Shown piece after piece: positions 1 to 64,000 of a DNA stretch of 64,000 bases. The notes below the pieces were generated by a model. That model was not told where the DNA came from. It saw only the letters and a program-made list of their open reading frames with translations, and ran no database searches. The translations under genes were made by a program, and so were the position numbers. This stretch comes from Bacilli bacterium (GTDB taxonomy: Bacteria > Bacillota_I > Bacilli_A > RFN20 > CAG-826), in assembly GCA_024695405.1 (NCBI GenBank), contig JAILIF010000108.1, positions 2,970 through 66,969 on the forward strand. The letters are read 5' to 3'. Every line of letters starts with the position of its first letter. Positions within the stretch are counted from its first letter, which is position 1.

Positions 1-1103
1 AACACAATAATTCTGTTTCTTTTGCTTTTGGAAGAGGAAATAATGAAAATTTTAAAATAAAGACATATAAAATTGGTTCAAATTTCAATTTTTTTATTCA
101 TTGTGCAAAAGCAAGACTTTTCGATAAGAGTGGATTATACTCTTCTTTTGCAACAAAAAAGTTGCTTAAGTTTATTGAAAAAGAAAAACCAGATTTAATA
201 AATATACATAATCTTCATGGATATTATCTTAATATTAAAATGCTTTTAAATTATTTATTAAGCAAGAAAATTAAGGTTGTGATTACGCTTCATGATTGTT
301 GGCTTTTCACTGGTCATTGTGCATATTTTGATTATGTAGAATGCGATAAATGGCTTAATTGCTGTGGAAAGTGCCCGTGCAAAAAAGAATATCCAAAATC
401 AATTTTATTTGATAATTCAAAACGAAATTTTCTTGTAAAAAAGAACATTTTTGAAAAATTTGATCCTCGTTATTTAAGCTTTGTTAGCCCTTCAAATTGG
501 CTTATTGGTTTGGCGAGACAGAGCTTTTTGAAAAAATTCTCGTTTAATTGTATTCCAAATGGTGTTGATACTAATGTCTTTAAACATAAAATCAAAGAAG
601 ATAATGATAAATTTTGCATTATTGGTGTGGCTCATCCGTGGACAAAAAGAAAGGGCCTTTCCGACTATATTTTATTATCACGCCTCTTACCTTGTGAGGA
701 ATATTCGATTACTTTAATTGGACTGAGCAAAAAACAAATAAAAGTTTGCACTGAAAGTGGAATTATTGGCATAGGGAAAGTTGGCCTTTCTGAATTAACT
801 AATTATTATCAAAAAGCTGATTTATTTGTAAATTTTACATATGAAGACAACTATCCTACCGTTAATCTAGAGGCAATTTCTTGCGGCACTCCAGTATTAA
901 CATACGATACTGGAGGTAGTAAAGAAAGCGCTTTAAATACTCCTTATATAATTAAAAAAGGCGATGTAGATGGCGCAGCTTCTCTTATACAAAATATAAA
1001 AAAAGATTTTGTTAAAGATAATTTATTTAATGAGAAAGATATATCGTCGGAAAAAATGTGTGAAAGATATCTTTCATATTTTTATGAGAAGGTTAATGAA
1101 TGA
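1..1103 (+). CDS. Glycosyltransferase (GT4-like, polysaccharide biosynthesis), 5'-partial
   Basis: The reading frame (codons from nt 3) is open to the window edge, so the gene starts upstream. The track start at 162 is only an internal TTG. The HDCWLFTGHC and Cys-rich WLNCCGKCPC motifs plus a GT-B C-terminal half are typical of capsule/EPS glycosyltransferases. Confidence 0.6.
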   Translation, partial: HNNSVSFAFGRGNNENFKIKTYKIGSNFNFFIHCAKARLFDKSGLYSSFATKKLLKFIEKEKPDLINIHNLHGYYLNIKMLLNYLLSKKIKVVITLHDCWLFTGHCAYFDYVECDKWLNCCGKCPCKKEYPKSILFDNSKRNFLVKKNIFEKFDPRYLSFVSPSNWLIGLARQSFLKKFSFNCIPNGVDTNVFKHKIKEDNDKFCIIGVAHPWTKRKGLSDYILLSRLLPCEEYSITLIGLSKKQIKVCTESGIIGIGKVGLSELTNYYQKADLFVNFTYEDNYPTVNLEAISCGTPVLTYDTGGSKESALNTPYIIKKGDVDGAASLIQNIKKDFVKDNLFNEKDISSEKMCERYLSYFYEKVNE

Positions 1104-1313
1104 TTACTTCTTGGATTTTAAGATTATTTAATTAAGCTTCTTTTTTTATTAATATATTATTGTGATATTTTATTTATAATAAATTTTATGATTATTGACT
1201 TTGACTTTAAGGCTTAATAATAAGAATTTCAATGCAAAAAATATGCTTTCTTAAAAAATGAAAATGAATTTAGTGCTTTGTCTGATGGTTATTAGTAGAA
1301 TATAGAGGTTATT

Positions 1314-2522
1314 ATGAAAATTTCAGTTGCAGGAACAGGTTATGTTGGATTATCTATTGCAATAATCCTTGCGCAAAATAATAAAGTATACGCTGTTGAT
1401 GTAGTGCCATCAAAAATTAATTTAATTAATTCTAAAAAATCTCCTATTCGTGATAAAGAAATAGAAGAATATCTTTTAACAAAAAAATTAGATTTAACGG
1501 CTACATTGGATAGCGACAAAGCGTTTAAAGAATCTGAATTGGTTATTGTAGCTACACCTACTAATTATGATTCAATAACAAATAAGTTTGATACATCTTC
1601 TGTTGAATCTGTTATAGAGCAAGTAAAAAGAATTAATCCTAGTGCTTGGATAATTGTAAAATCAACTGTAGGAGTTGGTTTCATTAAAAATGTAAGAAAA
1701 AAATATGACTATGATAAGATTTTATTCTCGCCTGAATTTTTAAGAGAAGGCAAGGCTTTATATGATAATTTATATCCATCAAGAATCGTGATGGGAATTC
1801 CAGAAAAGAAAGAGCCATATTTATCTAAAGCTAAAGAATTTGCTGGACTATTGCAACAAGGTGCTATAAAAGAAAATATAGACACACACATTATTGGGTG
1901 TACAGAAGCAGAGGCTGTAAAACTATTTGCTAATACATATTTAGCATTGCGCGTTGCATATTTTAACGAATTGGATACTTTTGCTTTAACCAAAGGCTTG
2001 GACACACTAGATATAATAAAAGGTGTATGTGCAGATCCGCGTATTGGCAATTTCTATAACAATCCGTCGTTTGGTTACGGCGGATATTGTTTGCCTAAAG
2101 ACACTAAGGAATTAAGAGCTAATTTTGAAGATGTACCCGAAAACTTAATAAGCGCTATTGTTGAATCTAATAGTACAAGAAAACAATTTATATGTGATCA
2201 AATCCTGGCTATGGTTGGTTATAAAAACGATGGCAAAGATGATATCACAGTTGGTATTTATAGATTAACTATGAAATCTGGCAGCGATAATTTTAGGGCT
2301 TCATCTATCCAAGGCGTAATGAAAAGATTACACGCTAAAGGTATAAACATAGTTATTTACGAACCAACATTAAATGATGAAGAATTCTTTAATTGTAAAG
2401 TTATCAGAGATCTTGAAGCTTTTAAAAAAATTTCTAAAGTCATTATCGCAAATAGATATGATTCATCAATGGATGATGTCAAAGATAAAGTTTATACAAG
2501 AGACTTGTTAAGAAGAGATTGA
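1314..2522 (+). CDS. ugd: UDP-glucose 6-dehydrogenase
   Basis: N-terminal Rossmann motif [14 protein letters not shown] and a [10 protein letters not shown] catalytic Cys motif; 402 aa; a Shine-Dalgarno-like sequence precedes the ATG. Confidence 0.9.
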
Positions 2523-2523
2523 T

Positions 2524-3714
2524 GTGAAAATTTTGATAAATTATCAACATTATTGGCCTGAAAATTTCCGTATAACAGATATTGCGGAAACACTAGTAAC
2601 ATTAGGAAATGATGTTACTGTTTTATGTGGTCTTCCTAACTATCCGAAAGGATATGTTTTAGACGAATATAAACATGGCAAAAATAGAATCCAAGAGAGA
2701 AATGGGGTTAAGATAATACGCGCAAAAGAAATAGGCAGAAGAAAAGGACCTGTATTCAGGTTATTAAATTATTGGTCATACCCTCATTATGCAAAAAAGC
2801 TTTTAAATAAATTAGATAGAGATTTTGATGTTGTTTATATACAGATGACGTCTCCTATTATGATGGCTAAACCTGGTATTGAATATGGAAAGAGATTTGG
2901 TAAAAAGGTTTTAATGTATGAAATGGATCTTTGGCCAGAATCTTTACTTGCGGGTGGAATTAGTAATAAATCCTTAATATATAAACACTATAAAAAGGTG
3001 TCTACAAAGATATACTCTAGCTGTGATAAGATTTTAACTTCTACAAAAGAGCATATCGATTATATTAAGAAATTATCAGGCTGTAATAATTTAGATATTG
3101 AATGTTTAGAGCAATATGGAGATACAGTTTTTGAAGAAGCAAACTTCAAATCTGTTGATAATGGCGTTATAGATTTAATGTTTGCAGGTAATATAGGTAA
3201 AGCTCAATCATTAGATACTGTTATAAAAGCAGCTTCTATATTAAAAGATGATAATAGATTTAAATTTCATATAGTAGGTAGTGGTAGTGAATTAGATAAT
3301 ATTAAAAAGTTAGCTAATGAATTAAAACTAGATAATGTAATATTCTATGGACAAAAGCCTATAGAAGAGATGCCTAATTTATATAGTTTAGCAGATGCTA
3401 TGTTAGTCACATTAGAAGATAAGTCATACGCTAATATGACTATACCTGGCAAAGTACAATCCTATATGGCTAGTGGTAAAGCTATAATAGGGGCTATTAA
3501 TGGTAGCACTGCTAATTTTATTAAAGATAATAATATAGGATATGTATGTCCTAGCGAAGATAGTGTAGCACTTGCTAATTTAATTAAGACTTTAGATATT
3601 AAAGAGTTATCTGAAATAGGTAAAAGGTCTAAAGAAATATATTTTGAAAAATATTGTAAAGAAAAATTCTTTGCTAAACTAATTAATGATTTAAAAGAGT
3701 TATCTAATAAATAA
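2524..3714 (+). CDS. Glycosyltransferase family 4 (WbuB-like)
   Basis: GTG start 1 nt after the ugd stop. N-terminus MKILINYQHYWPEN; a GT-B fold with an EX7E-like C-terminal region; 396 aa. Confidence 0.75.
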   Translation: MKILINYQHYWPENFRITDIAETLVTLGNDVTVLCGLPNYPKGYVLDEYKHGKNRIQERNGVKIIRAKEIGRRKGPVFRLLNYWSYPHYAKKLLNKLDRDFDVVYIQMTSPIMMAKPGIEYGKRFGKKVLMYEMDLWPESLLAGGISNKSLIYKHYKKVSTKIYSSCDKILTSTKEHIDYIKKLSGCNNLDIECLEQYGDTVFEEANFKSVDNGVIDLMFAGNIGKAQSLDTVIKAASILKDDNRFKFHIVGSGSELDNIKKLANELKLDNVIFYGQKPIEEMPNLYSLADAMLVTLEDKSYANMTIPGKVQSYMASGKAIIGAINGSTANFIKDNNIGYVCPSEDSVALANLIKTLDIKELSEIGKRSKEIYFEKYCKEKFFAKLINDLKELSNK

Positions 3715-3791
3715 CTTTAACTATATATTTTTTAAACTTACTATATATACTTTTAAGTTTCTTCATATAATAAGAATATAGAGGTATTCAT

Positions 3792-4163
3792 ATGAAATTT
3801 TATAGGTGTAAACGTTGTGGCAAGATTGTTGCTTTAGTTAAGGATATTCCTGTACCAACTATTTGTTGTGGTGAAGCTATGGAAGAATTAGTTCCTAATA
3901 CACAAGATGGTGCATTTGAAAAACATATTCCAGTAGTGAGCGTTGATAATAACGTTGTTACAGTAAAAGTTGGTGAAGTAGATCATCCAATGTTAAACGA
4001 ACATTATATTGAATGGATTATGATTCAAACTAATCTAGGGAATCAAAGAAAAGTATTAAAGCCAGGTGATAAATCAATAGCTAGATTTGCTTTGTTAGAA
4101 GGTGAAGAAGTTATTAAAGCTTTAGAATACTGCAATTTACACGGACTATATTCAACTAAATAG
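3792..4163 (+). CDS. dfx: Desulfoferrodoxin (superoxide reductase)
   Basis: N-terminal desulforedoxin Cys4 (CKRCG...CCGEAM), then a neelaredoxin domain with EKHIPV, His ligands and CNLHG; 123 aa. Confidence 0.85.
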   Translation: MKFYRCKRCGKIVALVKDIPVPTICCGEAMEELVPNTQDGAFEKHIPVVSVDNNVVTVKVGEVDHPMLNEHYIEWIMIQTNLGNQRKVLKPGDKSIARFALLEGEEVIKALEYCNLHGLYSTK

Positions 4164-4331
4164 TTAATAGAGAAAGTGTATCAAATAAAAATCTATTAAA
4201 TTATTTTTATATTTAATTTGCTGTTCTTTTACTATATTTATGCAATTACTTGTATGTATTTTTAATTTTACTTGATTTGTTCATATTTGATAGTATACTT
4301 ATGTTCAGTTGAACAAAAAGGAATCAGAAAA

Positions 4332-5375
4332 ATGAACAAAAATTTAAAATTAATCCCACTTGCATTATTAGGGGTATCTGCATTAGCAGGATGTGGAAGC
4401 AGTGATGAGACTATTTATATTTATACTGCTCACGAAGATAATCGTATCGAACAATTTAATAAAGAATTAAAAGCAAAATTTCCAGATTATAAAATTGAAA
4501 TCGTTAGTAAAACAACTGGTGCTTTAATGAGTGAACTCGATGCTAATGGCGTAGAAACTGACTGTGATATTTTCGTTGGTATCGAAATTACTAATGCTGA
4601 AATCTTATTAAAGAAGAACGCTGAATTATTTGCAGATTTATCTGACTATGATACAAGTCATTATGTTGATGAAGTATTAGAATATCAAAAAGATCAAACT
4701 CTTGCTGATGGCACTGTTAGAAAAGGACATAAGAGATATCATATCCAAGATAAAGAAGCAGGATGTATTGTTTATAGTAAATCTTTATGCGGAGAAAACG
4801 TTCCTAAGTCATACGCTGATTTATTAGATCCTAGTTATAAAGGAAAAATTATTATGCCTAATCCTAAATCAAGTGGAACAGGATATTATTTCTATAATGG
4901 TTTAGCTAGTTTAAATGGTAAAGATAAGGCTTTAGAATATTTCACTAGTTTAAACGAAAACGTTAAAGAATGGTCAGCTTCTGGTAGTGGTCCAGTTAAA
5001 GGTGTTGATAAAAAAGATATCGCTGTTGGTTTAGGTATGCACTTCCAAGCAGTTGAATATGCTAATAAGAATGATGATATCGGTATTACATATTTCGAAG
5101 AAGGTTCACCATATACTCTTTATACAATGGGTATGATTAATGGAAAAGAAAAGAAAGAAAAAGTTAAAGAAGTATATGATTATTTCTTCGACTATGTTAA
5201 CTATTTAGATAACTGTAACATTGTTCCTGAAACAATCTATAAACCAGAATTTGCTAAAGAAGTTACAGTCAAAAACTGGAAGTCCCCATCTGATTATGGT
5301 GTTGACTATACTGCAATGAAAAATTTATTAGATCCTGATTTTAAGAATGAATTATTAGACGCATGGAAATTCTAA
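4332..5375 (+). CDS. ABC transporter substrate-binding lipoprotein (Fe3+/2-aminoethylphosphonate/polyamine-type binding-protein family)
   Basis: The ATG at 4332 is preceded by AAAGGAA. Signal peptide plus lipobox LAGCGSS. The binding-protein fold is inferred from its position before the ATPase and permease. The track start at 4272 lacks a Shine-Dalgarno sequence. Confidence 0.75.
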   Translation: MNKNLKLIPLALLGVSALAGCGSSDETIYIYTAHEDNRIEQFNKELKAKFPDYKIEIVSKTTGALMSELDANGVETDCDIFVGIEITNAEILLKKNAELFADLSDYDTSHYVDEVLEYQKDQTLADGTVRKGHKRYHIQDKEAGCIVYSKSLCGENVPKSYADLLDPSYKGKIIMPNPKSSGTGYYFYNGLASLNGKDKALEYFTSLNENVKEWSASGSGPVKGVDKKDIAVGLGMHFQAVEYANKNDDIGITYFEEGSPYTLYTMGMINGKEKKEKVKEVYDYFFDYVNYLDNCNIVPETIYKPEFAKEVTVKNWKSPSDYGVDYTAMKNLLDPDFKNELLDAWKF

Positions 5376-6199
5376 ACGATAAGAAGATAAGTGTTATTAA
5401 CATTAACAAAAGATATAATGGTCAAATTGTTTTAGAAGATATATCTTTTGATATTAAAGAAGGCGAGTTTATTTCTATGCTCGGTGCTTCTGGATGTGGT
5501 AAGACTACTCTTTTAAAGATACTCATTGGTATTGAAACACCAGATAGTGGAACCATCTTAAAAGATGGAGTAGACATCACAAACAATTTACCAAGTAAAA
5601 GAGGAATGGGCTTAGTTTTCCAAAACTACGCTTTATTCCCTAATATGACTGTTTGGAATAACGTAGCGTATGCTTTAAAAGGTAAAAAAGATATGTTACC
5701 TATTTTAGACGCTACAGGAAAACCTGTCGAAGGATCTAAAGAATTAGTTTTAAGAAAACGTTCTAAAGAAGAAATTAAAGCCATAGTAGATGAAGTTATT
5801 GCTATTGTTGGATTATCTGATTACGCTAATAAAAAACCCGGAAAGATGTCTGGCGGTCAACAACAACGTGTTGCTATTGCTCGTACCTTAGCACTTAATC
5901 CAGATATTATTCTTTTCGATGAGCCTATGGCAGCATTAGACGCTGACATTCGTATGTCTTTAAGAAAAGAAATTAAAGCGTTACAAAAGAAATTTAATAA
6001 AACAATGATTTATGTTACTCATGATCAAGAAGAAGCTTTCTCTATGTCAGATAGAATCATTGTTATGAACGATAATCATATCGCTCAATTTGATACACCA
6101 AACAATATTTATAAAAATCCTGCAAATGATTTTGTTAAAAAGTTTGTTGTAAATCATTTAGATGAAAAAGTTTTAGCTATTAAAAATAGCACTAAATAA
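5363..6199 (+). CDS. ABC transporter ATP-binding protein (PotA/FbpC-like importer ATPase)
   Basis: Walker A GASGCGKTT, signature LSGGQQQRVAIAR, Walker B ILFDEP; overlaps the binding-protein gene stop. Confidence 0.85.
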   Translation: MEILNDKKISVININKRYNGQIVLEDISFDIKEGEFISMLGASGCGKTTLLKILIGIETPDSGTILKDGVDITNNLPSKRGMGLVFQNYALFPNMTVWNNVAYALKGKKDMLPILDATGKPVEGSKELVLRKRSKEEIKAIVDEVIAIVGLSDYANKKPGKMSGGQQQRVAIARTLALNPDIILFDEPMAALDADIRMSLRKEIKALQKKFNKTMIYVTHDQEEAFSMSDRIIVMNDNHIAQFDTPNNIYKNPANDFVKKFVVNHLDEKVLAIKNSTK

Positions 6200-6201
6200 A
6201 A

Positions 6202-8751
6202 ATGGAAAAAGCAAAAAGAAATACTAGATTTGACCCTATAATATTTTTACAAATAGGATTAGTTTTAATTCTTTTTGTCTTTTTGCTATTACCTTTATTC
6301 TTCATGCTTTTTAAAGTAACCGGAGATGATTTTTCTTATGTTACTAAAGATGAAATATTTTATAAAGCAATAGGTAATTCTTTACTATATTCATTAATAG
6401 GTACATTAATATCTACTGTATTAGCTACTATATGTGCTTACTTTTTAAGTAGAATTCATTTTAAAGGCAAAAAGTGGTTGGTTATCTTATTAGTTTTACC
6501 TATGTTAATTCCAACTATTTCAATAGGTTTAGGAGTTAGAACATTATTTGGTGTTAACGGATTCCTAGATAAAATGTTTGGATTAAAGTTTGATGGATTA
6601 GGATTCTTCGATCTTATTGTAGGTTCTGTAGTATTTTCTTTTCCAATTGTATTTTTACTTATCTATGATGCTTTATTGTATGAAGATAAAAGTTCTTATG
6701 ATGCCGCTAATACGTTAGGGGTATCTAGATTTAAATCATTTATTGGTATCACTCTTCCTTATCTAAGAAAGACTTTAATATCTGCTTTCTTTGCTAGTTT
6801 TACATTGATATTTGCAGATTATGGTCTTCCAATGGAAGTAGCAGGAAAAGTTAAAACTCTTCCTATGTATTTATATGAGCAAGTAATATCGCAGTTTAAA
6901 TACGGAAGAGGTGCGATTATTTCTTTAGTTTTATTAGTGCCTGCTGTTATTGCATTCGTATTTGATGTTTTATTTAAAGAAAGCAGTGATGGAGTTGCTA
7001 GATCTGAAAAGATTCGTCCTTCTAAGTTATTTAATGGTTTAGGATTAGGTGCGATTATATTTGTTGGAATATTATTAATTATTCCAATGATAGCGTTTAT
7101 TACTATATCATTTGTTAATCGTTTCCCATCGGATATGAGTTTTACATTTGATAACTATATAAATGCTTTCTCTCCTAATTCAACAATATCGATTCTTAAA
7201 TTTTTAAAGAATTCTTTAATTATTTCTTTGTTAGTTGGTTTAGTCGGTACTTCAGTAGCTTATTTATCTGCATATGTATCAACAAGAACTAAGGGAGTTG
7301 TTACTAAACCTCTACATTTGATTTCTATTGCTACTTTAGCGGTTCCTGGACTTGTTTTAGGTATTGGATATGTATTCTTATTCAAATTTACAAAAGGCTG
7401 GTTTGCGGGGACATTAGCAATATTAGTAGTGGTAAATATTATTCACTATTTCTCATCACCATACTTAATGGCGAGAAATGCTTTTGAAAAGATAGATAGA
7501 AATTATGAAACTGTTGCTGAGACACTTGGCATATCAAAGAATTCGTTATTCTTTAAAGTAATGATACCTAACTCAATTGGTACAATACTTCAAATGTTCT
7601 CTTATTTATTTATTAACAGTATGATTACTATCTCTGCTGTGAGTTTCTTATGTAATCAAAATACTACTCCTTTATCAGTAGGTATAACCATTTATGAAAA
7701 TCGAGGAGTTTGGGAAGCAGAATCTGTTATTTCAACTATTATCTTATTAATTAATTTATTAATGAAAATAGGGTTTGATTTTTTAAGTAACTACGTAACT
7801 AAAATAGGAAAAAGAAAGGTGGAAAAGGATATGGAATTAAATCGTTTTCAATTCAATGTACTAGCTTATATCGAGGAACACAATAAGCAAGTATTAACAC
7901 AACGTAGAATCGCAGATGGAGTCACTTTATCATTAGGTACTACAAATAAGATTATTAATCAATTTATAGAAGATGATTTGATTGTAATCCATAATGATAA
8001 AACCATTGAAGTAACCGAGAAAGGATATAAAGCTCTTGAACCATATAAAGTAAGAAAAGCAATTGTTATCGCTGCAGGATTTGGTTCAAGAATGGTACCT
8101 GTAACTTTAGATACACCTAAGCCATTAGTTAAAGTTAATGGAGTACGTATCATTGATACTTTATTAGATGCTTTAATTGCGAAAGGTATTGATAATATCA
8201 CAGTAGTAGTCGGATATAAGAAAGAACAATTCCAACAATTATTAGAAAAATACCCAACATTAAAGTTTATTGAAAACCCTATTTATAATGAATCTAATAA
8301 TATATCTTCTGTATACGCTGCTAAGGATATTATTGATAGATGTTATATATGTGAAGCTGACTTAGTAGTAACTAATCCTAAAGTTATTACTAAGTATCAA
8401 TATTGCTCTAACTATTTAGGAGCGTATGTTTCTGAAACAGATGACTGGTGCTTCTTTAAGAAAGGTAACTACATTAGTAAAGTATCCATTGGTGGAGAAA
8501 ACTGCTGGCATATGATTGGTATTTCTTATTGGGATGAAAAAGATTCCGCTAAGTTAAGAGAAGATATTGTTAAAGTATTTAATTCTAGAGGTGGAAAAGA
8601 AAAGTATTGGGATAACGTTCCTCTTACAGTATGTAAACATGACTTCAAAGTAGAAGTTAGAGACTGTAAGAAAAAAGACGTTACTGAAATCGATAACTTC
8701 TCTGAATTAGTAATTATCGATCCTAGTTACGCAAATTATAAAAAGCAATAA
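6202..8751 (+). CDS. Fusion protein: 12-TM ABC importer permease (two EAA-loop domains), winged-HTH domain, and LicC-family CTP:phospho-X cytidylyltransferase
   Basis: A single 849-codon open frame. Residues 1-543 form two permease halves with EAA-like loops (TLGVSRFKSFIGITLPY and TLGISKNSLFFKVMIPN). Residues from about 544 hold a MarR-like wHTH. The C-terminal roughly 230 aa align with pneumococcal LicC along their length (KAIVIAAGFGSRM..VVVGYKKEQF..YWDN..EID). An in-frame ATG at 7831 carries its own Shine-Dalgarno sequence (AAAGGTGG). Confidence 0.8.
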   Translation: MEKAKRNTRFDPIIFLQIGLVLILFVFLLLPLFFMLFKVTGDDFSYVTKDEIFYKAIGNSLLYSLIGTLISTVLATICAYFLSRIHFKGKKWLVILLVLPMLIPTISIGLGVRTLFGVNGFLDKMFGLKFDGLGFFDLIVGSVVFSFPIVFLLIYDALLYEDKSSYDAANTLGVSRFKSFIGITLPYLRKTLISAFFASFTLIFADYGLPMEVAGKVKTLPMYLYEQVISQFKYGRGAIISLVLLVPAVIAFVFDVLFKESSDGVARSEKIRPSKLFNGLGLGAIIFVGILLIIPMIAFITISFVNRFPSDMSFTFDNYINAFSPNSTISILKFLKNSLIISLLVGLVGTSVAYLSAYVSTRTKGVVTKPLHLISIATLAVPGLVLGIGYVFLFKFTKGWFAGTLAILVVVNIIHYFSSPYLMARNAFEKIDRNYETVAETLGISKNSLFFKVMIPNSIGTILQMFSYLFINSMITISAVSFLCNQNTTPLSVGITIYENRGVWEAESVISTIILLINLLMKIGFDFLSNYVTKIGKRKVEKDMELNRFQFNVLAYIEEHNKQVLTQRRIADGVTLSLGTTNKIINQFIEDDLIVIHNDKTIEVTEKGYKALEPYKVRKAIVIAAGFGSRMVPVTLDTPKPLVKVNGVRIIDTLLDALIAKGIDNITVVVGYKKEQFQQLLEKYPTLKFIENPIYNESNNISSVYAAKDIIDRCYICEADLVVTNPKVITKYQYCSNYLGAYVSETDDWCFFKKGNYISKVSIGGENCWHMIGISYWDEKDSAKLREDIVKVFNSRGGKEKYWDNVPLTVCKHDFKVEVRDCKKKDVTEIDNFSELVIIDPSYANYKKQ

Positions 8752-8762
8752 TGAAACATGTG

Positions 8763-8795
8763 ACCTTCCCGAATAAAGGAAGGTTTTTATTTTAT
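8763..8795 (+). terminator. Rho-independent terminator
   Basis: Hairpin ccttcc-cgaataaa-ggaagg followed by TTTTTATTTT. Confidence 0.6.
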
Positions 8796-8880
8796 GAGCG
8801 TTTTATTTATTTTTATTTTTCATTTGGTGATAATATCTAATTACCTACTAAAATGGTAGGCAATAAAGGAGAAGACAAAT

Positions 8881-9807
8881 ATGTTATTCAAAAACGGATA
8901 TGATTTAGTAGGGGGAACTCCATTACTAGAACTCACACACATCGAAAAAGAATTAAAGTTAAAAGCAAAATTATTTGCTAAAGTTGAATACTTCAATCCA
9001 GCAGGTTCGGTTAAAGATAGAATAGTTTTATCTATGATTAATGACGCTGAAGCAAAAGGTGTACTTAAAGAAGGCACTGTTATTATTGAACCAACTAGTG
9101 GTAATACTGGTATTGGTTTAGCTTCTATTGCAACAATGAAAGGCTATAGAGTAGTTCTTACTATGCCAGAAAGTATGTCTATTGAAAGACGTAAATTATT
9201 AAAAGCATATGGTGCTGAATTAGTCTTAACAGAAGCTAGTAAAGGTATGAAAGGTGCTATTGCTAAAGCAGAAGAACTTAATAAAGAAATTCCTAATTCA
9301 ATTATCTTAGGCCAATTTGTAAACCCAGCTAATCCAAAGGTGCACTTCGAAACAACTGGACCAGAAATTTATAAAGATTTAGATGGTAAAGTTGATGCAT
9401 TCGTTGCTGGTGTAGGAACTGGTGGAACAATTACTGGCGTTGGCAAATATATCAAATCACAAAAAGCAGATGTTAAGGTTGTCGCTGTTGAACCAGCAGC
9501 TTCACCTGTATTAAGTGAAGGTAAAGCTGGACCTCACATGATTCAAGGTATTGGTGCTGGTTTCGTTCCGGATACATTAGATACTAGTGTATATGATGAA
9601 GTTATCAAAATTGAAAATGATGATGCTTTTACATATGGTAGATTTATTGGCAAAAAAGAAGGCATCTTAGTTGGTATTTCTTCTGGTGCTGCTTTATATG
9701 CTGCAATCCAAGTTGCTAGTAGGGATGAATTTAAAGATAAAAACGTTGTAGTTTTATTGCCAGATAGTGGCGATAGATACTTATCAACAAAATTATTCGA
9801 GGAATAA
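8881..9807 (+). CDS. cysK: Cysteine synthase A (O-acetylserine sulfhydrylase)
   Basis: PLP-binding region SVKDR and the TSGNTGIGLA motif; 308 aa; Shine-Dalgarno AAGGAG upstream. Confidence 0.9.
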   Translation: MLFKNGYDLVGGTPLLELTHIEKELKLKAKLFAKVEYFNPAGSVKDRIVLSMINDAEAKGVLKEGTVIIEPTSGNTGIGLASIATMKGYRVVLTMPESMSIERRKLLKAYGAELVLTEASKGMKGAIAKAEELNKEIPNSIILGQFVNPANPKVHFETTGPEIYKDLDGKVDAFVAGVGTGGTITGVGKYIKSQKADVKVVAVEPAASPVLSEGKAGPHMIQGIGAGFVPDTLDTSVYDEVIKIENDDAFTYGRFIGKKEGILVGISSGAALYAAIQVASRDEFKDKNVVVLLPDSGDRYLSTKLFEE

Positions 9808-9809
9808 AA

Positions 9810-10244
9810 ATGAAGATTTCTACAAGAGGTAGATACGCTTTAAGGGTAATGATTGATTTGGTGGACCATTCTAATGGAGAATATGTTCCACTTAAAGAAA
9901 TAGCTGAACGTCAGAATATTTCTTTAAAGTATGTTGAATCAATCATGACTAATTTATCTAAGCATAACTTAGTTATAGGTAAGCATGGTGCACAGGGTGG
10001 CTATAAGTTAGCTAAGGATTCAAAAAGTTATACTGCTCTTGAGATACTTGAAATTACTGAAGGTAGCCTTGCTCCAGTCGGATGTCTTGACTGTAAGACT
10101 AACAAATGTGAAATGCACACATATTGTAAAACTCTTCCTATGTGGGAAGGTTTACAGAAGTTAGTTCAAGATTATTTTGCCTCAATCTCTCTCAAAGGTT
10201 TAAGTGAGACATCCGAAAGATATATATTTGGAGCAGGTATCTAA
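9810..10244 (+). CDS. Rrf2-family transcriptional regulator (CymR/IscR-like) with a C-terminal Cys cluster
   Basis: N-terminal MKISTRGRYALRVMIDL wHTH. The C-terminal CLDCKTNKCEMH resembles the IscR Cys3-His Fe-S ligand arrangement. It lies between cysK and cysE. Confidence 0.8.
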   Translation: MKISTRGRYALRVMIDLVDHSNGEYVPLKEIAERQNISLKYVESIMTNLSKHNLVIGKHGAQGGYKLAKDSKSYTALEILEITEGSLAPVGCLDCKTNKCEMHTYCKTLPMWEGLQKLVQDYFASISLKGLSETSERYIFGAGI

Positions 10245-10249
10245 GATAC

Positions 10250-10285
10250 GGTCCGGTCTATCCCCGGACCTTTTATTATTTTTAG
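10250..10285 (+). terminator. Rho-independent terminator
   Basis: Hairpin ggtccgg-tctatcc-ccggacc followed by a T-rich tract. Confidence 0.65.
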
Positions 10286-10352
10286 CGTAATTCTCGCAAA
10301 TTTAAAAAAATAATATTATATTTATTATTACCTGAATTCGGAGGATAGAATC

Positions 10353-11048
10353 ATGATAGATAAAAGTAAAATTATTAATTTAGTTACTGAAACTATCTGT
10401 TGTCTTTTATCTGATTGTAATAATATTAACGACATTAAAAAATCCTTCGTAGAAGTTATTGATGATAAAGAAGAAAACGCTGATAAATTCATTGGTGCTT
10501 TTGTAGATATCAAAAGAGATTTATTAGCGGATTTAGATTTCTTTATGGAAAGCGATCCTGCTATTGATAGTAGAGAAGAAGTTATACTTACTTATCCAGG
10601 TTTTAAAGCAATTTGCTTTTATCGTATAGCTCACGTTTTACGTAACATGGGTTACTTATTGGTTTCTAGAATTATTACCGAAGAAGCACATTCAAAGACT
10701 GGAATTGATATTCACCCAGGAAGTAAAATTGCTGCTCCATTCTTTATTGACCATGGAACTGGTATTGTTATTGGAGAAACCGCAATTGTTGGTTCTTATG
10801 TAAAACTATATCAATGTGTTACATTAGGTGCTTTATCATTATCAAAGGGTGCTAAGATGAAAAACATTAAACGTCACCCAACGATTGGCAATCACGTAAC
10901 GATATATGCTTGTGCATCTATCTTAGGTGATATTACTGTTGGAGACAATGTCACAATTGGCTCTAACGTATTCTTAATTGAATCTGTTCCACCTCGTATG
11001 AGGGTTACAATTGGTAAACCTGAATTGGTAATTAAATCAAAAGAATAG
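10353..11048 (+). CDS. cysE: Serine O-acetyltransferase
   Basis: SAT N-terminal domain plus left-handed beta-helix hexapeptide repeats (GETAIVGSYV, IGNHVTIY, VGDNVTIGSNV); 231 aa. Confidence 0.85.
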   Translation: MIDKSKIINLVTETICCLLSDCNNINDIKKSFVEVIDDKEENADKFIGAFVDIKRDLLADLDFFMESDPAIDSREEVILTYPGFKAICFYRIAHVLRNMGYLLVSRIITEEAHSKTGIDIHPGSKIAAPFFIDHGTGIVIGETAIVGSYVKLYQCVTLGALSLSKGAKMKNIKRHPTIGNHVTIYACASILGDITVGDNVTIGSNVFLIESVPPRMRVTIGKPELVIKSKE

Positions 11049-11063
11049 AAGAAAAGGAAGCTC

Positions 11064-12131
11064 TTAGTTGGCTTCCTTTTTAACTGTTCTTTTAGGTTTA
11101 GATTCCTTATTTTCTTTAGCAGGTTCTTTTGATGGTTCTTTCACTTCTTTTGGCTTTTTAGGAGCTTTAGGAGTTTTAGCATTTGCTGCTGCAAATAAGT
11201 TCATTTGTTCTACTTGCTTTTCTGTAGGCTTGCCAGCAGTTGTTTTCTTACTATAGTCTGATGAGAAAGTATAAGACTCTAATTTCTTTGCTTGTTCTAC
11301 ACTTCTGTTTTCTCTTTCTTCTCTCTTATTAATATCAGAGATATAAATAACGATAGATGATGTTAATAATGAAACAATAATAATTCCATAGAATCCAATG
11401 ATAACTGAAAGGATTCTACCTGTAGTGGTTGTAACAGTAAGATCGCCAAATCCAGTAGTGGTAATTAAAGCGAAACAATACCACCATGCGTCTCCTGCAT
11501 CTTTAATTGAATCCTCGACGTGAGGAAGAATGAATGAAGTAAGTAATAGGATGATAAATAAACCAAAGAAGATATCTAAACCATGAACTCTATTAAGTGC
11601 TTTGCCTAAATCTGTAATAGAGATAACTTTCTTAACAAACATATTAGAAACTAAGTTAGCTAAACCTTTATATAAAACTAAGCATCCTAATATAACGTTT
11701 GTAGCAATATCTGATTCTTGTCCGCTGAACATTAAGAAGATAAATAGGACACAGATAATGTTTTCCATTCCGAAGAATGATTCTGTTCTATTAGATTTTC
11801 TATAAATAATTGCTTTTGCGATATTTGCAAGAACATCCGCAACACAAGAAGCGCCTACAACATATGCCATCTTGCTAGGGTCTGCGTTGAAGATAATCAT
11901 TAAGATTATGATGATGCCGTGTAATGAACCGTGAATTATCGTGTAGAGTAAGGATGATTCATATGCGAAATACTTAATAACAACTAATCCGACTTTAATT
12001 AAGAAGAATACAATCATGACCCACATGATGTAGTCTTGTAAGATTTCAATTTTCAATGTGACGATGAAACCTACGATAACTAGAAGTGATGCTAATACAA
12101 TCTCTAAAATGCCATGTAAATTTTTATTCAT
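11064..12131 (-). CDS. Potassium channel protein (2TM/pore type) with a Lys/Pro-rich cytoplasmic tail
   Basis: Selectivity-filter signature TTTGFGD; several TM helices; about 90 C-terminal residues of KPK/PKxP-rich low-complexity sequence; Shine-Dalgarno AGGAGAA. Confidence 0.8.
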   Translation of the reverse strand: MNKNLHGILEIVLASLLVIVGFIVTLKIEILQDYIMWVMIVFFLIKVGLVVIKYFAYESSLLYTIIHGSLHGIIIILMIIFNADPSKMAYVVGASCVADVLANIAKAIIYRKSNRTESFFGMENIICVLFIFLMFSGQESDIATNVILGCLVLYKGLANLVSNMFVKKVISITDLGKALNRVHGLDIFFGLFIILLLTSFILPHVEDSIKDAGDAWWYCFALITTTGFGDLTVTTTTGRILSVIIGFYGIIIVSLLTSSIVIYISDINKREERENRSVEQAKKLESYTFSSDYSKKTTAGKPTEKQVEQMNLFAAANAKTPKAPKKPKEVKEPSKEPAKENKESKPKRTVKKEAN

Positions 12132-12247
12132 GATGATTCTCCTTGAAGTGGGAAAGTTTTTGAGAAATTGACTATTTTTGTCAACAACTCCCTTATTTTA
12201 ATTGATTTTTGTATAACAACAATTATTTTTTTATAAATTTTAGTGAA

Positions 12248-12283
12248 TTTTTCAAAAATCGACCCATTTAAATAAGTAAGGAG
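12248..12283 (+). promoter_or_regulatory. Repeat family copy A (TTTTTCAAAAA-TCGACCCATTTAAATAAGTAAGGAG): putative -10 plus Shine-Dalgarno module
   Basis: Near-identical to copy B at 12577-12613; related copies at 35604, 43806 and 63902. Confidence 0.45.
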
Positions 12284-12576
12284 TATTTAAAATTTTTTAA
12301 TATACTAACCTATTAAGATTTAAAAATGGTAAAAAAGAGAAGAAAGTCTTCCTACGCGAGAAGATATAGTAAACCTTTATTAAGAGGGAAATTTTATAAA
12401 GTAAGCGATAAAAATGGAGGGCATTATTCGAGGTTATATAAAAAGAATACAAAAGAAAAAAATGAGCTACACGCGCCTTTAACAGCCCAATGTGCTTACT
12501 CACAAAATTATTAAAACAAAATCGTTTGTTACATTCAAGAAAGTATATTTAATATTTTTTTAAAATTTTTGCACAA

Positions 12577-12613
12577 TTTTCAAAAAATCGACCCATTTAA
12601 ATAAGTAAGGGGG
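12577..12613 (+). promoter_or_regulatory. Repeat family copy B
   Basis: TTTTCAAAAAATCGACCCATTTAAATAAGTAAGGGGG; an ATG follows 11 nt later (41-codon ORF 12625-12750). Confidence 0.45.
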
Positions 12614-12890
12614 TTTGTAACCTTATGAACCTTGAGAAACTTCTCTCAGTCCCCGCAATCTCTTTACGAGAAAGGATGTTAAATTTTAGTGGTAGTAATA
12701 CTGTTAAAGTTTGTACTCATCGTAGTTTTGTTGTTAATGATACTGGGTAACTGGTAACTAAAAAAGCCTGGGAGGCATGTCTCCTAGGCCCTAAAGACAA
12801 CTTTATTATACATGCGTGTTTGGCGGAAGGAAAGCACAACCTTCAAGTTGAAGGGGACTGCCTTCGTATTGATAAATAGTGAGGAAAATT

Positions 12891-13358
12891 ATGAAATCAT
12901 ATCAGCAACTTTATAGATACGCTAAACAGCTAGCGTTGAAGTGGAAACATACTGCTTCGAAAATTAAAGAAAAATTATTATTAAAAGGAGCATCTTCTAT
13001 TGAGATAGACAAAATAATTTTTTCTTTAATTAATGATAAAGTCCTAGACGATAACAAATGTTTCGAGCTAGATGTATTTGCTATGGAAGAAAAAAGATAT
13101 GGGTATAAAAGAATAAAAGAATATCTATGTAAGAAGGGATATGGTAGAGAACTCTTAGATAAGTATATTTTTAATAAAGATATAGAAAAAGATAATTGTT
13201 ATTATCACTTTTTTAAAGGAAGCAAAAAATATAAAAACTACAAATATAGTGATGTAGAAAGAGAAAAATTAATTAATTATCTAAAAAGAAATGGGTTTAA
13301 TGATACAATAATAACCGAAGTTATTAAAGTAGGTATTAAATATGAAGATGTTATGTGA
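12891..13358 (+). CDS. recX: Regulatory protein RecX
   Basis: RecX-type helical repeats; ATG at 12891 with GAGGA 7 nt upstream (track start 12879 is a GTG); 155 aa. Confidence 0.65.
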   Translation: MKSYQQLYRYAKQLALKWKHTASKIKEKLLLKGASSIEIDKIIFSLINDKVLDDNKCFELDVFAMEEKRYGYKRIKEYLCKKGYGRELLDKYIFNKDIEKDNCYYHFFKGSKKYKNYKYSDVEREKLINYLKRNGFNDTIITEVIKVGIKYEDVM

Positions 13359-14268
13359 ATACAAAGATGGTGAACACATCACTGGCCAGTTTCTCGTTTC
13401 TAATGTTTCTAAAGGAACAAACGCAAATGGTGGACAATATCTTAATGTAGAACTTAGAGATGCTTCTGCTAGTATGAACGCTAAAAAGTGGGAAGTGGCT
13501 AGTAAAGATGAAGAAATAGTTGTCTCTGGTAATGTAATTTATATTGATGGTGAAGTTTTAAAATATAAAGAATCTCTTCAAATTAAATTATTAAACGTAA
13601 GAGCGGTTGATTTAGATGAAATTGATCCTACTAAATTTTTAAAACAACCCCCAATACCAAAAGAAGAACTCATAAAGAAATTTAATAAATATGTAGATGA
13701 AGTAGAAAACGAAGACTGTAAAAAGATATTGAATTATTTTATTAATAAATATAATAATCAAATTTACGATTATCCGGCCGCTAGCAGCATTCATCATGAA
13801 TATATGAGCGGATTACTCGTTCACTGCACTACAATGGCTGAAATCGCCGAAAAACTATGTGAAATCTATCCTGTTAATAAAGACTTGGTTATAACTTCGG
13901 TATTATTACACGATATTGGCAAGATTACTGAATTAGAAGGACCGATAGTGTATAAATATTCACTTAAAGGAAAACTTATTGGCCATATTTCAATTATGGC
14001 AGCAGAAATTGATGAAGCCGCCAAAGAATTAGGACTTACTAGTGAAACTCCATTATTGTTGCAACATGCAATTTTATCTCATCATGGACAACTAGAATAT
14101 GGTTCTCCAGTTCTACCTGAAACTGCAGAAGCTCTTATGCTTTCTTTAGTAGATAACTTAGATTCTAAAATGGTTATTACATTAAAAGCATTAGAAGAGA
14201 CTAAAGATGGGGAATTCACAAATAAAGTGTATCCTCTAGATGGAAGAACATTTTATAAGCACAAATAA
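13342..14268 (+). CDS. yhaM: 3'-5' exoribonuclease YhaM (OB-fold plus HD domain)
   Basis: N-terminal OB-fold, then an HD domain (HHEYMSGLLVHC...LLHDIGK); 308 aa. Confidence 0.85.
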   Translation: MKMLCEYKDGEHITGQFLVSNVSKGTNANGGQYLNVELRDASASMNAKKWEVASKDEEIVVSGNVIYIDGEVLKYKESLQIKLLNVRAVDLDEIDPTKFLKQPPIPKEELIKKFNKYVDEVENEDCKKILNYFINKYNNQIYDYPAASSIHHEYMSGLLVHCTTMAEIAEKLCEIYPVNKDLVITSVLLHDIGKITELEGPIVYKYSLKGKLIGHISIMAAEIDEAAKELGLTSETPLLLQHAILSHHGQLEYGSPVLPETAEALMLSLVDNLDSKMVITLKALEETKDGEFTNKVYPLDGRTFYKHK

Positions 14269-14271
14269 GAA

Positions 14272-14304
14272 AAAACGACTTTCAAATTAGAAAGTCGTTT
14301 TTCA
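14272..14304. terminator. Bidirectional rho-independent terminator (yhaM / hit)
   Basis: Hairpin aacgactttc-aaatta-gaaagtcgtt flanked by A-run and T-run. Confidence 0.65.
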
Positions 14305-14715
14305 TTAAAGATTGATTTTGATTTGTTCTGCGAGTGCAGGTAAGTTAAGACCACTTGAGTTATCTTTCATTTCTACCATGAATCCTTCTTCTTCTTTATA
14401 TCTAGGAATTACATGGACATGGAAGTGCTTTACTGTTTGACCCGCAGCTTCATAGCAATTAGTAAGAATATTAACTCCTCTAGCTCCGAAAATCTTAATT
14501 GAGACTTGTCCAATTCTTTGAGCAACTGCCATAACTTTGTTCATTAAGTTTTTTGGACATGTTAAGAAGTTATCGTAGTGTTTCTTAGGAATTACAAGTG
14601 TGTGTCCTTTTGTGACCTGAGAAATGTCTAAAAATGCTAAAACATCATCGTCTTCATAGAGTTTGTAACAAGGAATTTCTCCGTCAACAATTCTACAAAA
14701 AATATCTTTTTCCAT
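14305..14715 (-). CDS. HIT-family (histidine triad) protein
   Basis: HFHVHVIPR histidine-triad motif; the likely start is MEKDIFCRIV with an AGAGG Shine-Dalgarno sequence (the track ORF extends to 14742). Confidence 0.85.
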   Translation of the reverse strand: MEKDIFCRIVDGEIPCYKLYEDDDVLAFLDISQVTKGHTLVIPKKHYDNFLTCPKNLMNKVMAVAQRIGQVSIKIFGARGVNILTNCYEAAGQTVKHFHVHVIPRYKEEEGFMVEMKDNSSGLNLPALAEQIKINL

Positions 14716-14740
14716 AATATTGCCTCTAGTTATATTATAC

Positions 14741-14769
14741 ACAATAAAAGGAAGTCCAGTACGGACTTC
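14741..14769 (-). terminator. Rho-independent terminator of the lipoprotein operon
   Basis: On the minus strand: ggaagtcc-gtact-ggacttcc followed by TTTTATTG. Confidence 0.6.
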
Positions 14770-14795
14770 CTTATTTGATATTGACTTATTTCAAA

Positions 14796-16523
14796 TTAAT
14801 CATCTTCGAACAAATCTGGGAAATTACTCTTGAAGTAATCATAGACAGATTGATCGTGGAATGAAATGTCACATTTTTCTAACCAATGCTCTTTAGAAAG
14901 AGTGATATTTGTGTCGCTAGTTGAGAGTAAAGATGCGACATCAATTCTTAAAGCATAGTTATTCTTTGCTTCATTACTATTCATGTAGTTAGCAGAAACT
15001 GCTTCTTCGATGTTAATGATGTAGTAAGTGTGAGCGCTTGTATCGTGGAAGATAACTGTTTCGTAATCTTCTTGGTTAGCTTTTAAGTTACTGTTTCTTA
15101 AGAAATAGTTATTGCCGTTTTTAGCAATGTATTTATTTCCATCGGCAACAGCGACCTTACCAGCAGTGTCTCTAGTGATTTCTGCAGCAGTACCGCCGTT
15201 TTTACCAGTAGCAACAGAGAGGTTAAATAAACGGCTTCTAATTGAATCTGGTAATGAAGAAACTTCGCTGCTTGATTTGATAAACCAACCATCTGTAACG
15301 TGGTCTTCTAAAGCAACTTTTTCTGATTCAAGTTGGAAACCAATGTCAGCAATATATTTATTGCCACCAGTGTAATCTCTTGAAGCATTTGATTTTGCTG
15401 GGTTTGGATCAAGTTTAGCATAGTCTTCAACTAAGTCACCGTAAGTTGAACCTTTAACGTAGTCGTAAGCAGTACCATCGATAGTTTTTGTTTCGATAAC
15501 GCCTTCATTGACTAAGTTAATATTCATATCTGCTAACATTTTGTTTTCAGGACTATTTGGATCGTTGTCTTTCATGAATTCACCATTCCAAATAGAAGAT
15601 AATGTGTTGAAAGATGTGAATGTATCAGTATTCTTATCTGTGAATAAGTAATCTTTAACGAAAGTTTTTACTAATGTATCAGCATATAATGATTCATCTA
15701 AATCATCATATTTAATAGAAACATAGTTAACTTTACGTGCAGATGAAGTACCTAATGTCTTTTCTTGGTTATCAAAGATGTATTGTTGTACTAAAGCATC
15801 TCTATAGATGTCTGGCATAATAACATCATCAATGTATGTACCATAGAAATTTTCGTGTAAAATACCATCTTTGAAAACATTTTCACCTTTAACATTTGGT
15901 GTGACGATTAAATCTTTAGTTAATGTTGCTTTATCAGCATCGTTCATTGTGTATGGGTTAGCAACTTTGTTTTTTCCTTCGCCATCGAATAAGCTAACTA
16001 ATAATTTGTATTCGTCAAATTTGTTATTTTCTGTAGCACTGCTTAATTTTGAGAACATCTTTTTAGCAGCAGCATCTTTCATAGCGTTGTATCTTGCTGT
16101 GATTAATGCTTTTTGAGCAGCAGCGTCACCAACATCATATGCTGGGTGTTCTTTAACGAAGTCAGCTAATTTAGCGTCATCAGCAACAACATCAGCTAAA
16201 GTGATGATTTTAGTTGCATCAATTGCTTCACCACCTTTAGTAACTTTCTTTGCGTATGTGCCTGCGATTGTAGCGTCATATGCGCCAACTACATTTATAG
16301 CGTATGTGTATAAGACGTTGTCTAATGCTTGTGCAGCGAGGTTACCATGGTAATCGTCGTTTAATGATTTATAGTTGTTATCAAAAACATCTTTAGTGAA
16401 TGCTAATAAAGTAGCACCATCTTTATTTTTAGAAGGTCTTGCTTCAATATCATCACAAGCAGCTAATCCACATGCAAGTAAGCAAGAGACTGCTAAAAAT
16501 TTACCTAATTTCTTATTTGCCAT
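14796..16523 (-). CDS. Surface lipoprotein, function unknown
   Basis: Signal peptide plus lipobox LAAC; 575 aa; rich in D/K/N/T/A; second gene of a two-gene operon. Confidence 0.7.
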   Translation of the reverse strand: MANKKLGKFLAVSCLLACGLAACDDIEARPSKNKDGATLLAFTKDVFDNNYKSLNDDYHGNLAAQALDNVLYTYAINVVGAYDATIAGTYAKKVTKGGEAIDATKIITLADVVADDAKLADFVKEHPAYDVGDAAAQKALITARYNAMKDAAAKKMFSKLSSATENNKFDEYKLLVSLFDGEGKNKVANPYTMNDADKATLTKDLIVTPNVKGENVFKDGILHENFYGTYIDDVIMPDIYRDALVQQYIFDNQEKTLGTSSARKVNYVSIKYDDLDESLYADTLVKTFVKDYLFTDKNTDTFTSFNTLSSIWNGEFMKDNDPNSPENKMLADMNINLVNEGVIETKTIDGTAYDYVKGSTYGDLVEDYAKLDPNPAKSNASRDYTGGNKYIADIGFQLESEKVALEDHVTDGWFIKSSSEVSSLPDSIRSRLFNLSVATGKNGGTAAEITRDTAGKVAVADGNKYIAKNGNNYFLRNSNLKANQEDYETVIFHDTSAHTYYIINIEEAVSANYMNSNEAKNNYALRIDVASLLSTSDTNITLSKEHWLEKCDISFHDQSVYDYFKSNFPDLFEDD

Positions 16524-18387
16524 AGTAGTAGTCTCCTCCTTCTGAGAATTTTGTTAAGTATTGAGCCTTAACATTTGGATTAGATTCTCTGCACATTGCG
16601 AGGTAATCGTAAGCAGTATTTTCATCAACTAAAGCTGTACGATGGTATTCAACGTAAACTTGTTTTTTGTTTGTTCCATCTACAGTATCGTAGTAGTAAC
16701 CTTCATCCCAAACAGTTGCACGTTTTTCGTTTTGTAATGTTAAGAGTCTTAAATAGTTTTCCCAAACTGATTTTAAACCATCTTCTTGTTTGTAAGTTTC
16801 ACTTGCTTTTAAATCAGCGATGTGACTATCAATTTTGTTTAAGATCTTATTTGTGCTTTCATCGTCTTTCTTAATGATGTCGTGATCTTTTGCATATGTG
16901 ACTAGGTAATTATAAAGTCTGTATTCTGAATTAGAATCGTAACTCTTAATAGCAGATTTAATATCAGATAATCTTGAATCAAAAGTATCTTTAGCGTTAT
17001 CTAAACCAACAATGTAGTTTGAACCAACTGCTTGTTTAGTAACATCTGTGTCACCAACCTTTAATGCGATTGGGTAGTAAGTTTGTAATCCATCTTCGTA
17101 TGCAGATTTTTGGATCTTGATGAAGTGGATACCATATTCACTACGAACACCGAAGATAATTTTGCCATCTTCAGCACAGAGACGACCATTATTGAACCCT
17201 GATGCTTTGCCTTGTTCAAATTTAGCGGGAGCATTAGCATCGACTGTGTCAGTGACTAAATTGTTAACTGTAGTTGTGTCTGCTTTCTTATTAACAATCA
17301 CAAAGACGTTGTGGTTGTTTAAGTATTTATTCCAAAGAACGTTTCTTGGATAGACACAAGCGTTCACATCTTTAATCTTTTGATCTTCTTCGTCCTCAGG
17401 GTATTTTGCGATATCGCCTAATTGTTCAAAGATTTCGTAAGGTACTGAATTAACGTTAATTGAGTCTCCAACTTTGACTTTTGTGTTGCTTCCGTCAACA
17501 TTTACTTCAGCGTCAAGACCAATACCATCAGTCTTTGTAGCGTCTTTGTTGTAGTTTTCAACATAGTCAGCAGTGTAGATACCTAATTGGAATTCACTGA
17601 CCATTTTTAATGATTTAGTAGTAGCGTTGTTATTAACGATACCGACATCACCTAGTTTATCTGATGAGTCATCGTTTAATAAGTTATTAGCTGCTAAGTC
17701 ATCGAATTTTGAACCATTAGCTAATAAAGTAACAACTTTAGATAACTTTTCGCCTTCTTCTTTGGTGATAGTAGCTCTTGTGAAATTATCAGCGCCGCCT
17801 TCAATCTTAACGAGCATGTGCTTAATGTGGTAAGGTTTTGCACTCTTAATCCAACCCTTTTCATCAGCACCGTTACCATCTCTTAAGATTTCTAATTGCT
17901 TATCATTATCCATGATAGCTGAATCTAATTGTTCTTTTTCTAGGTCTAATAAGAAACGTTGGTATAAACCATCTTCATCCTCACAGTTGTGGGATTCATA
18001 GATTGCATCCATTTCATCTGAATAAGAAGTATCGTTGTTCTTTGCATTCTTACGTGCAGTTTCTTTTTGCTCTTCGACTTTGTTCTTTGCTTGAGCTTCC
18101 AATGTCTTAAAAGGTGTTTTGACCTTTAAGCCATTAGCATCGCCAGTAACAGCTTCGAATGTAGCACGAACTAAAAGATCACGAACTTTCTCATAATACT
18201 TAGTTAAACCAGCAGATGTTTCCAAATCATCGGAATACATGTTGTCTGTTGATAAACTAATTGTAGAATCGCCAAACTTGTAATCGACAACGTTTTTATC
18301 GTCAGATGTAACACTGTTACAAGCTGTTAATGCCATTCCACAGATGAAGGAAGTTACTAAACCCATTTTGAGTTTGCTTTTCTTCAT
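16513..18387 (-). CDS. Surface lipoprotein, function unknown (weak PrsA/parvulin-like motif)
   Basis: Signal peptide plus lipobox LTAC; 624 aa; Shine-Dalgarno AAAGGAGAG; overlaps the downstream lipoprotein gene by 11 nt. Confidence 0.7.
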   Translation of the reverse strand: MKKSKLKMGLVTSFICGMALTACNSVTSDDKNVVDYKFGDSTISLSTDNMYSDDLETSAGLTKYYEKVRDLLVRATFEAVTGDANGLKVKTPFKTLEAQAKNKVEEQKETARKNAKNNDTSYSDEMDAIYESHNCEDEDGLYQRFLLDLEKEQLDSAIMDNDKQLEILRDGNGADEKGWIKSAKPYHIKHMLVKIEGGADNFTRATITKEEGEKLSKVVTLLANGSKFDDLAANNLLNDDSSDKLGDVGIVNNNATTKSLKMVSEFQLGIYTADYVENYNKDATKTDGIGLDAEVNVDGSNTKVKVGDSINVNSVPYEIFEQLGDIAKYPEDEEDQKIKDVNACVYPRNVLWNKYLNNHNVFVIVNKKADTTTVNNLVTDTVDANAPAKFEQGKASGFNNGRLCAEDGKIIFGVRSEYGIHFIKIQKSAYEDGLQTYYPIALKVGDTDVTKQAVGSNYIVGLDNAKDTFDSRLSDIKSAIKSYDSNSEYRLYNYLVTYAKDHDIIKKDDESTNKILNKIDSHIADLKASETYKQEDGLKSVWENYLRLLTLQNEKRATVWDEGYYYDTVDGTNKKQVYVEYHRTALVDENTAYDYLAMCRESNPNVKAQYLTKFSEGGDYYYGK

Positions 18388-18567
18388 GTTATTTACTCTC
18401 CTTTTGAAATAATAGCGGGAATATTATAAATATTCTCTAAAATTAATGTCAACACAAATTATCATATTTTACTAAGTAATAAGAAAAAATCGAAAAAAAT
18501 TATCGTATTAATTGCTATGTATTTTGCTCTTTTGTATTATATTTTGCGGATTTCGAGGTAAAACGCT

Positions 18568-19386
18568 ATGTCAACACTAGTTATTAAAGATTTATGCGCC
18601 GAAGTTGAAGGCAAACCAATATTAAAAGGAGTTAACCTTACAATTAGTAAAGGTGAAACTGTCGCTTTGTTAGGCCCTAATGGACACGGTAAATCAACTT
18701 TATTAAACGTTTTAATGGGACACCCTAAGTATAAAGTAACCAAAGGTGAAGTTTTACTTGATGGAAAAAATATTTTAGAGATGTCTACTGACGAAAGAAG
18801 TAAATTAGGTTTATTTTTAGGAATGCAAAATCCAAGTGAAGTACCTGGAGTTATTAATTCTGATTTCTTAAGAGCAGCAATTAACGAACATAATGATAAG
18901 CCTGTTTCTACTTATCAATTTTATAAATTATTAGATAATGCTACTAAAGAAGTAAAAATGCCATTTGATTTGGCTACACGTGGGTTAAATGAAGGCTTCT
19001 CTGGTGGTGAAAAGAAGAGAAATGAAATTCTTCAATTAATTTTGTTAAATCCTGAAATTGCTTTCTTAGATGAAATCGATTCTGGACTTGATGTTGATGC
19101 ACTTCAAATTGTCGCTGATGTTATCAATAAATTAAAAGCTCAAGGTATGGGCTTCTTAGTAATTTCTCACTACGCAAGATTATATGATTTAATCAAACCA
19201 ACTAGAGCAGTAGTTATGATTAATGGACGGATTGCAGTTGATGCTGGTCCTGAAGTAGCAAATAGAATTGATAAACATGGATATGAATGGATTAAAACTG
19301 AATTAGGCATTGAAGTTGCTAAAGAAGAAAAAGATATGAACACAGTATCTATCGGTAGCTGTGCTGTAAAGGAAAGTATTAAATAA
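18568..19386 (+). CDS. sufC: Fe-S cluster assembly ATPase SufC
   Basis: Walker A GPNGHGKST, signature FSGGEKKR; 272 aa; first gene of the suf operon. Confidence 0.9.
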   Translation: MSTLVIKDLCAEVEGKPILKGVNLTISKGETVALLGPNGHGKSTLLNVLMGHPKYKVTKGEVLLDGKNILEMSTDERSKLGLFLGMQNPSEVPGVINSDFLRAAINEHNDKPVSTYQFYKLLDNATKEVKMPFDLATRGLNEGFSGGEKKRNEILQLILLNPEIAFLDEIDSGLDVDALQIVADVINKLKAQGMGFLVISHYARLYDLIKPTRAVVMINGRIAVDAGPEVANRIDKHGYEWIKTELGIEVAKEEKDMNTVSIGSCAVKESIK

Positions 19387-20111
19387 TGAAAGAATTATTA
19401 TTGGATAACATTTCTAATAATTTTGTTGTTGATAAAAACGAAAACTTTTTCATCAATAAGTTTGATGGTGCAAAAGATATTCAAATCACTTTAAACGAGA
19501 ATGTTGAATCAGTTTTATCACTGCTTTCATTAAGTGGTTATGAAGGAAATATCAACATTAAAATTAGTAAGGATAGTAGGTTAGAAATCTATTATGCAGA
19601 TTTTGCTAAAAATGTAACAAAAACTAAAGTAAATATTTCTTTAGAAAAAGGGGCTAAAGTTATTTTCCACTTAGCTTCTTTAACTGTTGAAAATTCAAAT
19701 AAGTTATTCACTGTTTCCGTAGATCATGATGCTGTTAATACTTATTCATTAATTGATAATTATGGCGTTGTTAAAGGAAATGGAAAACTTGTTTTCGATG
19801 GTATTAGTTATATTAAAAATGGTAGTGTTAAGTCCAAAACAAGACAAAGCGCAAAGATTATGGTTTTCGATGAAAAATCCATCGGAATCGCAAAGCCAAT
19901 TTTGAAAATTGACGAGAATGATATCGAAGCAAGCCATGGTGCGGTAGTAGGCAAGATTAGTGATGAACACTTATTCTACTTAATGAGTCGTGGTCTTTCA
20001 GAAGAAAAAGCTAAGATATTAATTACATATGGTTATTTAAAACCAATCATGAATGGTTTTGATGAAAATATCCAAGCAACGATTGAGAAATTAATCGAGG
20101 GGAAAATGTAA
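19386..20111 (+). CDS. sufD: Fe-S cluster assembly protein SufD (short form)
   Basis: Position between sufC and sufS; C-terminal SufBD-type beta-helix region ([26 protein letters not shown] matches the SufB C-terminus); only 241 aa. Confidence 0.7.
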   Translation: MKELLLDNISNNFVVDKNENFFINKFDGAKDIQITLNENVESVLSLLSLSGYEGNINIKISKDSRLEIYYADFAKNVTKTKVNISLEKGAKVIFHLASLTVENSNKLFTVSVDHDAVNTYSLIDNYGVVKGNGKLVFDGISYIKNGSVKSKTRQSAKIMVFDEKSIGIAKPILKIDENDIEASHGAVVGKISDEHLFYLMSRGLSEEKAKILITYGYLKPIMNGFDENIQATIEKLIEGKM

Positions 20112-20112
20112 A

Positions 20113-21345
20113 ATGTACGACGTTTACAAAGTAAGAAAAGACTTCCCTATGCTTGATGGGACTAAGAAAATGCAAGGTAAGCCACTAGTTTATCTTGATA
20201 ATGCATCTACAACATTTAAGCCACAGGTAGTTATAGACAAGATGAATGAGTATTATACTACATTGAATGCTAACTCACATCGTGGTGACTATGATCTTTT
20301 ATATAATATGGATGTAGCTGTTCAAGAATCTAGAAAAGCTATAGCAAAGTTCATAAACGCAGACGAAAACGAAGTGGTTTTCACAAGTGGTGATACAGCT
20401 TCATTAAACCTTGTAGCGTTCGGTTATGCATTAAAGTTTCTTAAAGAGAATGATGAAATTTTAATTAGTGAAACAGAACATGCAAGTAACGTATTACCAT
20501 GGTTCAAAGTATGCGAACTTACAGGTGCTAAAATTAAGTACATCCCATTAGACGAAGATGGAAAGATTACACCAGCAAATGTTAAAAACGTATTATCTAG
20601 TTCGACTAAAATTGTTTCAATTGCTCACGTAGGAAATGTCCTTGGTTATGAAATAAATATCAAGGAAATTGCTAAGTTAGTTCACGAAGTTGGAGCAGTT
20701 ATTGTTGTTGATGGAGCTCAATCAGTTCCACACATTAAAACTGACTTTAAAGATTTAGATTGTGACTTCTTAACATTCTCTGCACATAAAATGTGTGGTC
20801 CTACTGGAATTGGCGCTTTAGTTGGTAAATATGACCTATTAGATAAGATGGACGCAGTCTTCGGTGGAGGCGGCATGAATGTCAAATTCTCTACTGATGG
20901 AACATGCATCCCGCTTAACCCACCTTCTAAGTTTGAAGCAGGAACTTTAAACCTCTCAGGAATACTTGGGTTTAAAGCTGCTGTGGAATATTTAGAAGAA
21001 TTAGGAATGGAAAATATTCATAAGCATGATGTAGAACTATTCGATTATGCTGTTTCTAATTTAGAGAAGAATGAGAACATTATTATTTATAATAAGAATT
21101 CTCATAACGGCATTCTTACATTTAATGTAAAGAACGTATTCTCGCAAGATGAAGCAACACTCTTAAACCATAAGGGTATTGCGGTCAGAAGTGGCCAACA
21201 TTGTGCGAAATTAATTGATGATGTTGTTAAAACAAAAGCAACAGTAAGAGCTAGCTTCTACTTATATACAACTAAGGAAGATGTCGATGCTTTAATAGAT
21301 GCTTTAAACGAAGGAGGAGATATTTTAGATGCTTACTTTAACTAA
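20113..21345 (+). CDS. sufS: Cysteine desulfurase SufS
   Basis: Class V aminotransferase; PLP-Lys in SAHKMCGPTGIG; catalytic Cys RSGQHCA; 410 aa. Confidence 0.9.
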   Translation: MYDVYKVRKDFPMLDGTKKMQGKPLVYLDNASTTFKPQVVIDKMNEYYTTLNANSHRGDYDLLYNMDVAVQESRKAIAKFINADENEVVFTSGDTASLNLVAFGYALKFLKENDEILISETEHASNVLPWFKVCELTGAKIKYIPLDEDGKITPANVKNVLSSSTKIVSIAHVGNVLGYEINIKEIAKLVHEVGAVIVVDGAQSVPHIKTDFKDLDCDFLTFSAHKMCGPTGIGALVGKYDLLDKMDAVFGGGGMNVKFSTDGTCIPLNPPSKFEAGTLNLSGILGFKAAVEYLEELGMENIHKHDVELFDYAVSNLEKNENIIIYNKNSHNGILTFNVKNVFSQDEATLLNHKGIAVRSGQHCAKLIDDVVKTKATVRASFYLYTTKEDVDALIDALNEGGDILDAYFN

Positions 21346-21757
21346 TGAAATGATGAGAGCTATCATCATGGACCATTATTCAAATCCAGTAAATAAAAAA
21401 CAACCTCCTAAAGATGGCTATGAAAAAATTCATATGCACAGTGATAACTGCATCGATGATATTGATGTATTTTTACTTGTAGAAAACGGTGTTGTTACAG
21501 ATGCATGTTTTGATGGTGTTGCGTGTGCTATTTCAACTTCTTCAACAGACATTATGTGTGACTTATTAAAAGGAAAAGATGTTGAATGTGCAAAATACAT
21601 CATTGATCAATATCATCACATGATTCACGAAGAAGAATTTGATGAATCAGTATTAGAAGAATCTCTGGCATTCATTAATACATCCAAACAAGCAGCTAGA
21701 ATTAGATGCGCTACTATTGGTTGGAATGCAGCAGACGAGATTCTAAAGGATAAATAA
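21329..21757 (+). CDS. sufU: SUF sulfur-transfer/scaffold protein SufU (NifU-like N-terminal domain)
   Basis: Conserved Cys at [12 protein letters not shown] plus a further Cys; sits between sufS and sufB; the start may be the internal Met at about 21350. Confidence 0.8.
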
Positions 21758-21758
21758 T

Positions 21759-23159
21759 ATGTCAGGAAAAGATGTTAAATTCCAAGAAGATTATAAATAT
21801 GGTTTTAAAGACGAAGATGTCTCTATTTTAAAAACGGACAAAGGCATCAATGAAGATATAGTTCGCGAGATTTCTCGCTTAAAAAACGAGCCAGATTGGA
21901 TGCTGGAATTCAGATTAAACGCTTTAAAAGCCTTTAATGAATTACCTATGCCTTCTTTTGGTCCTGATTTAAGTTATTTAGATTTTGATTCTTACACTTA
22001 CTTTACTAGACCTAGCAAGAAAGAAGTTCAAAGTTGGGATGAAGTTCCTGAAACTATTAAGAATACATTTAATAAATTAGGCATTCCTGAAGCAGAACAA
22101 AAATATCTTTCTGGTGTATCTACTCAATATGAATCCGAAGTTGTTTACCATAATATGTTAAAAGAAATTCAAGATAAAGGTGTTGTTTTCCTTTCTACTG
22201 ATATGGCAGTTCAACTTTATCCAGATTTAGTTAAGAAATATATCGGTACGCTAGTACCAACAAAAGACAATAAGTTCTCCGCATTAAATAGTGCTGTTTG
22301 GTCGGGTGGTTCATTTATTTATGTTCCAAAAGGCGTACATTTAGATAAGCCACTTCAAAGCTATTTCAGAATTAATAATGAAAAGAGTGGCCAATTCGAA
22401 AGAACTTTAATTATCGTTGATGAAGGTGCAGATGTACATTACGTTGAAGGATGTACTGCTCCTACATATTCAAAAGAATCATTACACGCTGCTGTTGTTG
22501 AAATCTTTGTACATAAAGGTGGCAAATGTCGTTATTCAACAGTTCAAAACTGGTCAACAAATATTGTTAACTTAGTTACAAAAAGAGCAATCTGTTATGA
22601 AGATGCTTCTATGGAATGGATTGATGGTAACATCGGTAGCCAAACAAATATGAAATATCCTGCATGTATTTTGGCGGGTGAAGGCGCAAAAGGCACTTGC
22701 ATTTCTATTGCTGTTGCTGGAAAAGACCAATATCAAGATGCTGGCGCTAGAATGATTCACTTAGCAAGCAATACAACATCTACAATTATTTCTAAATCAA
22801 TTGTTAAAAATGGTGGTGTTGCTAACTATCGTGGAACAGTTAGACACGTTAATGGTGCTAAAAACTGTAGATCACACGTTGAATGTGACACTTTAATTTT
22901 AGATAACATTTCTAAGAGCGATACAATTCCAAATAATGATGTAAGAAACAATACTTCATATATTGAACACGAAGCTACAGTTAGTAAGATTAGTGAAGAT
23001 CAATTATTCTACTTAATGTCTCGCGGCATTTCTGAAAAAGATGCAACTCAAATGATTATCATGGGCTTTATTGAACCATTTTCAAGAGAACTTCCTATGG
23101 AATATGCTGTTGAGTTGAATCAATTAATTAAAATGGATATGGAAGGTAGCGTTGGTTAG
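21759..23159 (+). CDS. sufB: Fe-S cluster assembly protein SufB
   Basis: 466 aa; C-terminal SufB/D beta-helix ([26 protein letters not shown]). Confidence 0.9.
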
Positions 23160-23160
23160 T

Positions 23161-25041
23161 ATGAAAGACTATGAAGTTATTGTAGTTGGCGGTGGCCACG
23201 CTGGTTTAGAATCCGCTTTTGCTTGTGCTCATATGGGGCATAAGACTTTACTTGTTTCTTTAAATATTAAAAAGATGGGAAATATGCCATGCAATCCTTC
23301 AATTGGTGGTTCTGCAAAGGGTATCGTTGTTAGAGAAATCGACGCTTTAGGCGGAATGATGGGCATTGCTGCTGACCATCATTATTTACAAATGAAGATG
23401 CTCAACACTGGTAAAGGCCCTGGCGTTCAATGTTTAAGAGCTCAACAAGATAAATTAGAATATCCTGAATATATTCAATCATTAGCGTTAAATACTGAAA
23501 ACTTAACCATTAAAGAAGGTGAAGTTGTTGCAGTACTTCACGATGATAAAAAAGTTTTTGGCGTTAAGATGAGAGACGGTGAAGAAATTACTTCAGACGC
23601 TGTCATTTTAACTACAGGAACTTACATGGAATCTAAAATCTTTAGAGGAAATGATATTAGAGATGAAGGCCCTGATGGAGAAAAGCCATCCAAAGGTTTA
23701 TCTCCATGCTTAAAATCTATGGGTATTGATATCTTTAGATTAAAAACAGGTACTCCTCCAAGAATTAAATCTGATTCTATTGATTGGAGCAAAGGTAGTA
23801 TTCAACCTGGAACAAAAGGTAAGTTAGCTTTTTCCTATGAAACAAAAGAATTTATTCCTGTTGAAGAACAAATCCCTTGCTACTTAATTTATACAACTCC
23901 AAAGACTCATGAAATTATTAGAGCGCACTTAAAAGAATCCGCTATGTTTGGTGGTCAGATTACAGGTGTTGGTCCAAGATATTGTCCTTCTATTGAATCA
24001 AAGATTGTTACTTTTGCTGATAAAGAAAGACACCAATTATTCTTAGAACCAGAATCTAGATATACTGATTCTATTTATATTCAAGGTTTCTCAACTTCTA
24101 TGCCAGTAGATGTTCAAGAAGAAATGGTTAGATCATTGCCTGGTTTTGAAAATGCAGTCTTTTTAAAGTATGCATACGCTATTGAGTATGACGCTATTCA
24201 AACTCACGAATATAAAGCAACTTTAGAACTTAAAAAATGGCCAGGATTATATATTGGCGGTCAAATCTGTGGTACTTCTGGATATGAAGAAGCTGCTGCT
24301 TTAGGCTTAATGGCAGGAATTAATGCTTCTTTAAAACTTGAAGGTAAAGAACCATTAATTCTTAGAAGAGATCAATCCTATATTGGTGTTATGATTGACG
24401 ACTTAGTAACTAAAGGAACAGAAGAACCATATAGACTTATGTCTTCGAGAGCGGAATTCCGTTTAATTCTTAGACACGATAACGCTGATTTAAGATTAAC
24501 TGAAATTGGACATAATATTGGTTTAATTAAAGAAGAAAGATATCAAAGATTCTTAGCTAAGAAAGCTAATATTAATAAAGCATTAGAAGTATTAGGTAAT
24601 GTCTATTTAGGCATGAGAAAAGATGTTAATGAATACTTAACTTCTATTGAGTCATCACCTTTAACTGGTGGTATCTTAGCTCTCAACTTATTAAAAAGAC
24701 CGAATGTATCTTATAGAGAAATAGCTAAGTTTATTGATGAACTAAAAGATATAGAACTCGATGATAGTGCGGTTGAAGAAATCGAAGTTATCGCTAAATA
24801 TGAAGGATATATTACAAAGCAAATCAAAGAAGCTGCTAATATGGCTAAACTTGATGAAATGAAAATTCCACAAGACTTTGATTATTTAAATATGAATGGA
24901 CTTGCTCTTGAAGCTAGACAAAAAATGGACAAAGTTAAACCTTTAACTATTGGACAAGCATCTAGAATTTCTGGAGTTAATCCTAGTGATGTTGCAGTTC
25001 TTATTATGAACGTTAGGAAAAGATTAGATGGAAAAGAATAG
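23161..25041 (+). CDS. mnmG: tRNA uridine-5-carboxymethylaminomethyl modification enzyme MnmG (GidA)
   Basis: FAD-binding VIVVGGGHAG; 627 aa; ATG at 23161 just after the sufB stop. Confidence 0.9.
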   Translation: MKDYEVIVVGGGHAGLESAFACAHMGHKTLLVSLNIKKMGNMPCNPSIGGSAKGIVVREIDALGGMMGIAADHHYLQMKMLNTGKGPGVQCLRAQQDKLEYPEYIQSLALNTENLTIKEGEVVAVLHDDKKVFGVKMRDGEEITSDAVILTTGTYMESKIFRGNDIRDEGPDGEKPSKGLSPCLKSMGIDIFRLKTGTPPRIKSDSIDWSKGSIQPGTKGKLAFSYETKEFIPVEEQIPCYLIYTTPKTHEIIRAHLKESAMFGGQITGVGPRYCPSIESKIVTFADKERHQLFLEPESRYTDSIYIQGFSTSMPVDVQEEMVRSLPGFENAVFLKYAYAIEYDAIQTHEYKATLELKKWPGLYIGGQICGTSGYEEAAALGLMAGINASLKLEGKEPLILRRDQSYIGVMIDDLVTKGTEEPYRLMSSRAEFRLILRHDNADLRLTEIGHNIGLIKEERYQRFLAKKANINKALEVLGNVYLGMRKDVNEYLTSIESSPLTGGILALNLLKRPNVSYREIAKFIDELKDIELDDSAVEEIEVIAKYEGYITKQIKEAANMAKLDEMKIPQDFDYLNMNGLALEARQKMDKVKPLTIGQASRISGVNPSDVAVLIMNVRKRLDGKE

Positions 25042-25726
25042 TTTCATTAATGAATTAAAGATTAGATGTGTTGATGTTTCTGATGAACAATATGCTTTAT
25101 TAGAAAAGTTCATGAAACATGTTCTTTTAACTAACGAAAAATTTAACTTAACTGCAATTAAAAACGAATCAGAATTCTTAGAAAAGATGGTTTTTGATAG
25201 TGCCATTTTACTCAATGACCAAGATTTGAAAAACGCATCAATCTTAGATATGGGTACTGGCGCAGGATTTCCGAGTGTGGTTCTTGCTATTTTATCAAAT
25301 AATAAAATTACTGCATTAGATAGCACTAAAAAGAAAATAGATTTTATCGATGAATTCTGTAAAGAAAACGGAATTAAAATTGATTGTGTTAATGCTCGTG
25401 CTGAAGACTTCTCTTCTAGTTATAGAGAGGAGTATGATTACGTTACTGCTAGAGCTATGGCAGAACTTAGAATTCTTGTTGAATTAGGCGTACCTGCTTT
25501 AAAAGTTGGCGGTAAATTACTTGCTTATAAAGGCCCTAACTATGAAGAAGAAGTAGAACGTAGTAGAGGCACAATGTGCAAATTAGGATGTCATATTGAA
25601 AAGGTATATTCTGATGTTTTACCTGAAACAGGTGAAGAAAGAAACATCATCTATATTGTCAAAGATAGAGCTACTGATAATAAATTTCCAAGAGAATATA
25701 AAATTATTAAGGAAAAATCATTATAA
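25028..25726 (+). CDS. rsmG: 16S rRNA (guanine527-N7)-methyltransferase RsmG (GidB)
   Basis: SAM motif LDMGTGAGFP; 232 aa; overlaps the mnmG stop. Confidence 0.85.
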   Translation: MEKNSFINELKIRCVDVSDEQYALLEKFMKHVLLTNEKFNLTAIKNESEFLEKMVFDSAILLNDQDLKNASILDMGTGAGFPSVVLAILSNNKITALDSTKKKIDFIDEFCKENGIKIDCVNARAEDFSSSYREEYDYVTARAMAELRILVELGVPALKVGGKLLAYKGPNYEEEVERSRGTMCKLGCHIEKVYSDVLPETGEERNIIYIVKDRATDNKFPREYKIIKEKSL

Positions 25727-25746
25727 ATGATACAATAGGTATCACC

Positions 25747-26511
25747 ATGGCAAAGATAATATCTATTTGTAACCAAAAAGGTGGTGTAGGTAAAACTACA
25801 TCTGCTATAAATATTTCTGCGGCGTTAGCTCATAATGGACGTCGTGTTTTACTTGTAGATATGGACCCTCAAGGTAATGCATCTCAAGGTGTTGGATTCG
25901 ATATTTCTTTATTAAATAAATGCGTATTAGATGTATTAAATGATGGACAAAGTATTAGAAAAGTCATTAAAAAGACTAATTTTGAAAATTTAGATTTACT
26001 TCCATCCAAACTTAAATTAGCTAGTATGGATGATTTAGATAGTTCTTCACAAAAATATCATATTTTAAAAGATTGCCTTATGAAGATTGAAGATCAATAT
26101 GATTATATCATTATTGATTGTCCTCCTTCTTTTGGCTTCTTAACATTGAATTCTTTAGTAGCTTCTAATACTGTTATTATTCCTGTACAATGTGAATATT
26201 TCGCAATGGCAGCTATTTCTCAAATGCTTGCTACTATTTCTAGAATTCAATCTTCATTAAATCCATCCCTATCAATCGAAGGATTCTTATTAACTATGTA
26301 TGATTCAAAGACTAATATGGATACTGATATTACTATTCAAGTTAGATCTTTGTTTAAAGAGAATACATTCTTAACACAAATTCCTAGAAATATTTCTATT
26401 CCAGAAAGTAATCAAAGAGGTGAACCAGTAACTTCTTATAGACCAACTAGTTCTGGAGCACTTGCATATTTTGCACTTGCGAAAGAAATTATTGACCACG
26501 AAACATTCTAA
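25747..26511 (+). CDS. soj: ParA/Soj chromosome-partitioning ATPase
   Basis: Deviant Walker A KGGVGKTT; 254 aa. Confidence 0.85.
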   Translation: MAKIISICNQKGGVGKTTSAINISAALAHNGRRVLLVDMDPQGNASQGVGFDISLLNKCVLDVLNDGQSIRKVIKKTNFENLDLLPSKLKLASMDDLDSSSQKYHILKDCLMKIEDQYDYIIIDCPPSFGFLTLNSLVASNTVIIPVQCEYFAMAAISQMLATISRIQSSLNPSLSIEGFLLTMYDSKTNMDTDITIQVRSLFKENTFLTQIPRNISIPESNQRGEPVTSYRPTSSGALAYFALAKEIIDHETF

Positions 26512-26546
26512 AGCATTTTATTATTTATTTATAAATTGATGGGTAT

Positions 26547-26690
26547 ATAATATATACGCTTCAGGGCAGCGAAAAGCGACCGGCGGTATACCCCGCGAGC
26601 CAAAAATGGCAGGAACTTGTTAGATTCAAGTGGCGACAGTAAAGTCTGGATGAAAGAAGTACTTTTTTAGGCCTTGGGAAAGGTCTATTT
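26547..26690 (+). ncRNA. FMN riboswitch (RFN element)
   Basis: CTTCAGGGCAGCGAAAAGCGACCGGCGGTATACCCCGCGAGCC...GTTAGATTCAAGTGGCGACAGTAAAGTCTGGATGAAAGAAG matches RFN-element conserved blocks. It is followed by a hairpin aggcctt-ggga-aaggtct plus a T-run that covers the GGGAAAGG Shine-Dalgarno sequence. Confidence 0.9.
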
Positions 26691-26693
26691 TTT

Positions 26694-27464
26694 ATGAAAA
26701 AAGAAAGAAGAACGGTCAAAGAATCGATCACAAGAATTACGACCCTTGCCATGCTAGCCGCGTTAGGTTATGTCCTAATGGCATTCGTCAAGTTTCCTTA
26801 TCCACCAGCTCCATGGCTTAAGGTTGAAATCAGTGAGCTCGTTACTATTATTGCTTATGCATTATATGGTTTCCCTGGTGGACTCACTATTGCGTTAATC
26901 AAAACATTGCTTAACTTAGTAACAAACGGGGCATCAGGATTAGGTATTGGTGATATTACCGCTTTTATTACATCCTGCATGTTCTTGTTAGGCTTATTTG
27001 TCACAAGCCATCTTAAATGGTTTAAAAAAGGTCTAAAGTTTAGAATTATTTCTTATGTGGTTATCGGCGCAATTGTAGCGGTGGTTATGACTACATTAAA
27101 TGCTATAGTAATTACTCCAAGTTATTTAACTGTATTTGGTCCTAATCCTCATTTTTCTACATGTTTTGAAGATGGCGCTATTCAAAAAACAATCGCATAT
27201 TTAACTAAGAGCGAAGATCCATCTTCAAGCGTTTTGAACTACATTTGGGTTATTACTTACATATATGGACCATTTAACTTAATGAAAGCAGCGATTTGCT
27301 GTGCGCTCTATGAGTTGTTATTTAATAGATTAATCTTTGTTTTTATGAGAAAATCACCATTTTTCCAAAAATGGTTCGTTGGCAATATATTTACTAAAAA
27401 GGTAGAGGAGCCAAAAGAAGATGATAACAAAGAAATCGTTGAAGCAGAGGAAGAAAAAAACTAG
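26694..27464 (+). CDS. ribU: Riboflavin transporter (ECF S-component RibU/FmnP-like)
   Basis: Polytopic membrane protein directly downstream of the FMN riboswitch; 256 aa with a charged C-terminal tail. Confidence 0.75.
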   Translation: MKKERRTVKESITRITTLAMLAALGYVLMAFVKFPYPPAPWLKVEISELVTIIAYALYGFPGGLTIALIKTLLNLVTNGASGLGIGDITAFITSCMFLLGLFVTSHLKWFKKGLKFRIISYVVIGAIVAVVMTTLNAIVITPSYLTVFGPNPHFSTCFEDGAIQKTIAYLTKSEDPSSSVLNYIWVITYIYGPFNLMKAAICCALYELLFNRLIFVFMRKSPFFQKWFVGNIFTKKVEEPKEDDNKEIVEAEEEKN

Positions 27465-27486
27465 GTCAAGTGGCCTAGTTTTTTAT
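27454..27486. terminator. Bidirectional terminator between ribU and the ferredoxin gene
   Basis: A-run, then ctagg-tcaagtgg-cctag, then TTTTTTAT. Confidence 0.55.
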
Positions 27487-27490
27487 ATCT

Positions 27491-27670
27491 TTACTCTTCA
27501 ACAGAGATTGCACCAACAGGGCAGACACTAACTGCATCTTCATCAGCTTCGCCTGTAACTGCTTCTGCAGGACCAGCATCACTGAATCTGAAATCATCAG
27601 GGTAGCTACCTACACAAGCACCACACATGATGCATGCTGATGGGTCAATTTTGACTTTTTTCTTTGCCAT
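27491..27670 (-). CDS. Ferredoxin (small 4Fe-4S/3Fe-4S type), 59 aa
   Basis: Minus-strand translation MAKKKVKIDPSACIMCGACVGSYPDDF...VCPVGAISVEE. Not in the ORF track, probably because it falls below the length cutoff. CxxCxxC...CP motif. Confidence 0.85.
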   Translation of the reverse strand: MAKKKVKIDPSACIMCGACVGSYPDDFRFSDAGPAEAVTGEADEDAVSVCPVGAISVEE

Positions 27671-27785
27671 TATTTTGCCTCCTAAATGGTGAGATTATTA
27701 TATATCGTAATATTGTATGTTGTCAAAACCAATTATTTATCTATAAAAACTCTTTTAATTATATTAAAATCTTTAGGAAAGATTA

Positions 27786-28069
27786 TGGAAGAAACTAGAA
27801 CAAATAAATACAAGGATTATAGAAAATCTATTTTAAAAGAAGATGCTCCTTCTAATTTTTCTAGTCGCGACGTTCTTTCGGGGAATGATGAAACTACAAC
27901 ATTACCATTTGATCAAGTAATGGATGTAAAAGAAGAGAAAGAAAAGTTCGATTTAATCTTATTTTTTAGAAAACACGCAAAACTTTTTGCAATTATTGCA
28001 ATTGGTATTGGACTTTGCCTATTAATAATTGGTATTATCTTATGGGCTTTAAATGTTTGGAGGGTTTAA
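27786..28069 (+). CDS. Hypothetical small membrane-anchored protein
   Basis: ATG at 27786 with an AGGAAAG Shine-Dalgarno sequence; C-terminal TM helix; 94 aa. Confidence 0.4.
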
Positions 28070-28070
28070 A

Positions 28071-28742
28071 ATGAGAATTTCTGTTGCTATAGATGGACCT
28101 GCAGCTGCTGGTAAATCAACAATCGCTAAAAGAATCGCATCCGATTTAGGATATGTGTATATAGATACTGGAGCAATGTATCGTTGCTTTACATGGTATT
28201 GTTTAGAAAAAGGACTTAACTGTGAAGATGAAAAAGCATGTTCAGCAGTTATTCCAGAAGTATCTATTGATTTAAAACCAGATGGCACAGTTTTATGTAA
28301 TGGAACTGATGTTACTAGAGCAATCAGAGAACCAAGAATCAATGCTAATGTTAGTTATATTGCTACATATAAAGACATTAGATTAGCTATGGTTGACCTC
28401 CAAAGAAAATTAGCTGCTAACTCTAGCGTTATTATGGACGGTAGAGATATTGGAACTTATGTTCTTCCAAAAGCTGAAGTTAAAATCTATCAAGTTGCAT
28501 CTGTAGAAGTTAGGGCAATGAGAAGATATAAAGAAAACATGGAAAAAGGTATCGCATGCACATATGAAGATATCGTTGAAGATGTTAAAAAGAGAGATAG
28601 AATTGACTCAGGTAGAGCATTCGCTCCTTTAAAACCAGCTGAAGATAGTATTGAAGTCGATACTTCAGATATGACTATCGAAGAAGTTGTCGCAAAAATC
28701 ACAGGTATTATTAATAATAAGATTAAGGAATTAAGTAAGTAA
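28071..28742 (+). CDS. cmk: Cytidylate kinase
   Basis: MRISVAIDGPAAAGKST P-loop; GGAGGG Shine-Dalgarno sequence; the track start at 28053 is probably too early. Confidence 0.9.
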   Translation: MRISVAIDGPAAAGKSTIAKRIASDLGYVYIDTGAMYRCFTWYCLEKGLNCEDEKACSAVIPEVSIDLKPDGTVLCNGTDVTRAIREPRINANVSYIATYKDIRLAMVDLQRKLAANSSVIMDGRDIGTYVLPKAEVKIYQVASVEVRAMRRYKENMEKGIACTYEDIVEDVKKRDRIDSGRAFAPLKPAEDSIEVDTSDMTIEEVVAKITGIINNKIKELSK

Positions 28743-30064
28743 TGACTAATAAAGGTATTGTCGCAATTGTAGGATCTCCAAACGTTGGTAAATCAACGAT
28801 TTTTAATCGTATGGTTGGAGAAAGACATGCAATTGTCGATGATGAAGCAGGTATTACTAGAGATAGATTATATGGAACTGCAGAATGGTTAGGAAATAAA
28901 TTCTCGGTTATTGATACTGGCGGTATCGAAGTCAAAAACACAACATTCCAAGTAGAAATTAGAGCACAAGCTGAAATCGCAATTGAAGAAGCTGATGTTA
29001 TTGTATTTGTTACTGATGGTAAACTCGGCGTAACAAATGACGATAGAGCTGTTGCTAGAATTTTGAATAAGTCAAAAAAGAAAATTATTCTCGCTGTTAA
29101 TAAAATCGATGGCGGTGCAAATATAGCTGATGCTCAAGAATTTTATTCTTTAGGCTTAGGCCATCCAATGATTGTTTCTGGTGCGCATGGTATTGGTCTT
29201 GGTGATTTAATGAATGAAATCATCAAATATCTACCAGATGTAGAAGCAAAAAAAGAAGAAGACAAAATCGTATTCTCACTTATTGGTAGACCTAATGTTG
29301 GCAAATCCTCATTAGCAAACGCAATCTTAAATCAAGAAAGAGTTATCGTTAGTAACGTTTCAGGAACTACTAGGGATTCAATTGATACAGCGTTTAAAAG
29401 AAACGGAAAAGATTATGTAGTTATTGATACTGCAGGCCTTAAAAAGCGTGGAAAAATTTATGAAAGTATTGATAAATATTCCGCAATCAGAGCTCTTAAG
29501 GCTATTGAACGTAGCGAAATTGTAGTCTTAGTTCTAGATGGAGATCAAGGCATTACAGACCAAGATAAACACGTTATTCAATATGCTTGTGACCTACATA
29601 AAGCTATCATTATATGTGTTAATAAATGGGACTTAGTGAATAAAACTACAAACACAATGAGCGATTTCACCAAGAAAATTAGAAATGAATATAAATTCTT
29701 AGACTATGCTCCTGTTATTTATTTGTCTGCATTGAAGAAACAAAGATTAGATACATTGTTTGATGCATTAGAACAAGTACATGAAGCATATTACACAAGA
29801 ATTCAAACAAGCGTTTTAAATGAAGTTCTACAAGATGCTCAAATTATGAATCAAGCTCCTGACTTCAATGGAGGAAGATTGAAAATTTATTTCGGTTCGC
29901 AAGTTGATGTTGCGCCTCCATGCATTGTCTTATTCGTAAATAATCCAGACTTCATGCATTTCTCTTACAAGAGATATATTGATAATAGATTAAGAGAGAC
30001 TTTCAATTTTGAAGGTACTCCAATTAATATTCAAACAAGAATGAAAAAAGGAAAGGAAAAGTAA
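28742..30064 (+). CDS. der: Ribosome-biogenesis GTPase Der (EngA)
   Basis: Two tandem GTPase domains (GSPNVGKST and GRPNVGKSS) plus a KH-like C-terminus; 440 aa. Confidence 0.9.
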   Translation: MTNKGIVAIVGSPNVGKSTIFNRMVGERHAIVDDEAGITRDRLYGTAEWLGNKFSVIDTGGIEVKNTTFQVEIRAQAEIAIEEADVIVFVTDGKLGVTNDDRAVARILNKSKKKIILAVNKIDGGANIADAQEFYSLGLGHPMIVSGAHGIGLGDLMNEIIKYLPDVEAKKEEDKIVFSLIGRPNVGKSSLANAILNQERVIVSNVSGTTRDSIDTAFKRNGKDYVVIDTAGLKKRGKIYESIDKYSAIRALKAIERSEIVVLVLDGDQGITDQDKHVIQYACDLHKAIIICVNKWDLVNKTTNTMSDFTKKIRNEYKFLDYAPVIYLSALKKQRLDTLFDALEQVHEAYYTRIQTSVLNEVLQDAQIMNQAPDFNGGRLKIYFGSQVDVAPPCIVLFVNNPDFMHFSYKRYIDNRLRETFNFEGTPINIQTRMKKGKEK

Positions 30065-30070
30065 ACTCCC

Positions 30071-30355
30071 ATGAAAAAGATTAACAAATTAGACTTAATT
30101 GAAATCGTTGCTGAGGAAGCTCACCTTTCCAAAAAAGATGCTGCAAATGCAATTGGAGTTGCTTTTGACGCTATTAAAGATAGTTTATTAAATAACACAG
30201 AAGTAAGTGTTTCTACTTTTGGCTCTTTTGTTCCGATAAAGAAGCAATCTAGAAAAGGAACAGATCCTTCTAGCCATAAACAAATTGTTATCGCTGCTAA
30301 AAAATCAGTTTCTTTTAAACCTTCAAGAATTTTTAAAGAAGAATTAAATAAATAA
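30071..30355 (+). CDS. hup: DNA-binding protein HU
   Basis: KLDLIEIVAEEAHLSKKDA...GFG.F...RKG..P aligns with the HU/IHF family; 94 aa. Confidence 0.8.
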   Translation: MKKINKLDLIEIVAEEAHLSKKDAANAIGVAFDAIKDSLLNNTEVSVSTFGSFVPIKKQSRKGTDPSSHKQIVIAAKKSVSFKPSRIFKEELNK

Positions 30356-30356
30356 A

Positions 30357-31037
30357 ATGAACGTACTTTCTACAGTCAAAAATTTAGAATCCCTTTTTAA
30401 TAAAAGAGGGTTTGCTTTGTTTTTTGTAGGTGGTTCTGTTCGTGATTATTTGCTTTTTAATGATTTCTTTGATGTCGATTTAGTAACAAATGCTACTCCT
30501 AATGACATGAAAGAATTCATTACAGATGGAGATTTCACTTTCTCAAAATTTGGCTTTGTAAAAGTTCGTTTTGAAGGTCAAACATTTGATGTAACAACTT
30601 TAAGAATTGAAGAAGAATACGAAGATTTTCGCCATCCAAAATCAATAAGGTTTACATCAAAATTAGAAGAAGATGTTTTAAGAAGAGACTTTACAATTAA
30701 TGGTCTATATATGGATACAAATCTAAAAGTTTATGACTATGTAAATGGCGTTGATGATTTAAATAATAAAATAATAAAAATGATAGGTAATCCTATAAAA
30801 AGACTTAAAGAAGACCCATTAAGAATAATTAGAGCAATTCGTTTTTCGTTAACCTACAATTTTAATATTGACAGTGAATTAGATTTAGCAATTAGAGAAT
30901 GTGTTCCTCTATTAGAAAGTTTAAATATTGAAAAAATAAAACAAGACATTTCGAAGATAAGAAATGTTCCAAAAGAAGAAATTAAAAAAATATTTTTAGA
31001 TTATAATATTCAAAATTATTTTGATGTGATAAAGTAA
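30357..31037 (+). CDS. Nucleotidyltransferase of the CCA-adding/poly(A) polymerase family, head-and-neck only (226 aa)
   Basis: Motifs GGSVRD, DVDLVT, RRDFTING and EDPLRIIRAIRF; lacks the C-terminal body/HD region of full-length class II CCA enzymes. Confidence 0.7.
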   Translation: MNVLSTVKNLESLFNKRGFALFFVGGSVRDYLLFNDFFDVDLVTNATPNDMKEFITDGDFTFSKFGFVKVRFEGQTFDVTTLRIEEEYEDFRHPKSIRFTSKLEEDVLRRDFTINGLYMDTNLKVYDYVNGVDDLNNKIIKMIGNPIKRLKEDPLRIIRAIRFSLTYNFNIDSELDLAIRECVPLLESLNIEKIKQDISKIRNVPKEEIKKIFLDYNIQNYFDVIK

Positions 31038-31706
31038 TTGTACTTTATGGTAAGCGGAGCATTGGATTTTAAATATCTTTTATTAGACAACTACAAAAAA
31101 TACAAGATTAATGAGAATACTCTTGCAACTATTTTGGTTATGGATCAACTCATCAATCAGGGCAATCCATTTATTACTGCAGAATTGTTATCTTTAAAGA
31201 TGTCACTTGATGTAGCGGACATCGATATTATTCTTTCTAAGCTTATTATCAATGGTTATTTAGAATATAAAGGTTCTGGTGGAAAAACAGTATGTTCATT
31301 AGCACCTTTAAAAGAAAAGCTTTATAAAGATTTTGAAAACTCTGTTTCTAGAGAAGACGCTACTGAAAGTAATAAAGAAGTAGCAGCTAATGTTAAAGCT
31401 GCAACTAAAGATATTGAAAAACTCTTTAAAAGAAATCTCTTGCCTTTAGAGATTAATAAAATCAAAGAGTGGATTATGACTGGATATAGAGTTGAAACAA
31501 TAGTTGATGCTTGCAAAGACGCTGTTAATAAAAACACTAAAACAATTAGTGCTATGGATAAGATTTTGACTACTTGGCAAAGCAGAAATGATATTGAAAC
31601 TGATGGAATTACTACTCTTTCAAGAAATTGGAATAAATCTTTAGAAGAGACTATTAAGATTGCAAAGATTCCATGGTTAGATGTTGATGAAAAAACAAAA
31701 AAATAA
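31038..31706 (+). CDS. dnaD: Replication initiation/membrane attachment protein DnaD
   Basis: N-terminal wHTH-like domain plus C-terminal DnaD/DnaB2 domain (IKEWIMTGYRVETIVDACKDAV); dnaD-nth synteny as in Bacillus; the start is either TTG 31038 or ATG 31047. Confidence 0.75.
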   Translation: MYFMVSGALDFKYLLLDNYKKYKINENTLATILVMDQLINQGNPFITAELLSLKMSLDVADIDIILSKLIINGYLEYKGSGGKTVCSLAPLKEKLYKDFENSVSREDATESNKEVAANVKAATKDIEKLFKRNLLPLEINKIKEWIMTGYRVETIVDACKDAVNKNTKTISAMDKILTTWQSRNDIETDGITTLSRNWNKSLEETIKIAKIPWLDVDEKTKK

Positions 31707-32325
31707 ATTAGAACTTATACAAAATTTTCTAGATGAAGAATTTGCGAATGCTGGTTGTGAACTTCATTATAAAAAGGACTACGAATTACTTATTGCAGTA
31801 ATGCTTTCTGCGCAAACTACAGATGTTGCAGTTAATAGTGTTACTGATTTTTTGTTTTCAAAATATGATTCTTTAGAAAAACTAAATGCACTTAGTTTAG
31901 AAGAAATAGAAAGAATCATTAAGCCTATAGGTTTATATAAGAATAAAGCAAAAAGATTAAAAGAAATAGTGGCAACATTATTAGAAAAATATAATGGTGT
32001 AGTACCTAGTGATCTTAATACATTGACTACTCTTCCTGGCGTTGGTAATAAAACAGCTTGTGTCGTAAGAGCAGAAATATTTAAAATTCCTGAATTTCCA
32101 GTCGATACTCATGTATTAAGAATTTCGAAAAGATTATCACTTTGTGATAAAGATGATGAACCAATTGAAGCCGAAAGAAAACTAAAAAGAACTTTCGAAA
32201 AAGAAAATTGGATTAAACTCCATCATCAAATAATTCACTTTGGAAGAGAGATATGCAAAGCACAAAATCCTATATGTGAAAAGTGCCCTCTTCACGAATG
32301 CTGTAATAAGTATTTAGAAAAATAG
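31681..32325 (+). CDS. nth: Endonuclease III
   Basis: HhH-GPD (LPGVGNKTA) and the C-terminal CX6CX2CX5C Fe-S motif. Confidence 0.9.
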   Translation: MLMKKQKNKLELIQNFLDEEFANAGCELHYKKDYELLIAVMLSAQTTDVAVNSVTDFLFSKYDSLEKLNALSLEEIERIIKPIGLYKNKAKRLKEIVATLLEKYNGVVPSDLNTLTTLPGVGNKTACVVRAEIFKIPEFPVDTHVLRISKRLSLCDKDDEPIEAERKLKRTFEKENWIKLHHQIIHFGREICKAQNPICEKCPLHECCNKYLEK

Positions 32326-32901
32326 TTTATCAACTGCTTCTAAATAATAAAGCCTAGGCATATAACCATGAGCAACCCTCATGGCTTTATTTTTAAAATA
32401 ATCATATGGAATTGACTTTCTTTTATTTTCCTTAATAAAAATAAGTAATTGTTCTGCTGATAAAATGTAAGTCTCATCATATTTATTGAAATTAATTATA
32501 AAGAAAGCAATTCCGCCAAATTGAATAACACTTTTTAAGTGTTCAATTTGATGTTTCGATATATTCGCTAGTGGAAATGAGGTCTTAGATTTAGTGCTTT
32601 TTGCTTCAAAATCTATATATTTCCTTCTATAAATCCCGTTATAGTCCGTAGTGGATTGCTTTTCAAAATAAGCATCAGTTATATGAGGACCATTTGTGTA
32701 ATCTACGTGAACTACATTAATAGGAGTTGGCCTTTTAGTTATTAAGGCTATTCCATGGTTAGAATAAAAGTCATTTGAGACATTTATTTCATCTTCAAAA
32801 GCCATACCTCTATTACTTGAAGATATGGAGATTTCAGTTTTTGAAAGTTTATGTTTTTGTTTATTTGGTAAATATTCTCGTCCGTCTGGGTATCTTATCA
32901 T
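32314..32901 (-). CDS. recU: Holliday junction resolvase RecU
   Basis: Strong similarity to Bacillus RecU throughout (RGMAFEDEIN, KRPTPI, TTDYNGIYRRKYIDFEAK, TSFPL, HQIEH). Confidence 0.9.
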   Translation of the reverse strand: MIRYPDGREYLPNKQKHKLSKTEISISSSNRGMAFEDEINVSNDFYSNHGIALITKRPTPINVVHVDYTNGPHITDAYFEKQSTTDYNGIYRRKYIDFEAKSTKSKTSFPLANISKHQIEHLKSVIQFGGIAFFIINFNKYDETYILSAEQLLIFIKENKRKSIPYDYFKNKAMRVAHGYMPRLYYLEAVDKLFF

Positions 32902-33632
32902 GCTAAAAATTTCTTTATTTCATTTTCTAGCTCAGATGGAGTGACGTTTTCGCCATTTAGTAACTTATTTAATATAGGCTTAACTGGCTCAGGCACTCTA
33001 GTAAATTTTCCCAAAACTTTTTTATATTCTTCTTGTACTAAAGAAGTATCCTTGATGAAAGCGTTATATAAGCTACATAAGTTCACTGCGTCAGAGCTTG
33101 GATCGTGGTTAGGACCAACGATATCTACTCCAAATTTTTCGCAATAGTGAATTAAAGATTGAGGATTACCTTTATCATCTTTAGAAAACTCACTAACGAA
33201 AGCAGAGAAGTCTATGTAGTTTTTTTGAATTTGAGAGACTATTTCTTTTGGAAAATCAAAGTTATATGCGATTGATTGAGAAAGAATTCTCATATCGTGA
33301 TTTCCAAATGTACAGAAAGAACATTTACTAAATGCTAATCCACAATACTTTTTAAAGCCTTCCATTGCTTTTCTAAATGTAACGCCGTGGTCTTTTAATT
33401 GGTCTTCAGTAATGCCTGTTAAATTAGTTACATAATTACCAATTTTGTTATGTGCTTTTACATAACATTTGTAGGGTAATTTTGTTGCTTTAACTCTACC
33501 TTTGTTATCAAGGCTAGCCATTACTGCTCCAATGGCGATCATTTCATGTGAAAATTGAGTGCCTTCGAAGTCTAGGAAGCATATGTGCTTATGTCCTTTA
33601 AGTAGTCTTTCGAATTTTTTCATCCAATGCAT
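32898..33632 (-). CDS. 3'-5' exonuclease, DEDD/DnaQ-like family
   Basis: Exo I motif CFLDFEGTQ; 244 aa; sits upstream of recU on the same strand. Confidence 0.65.
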   Translation of the reverse strand: MHWMKKFERLLKGHKHICFLDFEGTQFSHEMIAIGAVMASLDNKGRVKATKLPYKCYVKAHNKIGNYVTNLTGITEDQLKDHGVTFRKAMEGFKKYCGLAFSKCSFCTFGNHDMRILSQSIAYNFDFPKEIVSQIQKNYIDFSAFVSEFSKDDKGNPQSLIHYCEKFGVDIVGPNHDPSSDAVNLCSLYNAFIKDTSLVQEEYKKVLGKFTRVPEPVKPILNKLLNGENVTPSELENEIKKFLA

Positions 33633-33777
33633 TATAGCATTAAGAAGATAAAATTATGAGAGTAAAGTAATAAAATTCTCTCGCCTTTTTTGATAGTTAC
33701 TCTAATAGTTTTTCCTTTTTTCTATTTTGAAAAAAGATTGATACATTATTGGGGCTATTGTATCATAAACAAGTATC

Positions 33778-34140
33778 ATGGGAATCAAACTATTTTTATC
33801 TAGCGAACAGATTTTAAACCATTGCTTTGCAGCAGTGCCAAAAGGCTATGATCCATTAGATGTAGATGAATATCTAGATAGGATTATTGCTGATTATCGT
33901 ACTGTTGAAAGTAATTTACTTATCAAAGCTGAAGAACAAGAAGTTTTTGAAAAACGTCTTGAATCATTAACCAGTGAGGTAAAACGTTTAGAAATAGAAA
34001 ACGCTAAATTAAGAAGTAGACTCTCAGATATCAAACCAACAGATAATGTCAATGCTGACAATATCAATTACATTAGAAGGATCAATCAATTAGAAGCATT
34101 CCTTTATAAGGAAGGATATGATCCTAGAATAATTAAATAA
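33778..34140 (+). CDS. gpsB: Cell-cycle protein GpsB (DivIVA-domain)
   Basis: KGYDPLDVDEYLDRIIADY DivIVA N-terminal motif plus a coiled coil; 120 aa; immediately upstream of rnpB as in Bacillus; TTGATA-17-TATCAT promoter upstream. Confidence 0.8.
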   Translation: MGIKLFLSSEQILNHCFAAVPKGYDPLDVDEYLDRIIADYRTVESNLLIKAEEQEVFEKRLESLTSEVKRLEIENAKLRSRLSDIKPTDNVNADNINYIRRINQLEAFLYKEGYDPRIIK

Positions 34141-34142
34141 AA

Positions 34143-34478
34143 CATTCGACCTAGACAATTGCTGCCGTAAGGTAGAGGAAAGTCCATGCTCGCACAGGCT
34201 GTGATGCCTGTAGTGATTGCGCCAGTCCAATAAATAAGGCTGGGTACGTAGGAGTACGTAACGGCGGAGTAAGACCTAAAGGAAACCATGGTGGAGCTCC
34301 TGAAAGTGCCACAGTGACGAAGCTTTATGGAAACATAAAGGTGGAACGCGGTAAACCCCACAAGCGAGAAATCCAAATTTGGTAGGAGAGATTGGGAAGG
34401 GAAACGAACTAGTCCCAATAAGCTTTGCTTAGATAAATAATTGTCCTCGACAAAACATGGCTTACAGGGTCGAATACT
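34143..34478 (+). ncRNA. rnpB: RNase P RNA, type B (Bacillus-type)
   Basis: GAGGAAAGTCCATGCTCGCAC, AAAGTGCCACAGTGACGAAG, GGAACGCGGTAAACCCC, CAAGCGAGAAA, ACATGGCTTACAGGGTCGAAT; P1 pairs attcgacc with ggtcgaat. Confidence 0.93.
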
Positions 34479-34494
34479 CACTTAGGAGAAAATT

Positions 34495-35130
34495 ATGAAT
34501 TTGCCTACAAAGATTACTTTTTCAAGAATTATTGCTACTGTTTTAATGCTTATTTTCTTATTTGTAATGAGTTTAGTTAAACCAGAGATTCATACAATCG
34601 GAGATACACCTTTAACTTGGGTATATCTTGGATTGTTTATATTCTTTGTATTAGCAAGTTATACAGACCACTTAGATGGCAGTATTGCCAGAAAACGTAA
34701 TATGGTTACTGATTTAGGTAAATTCTTAGATCCAATTGCGGATAAATTATTAATTAACTCACTTATTATCTTCCTTGCTATTCCTGGAACCATATATTCT
34801 GGTCAAATAGCATTCCCTTATTGGTGTGCAATTATTCTAATTATTAGAGATTTAATTATTGATGCATTAAGACAAATGGCAGCAATTAAAGGAACGGTTA
34901 TTCCTGCAAATATCTGGGGAAAACTTAAAACAGTATTAGAAATGGTATGCATTGGTGTCATTTTATTAAATGATTTCCCATTCTCATACTTTGATGCTTC
35001 TTGGGGAGCATTTAGAATTGCATATATCTTTGTTTATTTAGCAACTGTTGCTTCTGTAGTTTCCGGAGCAATCTATATGTATAAAGGAAGAGAAGTTTTC
35101 TTAGGTAAAAAAATAGATGGAACAAAGTAA
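34495..35130 (+). CDS. pgsA: CDP-diacylglycerol--glycerol-3-phosphate 3-phosphatidyltransferase
   Basis: CDP-alcohol phosphatidyltransferase motif DHLDGSIARKRNMVTDLGKFLDPIADK; several TM helices. Confidence 0.85.
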   Translation: MNLPTKITFSRIIATVLMLIFLFVMSLVKPEIHTIGDTPLTWVYLGLFIFFVLASYTDHLDGSIARKRNMVTDLGKFLDPIADKLLINSLIIFLAIPGTIYSGQIAFPYWCAIILIIRDLIIDALRQMAAIKGTVIPANIWGKLKTVLEMVCIGVILLNDFPFSYFDASWGAFRIAYIFVYLATVASVVSGAIYMYKGREVFLGKKIDGTK

Positions 35131-35581
35131 TTTAAAACAACTTTTTGATGATAAAAAACTCACTTTAGGTAGTGTTGAATCTTTTACTGGCGGATTATTC
35201 GCTAGTGAAATCACTTCTATGTGTGGTGCTAGTTCCTTTTTTAAAGGAAGTGTTGTTACTTATGCTACTGAAGAAAAGATTAATGTAGTTGGCGTAAGTA
35301 AAGAAATTGTAGAAAAATACGGCGTTGTTTCAAAAGAATGCGCTGAAGAGATGGCAACTAAAGGCGTCAAAGTTTTAAATGTCGATTACTGTATTTCTTT
35401 TACTGGTAATGCAGGACCAAGCGCTATGGAAGGTAAACCAGTTGGACTAATTTACATTGGTGTATTTGATGGTAAAAATTGCCATGTTTTAGAGAAAAAG
35501 TTAGTTGGAACAAGAAATTTTGTTAGAAAAGAAGCAATTTTAATTGCTTTAGATTATTTAGAAACATTAATTTCAAAATAA
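35117..35581 (+). CDS. cinA: CinA C-terminal domain protein (PncC-like NMN deamidase)
   Basis: LGSVESFTGGLFASEIT motif; pgsA-cinA-recA synteny; lacks the N-terminal MoCF domain. Confidence 0.8.
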   Translation: MEQSNLKQLFDDKKLTLGSVESFTGGLFASEITSMCGASSFFKGSVVTYATEEKINVVGVSKEIVEKYGVVSKECAEEMATKGVKVLNVDYCISFTGNAGPSAMEGKPVGLIYIGVFDGKNCHVLEKKLVGTRNFVRKEAILIALDYLETLISK

Positions 35582-35603
35582 TTGCAAAAAATTTTAAAAA
35601 AAT

Positions 35604-35635
35604 TAAAAAAATGACCCATTTAAATAAGTAAGAGG
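35604..35635 (+). promoter_or_regulatory. Repeat family copy C (recA leader)
   Basis: AAAAAAATGACCCATTTAAATAAGTAAGAGG, 7 nt before the recA ATG. Confidence 0.45.
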
Positions 35636-35642
35636 TATTTTT

Positions 35643-36641
35643 ATGGCAAAAGAACTAAAAGACGAAAACCTAGCCGCTCTAAATGATGCGTTAAAAGAGA
35701 TTGAACGCGTTTTTGGCAAAGGCGCAGTGATGAAATTAGGAGAACGTCCATCTGTAGATATGGATGTTATTCCTAGCGGTTCCTTACTTATTGATGGAGC
35801 GTTAGGTGTTGGCGGTTATCCAAAGGGCCGTATCATTGAAATCTTTGGACCAGAAAGCAGTGGTAAAACTACTTTAGCATTGCATGCTATTGCTGAATGT
35901 CAAAAAGCAGGAGGTAGAGCAGCTTTTATTGACGCTGAGCACTCTATTGATCCTATCTACGCTAAAAATTTAGGAGTCAATGTTGATGAACTAATCCTTT
36001 CTCAACCTGATTGTGGTGAACAAGCACTAGAAATTGTTGAAATGCTTGCAGAAAGTGGTGCATTTGACCTAATTATCGTAGACTCAGTCGCAGCACTTGT
36101 CCCTCAAGCAGAACTTGATGGAGAGATGACTGATTCTTCTGTTGGCTTACAAGCTAGACTTATGTCTAAAGCAATGAGAAAACTTGCTGGAATTTTAAAT
36201 AGAAAGTCAGTAGCAGTTATCTTTATTAATCAATTAAGAGAAAAAGTTGGTGTTATTTATGGCAATCCAGAAACTACAACTGGTGGACGTGCGCTAAAAT
36301 TCTACGCGACTATTAGAATCGATATTAGAAGAAGCGAAGCTATTAAAGACGGTGGAGAGATTATTGGCAACTCATGCAAAGTTAAGATTGTTAAGAACAA
36401 AGTAAGTCCACCATTTAAGACATGTGACATAGATATTATCTATGGAAAAGGTGTGTGTAAAGAAGCGGAAATTCTAGATAAAGCAGTTGAACTTGCTATT
36501 GTTAGACGTGCAGGTGCATGGTATGAGTATGATGGAGTAAAAATTGCTCAAGGAAGAGAATCTGCAAAGGCTTATTTAATCGATAATCCTGAGAAATGTA
36601 ATGAGATTTTTGAAAAGATAAAATCCGCTCCTAAAATCTAA
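35643..36641 (+). CDS. recA: Recombinase RecA
   Basis: [10 protein letters not shown]-loop and the canonical RecA core; 332 aa. Confidence 0.97.
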
Positions 36642-36649
36642 ATTTGCTT

Positions 36650-36684
36650 AACCTCCTAGAAAATATTAATTAGGAGGTTTTTTC
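36650..36684 (+). terminator. Rho-independent terminator after recA
   Basis: acctcct-loop-aggaggt followed by TTTTTT. Confidence 0.65.
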
Positions 36685-36967
36685 TCGAAATAAATAGTAC
36701 GTTTTTAACATTTGAGCAAAAATTATGGTCTTAGACTCACTTGTTAAAAACGTTTTCTTTTGATTTTTTAGTAGCAGTTATAAATAACAATAGTTATAAT
36801 AATTTCGTGTTTGAAAAATAGCACTTACCTATATATTCTCTTTTGAGAACTTTATTATCAGGAATATTTCCTGTTATATATAACCGAAACACATATCATA
36901 ATACGGTATTAAGGGTAAATTTTATAGTTTTGAACTTTTTTTAGTTCATACGGAAAGGATTTTTATA

Positions 36968-38509
36968 ATGTTATACGCATTAGCAGCCATTGGTGGTTTA
37001 TTAGTTGGCGGTGCAATCGTATTCTTCGTTCCTTATTTTAAGAAGATGCGCGCACAAACTAATTATAAAAAAATCATTAGAGATGCAGAAATTAAAGCTG
37101 AACACATCACAAAGAACGCACAACTCGATGGTAAACAAACAATCATCGAAATGAAACAAGAAGCAAATAAGGAAATTCAAGAAAGAAAAGCTGAAATTGC
37201 TCAACAAGAAAACAAACTTCTTCAACGTGAACAAAACATTGATAGAAGAGATCAAGCTCTTTCATCAAAAGAACAATCTTTAGATGATAAGAACGAAAAC
37301 TTAAATAGAAGATTAAAAGATATCGACAAAAAAGAAGCTCAATTACAAGAAAAGATTGATTCTATTATTGTTGAATTAGAAAAAGTCGCTCAAATGTCTT
37401 CTCAAGAAGCTAAAGATGAATTATTCGCTAAAGTAGAAAGTAAAGTATCTACTGAAATTGCTGTCTATATAAAGAATAAAGAAGAAGAAGCAAAAGAAGA
37501 ATGCGAAATGAAAGCAAAAGAAATGCTTGGTTTAGCAATGAGCAAGTATGCTCAAGAATGTACAATTGAAAGATGTGTATCTGTTGTAGCACTTCCAAGC
37601 GATGAAATGAAAGGTCGTATTATTGGTAGAGAAGGTAGAAATATCAGAACTATCGAACAACTCTTAGGTGTTGAATTAATTATTGATGATACTCCAGAAG
37701 TTATTACTGTATCATGCTTTAACCCAATTAGAAGAGAAATCGCAAGAATGGCTCTTGAAGCTTTAATTAAAGATGGGAGAATTCAACCAGGAAGAATTGA
37801 AGAAATCGTTGAAAAATGTAAGAAAGAAGTCGAAGAATCAATTCATAAGACTGGACAAGATGTTGCATTTAAACTTGGCTTACCAAGAATCAATAAAGAA
37901 TTATTAGATTATGTTGGTAGATTAAAATACCGTACATCATATGGCCAAAACGCATTAGAGCACTCCATTGAAGTTGCATACTTATGTGGCTCTATGGCTG
38001 CTGAATTAGGCTTAGATCAAAACTTAGCTAAACGTGCTGGCTTATTACACGATATTGGCAAATCAGTAGACTTCGAACAAGAGGGTAGTCACGTTGAAGT
38101 TGGTGCTCATTTAGCAAAGAAATATGGTGAACCAGATGTTGTTATTAACTCTATTGAATCTCACCACGGTGATGTTCCTGCTAAGAGCATTATTGCTAAC
38201 TTAGTGCAAGCCGCAGATACTTTATCCGCTGCTAGACCAGGTGCACGTAGCGAAATCTTAGAAAACTACATCAAACGTATTGAACAACTCGAAGAGATTT
38301 GTAAATCATATGATGGCGTTTATCAAAGTTTCGCAATGCAATCAGGTAGAGAATTACGTGTTATGGTAATTCCTGACAAGATTGATGACGTTGGAGCATT
38401 CAAATTAGCTCGTGAAATTAGAGAACGTATTGAAAACGAAATGACTTATCCAGGTCAAATTAAGATCTCTGTTATTCGTGAATACAGAGCAAACGAAATT
38501 GCGAAATAG
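36968..38509 (+). CDS. rny: Ribonuclease Y
   Basis: N-terminal TM helix, coiled coil, KH domain ([12 protein letters not shown]) and HD domain (HSIEVA...LLHDIGK); 513 aa. Confidence 0.93.
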
Positions 38510-38538
38510 TAGCCCTATTTCATAGAAAGAGAATTTAA

Positions 38539-39342
38539 TTGAACATACTTTTTATTGGTGACATCGTTGGTAGAGTGGGTCGCCGAATGGTTAGAGAATA
38601 CTTAAATACATTTGTTGAGAAATATAATGTCGATTTTGTTATCGCTAACGGCGAAAACGCTACACACGGTAAAGGTTTATCAAGGAATCATTATTTTGAA
38701 TTAATCGATGCAGGAGTTGACGTAATTACTCTAGGTAATCATTATCTTTCTAAAAACGAAATTACTCGCTATATAGATAAGGTTGATTGCTTAGTTAGAC
38801 CACTTAACTTACTGCATGAGTTTGGTGGTGAAGGAAGCGCTATTTTTGATGTAAATGGTGTTCCTGTTAGAGTCACTAATTTACTTGGCTCTGCGTTCAT
38901 GACAGAAAGTGTCAATTCACCTTATTTATCTATATTAGATTTATTAGCGGATAGTGAAGAAGATTGCATACATATCATCGATTATCATGCGGAAGCTACC
39001 GGAGAAAAGTATTCATTCGCGTATTCGATGGATGGAAAAGTAACCGCTGTATTAGGCACTCATACCCATGTCCAAACTAATGATGCAAGAATATTTGAAG
39101 GTGGAACTGGATTTATTTCAGATGTAGGAATGACTGGTTTCTACGATGGAGTATTAGGCTTTGTTAAAGAAACTGTAGTTCCTAAGATTGTTTATGGCGA
39201 ATCTGGCAAGATGCAAACTCCTGATGATGGTAATGGCGTATTCTCAGCTGTTATAATGAATATTGATGAACATACACACAAATGCAAAAGTATAAAAACA
39301 ATTAAATACGTAGAGAGTGAACATGAAAACAAAAATAATTAA
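38539..39342 (+). CDS. ymdB: YmdB-family metallophosphoesterase (2',3'-cyclic-nucleotide phosphodiesterase)
   Basis: TTG start; ILFIGDIVGRVGR...GENATHGKG; rny-ymdB synteny. Confidence 0.8.
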   Translation: MNILFIGDIVGRVGRRMVREYLNTFVEKYNVDFVIANGENATHGKGLSRNHYFELIDAGVDVITLGNHYLSKNEITRYIDKVDCLVRPLNLLHEFGGEGSAIFDVNGVPVRVTNLLGSAFMTESVNSPYLSILDLLADSEEDCIHIIDYHAEATGEKYSFAYSMDGKVTAVLGTHTHVQTNDARIFEGGTGFISDVGMTGFYDGVLGFVKETVVPKIVYGESGKMQTPDDGNGVFSAVIMNIDEHTHKCKSIKTIKYVESEHENKNN

Positions 39343-40762
39343 CACACCTGATATGAATAAAGCAGCTGATAGAAGACCTTCTTCTACAGTATTTTCAAAG
39401 ATGTCTGAGACTAGTTTTAATGAACTCTCAAAATTAATTAAGGGTAAGAAATATTATATTAGAACATATGGCTGCCAAGCTAATGTTAGAGATGAAGAAA
39501 CAATGCGTGGAATGCTAGAAAATGTAGGTTATATTCCTAGCACAGAACCAGAAGAAGCAGATTTAATCATTATTAATACTTGTGCAGTTAGAGAAAATGC
39601 AGAGGATAAAGTCTATGGCGAGATAGGAAATCTCAAATATTTAACTAAGAAAAATAAAGACTTAGTTTTAGGTATTTGTGGCTGTATGGTTGAACAACCT
39701 GAAATCTTAAAAAGACTTATGACAACATTCCCAGAAATTAATTTATATTTTGGTACACACGAAATAGGAAATCTTTACGCTTTAATCTATGCAGTTTTAA
39801 CAAACAAAGAAAGAATTGTGTCTATTGAAAGTAAACCTGGTGAAGTTGTCGAAAACTTACCTGCATGTAGACTTAATAGATTTAAAGCTTTTGTAAATAT
39901 TATTTATGGATGTAATAAGTTTTGTACATACTGTATTGTTCCTTACACAAGAGGAAAAGAAAGAAGCAGAAAATTCGAAGACGTACTCGATGAATGTAAG
40001 AGTTTAGTAGATGCTGGATATAAAGAAATCACTCTGTTAGGTCAAAATGTTAATGCTTATGGTAAAGACTTAGATGAAAAAAGAGATTTTGCTGATCTTT
40101 TAGAAGCAGTCGCTAAATTAGGTATTGAACGTTTAAGATTTACAACATCTCACCCTTGGGATTTCTCAAGTAAAATGATTGATATTATCGCTAAATATCC
40201 AAATATCATGAAGTTTATCCATCTTCCTGTTCAATCAGGTAACGATAAGATCTTAAAGCTTATGGGAAGAAGGTATTCTAGAGAGCAATATTTGAATCTT
40301 GTTAAAGAAATGAGAGAGAAAATTCCTGGTTTATCTTTATCTACAGATATTATTGTTGGATTCCCAAATGAAACGGAAGAAGAATTCCAAGATACATTAT
40401 CTTTAGTTGATGAAGTTAAATACGAAGCAGCATTTACATTTATTTATTCCCCTAGAAAGGGCACTCCTGCTGCAAAAATAGAAGATAACGTTCCATATGA
40501 AACTAAATCAAAAAGATTCATTGAACTTGTTAAACATTTAGAAGGACCAATTGAAGAAAAATCTAAAAAGATGGTCGGAAATGTTTATAAGGTGTTAGTT
40601 GATGGCACAAGCAAAACAGATGAAGGTATGCTTTCTGGATATACTGAAGAGAATAAATTAGTCCACTTTAAAGGTGATGTTTCTCTTGTTGGAACTATTA
40701 TCGATGTTAAAATCACTGAATCTCATACATATTCATTAATTGGAGAAATTGTTAATGGATAA
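39317..40762 (+). CDS. miaB: tRNA-i6A37 methylthiotransferase MiaB
   Basis: YYIRTYGCQANVRDEE, radical-SAM CNKFCTYC and a TRAM domain; the true start may be an internal Met (about 39353 or 39404). Confidence 0.85.
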   Translation: MNMKTKIINTPDMNKAADRRPSSTVFSKMSETSFNELSKLIKGKKYYIRTYGCQANVRDEETMRGMLENVGYIPSTEPEEADLIIINTCAVRENAEDKVYGEIGNLKYLTKKNKDLVLGICGCMVEQPEILKRLMTTFPEINLYFGTHEIGNLYALIYAVLTNKERIVSIESKPGEVVENLPACRLNRFKAFVNIIYGCNKFCTYCIVPYTRGKERSRKFEDVLDECKSLVDAGYKEITLLGQNVNAYGKDLDEKRDFADLLEAVAKLGIERLRFTTSHPWDFSSKMIDIIAKYPNIMKFIHLPVQSGNDKILKLMGRRYSREQYLNLVKEMREKIPGLSLSTDIIVGFPNETEEEFQDTLSLVDEVKYEAAFTFIYSPRKGTPAAKIEDNVPYETKSKRFIELVKHLEGPIEEKSKKMVGNVYKVLVDGTSKTDEGMLSGYTEENKLVHFKGDVSLVGTIIDVKITESHTYSLIGEIVNG

Positions 40763-41030
40763 TAGTTTAGAGATCGCTGAGCAAATCAAAGGCAAAATAT
40801 TAGAATTACCTGAGGCTAAAGAATATTTAAGACTTAAAAACATTATTGAAAATGATGAAGAAATAAAATCTCTTCAAGAGAAAATTATTAGCCTTAGAAA
40901 AGATAAAAAAACTAAAGAAGCTAAGGAATTAACTGATAAGTTAAATTCAATGCCTATTATAATTAATTTTGAGGCCGTAAGAGACCAATTAGCTGATACA
41001 CTTAAAGTTATCTCAAATATATTAAAATAA
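40756..41030 (+). CDS. ricA: YmcA/RicA-family regulatory protein (YlbF/YmcA family)
   Basis: Small helical protein; miaB(ymcB)-ymcA synteny; the track ORF starts earlier at 40740. Confidence 0.6.
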
Positions 41031-41052
41031 ATCCCATTGCGGGATTTTTTTG
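41029..41052 (+). terminator. Rho-independent terminator
   Basis: atccc-attgc-gggat followed by TTTTTTT. Confidence 0.65.
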
Positions 41053-41067
41053 TGCTAACATAGGCAT

Positions 41068-41940
41068 ATGACATATGTGATTTTAGGACCAACTGGTATA
41101 GGAAAAACATCTTTAGCTGTAGAAATTGCAGAATATTTAGATTGCCCAATAATTTCATGTGATGCTTTTCAAATATATAAAGACATGGATATTGGAACAG
41201 GAAAGATTATGCCTAATGAAAAGGGCTTTGATAGGCACTATCTAATTAATAAAATTACACCTGAAGAAACATATTCTGTTAAGGAATATCAATCAGACTT
41301 CAGAAATATTTACGATAAACTTATAGAAACTAATAAGAATGTAGTTATTGTTGGTGGAACTGGATTATATATAAAAGCTGCTTTATATGATTATATTTTT
41401 GAAACATATGAAGATGATACTAGTGATTTAGAAAAAATGAATAACGATGAACTTTATAAGCTTTTAACTATTTTAGATCCTGAATCTACTAAAACTATTC
41501 ATCCAAATAACAGGAAAAGAGTTATACACGCAATTTCTGTAGCAAGAAGCTGCGCTAAAACCAAATCCGAAGGTATTGATAGTCAAGAGCATAAACTTTT
41601 ATACGATAATATCAGATTCTTATTTATTAATCCTGATAGAGAACTCGTTTACGAAGGAATTAATAAACGAGTTGATGGAATGTTTAAAGCTGGCTTAATT
41701 GATGAAGTTAAAAAGCTTTTATCAAAATATGAACTCTCTATAACTGCAAAAGAAGCAATTGGTTATAAAGAAGTTATCTCATATTTAAATGGGGAATTAA
41801 GCTTAGAAGATTCAATTGAATTAGTTAAAAAAAGAAGTAGAAATTATGCAAAAAGGCAAGTCACATTCTTTAAACATCAATTTGATTGTGAAACTTTTTC
41901 AAGCATTGCAAATGCCAAAAAAGCAATTCTAAATGCGTAG
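41068..41940 (+). CDS. miaA: tRNA dimethylallyltransferase
   Basis: GPTGIGKTSLA P-loop; 290 aa. Confidence 0.9.
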   Translation: MTYVILGPTGIGKTSLAVEIAEYLDCPIISCDAFQIYKDMDIGTGKIMPNEKGFDRHYLINKITPEETYSVKEYQSDFRNIYDKLIETNKNVVIVGGTGLYIKAALYDYIFETYEDDTSDLEKMNNDELYKLLTILDPESTKTIHPNNRKRVIHAISVARSCAKTKSEGIDSQEHKLLYDNIRFLFINPDRELVYEGINKRVDGMFKAGLIDEVKKLLSKYELSITAKEAIGYKEVISYLNGELSLEDSIELVKKRSRNYAKRQVTFFKHQFDCETFSSIANAKKAILNA

Positions 41941-42170
41941 GAGCGTTTTTTCTATATAATTCAAATAAATAAATAGTTTTTAAGATAATAAAAAAATAAA
42001 TTTATTATCTAAAAAATAGATACTTTTTTGCAAAAATAATGTATCATATTACGCAATAAACGTAATTTAGTTAAAAAGTATAGTTATAACTATTCTTTTA
42101 GGATTATGAAGCCTTATGACTACATATTACTTATTATGTTATTAAAATTTAAAAAAGGAGAACGTAGAGA

Positions 42171-43781
42171 ATGAATAATATCTTTGATATTGCTAATAAA
42201 GCAAAGATTGATGAAAAGTATCTTATTCCTTTTGGATATGATAAAGCAAAGATAGATTTGAAAATCATGGATGAATTAAAAGACCGTCCAAATGGAAAAT
42301 TAGTTTTAGTTACTGCAATTACCCCAACAAAAGCTGGTGAAGGAAAAACTACAACTAGTATCGGACTTCATGATGGCCTTAACTTAATCGGCATTCCATC
42401 AATGGTTGCATTAAGAGAACCTTCTTTAGGACCTGTTTTTGGCATTAAAGGCGGCGCAACTGGAGGTGGAAAAGCTTCTGTTATTCCTTCTGAAGATATT
42501 AACCTACATTTCACTGGCGATATGCACGCGTTAACTTCTTCAATCAATTTGATTTCAGCAGTTATTGATAATCATATTTTCCAAGGAAATGAGTTAGGAA
42601 TTGACCCAGAAAGAATTCTTTGGAAAAGAGCGCTCGATATGAATGACAGAGCTTTAAGAAAAGTTACTGTTATGCAAGGTGAAAAGAAAGGAAAGCCTCG
42701 TGACGATGAATTTGTTATTACAGTTGCTAGTGAAATGATGGCAATTCTTTGTTTAGCAAATAATCCTCAAGATTTCCAAGATAGAGTCAATAAAATCATT
42801 GTTGCATATAATTTCAACGGTGAACCAGTTACTATTAAGGATTTAAAGATTTCGCACGCGATTATGAAATTAATGAAGAATGCTTTAAATCCAAACTTAG
42901 TACAAACGTTAGAAGGAAACCCTGCGATTATTCATGGTGGCCCTTTCGCAAATATTGCTCATGGTTGTAACTCAATTATGGCAACAAAATTGGCTTTAAA
43001 ACTTGCTCCAGTTGTTGTTACAGAAGCAGGATTCGGTGCTGACTTAGGTGCAGAGAAGTTTTTAGATATCAAATGTAGAGTTGGTGGACTTAAACCAGAT
43101 GCAGTCGTTATGGTTACTACTATTAGAGCGTTAAAAATGCACGGTGGCCAAGCGTTTGAAGATTTAGCTAATGAAAATATCGATGCATTAAAAAACGGCG
43201 TTTGCAACTTAAAGAAACACTTAGATAATATTGCAAAATACGGTCTTCCAATCGTAGTTTGCATCAACCATTTTGCTTCTGACACTGTAGAAGAAACAAA
43301 AGTTCTTTCCAAATGGTGCGAAGATAATGGCTATGAATACGCATATTGCAGCGCATTTGGAGATGGCGCTAAAGGTGCTGAAGAATTAGCAAAGAAAGTT
43401 ATGAAAACTTTGGAAACTAAGGAAAGCCATTACGCTCCTATTTATGACACTAATTTATCTATTAAAGAAAAGATTGATGTCATTTGTAAAGAAATTTATG
43501 GAGCCGGAAGTATTGTTTATACAGATGATGCGAATAAACAAATCGAAGAATTTACCCGTTTAGGATTCGGAAAAACACCTGTTTGTATCGCAAAAACTCC
43601 TCAATCATTAACAGATGATCCAAAAGTTTTAGGCGCTCCAACAGGATTTACAGTAATGATTCGTGAAGTAAGATTATCTGCTGGTGCAAACTTTGTTGTT
43701 CCACTTACAGGCGCTGTTATGACAATGCCAGGACTTCCAAAAATTCCTGCAGCAGTTAAGATGGAAGATCAAGAAATTTAA
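42171..43781 (+). CDS. fhs: Formate--tetrahydrofolate ligase
   Basis: TPTKAGEGKTTTSIGL nucleotide-binding motif; 536 aa. Confidence 0.93.
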   Translation: MNNIFDIANKAKIDEKYLIPFGYDKAKIDLKIMDELKDRPNGKLVLVTAITPTKAGEGKTTTSIGLHDGLNLIGIPSMVALREPSLGPVFGIKGGATGGGKASVIPSEDINLHFTGDMHALTSSINLISAVIDNHIFQGNELGIDPERILWKRALDMNDRALRKVTVMQGEKKGKPRDDEFVITVASEMMAILCLANNPQDFQDRVNKIIVAYNFNGEPVTIKDLKISHAIMKLMKNALNPNLVQTLEGNPAIIHGGPFANIAHGCNSIMATKLALKLAPVVVTEAGFGADLGAEKFLDIKCRVGGLKPDAVVMVTTIRALKMHGGQAFEDLANENIDALKNGVCNLKKHLDNIAKYGLPIVVCINHFASDTVEETKVLSKWCEDNGYEYAYCSAFGDGAKGAEELAKKVMKTLETKESHYAPIYDTNLSIKEKIDVICKEIYGAGSIVYTDDANKQIEEFTRLGFGKTPVCIAKTPQSLTDDPKVLGAPTGFTVMIREVRLSAGANFVVPLTGAVMTMPGLPKIPAAVKMEDQEI

Positions 43782-43805
43782 AAAAGTTAAGAAATTTTAG
43801 CAAAT

Positions 43806-43841
43806 TTTTCAAAAAATGGCCCTCTATATAAGTATAGGGGG
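43806..43841 (+). promoter_or_regulatory. Repeat family copy D (ABC transporter leader)
   Basis: TTTTTCAAAAAATGGCCCTCTATATAAGTATAGGGGG. The ccctctata/tataggggg arms can pair with one G-U and would bury the Shine-Dalgarno sequence. Confidence 0.45.
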
Positions 43842-43848
43842 TTTTATT

Positions 43849-45897
43849 ATGAGTTTAATACAAGTCTTAAACCTGACTAAGACCTATAAAATATCTGGAA
43901 AGAAAGTAGACGTCTTGAAAGATATCAATTTAACTCTGCCAGAAAGTGGTTTAGTCGTAATTTTAGGAAAATCTGGTTCAGGTAAGTCTACATTGCTAAA
44001 TATAGTGGGAGGAATTGATAATTCCACGTCGGGAGCCGTAATTTTTTCTTCAATGAAGAAACACAGTAAAAATTCTAATTTTGAGAAGAGTTTTATATTT
44101 CAACATTATCATTTGTTAGAAAATCAGACTGCTTTATATAACATTATGCTTCCAGCTCTAATTCGAGGGTATGACAAAAAGTTTGCCGAAACCCAATCTA
44201 AGGAATTAATAAAACTTTTCTCACTGGATGAAAGCGTTGTTAATAAAGTGGTTAGGTTTTTATCAGGCGGAGAAAAAGAAAGAATTGCAATCTTACGTTC
44301 TTTAATAACAAATCCAAGATTAATATTAGCTGATGAGCCAACAGGAGCACTTGATAAAGATAACGCAATTAAGACGATGAATATTCTTAAAAACGCGAGT
44401 AAGAAAAGGCTTGTTCTTTTAGTCACACATAATAGAGATTTAGCAAAGCAATATGCTGATAGAATTATTACTCTTTTAGATGGGAAAATTATTGATGATC
44501 AGACATACAAAAATAATAAAGAAGAAGTGTACATAGATAGTATTCAAAAAAGACGCAAAAACCATTGGTCAATAAACATCATTAACCACAATTTTAAAAA
44601 AAGAATTAAAAGGAATATTGTTTCGATAATCGGAATGACAATTTCTTTAGTTTTCTGCTATTTGCTATTTGGGTTTTCTACACATTCAAATGATGCAATT
44701 AATAAGGTTTCTACAAAACATTTTGATTATGGGACTGGTACTATAAGCAAAGAATTTAGAACTGAATCCGATTCATCTATAACTTTGGTAAAAACATTAA
44801 GACCAGAAGAAAACGAATTAGATGATATAAAAACCAAATTTCCAATGTTTGAATTTATGGCAAATTATGACGCTATTTTTAACTCAGGAGAATTATATAT
44901 TGGAAATGAAGTGAACAAAGAAATAAGGAATTCTTTTATTTATGATTTTACTGATAAAAGCTTCGATAAGAATTTAATAGTTTCTGGTGCAATCAATAAT
45001 GAGTGTTCTTGGAATGATATTGTGGTTAATGAAAAAGCATTTAATATAATCCAAAATAACGATATTCATTATAAATTTTCTTATGAAAATAAAATTGAGC
45101 AGACGAATTCTTCTTTTATAGTTGATTATTTTGATGTAGAAGAAAAACTGAATATTGTTGCAGTTGTGGATGAATTAGATTTTTTGTCGGTTCCTAAAAT
45201 TTATTTTAACTATCAAGAAATAGATGAAATATTCGAAAACAAAGAATTAGAAAACCTATCTGATAAGTCAGGAAAAGAAATAAATTGGAAACAATACATT
45301 ATGGAAGCTAATTCCTATGATGATATTACTTCATATTCTTTGAGATGCTTTTTGGTGGATATTTCAAAAAAAGAAAAAGTCGATGAGCTATTAAAATATT
45401 TATCAAATGAAATAAAACTAACTAACGATAGCTTAACAATTAAAGAAGCTCTAGCGTCATTAACGTTGGCCGCTACTGTAGGGCTTGATGTATTTTTGAT
45501 TATTGCTCTAGTCGGTAGCGTGCTTATTTTGGGAGTATTTTCATTTTCTGCCTATAATGACGATAAGAAGGAATCATCTATCTTAAGTTGTTTAGGAGCT
45601 AAAGATAGTGAAGTAGTCGGGATTTTTACAAGTGAGAGCCTGATAGTTGTATTTTTGGCTTTCCTTTTTTCAACTGTATTTTCTTGGATCCTTCAAAAGC
45701 CAATTAATTTACTTTTAGATGCTTTATTAGATGTTCCAAATCTTATCGATATTCCAATTAAATCTTTTTTAGGAATTAAAGGATTGCTTCCTCTTGCGGT
45801 TTTATCAATTTCAATAATAGTGGCTTTAGCTTTTACTTCAATTCCTATTTTTATTAATAAAAAGATTTCTCTTAAAAAGGAGCTTACTGACTTATGA
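43849..45897 (+). CDS. ABC transporter, fused ATP-binding and FtsX-like permease (MacB-type)
   Basis: ATG 43849 is 8 nt after the AGGGGG Shine-Dalgarno sequence. N-terminal ATPase (GKSGSGKST, LSGGEKERIAILR, LILADEPTGALD); TM1, a roughly 290-aa extracytoplasmic domain, then 3 C-terminal TM helices. Confidence 0.8.
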   Translation: MSLIQVLNLTKTYKISGKKVDVLKDINLTLPESGLVVILGKSGSGKSTLLNIVGGIDNSTSGAVIFSSMKKHSKNSNFEKSFIFQHYHLLENQTALYNIMLPALIRGYDKKFAETQSKELIKLFSLDESVVNKVVRFLSGGEKERIAILRSLITNPRLILADEPTGALDKDNAIKTMNILKNASKKRLVLLVTHNRDLAKQYADRIITLLDGKIIDDQTYKNNKEEVYIDSIQKRRKNHWSINIINHNFKKRIKRNIVSIIGMTISLVFCYLLFGFSTHSNDAINKVSTKHFDYGTGTISKEFRTESDSSITLVKTLRPEENELDDIKTKFPMFEFMANYDAIFNSGELYIGNEVNKEIRNSFIYDFTDKSFDKNLIVSGAINNECSWNDIVVNEKAFNIIQNNDIHYKFSYENKIEQTNSSFIVDYFDVEEKLNIVAVVDELDFLSVPKIYFNYQEIDEIFENKELENLSDKSGKEINWKQYIMEANSYDDITSYSLRCFLVDISKKEKVDELLKYLSNEIKLTNDSLTIKEALASLTLAATVGLDVFLIIALVGSVLILGVFSFSAYNDDKKESSILSCLGAKDSEVVGIFTSESLIVVFLAFLFSTVFSWILQKPINLLLDALLDVPNLIDIPIKSFLGIKGLLPLAVLSISIIVALAFTSIPIFINKKISLKKELTDL

Positions 45898-48689
45898 TCG
45901 ATATTAAAGATTTAGGAATAAAATTTGAAGATAAAGTAGTATTAGATAACGTAAATATAAAGTTTCCAAGAAGTGGATTGATTTGCATTTGTGGCGAATC
46001 TGGTAGTGGAAAAACATCTTTAGTGAATGCAATTTCTTCTTTAATAGATTTCAAAGGTAGCATTAGTTTTGATGGATTAAGAATTGAAGAATTAAATGAC
46101 AAAGAAGGTGCAAATTTTAGAATTAAAAATATTGGATTTATCTTCCAAGACTTTAAGTTATTTGATAATCAGACTGTAGAGAAAAATGTAACTTTTCCTC
46201 TCAGCGTGCTTTCAAATTGTTCTGATGTTAAAAAAACACACAAGTGTAATGAATTACTTGCTCTTTGTAATTTAGAAAACTATAACAAACGAATTTGTAA
46301 AAATCTTTCAGGCGGAGAAAAACAAAGAGTAGCCATTTGTAGAGCTCTTATTAATAACCCAAAGCTAATTATCGCTGATGAACCAACAGGCTCTTTAGAC
46401 GAAAATAATGGTGAAGAAATATTGGTTTTATTAAAGAAATTTTCAACAAAATCACTTGTTTTAATGGTTACACATGACTTAGACCTAGCTAGAAAATACG
46501 CCGATAAGATTGTGTTTATCAAAAATAAACAATTAGTTGTGGAAGAGAATAATAAAATTATTGAAGATTATAAACCATTAATTATTTCTAACAAAGAAAA
46601 GCAAAAGAAGAAATCTTCTGTACCTTTTATGTTTGCGATTAATCACGCTAAGCAAAGTATGAAAGCAAAAAAGATTAGAAGCGTTCTAAGTACCATGTTT
46701 ATGTCTATGGGACTTATGGGAATTGGCTTATCAATATCTTTTTCTAATTCAATTTCAAACGACTTAAAACGCTCTTATAGCAATCTTATTGAAACAGCGT
46801 CTATTTCTATTTGTAAACAGCAAGATAAAACAGAAAGAATTAAAAATGTTACCTATGACGATACTAAATATTTATTAGATACCTATGATGAAGATAATCA
46901 ATATGAATGTGGTGTTGGTTATTTGAATAACTTCGAAGAAATGTTTAAGGATTGTAATATGTTCTATCTAGAAAGTGGGTCTAAAACATATTTTATTGAT
47001 GATCTTTCGATTAGACACATTAATGACGCTGTGACTGTAAAAGTTAACGATAATTCTTTCTTGCCTGCACCTTTAAAAAAGATGGAAGATGATGAAATAT
47101 GTTTAGGATTAACTATTTATCAAATTAGAAGTATCTGTATGGTTTTTGGTATTGAAAAAAGTGTTAATTCATTTTCTTCGTATTTAGAAAGTAATGATGT
47201 AAAGGTAGTAATTGAAGCGGGTAATGTAGATTGGGAATATTCAGATCAGCAAGTATTCACTTTAGTTGGGTTTGCCTTATCTACTGAGCCATATATTGCC
47301 CATACAAATAGAATGTTTAACAAAATCGTTTTGGAAGATAATATGAGGTTTCCATCAACTGATAGTCACGATTTAAAGGAATTTCCGTGGGTATTAAATA
47401 AGATAACCTACATTTCTACTGAAAATAATTATGATTTTTTAAAGTTTGCAAGAGAGAAAGAACTTACAGATAAATACATGTTTGAAGTTTGCGATAAGAA
47501 CTTATTTGTGAATCAACTATTAGATAAAGAAGCGTGCGACATAAATTATCTAATTCCCTACTATGCGCCTAAGACTCAATTAACAGATAAAGAAATCGAA
47601 TATATTAGTTCTGTTAGTGAAGATTTAAATAATCCGATTGTTTATAACAGTGGTGGTTATGTGAATTATCCAAATAATCTTATTTCTGGATTTGCTAATA
47701 GAACATATTTCTCTTTGTCAGAATATTCTCTACTTGAAACAACCGAAAATAATGCCTCAATTGAATTTGGCACTAATGAAAAGGAAGATTTGAAGCCCGG
47801 AGTACTTTATTCAAATTTTTCGAATAATTTCGCTAATCCTGTTAAGTTTGATTCGAATTTAACAAATATATCTTCAGGTAGAGAACCAATTGATTTGGAC
47901 GAGATTGTTGTTTCATCAGGTTTATTGGAAAACCTTAAAACAGAATATACGAACTCAGAGTTTCTCTATTTATCTACTGCGATAAAAGAAATAAATAAAC
48001 GAATAGGTATTTTTAATAGGGAATATGTAACAACAAAACTAAAAATTGTTGGCGTTGTCGAAAATGAGAAAAACTGTATTTACCATAATGCTTATTGGAC
48101 ACAAGATTATTTCTTATTACAAGATGGCTTGAAAGCAGAAAGCTTAGTTCCAACGTCTATTTCATTTTCTATAGGAGAAGATATTGATATAGATAGTTTA
48201 ATCGCGAAACTTAAAAGAGCGTTTCCTCAATACGAAATTGTTAATCCTCTTTTAGAGATAAATAAAAGTGTAGATCAATTATGCAACGCAATTTCTATTT
48301 TTATATTATGCATTTCGTTTGTCTCGTTAGTTATTTCTTTAATTTTGCTTTCTTCATGTACTTATCTTCATATTCAAGACATAAAAAAAGAAATTGCATT
48401 AGCAAGATGTATAGGAATTAATGTGGATGAATCGATGAAATTTTTATACAGCTATACCAGTTATTCTTCGTTATTTGCGTTAATTGTTGCGTGTGCCGAA
48501 TTAACAATGGTTAATTTAGCAATATTAAAACTTTCTTCTGATGTTTTATCTCTTCCTTTTAAATTCTCTGCTAGTTTTTTAGCATATGTAGTAATGTCTG
48601 TTGCATGTGTTTTAATATGTTTAGTTTCTTCTTGGATTAGTGCTAAACACATTAGAAAAATTAAACCAATTGATTGCCTTAAAATATAA
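45894..48689 (+). CDS. ABC transporter, fused ATP-binding and FtsX-like permease with a large extracytoplasmic domain (931 aa)
   Basis: ATPase (GESGSGKTS, LSGGEKQRVAICR, LIIADEPTGSLD); TM1 near aa 255; a roughly 540-aa extracellular domain; 3 C-terminal TM helices; start overlaps the upstream gene (ATGA). Confidence 0.8.
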   Translation: MIDIKDLGIKFEDKVVLDNVNIKFPRSGLICICGESGSGKTSLVNAISSLIDFKGSISFDGLRIEELNDKEGANFRIKNIGFIFQDFKLFDNQTVEKNVTFPLSVLSNCSDVKKTHKCNELLALCNLENYNKRICKNLSGGEKQRVAICRALINNPKLIIADEPTGSLDENNGEEILVLLKKFSTKSLVLMVTHDLDLARKYADKIVFIKNKQLVVEENNKIIEDYKPLIISNKEKQKKKSSVPFMFAINHAKQSMKAKKIRSVLSTMFMSMGLMGIGLSISFSNSISNDLKRSYSNLIETASISICKQQDKTERIKNVTYDDTKYLLDTYDEDNQYECGVGYLNNFEEMFKDCNMFYLESGSKTYFIDDLSIRHINDAVTVKVNDNSFLPAPLKKMEDDEICLGLTIYQIRSICMVFGIEKSVNSFSSYLESNDVKVVIEAGNVDWEYSDQQVFTLVGFALSTEPYIAHTNRMFNKIVLEDNMRFPSTDSHDLKEFPWVLNKITYISTENNYDFLKFAREKELTDKYMFEVCDKNLFVNQLLDKEACDINYLIPYYAPKTQLTDKEIEYISSVSEDLNNPIVYNSGGYVNYPNNLISGFANRTYFSLSEYSLLETTENNASIEFGTNEKEDLKPGVLYSNFSNNFANPVKFDSNLTNISSGREPIDLDEIVVSSGLLENLKTEYTNSEFLYLSTAIKEINKRIGIFNREYVTTKLKIVGVVENEKNCIYHNAYWTQDYFLLQDGLKAESLVPTSISFSIGEDIDIDSLIAKLKRAFPQYEIVNPLLEINKSVDQLCNAISIFILCISFVSLVISLILLSSCTYLHIQDIKKEIALARCIGINVDESMKFLYSYTSYSSLFALIVACAELTMVNLAILKLSSDVLSLPFKFSASFLAYVVMSVACVLICLVSSWISAKHIRKIKPIDCLKI

Positions 48690-48747
48690 AATTTTATTGA
48701 AGTGTTTTCGTATAGGCGTATGATATATAGTGCGTAAGTGAGGTTTT

Positions 48748-49863
48748 ATGGGATTAAAAGCAGGTATTGTAGGACTTCCAAATGTAGGAAAATCAACATT
48801 GTTTAATGCGATTACGAATTCACATGTAGAGGCAGCTAATTATCCTTTTGCTACTATTAACCCTAATACCGGCGTTGTTAACGTTCCTGATGCTAGATTA
48901 ACTTTCCTAAGCGATTTATTCAAACCAGAAAGAACTATTCCTGCAACAGTTGAATTTGTTGATATTGCTGGTTTGGTTAAAGGTGCTAGTAAAGGTGAAG
49001 GTTTAGGAAATCAATTCTTAGGCCATATTAGACAATGTGATGCAATTATTGAAGTTGTTAGATGTTTTGAAAATAAAGACATTATTCACGTTGAAGATAC
49101 AGTTGATCCAATTAGAGATATTGAGATTATAAATCTCGAATTGGTAATGGCTGATTTAGAGACAATTAATAAAAGAGTAGAAAAGTGTGAAGTTAAAGCT
49201 AGAGTTGCTCATGATAAAGAATGCATTTATGAAATGGGCATTTTAACTCCTTTAAAAGAAGCTTTAGAACAAGGTCTTCCTGCAAGAGGAGTTTCTTTAT
49301 CTAGCGATCAACTTCAATTCTGCTTAGACAATTATCATTTATTAACTAGCAAATCTATTATCTATGTTGCAAACGTTGGTGAAACTGATTTAGCTGACAT
49401 TGAAAATTGTGAAAATTATAAAAAAGTTAAAGAATACGCTGCAATAGAAGGAAATCAAGTTATTCCTGTTTGTGCGGGCATCGAAGCAGAACTTAGTGAA
49501 CTTTCTAAAGAAGAAAGAGAAATGTATCTTGCTGATTTAGGAGTTACTGAATCTGGATTAGATAAAGTTATTAAAGCTACATATAAATTGTTAAATTTAT
49601 CTACTTTCTTCACTGTAGGTAGTGATGAATGTAGAGCTTGGACTTTCAAAAATGGTTATTCCGCACCTGAATGTGCTGGAGTAATTCATACTGATTTCCA
49701 AAAAGGTTTTATTTGTGCTGAAGTTTATTCATATGATTCAATCCATGAATTAGGTAGTGAACAAGCGGTTAAAGAAGCTGGGAAACTTAGAACAGAAGGA
49801 AAAGGATATTATCCTAAAGACGGTGATGTTATGTTCTTTAGATTTAATGTCACAAAGAAATAA
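48748..49863 (+). CDS. ychF: Ribosome-binding ATPase YchF
   Basis: GIVGLPNVGKSTLFNA; TGS C-terminal domain; 371 aa. Confidence 0.93.
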   Translation: MGLKAGIVGLPNVGKSTLFNAITNSHVEAANYPFATINPNTGVVNVPDARLTFLSDLFKPERTIPATVEFVDIAGLVKGASKGEGLGNQFLGHIRQCDAIIEVVRCFENKDIIHVEDTVDPIRDIEIINLELVMADLETINKRVEKCEVKARVAHDKECIYEMGILTPLKEALEQGLPARGVSLSSDQLQFCLDNYHLLTSKSIIYVANVGETDLADIENCENYKKVKEYAAIEGNQVIPVCAGIEAELSELSKEEREMYLADLGVTESGLDKVIKATYKLLNLSTFFTVGSDECRAWTFKNGYSAPECAGVIHTDFQKGFICAEVYSYDSIHELGSEQAVKEAGKLRTEGKGYYPKDGDVMFFRFNVTKK

Positions 49864-49865
49864 AG

Positions 49866-50345
49866 ATGAGAGTTGGCTTAGGTTCTGACATACATAAACT
49901 TGTAGAAGGTAGAAAACTTATCTTAGCAGGTGTAGTTGTTCCTTTTGAAAAAGGAGAATTAGCACATAGCGATGGTGATGTGGTTTATCACGCTATTGGG
50001 GACGCTGTTCTTGGCGCTTTAGCGCTTGGAGATTTAGGCAAATTCTTCCCAGATAATGATCCAACATATAAAGATATGGATAGCTCAATCATTCTTGGTA
50101 ACATAGTTTCCAAGATGAAAGAAATGGGTTATAAACTGAATAACCTCGATGTAAGTGTTACATTAGAGCAACCAAAAATTAGAAAATATATTGATGAAAT
50201 GCGAGCAAATATTGCAAAGATATTTGGCACAGAAGTTGAACGCATTTCAATTAAAGCCGGAACTAATGAAGGCTTAGATGCAATAGGACAAGGATTAGCG
50301 GTTAAAGCTGATTGCATTGTTAGTTTAAAAAAGGAGGAAAAGTAA
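49866..50345 (+). CDS. ispF: 2-C-methyl-D-erythritol 2,4-cyclodiphosphate synthase
   Basis: GSDIHKL...HSDGDVVYHAIGDAVLGA; 159 aa. Confidence 0.9.
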   Translation: MRVGLGSDIHKLVEGRKLILAGVVVPFEKGELAHSDGDVVYHAIGDAVLGALALGDLGKFFPDNDPTYKDMDSSIILGNIVSKMKEMGYKLNNLDVSVTLEQPKIRKYIDEMRANIAKIFGTEVERISIKAGTNEGLDAIGQGLAVKADCIVSLKKEEK

Positions 50346-51970
50346 TGGATATTTTAGATAGTTTAAAAGTTAATGTTCAAAACGCTTTTAAAGAACTTGG
50401 CCACGAAGTCCAACTCAACGATATCATTATCGAAGTTAGTAAAGATCCAACTCATGGTGATTACGCAACAAACTGCGCAATGAAATTTTCACGCTTTTTC
50501 CAAACAAATCCTCGTGCAGTAGCAGAACTAATCATTCCTAAACTAGATATGAGCAGCATTGATAAAGTTGAAATTGCTGGTCCTGGTTTTATCAACTTTT
50601 ATATGAAACAAGATTCTCTTAGCAAAATCGTTAATGAAGTAATTACTAAAGATGCTTCTTTCGGTGCCGGAGAAAAGAAAAATAAAAAGATTAACGTAGA
50701 ATTTGTTAGCGCTAATCCAACTGGACTCCTCCATGTAGGTACTGCTCGTGGAGCAGCAATCGGAGATTGTATTAGTAGAATCTTAGCGTTCAATGGTTAT
50801 GATGTTACAAAAGAATACTACATCAATGATGCTGGTATGCAAATTACACATTTAGCTGAATCTATTTATGCTAGATATCTTCAAGAGTTAGGCATGAATG
50901 CTGAAATGCCAGAAGATGGCTATTGGGGTGATGATGTTATTGATATTGCAAAGCAATTAATTCAAGAAAAAGGCAAAGACCTTATATCTATGGACGATGC
51001 TGAAAGAATGGAATTTTTAAAGCAATATGGTATCAAATTAGAACTAGGTAGAATTATTGAACACTTAAAAGCGTTTAGAGTAGAATTTGATGTATTTTCT
51101 AGTGAAAAAGCAATTCGCGCTGATAACGCTATCGAAAAAGAAATTAAATTCTTAGGTGATAATGTTTATCAAGATGATGGAGCTTTATTCTTAAAGACAA
51201 CCAATTATCTTGATGATAAAGATAGAGTTATTCGTAAAAAAGACGGCGAATATACTTATTTCATGCCAGATATTTGTTATCACGTTAATAAATTATCTAG
51301 AGGATTTGATAACTTAATTGATGTTTTAGGTGCTGACCACCATGGATATATTAATCGTATGAAGAGTGCTCTTATGATGCATGGATACGATAAAGATGTC
51401 TTACATATTGAGTTAATTCAAATGGTTAGATTCCTTAAAAACGGTGTAGAATTTAAAGCATCTAAACGTAGTGGAGATGCAATTACATTACATGAGATTT
51501 GTGAAGAAGTTGGTGTTGATGCAATGAGATATTTCTTTGCAATGAGAGCAGCATCTACTCATATGGACTTTGATATGGATCTTGCAAAAGAGCAATCCTC
51601 AAATAACCCAGTCTATTATTCACAATATGCACACGCTAGACTTTGCTCAGTTTTGGAAACTGGCAAAGATATTAAATTAGATGTTTCTGGAAGTCTATTA
51701 AAAGAGCCTTCTGAAACAGAACTATTGAAAAATATCGCAAAATTCCCTAAAGTTGTGGAAGATGCAGGAAATACAAAATCCCCATACAAGATTACAAATT
51801 ACATTCATGATTTAGCAGAAAGTGTACATTCTTTCTATAATTGTTGTCATGTAATTGATCGTGATAATTTAGCATTATCCGGTAATAGATTAGCTTTGTG
51901 CAAAGCTACTAAAATTGTTATTAAAAACGCACTTAACCTTTTAGGTGTAAGTGCTCCAGAACACATGTAA
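50345..51970 (+). CDS. argS: Arginine--tRNA ligase
   Basis: SANPTGLLHVGTARGAAIGD HIGH-region and DALR anticodon-binding domain; 541 aa. Confidence 0.93.
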   Translation: MDILDSLKVNVQNAFKELGHEVQLNDIIIEVSKDPTHGDYATNCAMKFSRFFQTNPRAVAELIIPKLDMSSIDKVEIAGPGFINFYMKQDSLSKIVNEVITKDASFGAGEKKNKKINVEFVSANPTGLLHVGTARGAAIGDCISRILAFNGYDVTKEYYINDAGMQITHLAESIYARYLQELGMNAEMPEDGYWGDDVIDIAKQLIQEKGKDLISMDDAERMEFLKQYGIKLELGRIIEHLKAFRVEFDVFSSEKAIRADNAIEKEIKFLGDNVYQDDGALFLKTTNYLDDKDRVIRKKDGEYTYFMPDICYHVNKLSRGFDNLIDVLGADHHGYINRMKSALMMHGYDKDVLHIELIQMVRFLKNGVEFKASKRSGDAITLHEICEEVGVDAMRYFFAMRAASTHMDFDMDLAKEQSSNNPVYYSQYAHARLCSVLETGKDIKLDVSGSLLKEPSETELLKNIAKFPKVVEDAGNTKSPYKITNYIHDLAESVHSFYNCCHVIDRDNLALSGNRLALCKATKIVIKNALNLLGVSAPEHM

Positions 51971-51987
51971 GAAGGAGAGAAAATTAT

Positions 51988-52422
51988 ATGGAATGTTCAT
52001 TAATTGAAATCGCTTATGAATATGTAAGTGGTAAAAAAGACAGCTCAAGCTTTAAAGATATTTGGGCATATGTTGTTAAAAAAGCAGAATTAACTCCAGA
52101 AGAAGCTGCTAACAAAGTTTCAAGATTCTACACTAACTTAATGTTAGATGGAAGATTTGTTACTTTAGGTGAAAACGAATGGGATTTAAGAGTTCGTCAC
52201 ACATTTGATAAAGTACATATCGATATGAAAGATGTCTATTCAGAAGTTGATTCTGAAGATGATGTTGACTCAGAAGAAAAAGAAGAAGAAGACGAATACA
52301 ACGCTGCATTCGAAGAAAAGAAACCATCTGATGAACAAAATCTTAACATCGATGGCAACGAAGCAGAAAAAGTTGAAGAAGAAGACGATGATTCTTCTGA
52401 TGACGAAGACGCTAATAACTAA
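51988..52422 (+). CDS. rpoE: DNA-directed RNA polymerase delta subunit
   Basis: HARE-HTH-like N-terminal domain plus a long Asp/Glu-rich C-terminal tail; characteristic of Firmicutes and Mollicutes. Confidence 0.85.
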   Translation: MECSLIEIAYEYVSGKKDSSSFKDIWAYVVKKAELTPEEAANKVSRFYTNLMLDGRFVTLGENEWDLRVRHTFDKVHIDMKDVYSEVDSEDDVDSEEKEEEDEYNAAFEEKKPSDEQNLNIDGNEAEKVEEEDDDSSDDEDANN

Positions 52423-52425
52423 TCT

Positions 52426-53202
52426 ATGTGGGAAGAGCAACTTGACTGTGCTTTAAAAGCTGGTATTTCAGTTATCAAGCCGATTATGGATATCTATAAT
52501 CGTGACTTTGATGTTGAAATAAAAGAAGATAATTCTCCAGTAACAGAAGCTGATAAACTTGCTGATAAACTAATTAGAGAATTCCTTCATAAATGTTATC
52601 CTACATATGCATTTTTAACCGAAGAATCCGAAGATAATAAATCTAGACTTAATAACGATTATGTTTGGATTATAGATCCTGTGGATGGAACTAAAGATTT
52701 CGTAGCAAAAGACGGTGGATTCACAGTCAATATTGGATTAGCTTATAAGCACGAAGTCGTAGTGGGTGTTGTTATTGCTCCTGCAACTGGTGATATCTAT
52801 TTTGCTTCTAAAGGTAATGGTGCATATCATCAAATTGGTGATGAAGTTAAAAGAATCCATGTTAACGGTAAAATAGATAACTTAACTGTTTTATGTTCTG
52901 TATTCCATTTTAATGAAAAAGAAGAAGCTTTAATTACTAAATGGAAAGATAGAATTACATCAAAAAGAAAAGTCGGTTCGGCATTAAAAGCATGCCAAAT
53001 AGCAGAAGGTTTAGCGGAAATTTCTTATAGAATGTCCGCAGGTACCAAAGAATGGGATACCGCAGCTAGCCAATGTGTAGTGGAAGAAGCAGGTGGTTTA
53101 TTTGTTAAACCTGATGGCACGCCAATTAAATATAATAGAGAAGATGTTTACAATCGCGAAGGGTATGTGATTGTAAATCGTAAAGAAAACATATTACTTT
53201 AA
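52426..53202 (+). CDS. Inositol monophosphatase family protein (SuhB/CysQ-like phosphatase)
   Basis: DNSPVTEADKLA and WIIDPVDGT metal-binding motifs; 258 aa. Confidence 0.8.
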   Translation: MWEEQLDCALKAGISVIKPIMDIYNRDFDVEIKEDNSPVTEADKLADKLIREFLHKCYPTYAFLTEESEDNKSRLNNDYVWIIDPVDGTKDFVAKDGGFTVNIGLAYKHEVVVGVVIAPATGDIYFASKGNGAYHQIGDEVKRIHVNGKIDNLTVLCSVFHFNEKEEALITKWKDRITSKRKVGSALKACQIAEGLAEISYRMSAGTKEWDTAASQCVVEEAGGLFVKPDGTPIKYNREDVYNREGYVIVNRKENILL

Positions 53203-53218
53203 TTTAGTTTTAATAATT

Positions 53219-53244
53219 AAGCCTGAAAAGGCTTTTTTATTTTG
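53219..53244 (+). terminator. Rho-independent terminator
   Basis: gcc-tgaaaa-ggc followed by TTTTTTATTTT. Confidence 0.55.
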
Positions 53245-53329
53245 AGAATAATAGACAAAATTAATAAATGTGCCAAACGGCATATTTATTTTTTTAAAAT
53301 GCCATTTATCATTTTTAAAAAATTAACAT

Positions 53330-53350
53330 AAAAAAATGCACAAAGTGCAT
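53330..53350 (-). terminator. Rho-independent terminator for the nfu-tRNA transcript
   Basis: Minus strand: tgcac-tttg-tgca followed by TTTTTTT. Confidence 0.5.
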
Positions 53351-53364
53351 CGTTTAAATTGAAT

Positions 53365-53439
53365 TGGCTGGGGTGACTGGGATCGAACCAGTGAATGGTG
53401 AATTCAGAGTCCACTGCCTTACCGCTTGGCTACACCCCA
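53365..53439 (-). tRNA. tRNA-Gln (anticodon CUG), CCA encoded
   Basis: Reverse complement TGGGGTGTAGCCAAGCGGTAAGGCAGTGGACTCTGAATTCACCATTCACTGGTTCGATCCCAGTCACCCCAGCCA folds as a cloverleaf; the anticodon loop CTCTGAA gives CUG; closely matches Bacillus tRNA-Gln. Confidence 0.9.
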
Positions 53440-53444
53440 AGTAA

Positions 53445-53675
53445 TTATTCGGCTAATTTAACTTCTAAAACACCCGGGACTTCTTCTTGAAGAATAACTT
53501 CAACAAGTCCTTTAATATCTTGATCAGCATACATACAATCCTGGCAAGCACCGTGCATTTTTACATATACTATTCCATCTTTAAAGGAAACAAATTCACA
53601 GTCTCCGCCATCTTTTTGTAAGAAGTGTCTAATTTTATCTAATGTTGAAACAATTAATTTCTCTTCGTCTGTCAT
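53445..53675 (-). CDS. NifU-like (Nfu-type) Fe-S cluster carrier protein
   Basis: 76 aa; CxxC (HGACQDCM) in a NifU C-terminal-domain fold. Confidence 0.8.
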   Translation of the reverse strand: MTDEEKLIVSTLDKIRHFLQKDGGDCEFVSFKDGIVYVKMHGACQDCMYADQDIKGLVEVILQEEVPGVLEVKLAE

Positions 53676-53765
53676 AACGTTTGATATCTTACCACAATAA
53701 AATAAAGAGTGTTATAAAACGATAAAAATATTTTTATTTACTTTATTAAATAATATAATAAATCC

Positions 53766-54221
53766 ATGGCAGTTAGTTCTAAGAATAAACAACTTCAAAA
53801 GGTAGAAATTGCTATTAGTATTGAAAAGCAACAATACCTATTAGATTACATTCCTTGTTTATGCCAAATTCATGAGAATGAGAAGTTTTCTTATTGTGGG
53901 ATAGGTATTTCAAAACAAGAAATATTGCTTTATTCAGATATGGAACCAAATAGAATAGTGGATAATGTTTATTTTTATAATGCTTTTGCGACCCTTTTAG
54001 TTAAAGAAATTGTCACTTTAGTTAAATCTGAAATAATAAGAAACGAAGAACTACGTAATTATATTAGATTAGACATCTTTATGAAGAACGCCGAAGATAG
54101 CAAAATTATTTATTTTCCAAAATCAGATAAGTTAAAAGTTGCTCGTTTTTTAAGGGCGTGTAAATCGGTTAAGTTAAAAGTAATAAATAACGTTATAAAC
54201 TATAGTTTAGGAACTTACTAG
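53766..54221 (+). CDS. Hypothetical protein
   Basis: 151-aa ORF with no Shine-Dalgarno sequence and no recognisable motif. Confidence 0.3.
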   Translation: MAVSSKNKQLQKVEIAISIEKQQYLLDYIPCLCQIHENEKFSYCGIGISKQEILLYSDMEPNRIVDNVYFYNAFATLLVKEIVTLVKSEIIRNEELRNYIRLDIFMKNAEDSKIIYFPKSDKLKVARFLRACKSVKLKVINNVINYSLGTY

Positions 54222-54243
54222 TGAAAGCTAGTATTTTTAATGT

Positions 54244-55563
54244 ATGAAACAAAAATTAACAATTGATGAAAAGTTAGCAAAAAGAAAATATAAGACACCT
54301 TCAAACTTAGTGTGGTTTGGTTATAAGATTTTATCTAATTTACCATTCTTTGCGCCTAAGTATCACCCAACATACAAAATTATTGATGATCCAAGAAAAG
54401 AAAAAGGACCATGTTTTATTGTTTGGAACCATCTTTCAAGAAGAGATTATTTATTCTTAAAGAAGATTATTGCACCTAAGAAGTTTAATATGGTTGCTGG
54501 TTATAGCGAATTTTTTAGAAAGAAATTCTTTAACTTATTTAAGTTCTGCAAAATCATTCCAAAGAAGAATTTTACTCAAGACCCAGTAGGCATTAGAGCT
54601 ATTAATAAAGTAATTAAGAGTGGTGGATGTGTAGCATTTTCTCCGGAGGGCATGTCTTCAATATATGGACATAACCAACCTGTAGTTCCAGGAACTGGTA
54701 GATTTTTACAGTTTTATGGGGTACCTGTTTATTTTATGAAACTAGAAGGTGCTTACTTAACTTCACACAAGACAGATATTAAAGATAGAGTGGGTAAAGT
54801 TAACGTAACAATTCAAAAGTTATTTACTCCAGAAGATTTAAAGAAAATGACACCTGATGAAATTCAAGATGTCGTTAACTATACATTTAAACACGATGAT
54901 TACGAATGGAACAAAACTGCTAGAGTTAAATATAAAATCAAAAATAGAGCAGCTTACAATTTAGAAACTATTTGTTATAAGTGCCCAAAGTGCGGCGCTG
55001 AATTAAAAATGGTTGGTTGGGGCAATAAGTTATACTGTGCTGAATGTGGTAATGGTGTAGAAATTGATGAATATTATGATTTCCATTTATTGCATGAAGG
55101 CGACAAAGCACCAGTTTCTCCATCTGCGTGGGTAGATTGGGAACGTACCCAAGTTATTAAAGAAATAAGAGCGGATAAAAATTATTCTTTCTCTTGTGAA
55201 GTAACTATAGGTGAACTTCCTAAATATAAACCAATAAAAGACAATAATGCTTTATCTATTCCTTGTGGTAAAGGAATCGTTACTATTGATCATCAAGGTA
55301 TGCATTTTAATGGTGAAAGACATGGAAAACCATGGCAGTGGAGTCTTGGATATGACATTATTTATTCTCTAGTTATTGAAAATGATACAACGGCAACTTG
55401 CATGTATGTAAATGGAGAATGTATTGAGATAATTCCAAAGCAAAAATGTATTGGTAAGATGTTGCTTTTAGTTGAAGAAATGCATAGATTACATGTGAAC
55501 CTATGGAAGAATTTCCCTTGGTGTGATTACATGTATGAAGGAACTGAACTAGAAAAGAAATAA
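54244..55563 (+). CDS. Lysophospholipid (PlsC-family) acyltransferase with a C-terminal zinc-ribbon-containing domain
   Basis: HX4D motif VWNHLSRRD plus a PEGM-like SPEGMSS block; the C-terminal half has CYKCPKCG...CAECG; 439 aa. Confidence 0.65.
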   Translation: MKQKLTIDEKLAKRKYKTPSNLVWFGYKILSNLPFFAPKYHPTYKIIDDPRKEKGPCFIVWNHLSRRDYLFLKKIIAPKKFNMVAGYSEFFRKKFFNLFKFCKIIPKKNFTQDPVGIRAINKVIKSGGCVAFSPEGMSSIYGHNQPVVPGTGRFLQFYGVPVYFMKLEGAYLTSHKTDIKDRVGKVNVTIQKLFTPEDLKKMTPDEIQDVVNYTFKHDDYEWNKTARVKYKIKNRAAYNLETICYKCPKCGAELKMVGWGNKLYCAECGNGVEIDEYYDFHLLHEGDKAPVSPSAWVDWERTQVIKEIRADKNYSFSCEVTIGELPKYKPIKDNNALSIPCGKGIVTIDHQGMHFNGERHGKPWQWSLGYDIIYSLVIENDTTATCMYVNGECIEIIPKQKCIGKMLLLVEEMHRLHVNLWKNFPWCDYMYEGTELEKK

Positions 55564-55669
55564 GGAAGGATTAATAGTCCTTCTTTTTAACAATATGCAA
55601 AATTTGCATTTTTTATTGTGAGAAATATTTTAGATTAATATAATAATATTATTGGCGAGGGAATTTATA

Positions 55670-56863
55670 ATGAATTTAAAAGAAACACGCAAAAAATGCA
55701 AATTAACTCAAGAAGAAGCATCTAAAATTGTTGGCGTTCCACTCAGAACATATGTTCAATATGAAGGCGACGAAACAAAAGCAGATACTTTAAAACTTGA
55801 AAGAATGATTGAAAGATTAGAAGAATACGCAAGCAAAGATACTTCTATTCTTAAAGACAAAGTCTTATTAATTACTGGTGGTACAGGTTCATTCGGCCAT
55901 GCAGTTGTTGATAGATTTCTAGATACTGAAATTAAAGAAATCAGAATTCTTTCTCGTGACGAAAAGAAACAAGACGACATGAGAAAGTACTATAACAATG
56001 AGAAATTAAAATTCTACATTGGTGATATTAGAAACTATGATTCTATTGTTGATGCTTTTAAAGGCGTTGACTATGTTTTCTCCGCAGCTGCTTTAAAGCA
56101 AGTTCCATCTTGTGAATTCTATCCAATGGAAGCTGTAAGAACTAACGTCATCGGTAGTGATAATGTAATTACTGCTTGCGTTAGAAATGGTGTTAAAAAA
56201 GCTATCTTCTTATCTACTGATAAAGCAGCATATCCAATTAACGCTATGGGTATTTCTAAAGCTTTAATGGAGAAGAATGTTATTGCTAGAAGTAGACAAC
56301 TTTTACCAGGAGATACAGTTTTATGTTTAACTCGTTATGGTAATGTTATGGCTTCTAGAGGTAGTGTTATCCCTCTTTTCTTAAATCAAATTCATGATGG
56401 TAAGCCAATTACTATTACTAATCCAGAAATGACTAGATTCATGATGACTCTTGATGACGCTGTTGATTTAGTCTTATATGCTTTTGAAAATGGTGAACAA
56501 GGTGATTTATTCGTTCAAAAGGCACCTGCTGCAACAATTGAAACATTAGCTCAAGCAGTTATCGAATTAACAAATAGTAAAACAGGTATTGATTATATCG
56601 GTACTAGACATGGTGAAAAACTCTACGAAACTTTAGTCACTCAAGAAGAAATGATTAGAGCAGTTGATTGTGGCAATTTCTATAGAATTGTCGCTGATAA
56701 TAGAGATTTAAACTACGACAAATACTTCTCAAAAGGTAACAAAAAATTAAACTTCTCAGAATCTTATACATCACATAATACTGGTAGACTTGATGTTGAG
56801 GGTATGAAAAAACTTCTCAAAAAGTTAGAATTATTTGGTGGGGAAGTTAGACAACATGATTAA
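55670..56863 (+). CDS. fnlA: UDP-N-acetylglucosamine 4,6-dehydratase/5-epimerase (FnlA/CapE) with N-terminal XRE-type HTH
   Basis: ATG 55670 is 8 nt after GAGGG (the track TTG at 55652 is unlikely). Residues 1-50 read LKETRKKCKLTQEEASKIVGVPLRTYVQYEG, an XRE helix-turn-helix. The remainder aligns with CapE from KVLLITGGTGSFG onward. Confidence 0.8.
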   Translation: MNLKETRKKCKLTQEEASKIVGVPLRTYVQYEGDETKADTLKLERMIERLEEYASKDTSILKDKVLLITGGTGSFGHAVVDRFLDTEIKEIRILSRDEKKQDDMRKYYNNEKLKFYIGDIRNYDSIVDAFKGVDYVFSAAALKQVPSCEFYPMEAVRTNVIGSDNVITACVRNGVKKAIFLSTDKAAYPINAMGISKALMEKNVIARSRQLLPGDTVLCLTRYGNVMASRGSVIPLFLNQIHDGKPITITNPEMTRFMMTLDDAVDLVLYAFENGEQGDLFVQKAPAATIETLAQAVIELTNSKTGIDYIGTRHGEKLYETLVTQEEMIRAVDCGNFYRIVADNRDLNYDKYFSKGNKKLNFSESYTSHNTGRLDVEGMKKLLKKLELFGGEVRQHD

Positions 56864-57959
56864 AAACATACTTGTTACTGGCGCGAACGGTTTTATAGGG
56901 AAACATGTGTCCCTTAAGCTTGAAAGAGCTGGATATAATATTTTCAAGTACGACTTGGATAATACTGAAGAAGAATTAGTTAACTATGTTAAAAAAGCAG
57001 ACTATTTAGTTCATCTTGCAGGAATTAATAGACCAATGAGTGTTGAAGAGTTTTATGATGGAAATTCAAACTTTACAAAAAAACTCATTGATTTACTTAA
57101 GGATAATGGAAAAAACATTCCAGTCATTTTCTCAAGTTCAATTCAAGCTGCTTTAGACAATGATTACGGAAAAAGCAAAAAGATGGCTGAAGACTATTTG
57201 TTAGATTGTGGTCTTCCAGTTAATGTTTTCCGCCTTGCTAATGTTTTTGGAAAGTGGTGTAGACCAAACTATAACAGCGCTGCAGCAACTTTCTGTTATA
57301 ACATTGCTCATGATTTAGAAATTACAATTAGAGATCCTAATTATGTTGTTCATTTCAACTATGTTGATGATATCGTTAATGAATTTATTAACTGCATCAA
57401 AAATGGAACATCATCAAAAGATATTTTATATGTTCAGCCAACACATGATTGTTCATTGGGAAAGCTTGCTGATTTACTTTATTACTTCAAAAAAGAAATC
57501 GAAAGCGATAGGCACTTGCCTATTCTTCATGATGAATTTGAACTTAAACTATTTAAAACATTCTGTGATTATTTAAGCGAGGATGGATATTCATTTAATT
57601 ATGCCGCTGATGCTCGTGGTAGTTTTGAAGAATTATATAAGTCAAAGAAGTGGGGACAAATTTCTGAAAATATTTCTTTCCCTCACATTATTAAAGGTGG
57701 ACATTATCACACTTACAAAAAAGAAATCTTTTACACTGTCAAAGGTAAATGTGAAATTAAACAAAGAAATGTTAAATCCGATGAGATGTTAGTTGATGTT
57801 GTCGATGGGAAAGATGGAAAGATGGTAGACATTATTCCTATGTACACTCATTCAATTGAAAACATTGGTGAAACTAATTCTCATACAATTATGTGGATTA
57901 GTGAAATTTATGATGAAAAAACTGCAGATACTTATAGAGAACCTGTTGTGAAGGAGTAG
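56856..57959 (+). CDS. fnlB: UDP-2-acetamido-2,6-dideoxy-L-talose 2-epimerase/reductase (FnlB/CapF)
   Basis: MIKNILVTGANGFIGKH Rossmann N-terminus plus a C-terminal cupin domain; the track start at 56835 is probably early. Confidence 0.75.
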   Translation: MIKNILVTGANGFIGKHVSLKLERAGYNIFKYDLDNTEEELVNYVKKADYLVHLAGINRPMSVEEFYDGNSNFTKKLIDLLKDNGKNIPVIFSSSIQAALDNDYGKSKKMAEDYLLDCGLPVNVFRLANVFGKWCRPNYNSAAATFCYNIAHDLEITIRDPNYVVHFNYVDDIVNEFINCIKNGTSSKDILYVQPTHDCSLGKLADLLYYFKKEIESDRHLPILHDEFELKLFKTFCDYLSEDGYSFNYAADARGSFEELYKSKKWGQISENISFPHIIKGGHYHTYKKEIFYTVKGKCEIKQRNVKSDEMLVDVVDGKDGKMVDIIPMYTHSIENIGETNSHTIMWISEIYDEKTADTYREPVVKE

Positions 57960-57962
57960 CAA

Positions 57963-59087
57963 ATGAAAAAGAAAATTAAAGTAGTTACTATTGTTGGGAC
58001 TAGACCAGAAATTATTAGACTTTCTGAAGTAATTAAAGCTTTAGACAAAGATAATGAAATCGAGCATATTTTGGTACATACAGGACAAAATTGGGCTTAT
58101 GAATTAAATCAAGTCTTCTTTGAAGAATTAGAATTAAGAGCACCAGATTACTATCTTGATTGTGTTGGCAATGATTTGGGCGAAACTATTGGTAACGCTA
58201 TTTCAAAATCATACAAATTATTAGGTGAATTAAAACCTGATGCAGTCTTGATTTTAGGCGACACAAATAGTGCTCTTTGTGCTATTTCTGCAAAAAGACT
58301 TAAGCTCCCAATCTTCCATATGGAAGCAGGTAATAGATGTGGTGACTGGAACGTTCCAGAAACAATTAATAGAAAGATTGTTGATCACATTTCCGATATC
58401 AATCTCCCATACACAGAACACGCTTATGCTAACTTAATGAAGGAAGGCATTGAAATGGAATATACATTCATCACCGGTTCTCCAATGTTGGAAGTTTTAA
58501 ACGCTAATAACGATAAAATTGAAGCATCAAAAGTTCTTGAAGATATGGGCCTTGAAAAAGGCAAATACATCGTTGTATCTTCTCATAGAGAAGAAAACAT
58601 CGATATTAAGAAGAATTTTGATCAACTTATGCCTGCACTTAATGACATCGCAGAAAAGTATCAAGTCCCTGTTATTTTCTCAACTCACCCAAGAACACAA
58701 AAAAGATTCGATGCTAATGGTTTTAAACCACATCCATTAATCCGTAATTTAAAACCATTAGGTTTCCTTGAATATGTAAAACTTCAAGAAAACGCTATGT
58801 TTGTTCTTTCTGATAGTGGCACCCTTACTGAAGAAAGTGCTATGAGAAAATTCCCTGCAGTTTTAATTAGAACATCTACCGAAAGACCAGAAGGTGTTGA
58901 AGCAGGTTCAATCATTGTTTCAGGTATTGATAGACAAGGAATTATGCTTGCAATCGATACTGAATTGATGCGTTATAAATTCGCAAAAACTCCTGAAAAT
59001 TACGATGTTACAAATGTTTCCGAAAGAGTTGTTAAAATCATCAAAGAAAAAATTGATGTTGTCAACAAAGAGATTTGGAAGAAATAA
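57963..59087 (+). CDS. fnlC: UDP-N-acetylglucosamine 2-epimerase, non-hydrolysing (FnlC/CapG/WecB)
   Basis: VVTIVGTRPEIIRL...HTGQN; 374 aa. Confidence 0.85.
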   Translation: MKKKIKVVTIVGTRPEIIRLSEVIKALDKDNEIEHILVHTGQNWAYELNQVFFEELELRAPDYYLDCVGNDLGETIGNAISKSYKLLGELKPDAVLILGDTNSALCAISAKRLKLPIFHMEAGNRCGDWNVPETINRKIVDHISDINLPYTEHAYANLMKEGIEMEYTFITGSPMLEVLNANNDKIEASKVLEDMGLEKGKYIVVSSHREENIDIKKNFDQLMPALNDIAEKYQVPVIFSTHPRTQKRFDANGFKPHPLIRNLKPLGFLEYVKLQENAMFVLSDSGTLTEESAMRKFPAVLIRTSTERPEGVEAGSIIVSGIDRQGIMLAIDTELMRYKFAKTPENYDVTNVSERVVKIIKEKIDVVNKEIWKK

Positions 59088-59104
59088 AAACAAAAATGCA
59101 ATTA

Positions 59105-59131
59105 GGCCCTTCTTTGAAGGGCTTTTCATTT
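59105..59131 (+). terminator. Rho-independent terminator
   Basis: gcccttc-ttt-gaagggc followed by TTTTCATTTT. Confidence 0.65.
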
Positions 59132-59241
59132 TGCTTTACATATAAGTCATTTTCATAAAATGTCTTAATCATGTTTTCGCCCTTGTAGAATTCTTTATAC
59201 ACGCGTATAATTAAGAACGGTATTTTTAGGAGGATATGAAA

Positions 59242-62200
59242 ATGGCCGATGTAAAGAAAACAATGCTGTCAGTCGATGGTAACACAGCTGCAGCATTAGG
59301 ATCTTACAACTATATTGAAGTAGCTGGTATTTACCCAATTACTCCATCTTCTCCAATGGCGGAGAACATTGATGTTTATGCATCACAAGGTAAAAAGAAC
59401 TTTTTTGGTTCAGTAGTTAAAGTTAGCGAAATGCAATCTGAAGCTGGCGCTTCTGGTACAGTCCACGGTGTTTTACAAGCTGGTGGATTAGCAGCAACTT
59501 ATACAGCTAGCCAAGGTTTATTATTAATGATTCCAAACATTTATAAGTGGGTTGGCGAACTTCTTCCAGCAGTATTACATGTTTCTGCAAGAAGCTTAGC
59601 TACACGTAGCTTATCAATCTTTGGTGATCACCAAGACATTTATGCAATTAGACAAACTGGTATCGCAATGATTTGCTCTCACTCAGTTCAAGAAATTGCA
59701 GACTTAACAAACGTTGCTCACCTAGTAGCAATCGATGCTCAATATCCAGTATGTCATTTCTTTGATGGTTTCAGAACATCACACGAAATTCAAAACGTTG
59801 AATTCGTTGATGATGCTGAATGGAAGAAATTACTCCCAATGGATAAAGTTGAATTATTCCGTTCAAGAGCATTAAACCCACACACTCACCCAGTTACAAG
59901 AGGTGGTGCTGAAAACGATGACGTTTACTTCCAAGGTAGAGAAGCTCAAAACAAGAAACTTGATGAAGTTCTCGAAGTTGCTTGTAAATATTTCGAAAAA
60001 GCAAGTGAATTAACTGGTAGAAATTACGCTCCATTTACATACTATGGTGCTAAAGACGCTGATAGAGTTATCGTCGCAATGGGTTCTGTTACAGAAACAT
60101 TAACAGAAGTTATCGATGACTTAACTGCTAAAGGTGAAAAGATTGGTTTAGTTAAAGTTCATTTATTTAGACCATTCTCAGCAAAACACTTATTAGCTGT
60201 TTTACCAAAATCAGTTAAAACAATTGCTGTCTTAGACAGAACTAAAGAACCAGGTGCTGCAGGCGAACCATTATATGAAGACGTTACAGCAGTTATTAAA
60301 GAAGCTGGCTTAAATGTTGAAGTTATCGGTGGTAGATATGGTTTATCATCAAAAGATACTCAACCAAAAGATATGAAGGCAGTTTATGACTTCATGAAAT
60401 CAGATAAGAAATGGAATCACTTCACAGTTTCCATCAACGATGATGTTACACATCTTTCAATTCCAGTAGATGATAACTATCACGTTAAAGGCGACTACAC
60501 ATCCTGCTTATTCTATGGTTTAGGTAGTGATGGTACTGTTAGTGCTAACAAATCCTCCATTAAGATTATTGGTGACGCTACTGGTCAATATGCTCAAGCT
60601 TACTTCGCATATGATAGTAGAAAAGCTGGTGGTGTAACTCGTTCCCACTTAAGATTTGGTAAATCACCAATTCACTCTACATATTACGTACAAAACGCTG
60701 ACTTCGTTTCTTGTTCATTAGATTCTTACTTATATAAGTTCGACATGATCAAAAACTTAAAGAAAGGCGGAACATTCTTATTAAATACTGATTTGGATGA
60801 TGCAGCATTAATTGCATCAATGCCAAACCGTGTTAAATATCAATTAGCAACAAAAGGCGCTAAATTCTACGTCATTGATGCTAATAAGATTGCTGGAGAA
60901 ATCGGTATGGGTAGACATACAAATACAATTCTCCAAGCTTCATTCTTCTATCTCAACCAAGACATTATGCCTTATGACGAAGCTAATAAGTGGATGAAGA
61001 AATTCGCTGAAAAGAGCTATGCTAAGAAAGGTCAAGACATAGTTGAGATGAACTGGAAAGCAATCGATGCTGGTACTGAAGGCTTAAGAGAAGTCAAAGT
61101 TGATCCAGCATGGGCTAACTTAGAACCAAAAGTCGAAGCTAAATTAACTGGTGACGACTACTTCGATTCATACGTTGCTGTTATGGGTAACCTCGGTGGT
61201 GATGATCTCCCAGTCAGTAAGTTCATGGAATATGAATTACTCGATGGTACTATGAGAAACGATATTACTTTCAAAGAAAGAAGAAGTATCGCAGACAGAG
61301 TTCCATTATGGCACCCAGAAGCATGTATCCAATGTAACCAATGTGCATTCGTATGTCCACACGCAACAATCCGTCCAATCTTAATGGATGAAAACGAATA
61401 CGCTAACGCTCCTGAACTCGCAAAAGAAGCTATCAACGCTATGGGTCCTGGCTTAGCAGGATTGAAATACCGTATCCAAGTTTCACCAAGAAACTGTGTC
61501 GGTTGTGGTCTCTGTGTTGGCGAATGTATGGCTAATAAGACTGGCAAAGTCGCTCTTGAAATGGTTGAAGCTAAATCTCAATTTGCTCAAGAAGATGCTG
61601 CAGCATACTGCTATAAGAATGTTTCATACAAAGCAGACAGACTCCCAGAAGCATTACAAAATTCTGTTAAAGGTGTTGGATTCTTAATGCCTTACATGGA
61701 AATCTCTGGCGCATGTGCTGGTTGTGGTGAAACTCCATATTATAGATTAACTTCCCAATTATTTGGCAAAGATATGTTAGTTGCTAACGCAACTGGTTGT
61801 TCCTCAATTTATTCTGGTTCAACTCCATTAACTCCATTCTGCACAGATAAAGAAGGCCAAGGTGTTGCTTGGGCTAACTCCTTATTCGAAGATAACGCTG
61901 AATTCGGTTATGGTATGAGAGTTGCTACTAATGCAAAACTCAAAGCAATTATCGAAATCTTAACTGCTGCTAAAGAACGTGGCGTTGAAGCTGATTTAGC
62001 TGCTAAGATTGATGAATACTTTGCAAAGATTAAAGATAGAAAAGCAATGAGAACAATCGTTCCTGAATTAATTGCTCTTATCAAAGCAAGCAAAGACGAA
62101 GGAATCAAAGCTGCTCTTGCATATGAAAGAGACTTCGCTGATAAATCTGTTTGGATCGTCGGTGGTGATGGATGGGGCTATGATATCGGTTACGGTGGAT

Positions 62201-62790
62201 TAGATCACGTCATCGCAAACGAAGAAGATGTTAACATCTTATTACTCGATACTGAAGTTTACTCCAACACTGGTGGTCAATCTTCAAAATCATCACAAAC
62301 AGGTTCTATTGCTAAGTTCACTGCTAGTGGTAAAACAACTGCTAAGAAGAACCTTGCATTAATCGCTATGAGCTATGGTAACGTCTATGTTGCTCAAATC
62401 TCATTAGGTGCAAACCCAATCGCTGCTATTAAAGCATTAAAAGAAGCTGAATCTTATGATGGTCCATCATTAGTTATTTGCTACGCTCCATGTGCAAACC
62501 ATGGTATTAAAGGTGGATTAGCTAACTCAATGAGACAAGAAAGATTAGCTGTTGAATGTGGTTACTTCCCAATCTTCCGTTATGATCCAAGAAATGTTGA
62601 AGCTGGCAAACCAGCATTAACAATGGATATGAAAGATCCTGACTACACTAAGTTCAGAGACTTCGTCATGACAGAAACTAGATTCTCACAATTACCAAGA
62701 GTAAATCCTAATAATGCTGAGGCATTACTCACTAAGAGTGAGAAGTGTGCTAAAGATAGATTAGACAGAATTAAAAAGTTCGGTTTATAA
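59242..62790 (+). CDS. nifJ: Pyruvate:ferredoxin (flavodoxin) oxidoreductase
   Basis: 1182 aa; N-terminal PFOR domains; two 4Fe-4S ferredoxin motifs (CIQCNQCAFVCP, CVGCGLCVGEC); C-terminal TPP domain (GGDGWGYDIG); AGGAGG 7 nt before ATG 59242. Confidence 0.93.
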   Translation: MADVKKTMLSVDGNTAAALGSYNYIEVAGIYPITPSSPMAENIDVYASQGKKNFFGSVVKVSEMQSEAGASGTVHGVLQAGGLAATYTASQGLLLMIPNIYKWVGELLPAVLHVSARSLATRSLSIFGDHQDIYAIRQTGIAMICSHSVQEIADLTNVAHLVAIDAQYPVCHFFDGFRTSHEIQNVEFVDDAEWKKLLPMDKVELFRSRALNPHTHPVTRGGAENDDVYFQGREAQNKKLDEVLEVACKYFEKASELTGRNYAPFTYYGAKDADRVIVAMGSVTETLTEVIDDLTAKGEKIGLVKVHLFRPFSAKHLLAVLPKSVKTIAVLDRTKEPGAAGEPLYEDVTAVIKEAGLNVEVIGGRYGLSSKDTQPKDMKAVYDFMKSDKKWNHFTVSINDDVTHLSIPVDDNYHVKGDYTSCLFYGLGSDGTVSANKSSIKIIGDATGQYAQAYFAYDSRKAGGVTRSHLRFGKSPIHSTYYVQNADFVSCSLDSYLYKFDMIKNLKKGGTFLLNTDLDDAALIASMPNRVKYQLATKGAKFYVIDANKIAGEIGMGRHTNTILQASFFYLNQDIMPYDEANKWMKKFAEKSYAKKGQDIVEMNWKAIDAGTEGLREVKVDPAWANLEPKVEAKLTGDDYFDSYVAVMGNLGGDDLPVSKFMEYELLDGTMRNDITFKERRSIADRVPLWHPEACIQCNQCAFVCPHATIRPILMDENEYANAPELAKEAINAMGPGLAGLKYRIQVSPRNCVGCGLCVGECMANKTGKVALEMVEAKSQFAQEDAAAYCYKNVSYKADRLPEALQNSVKGVGFLMPYMEISGACAGCGETPYYRLTSQLFGKDMLVANATGCSSIYSGSTPLTPFCTDKEGQGVAWANSLFEDNAEFGYGMRVATNAKLKAIIEILTAAKERGVEADLAAKIDEYFAKIKDRKAMRTIVPELIALIKASKDEGIKAALAYERDFADKSVWIVGGDGWGYDIGYGGLDHVIANEEDVNILLLDTEVYSNTGGQSSKSSQTGSIAKFTASGKTTAKKNLALIAMSYGNVYVAQISLGANPIAAIKALKEAESYDGPSLVICYAPCANHGIKGGLANSMRQERLAVECGYFPIFRYDPRNVEAGKPALTMDMKDPDYTKFRDFVMTETRFSQLPRVNPNNAEALLTKSEKCAKDRLDRIKKFGL

Positions 62791-62909
62791 TCTAAGCGCA
62801 AAAATTGTTATTTAATTTATTAAATACTTTATCAATTTTGAAATTTATACTTGTTTATTAATTATTAATTAAGTTAAAATCAAGCATGTAGGTTAAGGAG
62901 ATTTTGAAT

Positions 62910-63296
62910 ATGAAAAAAGATTCGCGCCTTGTTGAAGCGTTAGTTGATTTGATCAACGAATACGTCGACATCGAAAATACAATTTCCTCACTCCCATGTG
63001 GTTATGTTTCTACTAAGACAATTAGTAATAAAACATATTATTATCGTCAATGGAGAGAAGGTAGCAAAATTTCTTCTGTTTATATTCCAAGCGCTCTTGT
63101 CAACGGTATTAGACGTAAGATTGCTTTTAGAAAGGAAAACGAAGCTCTTTTAAAAGAGGTCAAAAAAGACTTTGCTAAAACAACACGTAAAGTTGTCAAA
63201 GGTGGATTAATGTCAGAAGAAGATGTAACTTCTTTACTTCAAGCTGGCAGAAACGGCAAGGATGTAGCTGCAGAAGCTGCAAAATTGGTAAAATAA
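62910..63296 (+). CDS. Hypothetical protein
   Basis: ATG 62910 is 9 nt after AAGGAG; 128 aa; no recognisable motif. Confidence 0.45.
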   Translation: MKKDSRLVEALVDLINEYVDIENTISSLPCGYVSTKTISNKTYYYRQWREGSKISSVYIPSALVNGIRRKIAFRKENEALLKEVKKDFAKTTRKVVKGGLMSEEDVTSLLQAGRNGKDVAAEAAKLVK

Positions 63297-63316
63297 CAAT
63301 TAAAACCAACAAATTT

Positions 63317-63345
63317 AAGCTCCGCAATCGCGGGGCTTTTATTTT
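63317..63345 (+). terminator. Rho-independent terminator
   Basis: gctccgc-aatc-gcggggc followed by TTTTATTTT. Confidence 0.65.
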
Positions 63346-63386
63346 ACTTAATAAATAGGTTAAAAAAGATTATAATTGATACCGTT

Positions 63387-63893
63387 ATGAATAAATTAAT
63401 TGTTTTATCGGGCGTTCCAGGTAGTGGAAAAAGTTATATTTCTTTATTAATAAAAGATAGGATGAAAAACGGACACGTTTACATCGTTAGTAGTGATACT
63501 TTAAGAAAACAAATATGTGGTAGCCAACAGTGCTTTTCTCATGAAGAACTCATGTGGAATATGTATTATGAAATGGCTAAAGCCTATTCTTTGGATAAAG
63601 ACGGTATCGTTATTTTAGATAGTACAAATTCTTTAAGAATTTATAGAATTGATAAAGTAAAACCTCTTAAAGAATTATTTAATGAAGTAGATTTAGTTAC
63701 TTTTGAATTAGATAAATTAACTGTTATGCGTCAAAACATGGAAAGAGATTTTCCTATACCAAGTGACGCTTTAGAAAGATTAATTGATGAATACGAGCAT
63801 GTTAACGGAGAAGATGAAAACTTCTTTGATAACATTTACCATGTAAATAAACACGATTTAACTTCTATAATTGATAGTATTTTGAAAAAATAA
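63387..63893 (+). CDS. P-loop NTPase, predicted small kinase (AAA_33/zeta-like family)
   Basis: Walker A LSGVPGSGKSY; 168 aa. Confidence 0.6.
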   Translation: MNKLIVLSGVPGSGKSYISLLIKDRMKNGHVYIVSSDTLRKQICGSQQCFSHEELMWNMYYEMAKAYSLDKDGIVILDSTNSLRIYRIDKVKPLKELFNEVDLVTFELDKLTVMRQNMERDFPIPSDALERLIDEYEHVNGEDENFFDNIYHVNKHDLTSIIDSILKK

Positions 63894-63901
63894 TTAAAAA
63901 A

Positions 63902-63947
63902 TTTTTCAATTTTCTGAAAACACCCCCTCTATATAATTGAGGAGGTT
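63902..63947 (+). promoter_or_regulatory. Repeat family copy E
   Basis: TTTTTCAATTTTCTGAAAACACCCCCTCTATATAATTGAGGAGG with a TATAAT box. An ATG at 63954 opens an ORF that runs off the window (MNGYKIIKFRDNEF...). Confidence 0.45.
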
Positions 63948-64000
63948 TTTTCTATGAATGGTTATAAAATAATAAAATTTAGAGATAATGAATTTTAGCT

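Follow-up and report, generated by a model that had tools for sequence, protein, structure and literature searches.

A three-gene cassette with an importer permease fused to a winged helix and a LicC-type cytidylyltransferase probably imports and activates a phosphorus-containing head group and switches its own operon

Organisation of the locus

Open reading frame (ORF) calls placed three genes at positions 4332-8751 of the window (the whole stretch of DNA analysed, 64,000 nucleotides): a lipoprotein solute-binding protein, a short ABC ATPase and an 849-aa ORF, in which a 12-transmembrane (TM) importer permease is followed by a winged helix-turn-helix (wHTH) and a LicC-type cytidylyltransferase (Table 1). 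The ORFs agree with those described in the first-pass annotation, and each computational check suggested there turned out in favour of its reading. The first 13 nt of the ATPase gene lie within the binding-protein gene, and the 849-codon ORF (6202-8751) begins 2 nt past the ATPase stop. A cluster of glycan genes ends with the cassette; glycan genes border it in the window and in the related locus L001. It has its own promoter-like site upstream (at a position relative to the operator-like array that was conserved in L001-L007) and its own terminator-like hairpin, which starts 11 nt beyond the stop codon of the fusion ORF. The binding-protein start was set at the ATG at 4332, followed by a signal peptide and the lipobox LAGC; the alternative, longer TTG start at 4272 falls inside the promoter-like -35 element.

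Table 1. Positions of the cassette features in the window
Feature	Positions	Strand	Basis
Promoter-like TTGATT, 16 nt, TATACT; 33 nt upstream of the binding-protein ATG	4272..4299	+	Consensus scan; consensus match only
Operator-like array TGTTCA-N18-TGTTCAgtTGAACA-N17-TGAACA	4278..4338	.	Sequence read
Lipoprotein solute-binding protein, 347 aa, cluster D, PhnS2/AfuA/FbpA-like	4332..5375	+	SBP_bac_6/8/11 matches
ABC ATPase, 278 aa, PhnT2/PotA-like, without C-terminal regulatory domain	5363..6199	+	ABC_tran
Permease part of the fusion ORF (residues 1-543), 12 TM, two EAA coupling loops	6202..7830	+	PhnU2 TIGR03262
Internal Shine-Dalgarno-like AAAGGTGG (7815-7822), then ATG (7831-7833)	7815..7833	+	Sequence read
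wHTH (residues 544-617)	7831..8052	+	HTH_24, MarR_2, HTH_45
LicC-type cytidylyltransferase domain (residues 618-849) and stop codon	8053..8751	+	1jyk LicC, E 2e-26
Terminator-like hairpin, then T-run	8762..8795	+	Scan: 8-bp stem, 4 G-C pairs, tail TTTATTTTAT

Transporter components

PhnS2, PhnT2 and PhnU2 were the best families for the three ABC parts, with all NCBIfam scores far under the equivalog cutoffs. The binding protein matched PhnS2 (TIGR03261) with 137 bits (cutoff 392.75) and the ATPase matched PhnT2 (TIGR03265) with 323 bits (cutoff 457.7), the latter match stopping near model position 241 of 353; members of the ATPase family had a median length of 260 aa. Permease residues 17-533 matched PhnU2 (TIGR03262) end to end (model positions 7-537 of 546) with 341 bits, versus 75 bits for ThiP, the next family matching the whole 12-TM length. 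Two BPD_transp_1 stretches (Pfam) were present, and a hydropathy scan gave 12 TM segments with EAA-type loops at 167-186 and approximately 436-456, so that the C-terminus of the fusion is predicted to be cytoplasmic. The PhnU2 match and the hydropathy profile confirmed the two-domain, 543-residue permease that had been proposed, and its AF2 model superposed on T. thermophilus FbpB (9j4r_A) with a TM-score of 0.84.

The binding protein (AF2 model, pLDDT 88) had as its closest solved structures the sugar-phosphate-binding proteins AfuA and VcA0625 (which binds G6P) and the PLP-binding P5PA. Its phosphate loop, SSGT at residues 180-183, is conserved, whereas the sugar ligands of AfuA are replaced (F238 for D206, T262 for E229). 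H237 and F238 align with AfuA H205 and D206, positions at which ferric-binding proteins (FbpA) have their iron-ligand tyrosine pair. Among the PhnS, FbpA and PotD families, the protein was assigned to the PhnS/AfuA/FbpA cluster, with PhnS2 as the top match. The transporter is nearest to the putative aminoethylphosphonate family PhnS2T2U2 and to organophosphate-binding proteins; the family matches, the sugar-phosphate- and PLP-binding relatives and the SSGT loop kept beside replaced sugar ligands all point to an organophosphate or organophosphonate cargo.

Conservation of the fusion

No break in the reading frame occurred at the permease/LicC junction, either in the window or in independent assemblies. 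Protein clusters with the same ORF (817-880 aa, 53-98% identity) numbered more than 120, and 51 of the 80 species-representative loci kept for comparison, plus L001, had an ORF of 780 aa or longer. The fusion-bearing genomes retrieved were all MAGs, mostly from rumen or gut, with several taxonomic labels. A Shine-Dalgarno (SD) sequence and an ATG at the junction are the pattern of two separate genes, as if a missed stop codon or a frameshift had joined a permease gene to a licC gene. However, the ORF was intact in clusters and species-level genomes from different studies, and the linkers differed in length and sequence with no stop in any of them; a sequencing or assembly artefact is thus extremely improbable and effectively refuted.

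Just two genes co-occurred universally, encoding the binding protein (in 52 loci) and the ATPase (in 54 loci), and in a sister group (L062, L064, L065 and L067) the permease and the wHTH-LicC are encoded by separate genes, adjacent or overlapping. The link between transporter and LicC is therefore independent of the fusion itself. Since the unfused arrangement exists, the fusion evidently arose from adjacent genes, and it is conserved under selection. Full-text literature searches gave no paper describing the permease/wHTH/LicC arrangement, in line with the initial view that it was undescribed.

The LicC-type domain

Residues 619 onward matched NTP_transferase/NTP_transf_3 (Pfam), and the end-to-end alignment of the last 230 residues with S. 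pneumoniae LicC, claimed earlier, was reproduced over the full length of 1jyk. The domain was ranked by sequence (LicC 2e-26; PntC-AEPT 1e-10; MurU, mannose-1-P and RmlA enzymes 1e-7 or weaker) and by fold with Foldseek (LicC 5e-14; PntC 6e-9; others 1e-7 or weaker), and its predicted structure superposed on LicC with a TM-score of 0.89 and an rmsd of 2.2 Å. An identity as IspD or as a sugar-1-phosphate enzyme was rejected: LicC, then PntC, scored well above, and IspD was absent from the top 50 fold matches of the domain. The signature GFGSR-X8-PK (626-640; GXGSR-X8-PK across the homologues) and the metal ligands D720, E829 and D831, equivalent to LicC D107, E216 and D218, were invariant in 40 homologues.

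The specificity residues are mixed. One is PntC-like (Glu718, at the position of Tde-PntC Glu104 and LicC Asp105), three are LicC-like (Trp749, Tyr802 and Asp804, for LicC Trp136, Tyr190 and Asp192) and one is replaced (Ser698 for LicC Tyr85). Pneumococcal LicC is a far nearer relative of the domain than T. denticola PntC, but Ari-PntC, which is specific for 2-aminoethylphosphonate (AEP), is also LicC-like and retains the aromatic residues (PMC6697681), so similarity to LicC cannot separate AEP from phosphocholine. The AF2 model of the whole fusion had a pTM of 0.61, too low to place the enzyme under the permease with confidence.

The winged helix, the internal start and the operator-like array

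The MarR-like winged helix noted earlier between permease and LicC was confirmed by HTH_24/MarR_2 matches at residues 546-594 (Pfam), and was modelled by AF2 as three helices, a beta wing and one more helix. Profile comparison with the PDB matched the DNA-binding domains of ScaR/MntR/IdeR, DeoR, MepR, RbkR (3cta) and BirA, of which RbkR (a regulator-kinase) and BirA are enzyme-regulators. The wHTH is the sole DNA-binding domain within the conserved cassette, and belongs ancestrally to a wHTH-LicC module rather than being a passive spacer.

Its first codon is the internal ATG (codon 544 of the ORF). The SD-like sequence upstream had a predicted anti-SD pairing of -10.2 kcal/mol, ranking first among 26 in-frame start-type codons and exceeding the SDs of the binding-protein, cysK and cysE genes in strength. 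In the 28 fusion loci that retain this Met, the median pairing was -9.9 (top 0.8% of codon positions per ORF), scores that are inflated by the composition of the purine-rich Lys/Glu/Gly linker; some Met-lacking loci also scored strongly. A free paralog gene was present in about 9 of the 17 loci that lack the internal Met versus 1 of the 28 that have it. Based on the strong ribosome binding site (RBS) and the ATG, the fusion gene is predicted probably to yield a separate, soluble wHTH-LicC as well.

The operator-like array contains a central perfect palindrome (4302-4315), lying after the -10 element and before the RBS, and outer half-sites that abut the -35 element (4278-4283) and overlap the start codon (4333-4338). 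GTTCA-N2-4-TGAAC occurs once in the whole window, at this site, and in an alignment of seven loci GTTCA..TGAAC and ATGAACAA were invariant while the flanks diverged. Across 1.32 Mb (window and loci), 31 exact palindromes were observed versus 3.8 expected; 23 of these sit just upstream of the cassette's binding-protein gene, where half-sites were enriched 10-fold. The palindrome (GTTCA-N2-3-TGAAC) was found on the operon promoter across taxa. An exact palindrome was present at 22 of 28 loci retaining the internal Met versus 1 of 17 lacking it, and the recognition helix was of the SLGTxNK type in palindrome loci and of the TLSNxxK/R type in Met-lacking loci. Judged from these sequence patterns, the wHTH very probably binds the conserved operator on its own operon promoter, though the site could be owned by another, unsampled regulator. 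A promoter palindrome that tracks recognition-helix type, and an internal start that predicts a soluble wHTH-LicC, are new here. A palindrome is an awkward partner for a single membrane-tethered wHTH.

Gene neighbourhood and proposed function

The lack of an adjacent LicA-like kinase, noted earlier, extended to the whole 64-kb window, in which no choline-kinase (LicA) or LicD homologue and no pepM/Ppm was found; within reach of the cassette in the window and in its closest relatives (L001 and L002), there was no LicD or other recognisable head-group transferase. The suggestion that surface head groups are handled here nevertheless fits the related loci, where LicD was the commonest extra neighbour (16 genes in 14 loci, often directly adjacent), although present in only 8 of the 29 fusion loci for which 18 kb or more of sequence was available. 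The LicC-domain tree was a neighbour-joining tree without support values. The closest non-transporter relatives of the wHTH-LicC module are fused to, or lie beside, choline kinases. With such partners there and LicA absent from the window, the transporter seems to take the place of the kinase. Opine-dehydrogenase-type genes adjoin LicD and LicC in related loci, which suggests a primary-amine head group.

We propose a probable role in which a single protein takes up a small phosphorus-containing head group, activates it for attachment to surface sugars and also switches the operon that encodes it; the whole reading, a three-gene cassette for import, activation and self-regulation, stands at slightly better than even odds. 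Outside the cell, the lipoprotein would catch a head group of the organophosphonate or organophosphate type, which the ATPase and the 12-TM permease would import. The LicC-type domain, in the cytoplasm about 16 residues below TM12, would convert the substrate and CTP to a CMP- or CDP-linked form; a kinase step would be unnecessary. Activation would trap the substrate and feed a LicD-type or other phosphotransferase decorating surface glycans. The wHTH would recognise the TGTTCA/TGAACA sites over the operon's own promoter and exert feedback control, as BirA, NadR and RbkR do. As there is one permease chain per transporter and the operator is palindromic, the DNA-binding species would probably be a dimer that includes the soluble 306-aa wHTH-LicC made from the internal start; in the subfamily that lost this start, the soluble protein would come from a separate paralogous gene.

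Two other accounts of the module were weighed against this proposal. The wHTH may be an evolutionary relic, or may serve only for structure or dimerisation, with an unrelated regulator binding the palindrome and the internal SD-ATG a functionless leftover of the fusion. The origin from adjacent genes, a linker composition that favours SD-like purine runs and the little half-site enrichment upstream of standalone wHTH-LicC genes fit such a relic, but it is unlikely: the operator accompanies the cassette across taxa despite differing flanking genes, its presence follows the recognition-helix type, Q567, R568, T575 and S577 of the HTH are nearly invariant, and the SD core is retained while the encoded linker residues vary and decays where the ATG is lost. 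Alternatively, an ordinary nutrient importer (of phosphonate as phosphorus source, iron or a vitamin) might carry the wHTH-LicC mainly as a sensor or regulator, the LicC fold binding a ligand for trans-inhibition or transcriptional control. The ATPase is without the usual C-terminal regulatory domain, and regulation could have moved to the permease tail; the clear operator evidence for a regulatory function and the lack of a transferase in the window also agree with this. However, invariant catalytic and metal residues are unexpected in a pure sensor, phosphonate catabolic genes did not recur across the 80 loci, the recurrent neighbours are LicD and glycan clusters, and H237 and F238 in place of a tyrosine pair argue against iron; we consider a sensor still less probable than a relic.

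For the import-and-activate proposal, AEP is our tentative best guess as cargo, followed by phosphocholine and then another phospho-base; the PhnS2/T2/U2 matches uphold the earlier suggestion that a phosphonate or phospho-base substrate is plausible. AEP was first isolated from rumen ciliates. The slight preference for AEP over phosphocholine is based on Glu718, the rumen and gut origin of the MAGs and the opine-dehydrogenase-type neighbours. If the cargo were phosphocholine, the same machine would import it already phosphorylated, from host or dietary phosphatidylcholine, and produce CDP-choline for LicD-type decoration or phosphatidylcholine synthesis. This is a possibility of lower rank, to which the closeness to pneumococcal LicC over T. 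denticola PntC in both rankings, the conserved W749 and Y802, the retained Asp804, the choline kinases of the nearest module relatives and the LicD neighbours lend weight. Against it, the AEP-specific Ari-PntC makes the LicC likeness non-discriminating, Glu718 stands for LicC Asp105 as in PntC and Ser698 for Tyr85, and the top families of the transporter are AEP-type. Extracellular phosphocholine is also a poor candidate for a stable pool, and we know of no phosphocholine-specific ABC binding protein. Finally, some loci encode a kinase-fused LicC as well; there, a separate paralog is the relative of the transporter-linked domain, which hints at a different substrate.

The permease-wHTH-LicC fusion ORF and its distribution

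The first-pass annotation had described an ABC importer permease fused in frame to a winged HTH (wHTH) and a LicC-type cytidylyltransferase. The fusion was confirmed: the same ORF was recovered in more than 120 protein clusters and in 51 related loci. The clusters (53-98% identity, from a search of 5.8 billion proteins) were all 817-880 aa when complete, and all carried permease and nucleotidyltransferase Pfam domains. For the locus study, relatives were reached through close homologues of the window protein, of which the contig index held no exact copy: the scan of species-representative genomes gave 142 relatives, from which 80 loci (numbered L001, L002 and onwards) were kept. An ORF of at least 780 aa was present in 51/80, and several further kept loci were cut by contig ends.

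The carriers were all metagenome-assembled genomes (MAGs), mostly from the rumen and other guts, labelled Bacilli, Erysipelotrichaceae, Anaeroplasmataceae, Oscillospiraceae, Lachnospiraceae, Christensenellaceae and Spirochaetales; the closest relative (85% identity) was from a Bacilli MAG from yak omasum. The public names of the homologues were generic ('ABC transporter permease subunit', 'iron(III) transport system permease'), and many such annotations could now be corrected. No mention of a permease-wHTH-LicC fusion was found in a full-text literature search. The cassette is assembled from known kinds of parts (a cluster-D ABC importer, a LicC/PntC enzyme and a wHTH), in a combination for which no description was found.

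Features of the cassette and its signals (window coordinates)
Feature	Position	Strand	Remarks
Promoter-like site, TTGATT-16-TATACT	4272-4299	+	
Operator-like array, TGTTCA-N18-TGTTCAgtTGAACA-N17-TGAACA	4278-4338		outer half-sites 4278-4283 and 4333-4338
Perfect palindrome TGTTCAgtTGAACA	4302-4315		between the -10 element and the RBS
Solute-binding lipoprotein gene, 347 aa	4332-5375	+	signal peptide and lipobox LAGC
ABC ATPase gene, 278 aa	5363-6199	+	overlaps the binding-protein gene by 13 nt
Fusion ORF, 849 codons	6202-8751	+	starts 2 nt past the ATPase stop
Internal SD-like AAAGGTGG, then ATG 7831 (codon 544)	7815-7822 (SD); 7815-7833 (whole)	+	ATG opens the wHTH
Terminator-like hairpin	8762-8785	+	3' of the cassette

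The cassette has its own promoter-like site and terminator-like hairpin and is therefore a self-contained unit. A TTG at 4272 was rejected as the binding-protein start, as it belongs to the promoter-like site. The ATPase and fusion ORF starts were without SD and looked translationally coupled. No Rfam match was obtained at E ≤ 0.1 across window positions 3500-9500, which excludes a leader riboswitch or another RNA element there.

The ABC importer

Residues 17-533 of the fusion protein matched a PhnU2-type 12-TM permease along its full length (341 bits), and Pfam gave BPD_transp_1 twice. A hydropathy scan gave 12 TM segments, with EAA-type loops at 167-186 and about 436-456, and the C-terminus is therefore cytoplasmic. 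In the AF2 model of the fusion protein (built on 40 homologues; pLDDT 83.8, pTM 0.61), TM12 runs on as a helix to residue 542, the linker (538-543) is short and of low confidence, and the winged helix followed by the alpha/beta nucleotidyltransferase lies past it. The membrane half resembled Thermus thermophilus FbpB in the PDB (9j4r_A; Foldseek TM-score 0.84). The three genes thus encode the parts of a type I binding-protein-dependent ABC importer (SBP_bac_6/8, ABC_tran, two BPD_transp_1, lipobox LAGC, 12 TM and EAA loops).

The best NCBIfam families of all three ABC parts were PhnS2, PhnT2 and PhnU2 (TIGR03261, TIGR03265 and TIGR03262; putative 2-aminoethylphosphonate, AEP), each far below its equivalog cutoff (137 vs 392.75, 323 vs 457.7 and 341 vs 593.25 bits, respectively). 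Judged by these scores, the transporter is a distinct subfamily related to PhnS2/T2/U2 and not a member. The cluster-D importers (PhnS2T2U2/PhnSTUV, AfuABC, P5PA and FbpABC, with an FbpBC structure in 9j4r) are likewise built of three parts, the permease being one 12-TM protein; PhnS2T2U2/PhnSTUV are putative AEP importers, AfuABC takes up sugar phosphates (PMC4546632), P5PA takes up PLP (PMC8427247) and FbpABC takes up ferric iron. The cassette differs from them in the 306-residue cytoplasmic wHTH-enzyme extension of its permease and in its ATPase, which lacks the regulatory C-terminal domain usually present in the PotA, FbpC and PhnT relatives. The ATPase (family median length 260 aa) matched its best NCBIfam models in two separate parts, a pattern suggestive of an additional segment around residues 100-130.

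The binding-protein model (pLDDT 88) was nearest to AfuA, VcA0625 (sugar phosphates) and P5PA (PLP), with ferric-binding proteins and PhnS (4r6y) close behind. All of these families fell within one narrow Foldseek score band, so a ligand call from the fold was dropped. The fold and the phosphate loop are common to AfuA, P5PA and the cassette protein: on alignment with AfuA the loop SSGT was kept (AfuA T150 = T183) and the AfuA sugar ligands were replaced (D206 by F238, E229 by T262). This pattern points to an organophosphate or organophosphonate with a non-sugar moiety as the likely cargo. AEP catabolic genes (phnW, phnX, phnA) were no recurrent neighbour in the clustered ORFs of the 80 loci and the window, and were not found among window ORFs of at least 240 aa, as judged by Pfam or by synteny to Pfam-annotated L001 genes.

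The LicC-type enzyme domain

NTP_transferase and NTP_transf_3 were matched from residue 619 on. The best fold match of the C-terminal domain in the PDB (Foldseek) was pneumococcal LicC (1jyk; E 5e-14, TM-score 0.89, rmsd 2.2 Å), followed by PntC-AEPT (6e-9) and by IPCT, RmlA, MurU and GlmU (1e-7 or weaker). The sequence ranking agreed, with LicC 1jyk at E 2e-26 over the full length and PntC next at 1e-10. The LicC identity proposed earlier was borne out by both rankings, in neither of which the domain came out as IspD or a sugar-1-P enzyme.

The signature G626-F-G-S-R630-MVPVTLDT-P639-K640 fits the nucleotidyltransferase motif GXG(T/S)R-X4-8-PK (PMC6697681), and G626, G628, R630, P639 and K640 were invariant in 40 homologues. 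With LicC numbering anchored on R129 and E216 of 1jyk, the metal ligands D107, E216 and D218 of Spn-LicC correspond to D720, E829 and D831, which were likewise invariant in the 40 homologues. The invariant signature and metal ligands argue for an active enzyme. Of the LicC choline pocket, the aromatic W136 and Y190 are kept as W749 and Y802 (both conserved); of its small Asp residues, D192 is kept as D804, and the Asp105 position is Glu718. The position of Tyr85, which we take to be a member of the aromatic choline box, is Ser698. In Tde-PntC, two bulky Glu residues, E104 and E196, restrict the pocket; E104 is matched by Glu718 (invariant in the 40 homologues), and Asp804 stands at the position of E196.

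When the 306-aa tail was used in an exhaustive HMMER search, 226 hits fell below 1e-30. The nearest non-fusion relatives were standalone wHTH-LicC proteins (~300 aa), wHTH-LicC-choline kinase proteins (~590 aa) and wHTH-LicC-kinase-LicC triple fusions; the wHTH is present in all of these groups and is thus ancestral to this LicC subfamily. In the cassette, the transporter occupies the place held by the kinase in the relatives. Three proteins of about 850-900 aa (P0123, P0154 and P0243) were considered as further permease fusions and excluded, being really wHTH-LicC-choline kinase-LicC. These three and P0122 (850-906 aa) carry two cytidylyltransferase domains each; in P0123, the C-terminal LicC is nearer to the window domain (51% identity) than the N-terminal one (31%).

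AEP or phosphocholine as cargo

The Lic pathway of S. pneumoniae and H. influenzae (choline permease LicB, kinase LicA, CTP:phosphocholine cytidylyltransferase LicC and phosphotransferase LicD) has the LicC fold, signature and metal ligands in common with the cassette, and the logic is the same: import, a CDP-/CMP-activated head group and a surface glycan, with LicD as the commonest extra neighbour. LicB, however, is a secondary carrier, whereas the cassette importer is of the binding-protein-dependent ABC type, and the cassette LicC differs in its covalent tie to a permease, its N-terminal wHTH and the substitutions at Tyr85 (Ser) and Asp105 (Glu). LicA, the kinase of the Lic pathway, was not found in the window, so the cargo must come in already carrying phosphorus. 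In the window, a profile HMM made from the wHTH-LicC-choline kinase fusions of related loci aligned with nothing but the LicC part of the long ORF, so the window holds no kinase-like sequence; it has no LicD either.

PntC (Rice et al., 2019, PMC6697681; PDB 6PD1/6PD2) was the second-best structural and sequence match and its reaction is kinase-free; the overall similarity of the cassette domain to Tde-PntC is much below that to LicC. PntC genes are fused to or adjoin the PEP mutase (Ppm) gene, AEP being made inside the cell (PMC6697681); PntC clusters too carry LicD-like transferases. In the cassette an importer stands in the place of Ppm, so that AEP would be salvaged. No Ppm family match was obtained among window ORFs of at least 240 aa (by Pfam, the rest via L001 synteny), and a Ppm-like gene was no recurrent neighbour in the related loci.

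Within the overall mechanism proposed below, AEP was slightly favoured as the cargo, at a little under an even chance. Several points speak for it: the reaction would do without a kinase, the transporter is of AEP type, Glu718 resembles PntC, and the carriers inhabit the rumen and gut, where ciliate-derived AEP is available. In related loci, moreover, the opine-dehydrogenase-type genes beside LicD and LicC imply that the head group is a primary amine. Phosphocholine is a serious rival. Asp804, Trp749 and Tyr802 are LicC-like, whereas Glu718, at the position of LicC Asp105 and Tde-PntC Glu104, is PntC-like and Ser698 replaces LicC Tyr85. As this pattern is mixed and kinase-fused LicC relatives vary at these positions too, the active-site residues were dropped as a discriminator between AEP and phosphocholine. 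Overall similarity cannot decide the matter, because the AEP-specific Ari-PntC is itself LicC-like (Rice et al., PMC6697681). A possible link to rumen-ciliate symbionts was also considered; the preprint checked contained nothing relevant.

The wHTH and its candidate operator

HTH_24 and MarR_2 were matched at residues 546-594, HTH_24 with 23.6 against a cutoff of 21.9 and MarR_2 below its cutoff. The AF2 model showed a typical winged helix, with helices at 548-559, 567-574, 578-590 and 606-615 and the wing at 594-604. A profile of the wHTH matched the DNA-binding domains of ScaR (6e-6), MntR, IdeR, DeoR and MepR in the PDB and, more weakly, RbkR and BirA. The conserved cassette encodes no other DNA-binding domain.

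The operator-like array, which extends beyond the stretch described in the first-pass annotation, kept its layout in seven related loci (L001-L007), although their intergenic surroundings diverge. In 1.32 Mb (window and loci), GTTCA-N2-4-TGAAC occurred 31 times exactly, against 3.8 expected. The site was directly 5' of a cassette binding-protein gene in 23/31 cases, within unrelated flanks and under different taxonomic labels, and half-site density was 7.0 per kb 5' of the binding-protein gene and 0.69 per kb elsewhere. Loci in which the methionine at the start of the wHTH (internal Met, codon 544) is kept carried the exact palindrome in 22 of 28 cases, these having a recognition helix of SLGTxNK type, compared with 1 of the 17 loci without the internal Met (helix TLSNxxK/R); the latter had scattered half-sites only, yet these were 7-fold enriched. 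Upstream of standalone wHTH-LicC genes half-site enrichment was weak (1.4 per kb), and the operator claim is therefore limited to the transporter operons. LexA (Cheo box) and PhoP were considered and rejected as identities of the operator, since their half-sites are oriented and arranged differently.

The wHTH probably functions as a repressor domain, and from the operator genomics we infer that it is the protein bound to the operator on its own promoter. The array, which would serve for autoregulation, lies on the promoter of the cassette's own operon and its presence tracks the recognition-helix type. A wHTH joined to a nucleotide-using enzyme of the pathway under its control is also found in BirA (biotin ligase/repressor), in NadR, which works with the PnuC transporter, and in archaeal RbkR (wHTH and riboflavin kinase; PDB 3cta/5trd). 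NadR traps the substrate brought by its transporter, and the likeness to the cassette is one of mechanism, by analogy. The enzyme families of these proteins are unrelated to LicC, and none of the three is covalently fused to its transporter.

A probable second product from an internal start

Among the 26 in-frame start-type codons, the ATG at 7831 had the best predicted anti-SD pairing (-10.2 kcal/mol), stronger than that of neighbouring genuine genes. In the 28 Met-keeping fusion loci the median was -9.9 kcal/mol, within the top 0.8% of positions per ORF, and SD cores such as AAGGAGG were kept while the encoded linker residues vary. In the Met-lacking subfamily the codon was ATC and the SD had decayed (median -6.6). 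An upstream gene for a free wHTH-LicC paralog was present in about 9/17 Met-lacking loci, compared with 1/28 Met-keeping loci. A soluble 306-aa wHTH-LicC is a probable second product of the fusion gene, to judge from these signals. A single-chain 12-TM permease of FbpB type is a mismatch for a palindrome requiring a dimer, which a soluble copy, from the internal start or from the paralog, would resolve.

Genes around the cassette

ORFs were called and clustered in the window and 81 loci. The fusion had just two constant companions, the binding protein in 52 loci and the ATPase in 54, so the three genes form a portable cassette. The next commonest neighbour was LicD (PF04991; 16 genes in 14 loci), present in 8/29 fusion loci with at least 18 kb of sequence and often directly adjacent. 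Glycan genes were common nearby (flippases, GT4 enzymes, sugar-modifying enzymes and initiating transferases): a GT4, a UDP-sugar dehydrogenase and a GT4 gene lie 5' of the cassette in the window, and a full polysaccharide cluster in L001. In the window, a desulfoferrodoxin gene (3792-4163) lies between the cassette and the glycan genes. In the closest relatives, L001 (7048-8025 and 12716-13606) and L002, the cassette is flanked instead by genes for a membrane protein of 325 aa and a lipoprotein of 296 aa, which were not LicD-like and had no Pfam match. No head-group transferase was recognised near the cassette in the window.

The permease and wHTH-LicC are separate, adjacent or overlapping genes in a sister group of four loci (L062, L064, L065 and L067); the functional link is therefore independent of fusion. 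At about 9900-12500 in these loci, a gene for a ~540-aa permease overlaps or abuts the wHTH-LicC gene (296 aa) that comes after it; this wHTH-LicC gene grouped with the 'free paralog' clade and not with the fused domains in a rough neighbour-joining tree.

Two recurrent layouts were seen. In L008, L010, L020, L021 and L066 (about locus positions 3000-8100, 5' of the binding-protein gene), a flippase, LicD, an ornithine-cyclodeaminase-/octopine-dehydrogenase-like gene, a second LicC-type gene and sometimes an APC-family permease precede the cassette. An opine-type dehydrogenase accompanied by two cytidylyltransferases in each locus is suggestive of a modified primary-amine head group. In L023, L033, L044, L059, L062, L064, L065 and L074, the place of LicD is taken by a protein of ~700 aa, whose N-terminal part is a YidC domain and whose C-terminal half has no assignment, and by one to three proteins of ~590-660 aa. 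One of the latter matches Sulfatase (PF00884), which would fit an LtaS/EptA-like architecture, and this partner set may be an extracytoplasmic route of head-group transfer.

Proposed mechanism and its meaning

The 'import-and-activate' reading offered by the first-pass annotation was supported; regulation and a probable second isoform have to be added to it. We give the overall mechanism of import, activation and self-regulation somewhat better than an even chance. In a further-reaching version, the permease-LicC chain would carry out an ABC-driven 'group translocation', in which the organophosphate or organophosphonate is cytidylylated at the exit of the translocation pathway. The soluble wHTH-LicC from the internal start, alone or paired with the tethered copy, would sit on the TGTTCA-N2-TGAACA operator, and the operon would be shut off once the activated product accumulates. 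This joint reading, in which group translocation, a soluble regulator isoform and surface decoration with salvaged AEP are all combined in one portable three-gene cassette, is unlikely to hold in every part.

If it were true, transporter, enzyme and transcription factor would be united in one cassette, with which uncultured rumen and gut bacteria lacking PEP mutase decorate their surfaces. Phosphocholine and AEP head groups on the surface shape recognition by host, immunity and phages, and the known routes to them depend either on LicA, a kinase, or on Ppm, by which the C-P bond is made de novo. A third route is suggested by the cassette, namely salvage through an ABC importer linked straight to the activating enzyme; this would explain how gut and rumen bacteria that have small genomes and neither Ppm nor LicA could still carry such decorations. 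The importer would be a rarity of its kind in being joined covalently to the enzyme that first metabolises its cargo, and the small class of enzyme-repressors (such as BirA, NadR and RbkR) would gain a member. As a set of testable parts the cassette is compact: besides its three genes it has a 14-bp operator and an internal start, and the operator and helix variants are natural specificity mutants.

The rest of the window

The window (G+C ~31%) otherwise holds mostly housekeeping genes (suf genes, mnmG/rsmG, parA, der, recA, rny, miaB, fhs, argS, PFOR). Directly 3' of the cassette, cysK, an Rrf2-family regulator gene and a cysE (serine acetyltransferase-like) gene (8881-11048) are syntenic in L001 and L002 and appear unrelated to it. 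Two overlapping ORFs of 575 and 624 aa on the - strand (14796-18387) had no Pfam match and are conserved in L001 and L002. Three genes of a UDP-sugar set at 55652-59087 resemble CapE/FnlA, CapF/FnlB and UDP-GlcNAc 2-epimerase, the set by which nucleotide sugars of the UDP-L-FucNAc type are made; just 5' of them lies an ORF of 439 aa without a family match (54244-55563), and the first of the three has an N-terminal HTH_3 match when called from its TTG start.

Follow-up and report, generated by a model that had tools for sequence, protein, structure and literature searches.

The question raised by this locus is what occupies the roughly 750 bp in front of recX and yhaM in the 64,000-nucleotide stretch of DNA analysed here (the window). 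An earlier reading, made from the sequence alone, described this gap as having no recognisable protein-coding content and proposed a leader-peptide, attenuator or riboregulator locus for the genes downstream. The features on which that proposal was built were all recovered: a direct repeat (12224-12300 and 12553-12629, 78% identity over 77 nt), small ORFs of 62 and 41 codons, two hairpins (GCCTGGGAG-GCATGT-CTCCTAGGC and CCTTC-AAGTT-GAAGG), a segment in which G+C reaches 0.40-0.44 (12700-12850) against 0.16-0.30 in the flanks, and recX-like and yhaM genes immediately behind. As judged by comparison with related sequences, however, the gap is made up of several parts and is not one leader. The coordinates of its parts are given in Table 1.

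Table 1. Features of the gap preceding recX and of related elements elsewhere in the window, in window coordinates.
Feature	Position	Strand	Basis or remark
Upstream element, copy A (repeat family D1)	12235..12283	+	nhmmer 42.2 bits, E=1e-11; now precedes pseudogene
Pseudogene of basic protein	12326..12514	+	first ~43 codons of conserved 118-143-aa protein kept
Upstream element, copy B	12564..12613	+	nhmmer 43.6 bits; directly before structured RNA and ORF
Conserved structured RNA, ~270 nt	12588..12867	+	covariance model match, 301.7 bits
Helix P1	12605-10:12861-66	+	RNAalifold and pair counts
Helix P2	12611-16:12627-32	+	AUG in loop
Helix P3	12634-37:12642-45	+	
Helix P4	12647-54:12853-60	+	
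Helix P5	12661-67:12825-31	+	
Helix P6	12686-94:12699-707	+	
Helix P7	12741-46:12751-56	+	
41-codon ORF inside RNA (MNLEKLLSVPAISLRERMLNFSGSNTVKVCTHRSFVVNDTG)	12625..12750	+	matched by 17 protein clusters; length exactly 41 aa in most
Putative antisense RNA, ~40 nt	12760..12810	-	TATAAT, 15 nt, hairpin 1, U-run
Hairpin 1 (GCCUGGGAG-GCAUGU-CUCCUAGGC)	12766..12789	+	at least 6 different stem sequences among 12 copies
Hairpin 2 (CCUUC-AAGUU-GAAGG)	12840..12854	+	flanked by invariant GAAAGCACAAC (12830-12840) and GGGGACUGCCUU (12853-12864)
Remnant, 3' half of ancestral recX upstream element (GATAAATAGTGAGG), including recX Shine-Dalgarno	12868..12890	+	L001 alignment
recX-like gene	12891-13358	+	ten NCBIfam RecX models matched near full length
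yhaM	13342-14268	+	HD plus OB fold
Upstream element directly before recA (ATG at 35643)	35588..35635	+	20-nt core identical to copies A and B
Upstream element before two fused ABC ATPase-FtsX permease genes	43792..43840	+	nhmmer 32.6 bits; Pfam for genes
Weaker upstream element before 14-codon ORF, window end	63897..63945	+	nhmmer 21.6 bits

In one relative (L002) recX lies ~100 bp from a divergent ion-channel gene, with one ~50-nt upstream element in front of it. In a second (L001) an intact gene for a 143-aa protein (8967-9398) is placed between two copies of this element, and the structured RNA described below is absent. Relative to the L002 arrangement, this space has been expanded twice in the window, and the alignments show that the gap arose from a short recX promoter region into which sequence was inserted. 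The first inserted piece is a small basic-protein gene, since decayed to the 62-codon ORF; the second, a self-contained conserved RNA of ~270 nt on the plus strand that holds the 41-codon ORF and both hairpins. By the same comparison a copy of the upstream element precedes each piece. Window positions 12861-12949 align to L001 9521-9608 and include what is left of the ancestral recX element (L001 TATAGATAAGTAGGAGGAAAATTATG, window TTGATAAATAGTGAGGAAAATTATG). A search of the window for a second copy of the insert (12600-12880) found none.

The 62-codon ORF is 72% identical to residues 11-39 of protein P0026, and only its own residues 9-37 can be aligned. The basic proteins comprise 28 homologous clusters, typically of 118-120 aa. 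Because alignment to the family fails over the full length, and the remainder was removed by an internal deletion of ~215 bp, the ORF was classed as a pseudogene. The deletion junction falls within 12431-12460, a segment that aligns to both 9146-9175 and 9367-9396 of L001, and the reading frame is now fused to the former 3' UTR (from 12463). The ORF is thus a gene remnant rather than a leader-type small protein, and the gap does contain recognisable coding sequence, namely the 5' part of a conserved gene. The family had no match in Pfam, NCBIfam, PHROG or PADLOC, no relatives were found in viral contigs, and the AlphaFold model (pLDDT 47.6) was too poor for a fold search.

Gene decay of this kind raises the alternative that the whole region is non-functional debris, left over from duplication and decay and carrying chance hairpins. 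The pseudogene and copy A, in which the hairpin is degenerate, are truly debris. The segment from 12588 to 12867, by comparison, has the same length and structure in copies that have diverged at ~25% of positions, and compensatory changes are numerous. The debris explanation is contradicted for this segment and stands only for 12235-12514; as an account of the whole it is extremely unlikely.

Full-length matches to the covariance model (259-314 bits) were obtained for 13 distinct copies of the RNA, one of them in the window. The others include at least three loci in related metagenomic Bacilli; taken together the copies represent four gene contexts, and in L037, L045 and L050 the RNA is present in tandem or twice. 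The 41-codon ORF and the two hairpins, previously listed as separate features, form one conserved unit. The Rfam/Infernal search suggested by the sequence-only reading was run and returned no family for the region: with Rfam 15 at the gathering threshold the whole window yielded only RNase P, FMN and tRNA, all of them elsewhere; at E<=10 positions 12050-12950 gave chance matches only (15.8-23.1 bits against gathering thresholds of 60-100); and at E<=1 four other copies of the RNA gave nothing in the element. No copy of the 3' domain was found in viral contigs.

Covariation was used to assess the fold. The proposed partners were paired in 95.4% of cells, against 41-51% in slid controls; 13 pairs had both sides changed, against 0-3 in the controls, and none of 500 shuffles reached the observed value. 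In P4, CAGUCCCC:GGGGACUG is replaced by CACCCUCC:GGAGGGUG in divergent copies. Both hairpins are conserved in relatives, as the earlier reading had asked to be checked, with compensatory changes that for hairpin 2 include CCUCAA/UUGAGG, CCCUC/GAGGG and CUUCAG/CUGAGG. The loop of hairpin 1 (GCAUG, 12775-12779) pairs with CAUGC at 12811-12815 in a pseudoknot in which both sides are changed at three of five positions. On this model several helices close the RNA into a compact whole that includes the hairpin 1-loop pseudoknot, and codons 8-15 of the ORF pair with the 3' end of the RNA through P4 and P5. P1 and P2, the helices over the Shine-Dalgarno (SD) sequence, pair in 89-90% of cells with no compensatory changes; the SD and AUG region is modelled as held in P1/P2 or, alternatively, by the C-tract upstream, should this be transcribed. 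No plus-strand terminator was found in 11900-13100, which leaves the RNA without a defined 3' end, and the 3' flanks differ between gene contexts.

Folding energy (-77.2 kcal/mol, z=-2.48, on the plus strand against -58.6 kcal/mol, z=-1.40, on the minus strand) and the G.U pairs both point to the plus strand. The opposite assignment places the functional unit on the minus strand, as a terminator serving convergent genes or as a short antisense RNA, and takes the plus-strand conservation as secondary; it draws on several observations. An A-run 5' of the hairpin (12760-12765 in the window) is present in 12 of 12 copies and would read as a U-run after the hairpin on the minus strand, where hairpin 1 has -8.5 to -14.8 kcal/mol and is followed by 4-7 U; ATTATA (12805-12810), the complement of a minus-strand TATAAT placed 15 nt upstream of the hairpin, is likewise invariant (12/12); and a convergent Fe-ADH gene ends just past the element in L037, L046 and L050. 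Such a unit is nevertheless very unlikely. On the minus strand the G.U pairs of hairpins 1, 2 and P6 become A.C mismatches and the fold is 19 kcal/mol worse, the long-range helices and pseudoknot span 260 nt, far beyond a 40-nt antisense RNA, and the window has no convergent gene.

Within the plus-strand RNA, the 41-codon ORF was examined for signs of translation. Among codons 22-41, 18 of 20 have the form NNT (P~6e-6). Changes at the three codon positions number 29/33/14 over the whole ORF and 13/17/2 in codons 22-41 (P=0.0035), where the third-position T (U in the RNA) is almost invariant. Since NNT codons make up 18 of these 20 with third positions so nearly fixed, the reading frame seems to matter. 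The peptide itself gave no third-position or synonymous excess indicative of purifying selection (dN/dS 0.9-7.4, mostly above 1.3). It is not hydrophobic (GRAVY -0.6 to 0.3; best 15-residue window <=1.13 in eight members) and had no PADLOC match. An antisense ORF across the same region was also considered and rejected; it is open in L007 and L037a and interrupted in the window, L025 and L037b.

These figures bear on the alternative that the RNA is a purely noncoding, trans-acting structured RNA whose ORF is accidental and never translated. Constraint at the RNA level is clear, with compensatory pairs inside the ORF (P4, P5, P6), and the excess of dN/dS above 1, the scarcity of changes at third positions and the burial of SD and AUG in helices all fit such an RNA. 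Chance can explain the openness of the frame, which is not statistically remarkable (P=0.10-0.38), and the stop codon is lost in three family members. Against it, the three-nucleotide periodicity is strict, is in phase with the ORF and lies where the RNA is least structured. All copies keep the AUG, placed 4-11 nt downstream of a strong SD (GGGGG), in a loop otherwise variable in length and sequence, and the ORF has no indels in 123 nt, unlike its flanks. We consider an accidental ORF unlikely.

The genes next to the RNA were then compared. The best of the ten RecX models matched the recX-like gene at E=9e-9 and all ten fell below their curated cutoffs, as did Pfam RecX_HTH1 (21.7 bits, cutoff 26). 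The terminator scan found no plus-strand terminator between the RNA and recX, and in the window genome the RNA is thus physically part of the recX leader. In other contigs it precedes 145aa-pcrA-ligA or a TIR-domain gene. Behind L037b, L046 and L050a there is no co-directional gene, and these copies run into the end of the convergent Fe-ADH gene; behind L037a and L045a the next feature downstream is a second RNA copy. PADLOC returned nothing for the 145-aa and 334-aa neighbours and only weak TIR/ThsB-like matches for a 479-aa neighbour.

A cis-regulatory leader, or riboregulator, controlling the genes behind it would account for part of this picture. Three of the four contexts have a co-directional gene that begins 20-120 nt past the RNA and is not separated from it by a plus-strand terminator, and the downstream genes, RecX among them, could plausibly be harmful when overexpressed. 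For example, the 3' CCUU might have two alternative partners, its own 5' AAGG (P1) and a downstream SD, depending on translation of the small ORF; in the window the complementary sequence would be the recX SD GAGG, 17 nt downstream of this CCUU (12861-12864). The copies followed by no co-directional gene or by a second RNA do not fit this account, nor do recX in L001 and L002 and the TIR gene in L046, which occur without the RNA, and no ligand-pocket-like or terminator/antiterminator architecture was found. A general leader role is on balance somewhat unlikely. Of the original riboregulator idea, what remains is that recX-yhaM is directly preceded by a structured RNA that is conserved and contains a small ORF, and the recX-specific attenuator is dropped: no terminator/antiterminator pair precedes recX, in L001 and L002 recX directly follows the upstream element, and the RNA is also found ahead of unrelated genes.

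The repeats were traced to a shared upstream element. Copies A and B, both present as first described, have an exact 27-nt core in common (AAAATCGACCCATTTAAATAAGTAAGG at 12255 and 12584; 0 such matches expected in shuffles), and three further copies in the window had been overlooked, one of them directly before recA; the repeat is a shared element upstream of several genes and not a local feature. Copy A consists of an A/T-rich block (AAATTTT-N4-AATTTTTCAAAAAT), a C-tract, an AT-rich loop (TTAAATAAGTA) and an SD-like AAGGAG; in copy B the C-tract is GACCC, the loop ATTTAAATAAGTAA and the SD GGGGG. Pairing of C-tract and SD was considered as a universal feature of the element, an idea weakened by near-zero stability in the recA copy (-2.4 kcal/mol) and in copy A, where the hairpin is almost absent (-1.5 kcal/mol). 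It reaches -6.7 kcal/mol in copy B, -9.1 in the copy at the window end and -13.5 (z=-2.83) before the ABC transporter, where the strong stem of 11 pairs was flagged as a terminator.

The element precedes every RNA copy in the other contigs. It occurs before recA in two genomes (in the order cinA-recA-rny, also found in relative L038) and before recX in two genomes, and sequence comparison places it in this lineage before recA, recX, the ABC transporter and the basic-protein gene. It may represent a regulated promoter or 5' end shared by a regulon in which recombination genes are prominent; the position of the structured RNA before pcrA-ligA and recX-yhaM agrees with such a regulon, and yhaM is SOS-regulated in B. 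subtilis (PMC2731908). The regulon also takes in the ABC transporter, a poor fit to a pure DNA-damage set. A sigma-70 scan gave no convincing promoter in or near the element, and two manual models, one with the -10 at CAAAAAAT and the start at the C-tract, the other with a -10-like box in the loop and the start in the G-tract, were not separable. An exact scan for the 20-nt motif gave 0 matches in GTDB species genomes, and most of the 37 metagenome motif matches were chance occurrences in unrelated DNA.

Two known operators were compared with the element. Likeness of AATTTTCAAAAAATC to the CodY box (AATTTTCWGAAAATT) was at chance level (22 matches, 23.6 expected). The LexA (Cheo) box of Firmicutes, CGAAC-N4-GTTCG, was absent from the element and from the surroundings of recA and recX, and its five matches in the window (eight expected by chance) included no intergenic one, the best (55745) lying within a coding region. 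In B. subtilis recA, recX-yhaM and pcrA-ligA are under LexA control, yhaM according to PMC2731908 and pcrA-ligA reportedly according to Au et al. (2005). Like LexA operators of the SOS response in Firmicutes, the element is common to recA, recX-yhaM and, via the RNA, pcrA-ligA; unlike them it lacks GAAC-N4-GTTC, is ~50 nt long, takes in the SD and has an ABC transporter among the genes behind it.

The reading we prefer, with a probability of roughly 0.45, is that the RNA is a self-contained small-ORF RNA, locked against translation in the manner of a type I toxin mRNA or dual-function sRNA, and in the window also the recX-yhaM leader. By default the ribosome site would be sequestered. A ribosome translating the ORF would have to melt P4 and P5 and so would remodel the 3' domain. 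Hairpin 1 may in addition be the target of a short antisense transcript, driven by the TATAAT of the minus strand and ended by the terminator there. As no plus-strand terminator follows the RNA, transcripts would run on into recX-yhaM, making the element also their 5' leader in the window genome.

Among known systems, type I toxin mRNAs (hok/Sok, aapA1/IsoA1, tisB/istR-1, fst/RNAII) likewise carry a small ORF (<60 codons) in a highly folded mRNA. They are described by a short-range anti-SD and a 5'-3' long-distance interaction (PMC8594479; PMC6733600) and collected in T1TAdb (PMC8594479). On the model, the SD of the present RNA might be sequestered in the same two ways, with the C-tract as an anti-SD close at hand and through 5'-3' contacts; of these contacts, P4 and P5 are strongly supported but involve ORF codons 8-15, and the SD helices P1 and P2 are those without compensatory change. 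Further likenesses are several copies per genome, some in tandem, a location in variable regions, an upstream element in common with recA, which recalls the SOS-controlled tisB, dinQ and symE, and a possible short convergent antisense RNA, here putative and of ~40 nt. Type I toxins are nearly all hydrophobic, unlike the 41-aa peptide, and the RNA further departs from their mRNAs in having no 3' terminator stem-loop, no sequence or Rfam match, and an ORF in which NNU codons are fixed and dN/dS exceeds 1.

Dual-function sRNAs (B. subtilis SR1/SR1P, 39 aa, and SR7/SR7P; SgrS/SgrT; RNAIII) resemble it as structured RNAs of ~200-300 nt with a non-hydrophobic ORF of ~40 codons, in a Firmicutes-type genome; they differ in that the present RNA has no terminator of its own, no known target or partner and no homology to them. 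SR1P is strongly conserved as a protein (PMC3526287), whereas the 41-aa peptide varies freely. Leader-peptide attenuators and ribosome-dependent leaders (trp, erm, cat and bmrB types) also place a short ORF and alternative pairings upstream of an operon, and translation would here too be expected to melt P4 and P5. In contrast to them, no terminator precedes the downstream gene, the ORF is long (41 codons) with no regulatory codon run, and the RNA also occurs with no gene downstream, while relatives have recX without it.

A wider interpretation is possible, though less likely than not. The RNA may represent a new large structured-RNA family of uncultured gut and rumen Bacilli, tied by a novel ~50-nt element to a non-LexA recA/recX/pcrA regulon; its 'stop-proof' (NNU)n ORF, in which amino acids diversify while the frame is kept, would then constitute a new diversifying small-peptide/RNA module (toxin, signal or sensor) outside the described toxin-antitoxin, riboswitch and sRNA classes.

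For genome annotation, the locus cautions that an intergenic 'gap' may consist of several cassettes, inserted or decayed, lying one behind another rather than of one regulatory region. If the structure and the shared upstream element are confirmed, the invariant U at third positions with variable first and second positions would be an unusual evolutionary signature, one that could mark small ORFs selected for translation rather than for sequence, or alternatively peptides under diversifying selection. The RNA would then be a new covariation-supported family absent from Rfam, with a covariance model (R1) ready for metagenome mining. The upstream element would be a candidate cis-element for co-regulation of recA, recX and pcrA in a reduced-genome lineage of Bacilli that has no visible LexA box.

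The gap at 12132-12890 lies between a divergent ion-channel-like gene and a recX-like ORF (see table). The sequence-only reading had described here a direct repeat, ORFs of 62 and 41 codons, two hairpins and locally raised G+C. Each part was confirmed, the repeat (12224-12300 against 12553-12629; 78% identity over 77 nt, 27-nt identical core) having no equal in shuffled sequences, but the parts had been assembled wrongly. An Rfam scan of the gap gave no match at gathering thresholds, nor at E<=10. Ordinary RNA features found by scanning the whole window are included in the table.

Coordinates of features in the window
Feature	Position	Remarks
13-mer AGAATATAGAGGT	1289-1313, 3767-3791
Ion-channel-like membrane gene	11064-12131	minus strand, divergent; Pfam Ion_trans_2
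Element copy A	12235-12283
62-codon ORF	12326-12514
Element copy B	12564-12613
RNA unit	12588-12867	plus strand; 301.7 bits
41-codon ORF	12625-12750
P4	12647-12654 with 12853-12860	CAGUCCCC (ORF codons 8-10) with GGGGACUG
P5	12661-12667 with 12825-12831
P6 hairpin	12686-12707	one pair G-C vs A-U, 6 to 6
Hairpin 1	12766-12789
Pseudoknot	12775-12779 with 12811-12815	hairpin 1 loop GCAUG with CAUGC
Hairpin 2	12840-12854	four stem variants
Retained element 3' half	12871-12884	GATAAATAGTGAGG
recX-like ORF	12891-13358	overlaps yhaM
yhaM	13342-14268	HD plus OB fold
FMN riboswitch	26553-26665	74.4 bits; before gene at 26694
RNase P RNA class B	34147-34469	272 bits
Element core	35613-35632	before recA
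Element copy	43792-43840	before two fused ABC ATPase-FtsX permease genes; profile match
ABC permease genes	43850-45897, 45894-48689
tRNA-Gln(CTG)	53365-53439
CapD-like gene	55652-56863	polysaccharide biosynthesis; N-terminal HTH_3 domain
Cheo-like palindrome	55745-55758	AGAACATATGTTCA
Element copy	63897-63945	before 14-codon ORF; weaker profile match

Two MAGs labelled 'Bacilli bacterium', from yak omasum (L001) and horse faeces (L002), share the neighbourhood, with YhaM 86% and 80% identical to that of the window, respectively. In L002 about 100 bp separate the ion-channel gene from recX, and a single copy of the upstream element stands directly before the recX AUG. L001 carries an intact 143-aa ORF flanked by two element copies, the second directly before recX. 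The window was aligned with L001 in three blocks (12054-12460 with 8730-9175, 12431-12612 with 9367-9543, 12861-12949 with 9521-9608), from which it follows that the 62-codon ORF represents the 143-aa gene's 5' end, and that ~248 bp (12613-12860) have no counterpart in L001 and L002. A ~215-bp deletion fuses codon ~44 of this basic-protein gene to its former 3' UTR; in the window this gene is a pseudogene. Just before recX the window still has the ancestral element's 3' half, Shine-Dalgarno sequence included. The gap is thus of composite origin.

The basic-protein family comprised 28 clusters (typical length 118-120 aa), every one of them from MAGs or metagenomes of this same kind. Searches against Pfam, NCBIfam, PHROG and PADLOC found no match to it, and the AlphaFold model was too poor for use (pLDDT 47.6). 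Its presence in several unrelated neighbourhoods identifies it as a small accessory gene. The stretch past its stop codon (GAGCTACACGCGCCTTTAACAGCCCAATGTGCTTACTCACAAA; window 12463-12510, L001 9396-9445) shows conservation between genomes, perhaps as a structured 3' UTR; in two family entries (P0037 and P0040) the stop is lost and this stretch is read as protein. In a more distant relative (L056) the element's position before the gene is taken by a clean intrinsic terminator (4912-4950; CCCCUA-loop-UAGGGG plus U-run, -12.4 kcal/mol) without the A/T-rich upstream block. In that relative, two small unknown genes and a competence-type pair, a ComFA-like helicase and a ComFC-like phosphoribosyltransferase, lie downstream of the basic-protein gene (7002-8676).

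A degenerate motif scan of metagenome contigs located the element together with the 41-codon ORF in four contigs, and the element before recA in a fifth. Alignment with the window showed that conservation extends from the element through the ORF to the two hairpins and to GGGGACUGCCUU, which is invariant. Protein searches with the ORF returned 17 clusters, most of exactly 41 aa, whose contigs gave further copies of the RNA. Twelve distinct copies were used to build a covariance model, which matched all 12 at full length (259-314 bits) and the window exactly once; no RNA unit was found with it in L001 and L002. The RNA precedes a 145-aa gene with pcrA and ligA behind it (L007, L025, L040-42, L055) or a TIR-domain gene (L043, L050-54); it also lies convergent to an Fe-ADH gene, with nothing co-directional downstream (L037, L045, L046, L050), and, in the window only, before recX. 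Tandem pairs were present in L037 and L045, and in L050-52 one copy lies on each side of the ADH gene. These four contexts and double copies mark the RNA unit as an independent low-copy element that is not part of recX. The proposed RNA or leader locus is upheld in part: a structured RNA of a novel family, carrying a small ORF, does precede recX, but it was inserted there as an independent element, and a decayed gene makes up half of the gap. The paired copies (L050 1283-3145, also in L051 and L052; L037 1263-1885; L045 5959-6440), being in tandem or around an inverted Fe-ADH gene next to the TIR-domain gene, suggest participation in local rearrangements.

Nine helices were predicted from the 12 copies using RNAalifold. 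In this structure 95.4% of cells were paired, 13 pairs had changes on both sides and the covariation score was 0.239, against 41-51%, 0-3 and 0.06-0.08 when partners were slid by 1-3 columns; the observed pairing values were reached in 0 of 500 shuffles. The best-supported features were P4 (CACCCUCC:GGAGGGUG in divergent copies), P5, P6, hairpin 2 and the pseudoknot (UCGUA:UACGA and ACAUG:CAUGU in other copies). Hairpin 1 was mis-aligned by MAFFT but forms in each copy, and at least six different stem sequences occur. The Shine-Dalgarno sequence lies within P1/P2 and the AUG within the P2 loop, P1 and P2 being without compensatory changes. Non-functional debris, a description tenable for 12235-12514 only, is an extremely improbable account of the region.

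The plus strand is favoured by invariant or recurrent G.U pairs that become A.C mismatches on the minus strand, by the fold of the window sequence (-77.2 kcal/mol, z=-2.48, against -58.6, z=-1.40, for the minus strand), and by a single-sequence fold that recovers P1-P4, P6, P7 and both hairpins. In 12/12 copies hairpin 1 is directly preceded by an A-run and followed, after 15 nt, by an invariant ATTATA. The minus strand accordingly reads TATAAT, a 15-nt spacer, a hairpin (-8.5 to -14.8 kcal/mol) and 4-7 U, signals which, judged by sequence, would yield a candidate antisense RNA of ~40 nt. That the function resides on the minus strand is highly unlikely. What the data show is an independent plus-strand RNA that is conserved and structured and bears the signature of an in-phase ORF.

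Several properties of the ORF argue against its encoding a conventional protein: the minimal numbers of changes at codon positions 1/2/3 were 29/33/14, nonsynonymous differences greatly exceeded synonymous ones (pairwise dN/dS 0.9-7.4), the peptides were not hydrophobic, openness was statistically unremarkable (P=0.10-0.38), and three family members had lost the stop codon. A purely noncoding RNA would accommodate these properties but is unlikely, as the AUG is invariant although the loop around it varies in length and sequence, indels are absent, and codons 22-41, the least structured stretch, are NNT in 18 of 20 cases in the window (P~6e-6), with 13/17/2 changes at positions 1/2/3 across copies (P=0.0035). 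A first- or second-position change in an NNU codon cannot create a stop. The pattern looks like that of a frame whose translatability is maintained as its amino acids drift or diversify. In the window and all related copies, the codons of this stretch are almost all NNT, third-position T being invariant and the first and second positions variable, a period-3 'stop-proof' pattern with dN/dS >1.

The repeat is not confined to this locus; its 20-nt core GACCCATTTAAATAAGTAAG is present a third time, ten bases 5' of the recA start codon (arrangement pgsA-cinA-recA-rny), and a profile of eleven instances added two window copies. In order, the element (~50 nt) has an A/T-rich block (AAATTTT-N4-AATTTTTCAAAAAAT) and a C-tract, then an AT-rich loop that reads TTAAATAAGTA or TATATAAGTA, then a Shine-Dalgarno sequence rich in G and a U-run; the AUG follows 4-11 nt beyond. 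Two candidate promoter models apply to it, one with the transcription start at the C-tract and the other with the start in the G-tract. Since the remaining window promoters resemble ordinary sigma-70 promoters, the element marks a special gene class. Its C-tract can pair with the Shine-Dalgarno sequence as a hairpin, strong and terminator-like in some copies (43818-43843, -13.5 kcal/mol, flagged as terminator) and almost absent before recA (-2.4) and in copy A (-1.5), so the common denominator is primary sequence and not the hairpin. No Cheo/LexA box was found within the element or intergenically in the window, and resemblance to a CodY box was not above chance.

In the copy at 43792-43852 an 11-bp hairpin, its 3' arm forming the Shine-Dalgarno sequence, is followed by a U-run; it could both terminate transcription of the fhs gene before it and serve as ribosome site for the gene that follows. 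The weaker copy with its 14-codon ORF (MNGYKIIKFRDNEF; 63897-63999) lies at the window's very end. The near-perfect Cheo-like palindrome inside the CapD-like coding region is probably a chance match. The 13-mer, directly before the start codons of two unrelated genes, may be another shared 5' signal.

The preferred reading, given a probability of roughly 0.45, is a translation-locked small-ORF RNA, type I toxin mRNA-like or dual-function sRNA-like. The descriptors used for type I toxin mRNAs are an anti-SD close by and a long-distance 5'-3' interaction (PMC8594479; PMC6733600), features that the RNA unit may share; its multi-copy and tandem loci and the upstream element common to the RNA and recA lend further support. 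Translation of the ORF would necessarily melt P4 and P5. Unlike that family, the unit showed neither a hydrophobic peptide nor a 3' terminator when these were tested, and its antitoxin is a candidate; membership is not claimed. As no plus-strand terminator was found after the RNA and before recX, transcripts here would run on into recX-yhaM, and the RNA would double as their leader. A genuine cis-regulatory leader is somewhat unlikely as the primary role, the same RNA also occurring with no co-directional gene downstream.

In B. subtilis, pcrA-ligA belong to the LexA regulon. The same regulon contains yhaM (PMC2731908). It is overlapped by recA and recX-yhaM, which lie behind the element, and by pcrA-ligA via the RNA, and this overlap suggests, but does not prove, a non-LexA DNA-damage or recombination regulon, to which the ABC transporter among the element-led genes is a poor fit. 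The RNA unit represents a new family of structured RNA whose general kind is known.

Follow-up and report, generated by a model that had tools for sequence, protein, structure and literature searches.

A repeated upstream element that may conceal the Shine-Dalgarno sequence before recA, recX and ABC-exporter genes in an uncultured Bacilli bacterium

The window, as we call the whole 64-kb stretch of DNA analysed here, is a chromosomal segment from the metagenome-assembled genome of an uncultured Bacilli bacterium, AT-rich and of gut type, with a G+C content of about 31% and nearly all of its genes on the + strand. The RecA encoded in it is 100% identical to a protein recorded for a Bacilli bacterium. 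Rfam 15 matched class B RNase P RNA, an FMN riboswitch and one tRNA in the window and nothing else. The subject of this study is an upstream element of about 50 bases, of which the window contains five copies, named A to E, all on the + strand. No Rfam family at or below threshold was found for this element, and the region 12100-12950 around copies A and B returned only noise with E > 1. Five such sequences had been listed in an earlier note on this DNA, and all of them were recovered where it had placed them.

Copy C (35586-35642, core 35604-35636) fills the 61-nt spacer between cinA, which carries a CinA/PncC domain, and recA, and 6-7 nt separate its Shine-Dalgarno sequence (SD) from the recA ATG at 35643. 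Copy D (43792-43848; GGCCCTCTATATAAGTATAGGGGG) is located between fhs and the first of two tandem + strand genes for fused ATPase-permease proteins (ABC_tran + FtsX, MacB-like; 43849-48689), the first ATG being at 43849, and its predicted hairpin at 43818-43843 consists of 11 pairs with a 4-nt loop and buries the whole SD, with UUUUAUUAU after it. Copy E (63898-63953; CCCCCTCTATATAATTGAGGAGG) follows an AAA-kinase gene, and its predicted hairpin at 63916-63952, whose arms pair as CCUC/GAGG, ACC/GGU and GAAAA/UUUUC, likewise sequesters the SD and runs into a U-run. The open reading frame (ORF) that had been reported behind E at the window end is present, opening with the ATG at 63954, but is only 14 codons long (63954-63998). 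In four relatives uvrA directly follows the kinase gene, and the spacer between them is different, conserved and SD-less, with E absent. E is a lineage-specific extra copy, most like D, with which it has CCCTCTATATAA in common, a string that is missing from the orthologues of D.

Copies A and B are situated upstream of a recX-like gene (12891-13358) and yhaM (13342-14268), both on the + strand. Copy A (12224-12283, core 12248-12283) ends in an AAGGAG with no start codon after it, since no ATG, GTG or TTG occurs within 20 nt and the next ORF starts 42 nt off, at 12326, without an SD of its own; in copy B (12553-12624, core 12577-12613, weak hairpin at 12590-12615) the SD lies 11 nt before the ATG of a 41-aa ORF. 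The assertion that each copy places an SD 7-11 nt before a start codon thus fails for A. As previously stated, A and B are near-identical, their cores differing by one extra A in the A-run and by the last SD bases, and the likeness extends over 77 nt (12224-12300 versus 12553-12629) with 78% identity; B is a 77-nt local duplicate of A. In a second alignment (A2), the spacer from the K-channel gene to A was collinear with the spacers between the K-channel gene and recX in two relatives, L018 and L016, which makes A the positional orthologue of the recX element. Between the SD of A (12283) and the recX ATG (12891) there are 607 nt that the relatives lack, and A has no start codon because this window-specific insertion separates it from recX. 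By this alignment, A is the ancestral recX element, orphaned by the insertion. In relatives the recX-yhaM operon starts directly after the element, and in L016 and L018 recX is preceded by a short divergent spacer that must hold the recX promoter.

The insertion contains a basic 62-aa ORF (12326-12514, +), copy B, an orphan 41-aa ORF (12625-12750, +) and a hairpin-rich stretch. The 62-aa product shares 49-68% identity over residues 2-46 with three proteins (P0361-P0363) and is the truncated N-terminal part of an uncharacterised family of basic proteins of about 120 aa; it had no Pfam, PHROG, plasmid or phage match. For the 41-aa ORF no homologues were detected in the family libraries. A split pseudogene, with the lost C-terminal half of the 62-aa gene lying in the 41-aa ORF or ahead of recX, was considered and rejected, the only alignment giving a non-significant E = 0.42 in a 900-nt search space.

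An exact 20-mer, GACCCATTTAAATAAGTAAG, is common to A, B and C, and this group ranks first among the dispersed repeats of the window. The remaining entries in the repeat list are protein-motif similarities. To search for the element more widely, the five window copies and ten elements from related genomes were aligned (alignment A1), and an nhmmer search with this alignment over about 190 kb scored only family sites (E = 7e-11 to 5e-4), the next match having E > 0.2. With a profile built from the relatives only, B (3e-7), C (8e-7), D (1e-5) and A (3e-5) were recovered in the window and E was marginal (0.03, the next window match being at 0.6), while a profile from the elements of the ABC genes alone placed B, E, A and C above noise. 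Since profiles that leave a whole group out still recover the copies, the family is not a circular result, and on these sequence comparisons we regard it as real, with exactly five copies in the window; no sixth copy was found there or, orthologous sites excepted, in about 120 kb of related loci. The profile matches agree with the previous description of D and E as diverged members, and together with the orthologues and the top rank among dispersed repeats they bear out the proposal of a discrete conserved family that is more than generic A/T-rich spacer. An exact 18-mer from the element gave 11 scattered single matches in unrelated phyla of the genome collection, about the number expected by chance, and beyond these no match in other species representatives; in the viral and phage collections the 18-mer was not found and the structural pattern returned generic palindromes only. 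A metagenome scan with YhaM yielded two short contigs, both without the upstream region.

Homologues of RecA, YhaM and the kinase led to the syntenic loci of relatives. Relatives sharing 69-92% protein identity carry the same architecture directly before recA, recX and the MacB-like ABC pair: the recA element was identified in L012, L013, L015 and L035 (the last, with 78% RecA identity, keeping it only in part), the ABC-pair element in L012 (aaaaatGCCTCCTTAAATATAGTAAGGAGGtttttt), L013 and L015, and the recX element in L016 (AGCCTCTTTAAATAAATAGGAGGC), L018, L019 and L020 (AATAATCCTTATTAATAAAGTAGAGGATTATT). From 5' to 3' the element is composed of one or two T-run/A-run blocks (AAATTTKG ... CAAAAAAT), a C-rich arm, an AT-only stretch of 8-14 nt, the SD, a U-rich spacer and the start codon. 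Among copies A, B and C identity is 83-86%, and between them and their own orthologues it is 70-77%; the recX element of L020 is 76% identical to the recA elements of L013 and L015, compared with 69-72% to other recX elements. To account for such likeness of copies within a genome, one must assume duplication, gene conversion or a trans-acting reader that they have in common. Among recA orthologues the AAATTTKG and AAAAAATCR-AAAAAT blocks are kept down to 78% RecA identity, with 5 to 14 nt between these A/T blocks and the block formed by the AT box and the SD. AGGAG is found off the SD position in A (42 nt from an ATG) and in L035 (16 nt), and its retention at such distances, together with the conserved A/T blocks, exceeds what a plain hairpin needs. 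The AT-rich core varies among orthologues, and the complementarity of the arms is kept.

When the elements were folded as RNA, the C-rich arm paired with the SD and the A-run often paired with the U-run, with stabilities of -13.5 to -15 kcal/mol in the ABC group, -9.8 to -11.4 kcal/mol in the recX group (the anti-SD arm being absent from L018) and -3.3 to -5.6 kcal/mol in the recA group. None of 200 dinucleotide shuffles reached copy D (-15.2 kcal/mol, z -3.1), and copy E was nearly as stable (-14.3 kcal/mol, z -3.0 against dinucleotide shuffles). All three ABC orthologues (z -2.7 to -4.6) and three of the four recX orthologues (L016, L019 and L020, z -2.3 to -3.4) were also stable relative to shuffles. 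The inverted repeats reported to occlude the SD in D and E are therefore real and stable, but those of E pair in a register other than CCCTCTATA/TATAGGGGG. Copy A formed no hairpin (-1.5 kcal/mol), B a weak one (-6.7 kcal/mol, z +0.5) and C another weak one (z -0.2), its helix between A-run and U-run having only two G-C pairs, so that folding of each copy, as the earlier note had proposed, yields stable SD hairpins at D and E only. A, B, C and the recA group as a whole are weak or unfolded (z +1.5 to -2.1), and pairing of the SD did not rise above shuffled controls in A, B, C, the recA elements of L012 and L013, L035 and L018; for A to C and the recA group the hairpin is thus suggested by family membership and not by their own structure.

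Compensatory changes between the arms were observed among orthologues, as in CCCUCUAUA/UAUAGGGGG of window copy D versus CCUCCUUA/UAAGGAGG of L012, GCCUCU/AGGAGGC of L016 and L019, and AAUAAUCC/GGAUUAUU of L020, and comparison of the orthologous intergenic regions, likewise proposed before, thus showed arm pairing to be kept. In alignment A1, 83% of the cells of a 4-bp core helix are paired versus 68% in shuffles (0 of 500 reaching it), the covariation score is 0.567 versus 0.292 (again 0 of 500; slid-partner controls at most 0.23) and 15 cells have changed on both sides where 7.1 are expected, all of these measures being inflated by the relatedness of the sequences and by the derivation of the tested structure from the same alignment. 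G-U pairs occur in most members, and since a double-stranded DNA palindrome would not tolerate them, the helix is strand-specific. Among about 60 gene starts in the window, an SD hairpin was found only at D, where it is strongest, and at the FMN-riboswitch terminator; SD hairpins are not a general habit of the source genome.

As our leading explanation we favour, tentatively and at somewhat less than an even chance, a cis-acting RNA module: the element would block access to the SD and bring about partial termination of transcription. Such a module would begin with an unstructured A/U-rich stretch followed by a stem-loop, the 5' arm being a C-rich anti-SD and the 3' arm the gene's own SD, and the U-run after the stem, which may pair back with the A-run, would lead into the start codon. 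For transcripts arriving from upstream the hairpin would serve as a partial intrinsic terminator or insulator, and in those that continue it would hide the SD and, in relatives, the TTG start codon as well. Translation of the ABC exporter and of RecX would thereby be kept low and that of RecA higher: the gene-wise stability (about -14 kcal/mol for ABC, -10 for recX and -4 for recA) combined with SD hiding suggests that translation is set gene by gene. The A-rich tail may, by analogy, act as a ribosome standby site. Because the recX elements come after a divergent gene and L016 has no U-run, SD occlusion and not termination is putatively what the structured members have in common. Neither the AAATTTTG ... 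CAAAAAAT blocks nor the identical AT-rich "loop" of A, B and C is explained by a hairpin alone.

It is possible, if improbable, that the elements are plain intrinsic terminators serving the upstream genes and that, in a compact AT-rich genome, they happen to abut the next gene and have recruited its SD as their G-rich arm, with no designed downstream effect; the family resemblance would then, as improbably, be one of architecture and composition (A-tract, GC clamp, AT loop, U-tract). D and the ABC element of L012 were indeed flagged as terminator-like by a simple terminator scan, and in E and the other ABC orthologues folding gave a stem followed by a U-run. Copies C, D and E, together with the ABC and recA orthologues, follow co-directional genes, with spacers of 60-67 nt in the window, and the classic layout of a bidirectional terminator is an upstream A-tract with a downstream U-tract. 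The recA terminator (36650-36683, +; AACCTCCTA-N10-TTAGGAGGTT plus a T-run, -11.5 kcal/mol), which has no gene start behind it, carries the same CCTCC/GGAGG arms and gives sub-threshold profile matches, and it shows the same hairpin style serving as a terminator in the source genome; at its position the relatives have unrelated GC hairpins. However, the recX elements of the window, L016 and L018 follow the divergent K-channel gene, where no terminator is needed, and a terminator-grade stem is missing from A, B and C and from the recA group, any stem from L018, and the U-run from the L016 hairpin, so that termination cannot be the common function. The element profile also misses the other terminators of the window, thus the family is narrower than "any terminator", and relatives retain the element at the same three gene starts. 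Quite improbable in our judgement is a copy-and-paste expression cassette spreading with newly acquired small genes, of which A/B and E would be recent copies derived from C and D; it is just as hard to credit that near-identity reflects nothing but recent duplication or gene conversion instead of function. B as a 77-nt duplicate of A inside a 607-nt insertion that carries a truncated gene and is absent from relatives, and E as a sequence shared in part with D and missing between the kinase gene and uvrA in four relatives, would fit such spreading. Against it, A holds the orthologous position of the recX element and C and D have conserved orthologues, so that the family is old, B and E being its only new members. 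Nor does the element resemble a mobile repeat of the MITE, REP or BOX-like kind: A, C and D sit at orthologous positions, no terminal repeats, target duplications or transposase accompany the copies, there are only five of them in 64 kb, and none was found in phage collections.

A signal read at the level of DNA, that is, a non-canonical promoter, a promoter with an operator or the site of a regulator in a LexA-independent recA/recX repair regulon, is the main, though unlikely, contender, and the same standing is given to its corollary that AGGAG belongs to the recognised sequence or the initial transcribed region and is not an SD only. The functional coherence of recA and recX speaks for such a signal, as do the 20-mer of A, B and C and their being closer to one another than to their orthologues, the proximity of the L020 recX element to the recA elements of L013 and L015, the upstream A/T blocks conserved across recA orthologues and the AGGAG retained off the SD distance in A and L035. 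The recX promoter of L016 and L018 must sit in the short divergent spacer, and in L018 the A-run forms the -10 of a sigma-70-like match (TTAACA-18-AAAAAT). That match was the only one: a + strand scan for the sigma-70 consensus (TTGACA- and TATAAT-like hexamers 16-18 nt apart, the -10 having A2 and T6) found no promoter within or beside any of the five window copies, nor in L016. The distance from one conserved block to the other differs by as much as 9 nt (5-14 nt), which a two-block promoter spanning the A/T blocks and the AT box/SD would not tolerate. With its -10 in the AT box, a promoter would start transcription within the SD or downstream of it, whereas the compensatory changes need transcripts that include both arms; the -10-like box that the earlier note had seen in every copy is accordingly not supported. 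Manual placements of a promoter, with the AT box or the AAAAAT of the A-run as -10 or TTTKG as -35, were discarded for inconstant spacing across orthologues, and patterns for sigma-54, SigB, SigH and ECF factors did not fit by eye. Copy D contains ATATAAGTA, the yeast mitochondrial nonamer, and a phage- or mitochondrial-type promoter was rejected there in view of the bacterial chromosome with its class B RNase P and syntenic housekeeping genes and of the lack of any hint of a single-subunit polymerase.

Known regulons did not account for the element either. The LexA (Cheo) box CGAAC-N4-GTTCG, with up to two mismatches, occurs five times in the window against 8 expected and not at recA, recX or any element; the missing LexA box at recA and recX is at least compatible with LexA-independent control. 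The ComX/SigH cin-box TACGAATA has two matches in the window, both on the - strand inside genes and at chance level, and none at the copies. The CodY box AATTTTCWGAAAATT is matched with 2 mismatches in B, C and E and twice with 3 in D; however, these matches lie in a window whose total is at chance level (22 versus 23.6). A regulon of recA, recX and uvrA was rejected on the relatives' kinase-uvrA spacers, which have no element; nor was the element found at recU or nth, and its strongest members precede the ABC exporter. That the AT-rich core is unconserved among orthologues where arm complementarity is conserved also argues against recognition as DNA, as does the exact 18-mer, with only 11 chance matches and none in any other species representative.

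While a cis-acting RNA module remains the reading we prefer, what it leaves unexplained brings up a speculative and rather doubtful extension, in which the A/T blocks and the AT-rich core that the recA and recX elements of one genome share would be the target of a protein or small RNA that acts in trans and controls termination and access to the SD together. Such a factor would provide a LexA-independent response of recA and recX, and possibly of the exporter, in reduced-genome Bacilli, the recognition sequence co-evolving with the factor between species; it would thereby mark a recombination regulon in a setting where recA, recX and uvrA have no LexA boxes. Should the hairpin reading be true, these streamlined uncultured Bacilli would pack three functions into about 50 bases, namely insulation from upstream, a ribosome-binding site and a brake on translation that differs by gene (weak at recA, strong at recX and the exporter), and knowledge of the element would help to predict expression from metagenome-assembled genomes and to annotate gene starts. 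In either case, the window shows copies of the element duplicated beside newly inserted small ORFs.

Among known systems, the SOS (LexA/Cheo box), ComX cin-box and CodY-box regulons likewise have a shared motif upstream of recA and another recombination gene, and in B, C and E the T-run/A-run block looks like a CodY box, with at most 2 mismatches; neither GAAC-N4-GTTC nor TACGAATA is present at any of the copies. Rho-independent terminators, including partial ones inside operons, have the same A-tract, G+C-clamped stem, short AT loop and U-tract. They differ in that the 3' arm of the element is the SD of the next gene, with the start codon 6-11 nt after the stem, in that several members have long loops (7-14 nt), and in that L016 has no U-run and A, C and L018 no real stem. 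In E. coli, a terminator hairpin between recA and recX keeps recX expression low. The element is likewise a hairpin directly upstream of recX, the gene for a RecA inhibitor, whereas here recX is 23 kb from recA and in an operon with yhaM, and the SD is inside the hairpin. The A/U-rich stretch can be compared with the ribosome standby site, an unstructured 5' tail upstream of a structured ribosome-binding site that has been shown in E. coli/MS2 systems depending on protein S1 (Sterk, Romilly and Wagner 2018, PMC5934652). The single-stranded stretch 5' of the SD-burying hairpin might play a similar part, purely by analogy. The closest likeness is to SD-sequestering stem-loops such as ROSE and fourU thermometers and the sequestor helices of riboswitches, in which an anti-SD also pairs with the SD just before the start codon, and with which the element shares a stability that varies from gene to gene, kept complementarity, G-U pairs and compensatory changes. 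From these it is set apart by its terminator-like A-run and U-run flanks and by having no sensor domain, fourU/ROSE signature or Rfam match. The element is not clearly a new regulatory system and is most likely a lineage-specific variant of the known trick of hiding the SD.

One departure from the arrangement of related genomes lies at the AAA-kinase gene upstream of copy E of the element family. In the relatives this gene is followed by uvrA, and the spacer between them (L023 10505-10621, L026 10505-10597 and L027 1174-1268) is conserved (...ACGCCATAGAGTGTTGT...TTGTTATTATACAAATACTATG) and carries no Shine-Dalgarno (SD) sequence, while the window leaves this arrangement immediately past the kinase stop codon. 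The uvrA mRNA of the relatives may be short-leadered or leaderless, with a conserved upstream motif. The kinase gene itself (ATG at 63387; window 63360-63389) likewise has no SD, and a perfect TATAAT ends 10 nt upstream of its ATG, which together suggest very short or leaderless transcripts in the source organism. All three relatives examined at the MacB-like ABC gene pair that lies downstream of copy D (L012 18580, L013 14953 and L015 9912) have TTG as the start codon of its first gene, as against ATG in the window. The extended A-run:U-run helix (CCAAAAA/UUUUUGG) of L013 and L015 includes this TTG among its paired bases.

Around recX, the divergent spacer towards the K-channel gene holds a block, AAATTGACTATTTTTGTMAACAACTCC..ATTTTAAT, that is conserved between window 12160-12215 and L018 1725-1780 and presumably represents the divergent promoters. 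Within the window-specific insertion, the very basic 62-aa ORF (12326-12514) is a truncated homologue of an uncharacterised family of ~120-150-aa proteins (P0361-P0363 and P0366), the match covering residues 2-46 at 49-68% identity; one 907-aa relative contains 14 repeats of part of the family sequence, and searches of the ORF against Pfam, PHROG, plasmids and phages returned no match. Between the 41-aa ORF and recX lies a hairpin-rich stretch (12751-12890) that resembles a leader able to fold in alternative ways. It includes GCCTGGGAG-GCAT-GTCTCCTAGGC as well as three GGAAGG/CCTTC pairings that exclude one another; it had no match in Rfam, and no equivalent stretch was present in the relatives. 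Elsewhere, a perfect core (GAAC-N4-GTTC) of the Cheo box, the LexA SOS operator, lies within AGAACATATGTTCA (55745-55758), close to the 5' end of ORF 55652-56863, by synteny a sugar epimerase-type gene; matches of this type across the window occur at chance level.

The anti-SD/SD arm style of the elements recurs in the recA terminator (36650-36683; AACCTCCTA-N10-TTAGGAGGTT followed by T6), but without a gene start, and the relatives have at this position GC hairpins unrelated to that of the window. In the FMN riboswitch region (26553-26696), the terminator (AGGCCTTGGGAAAGGTCT plus T6) directly abuts the start codon of the gene that follows (ATG at 26694), and the sole SD-like bases lie within the terminator stem. 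The same genome that carries the elements also contains, in this case, a combined terminator and sequestor of a known type adjoining a start codon.
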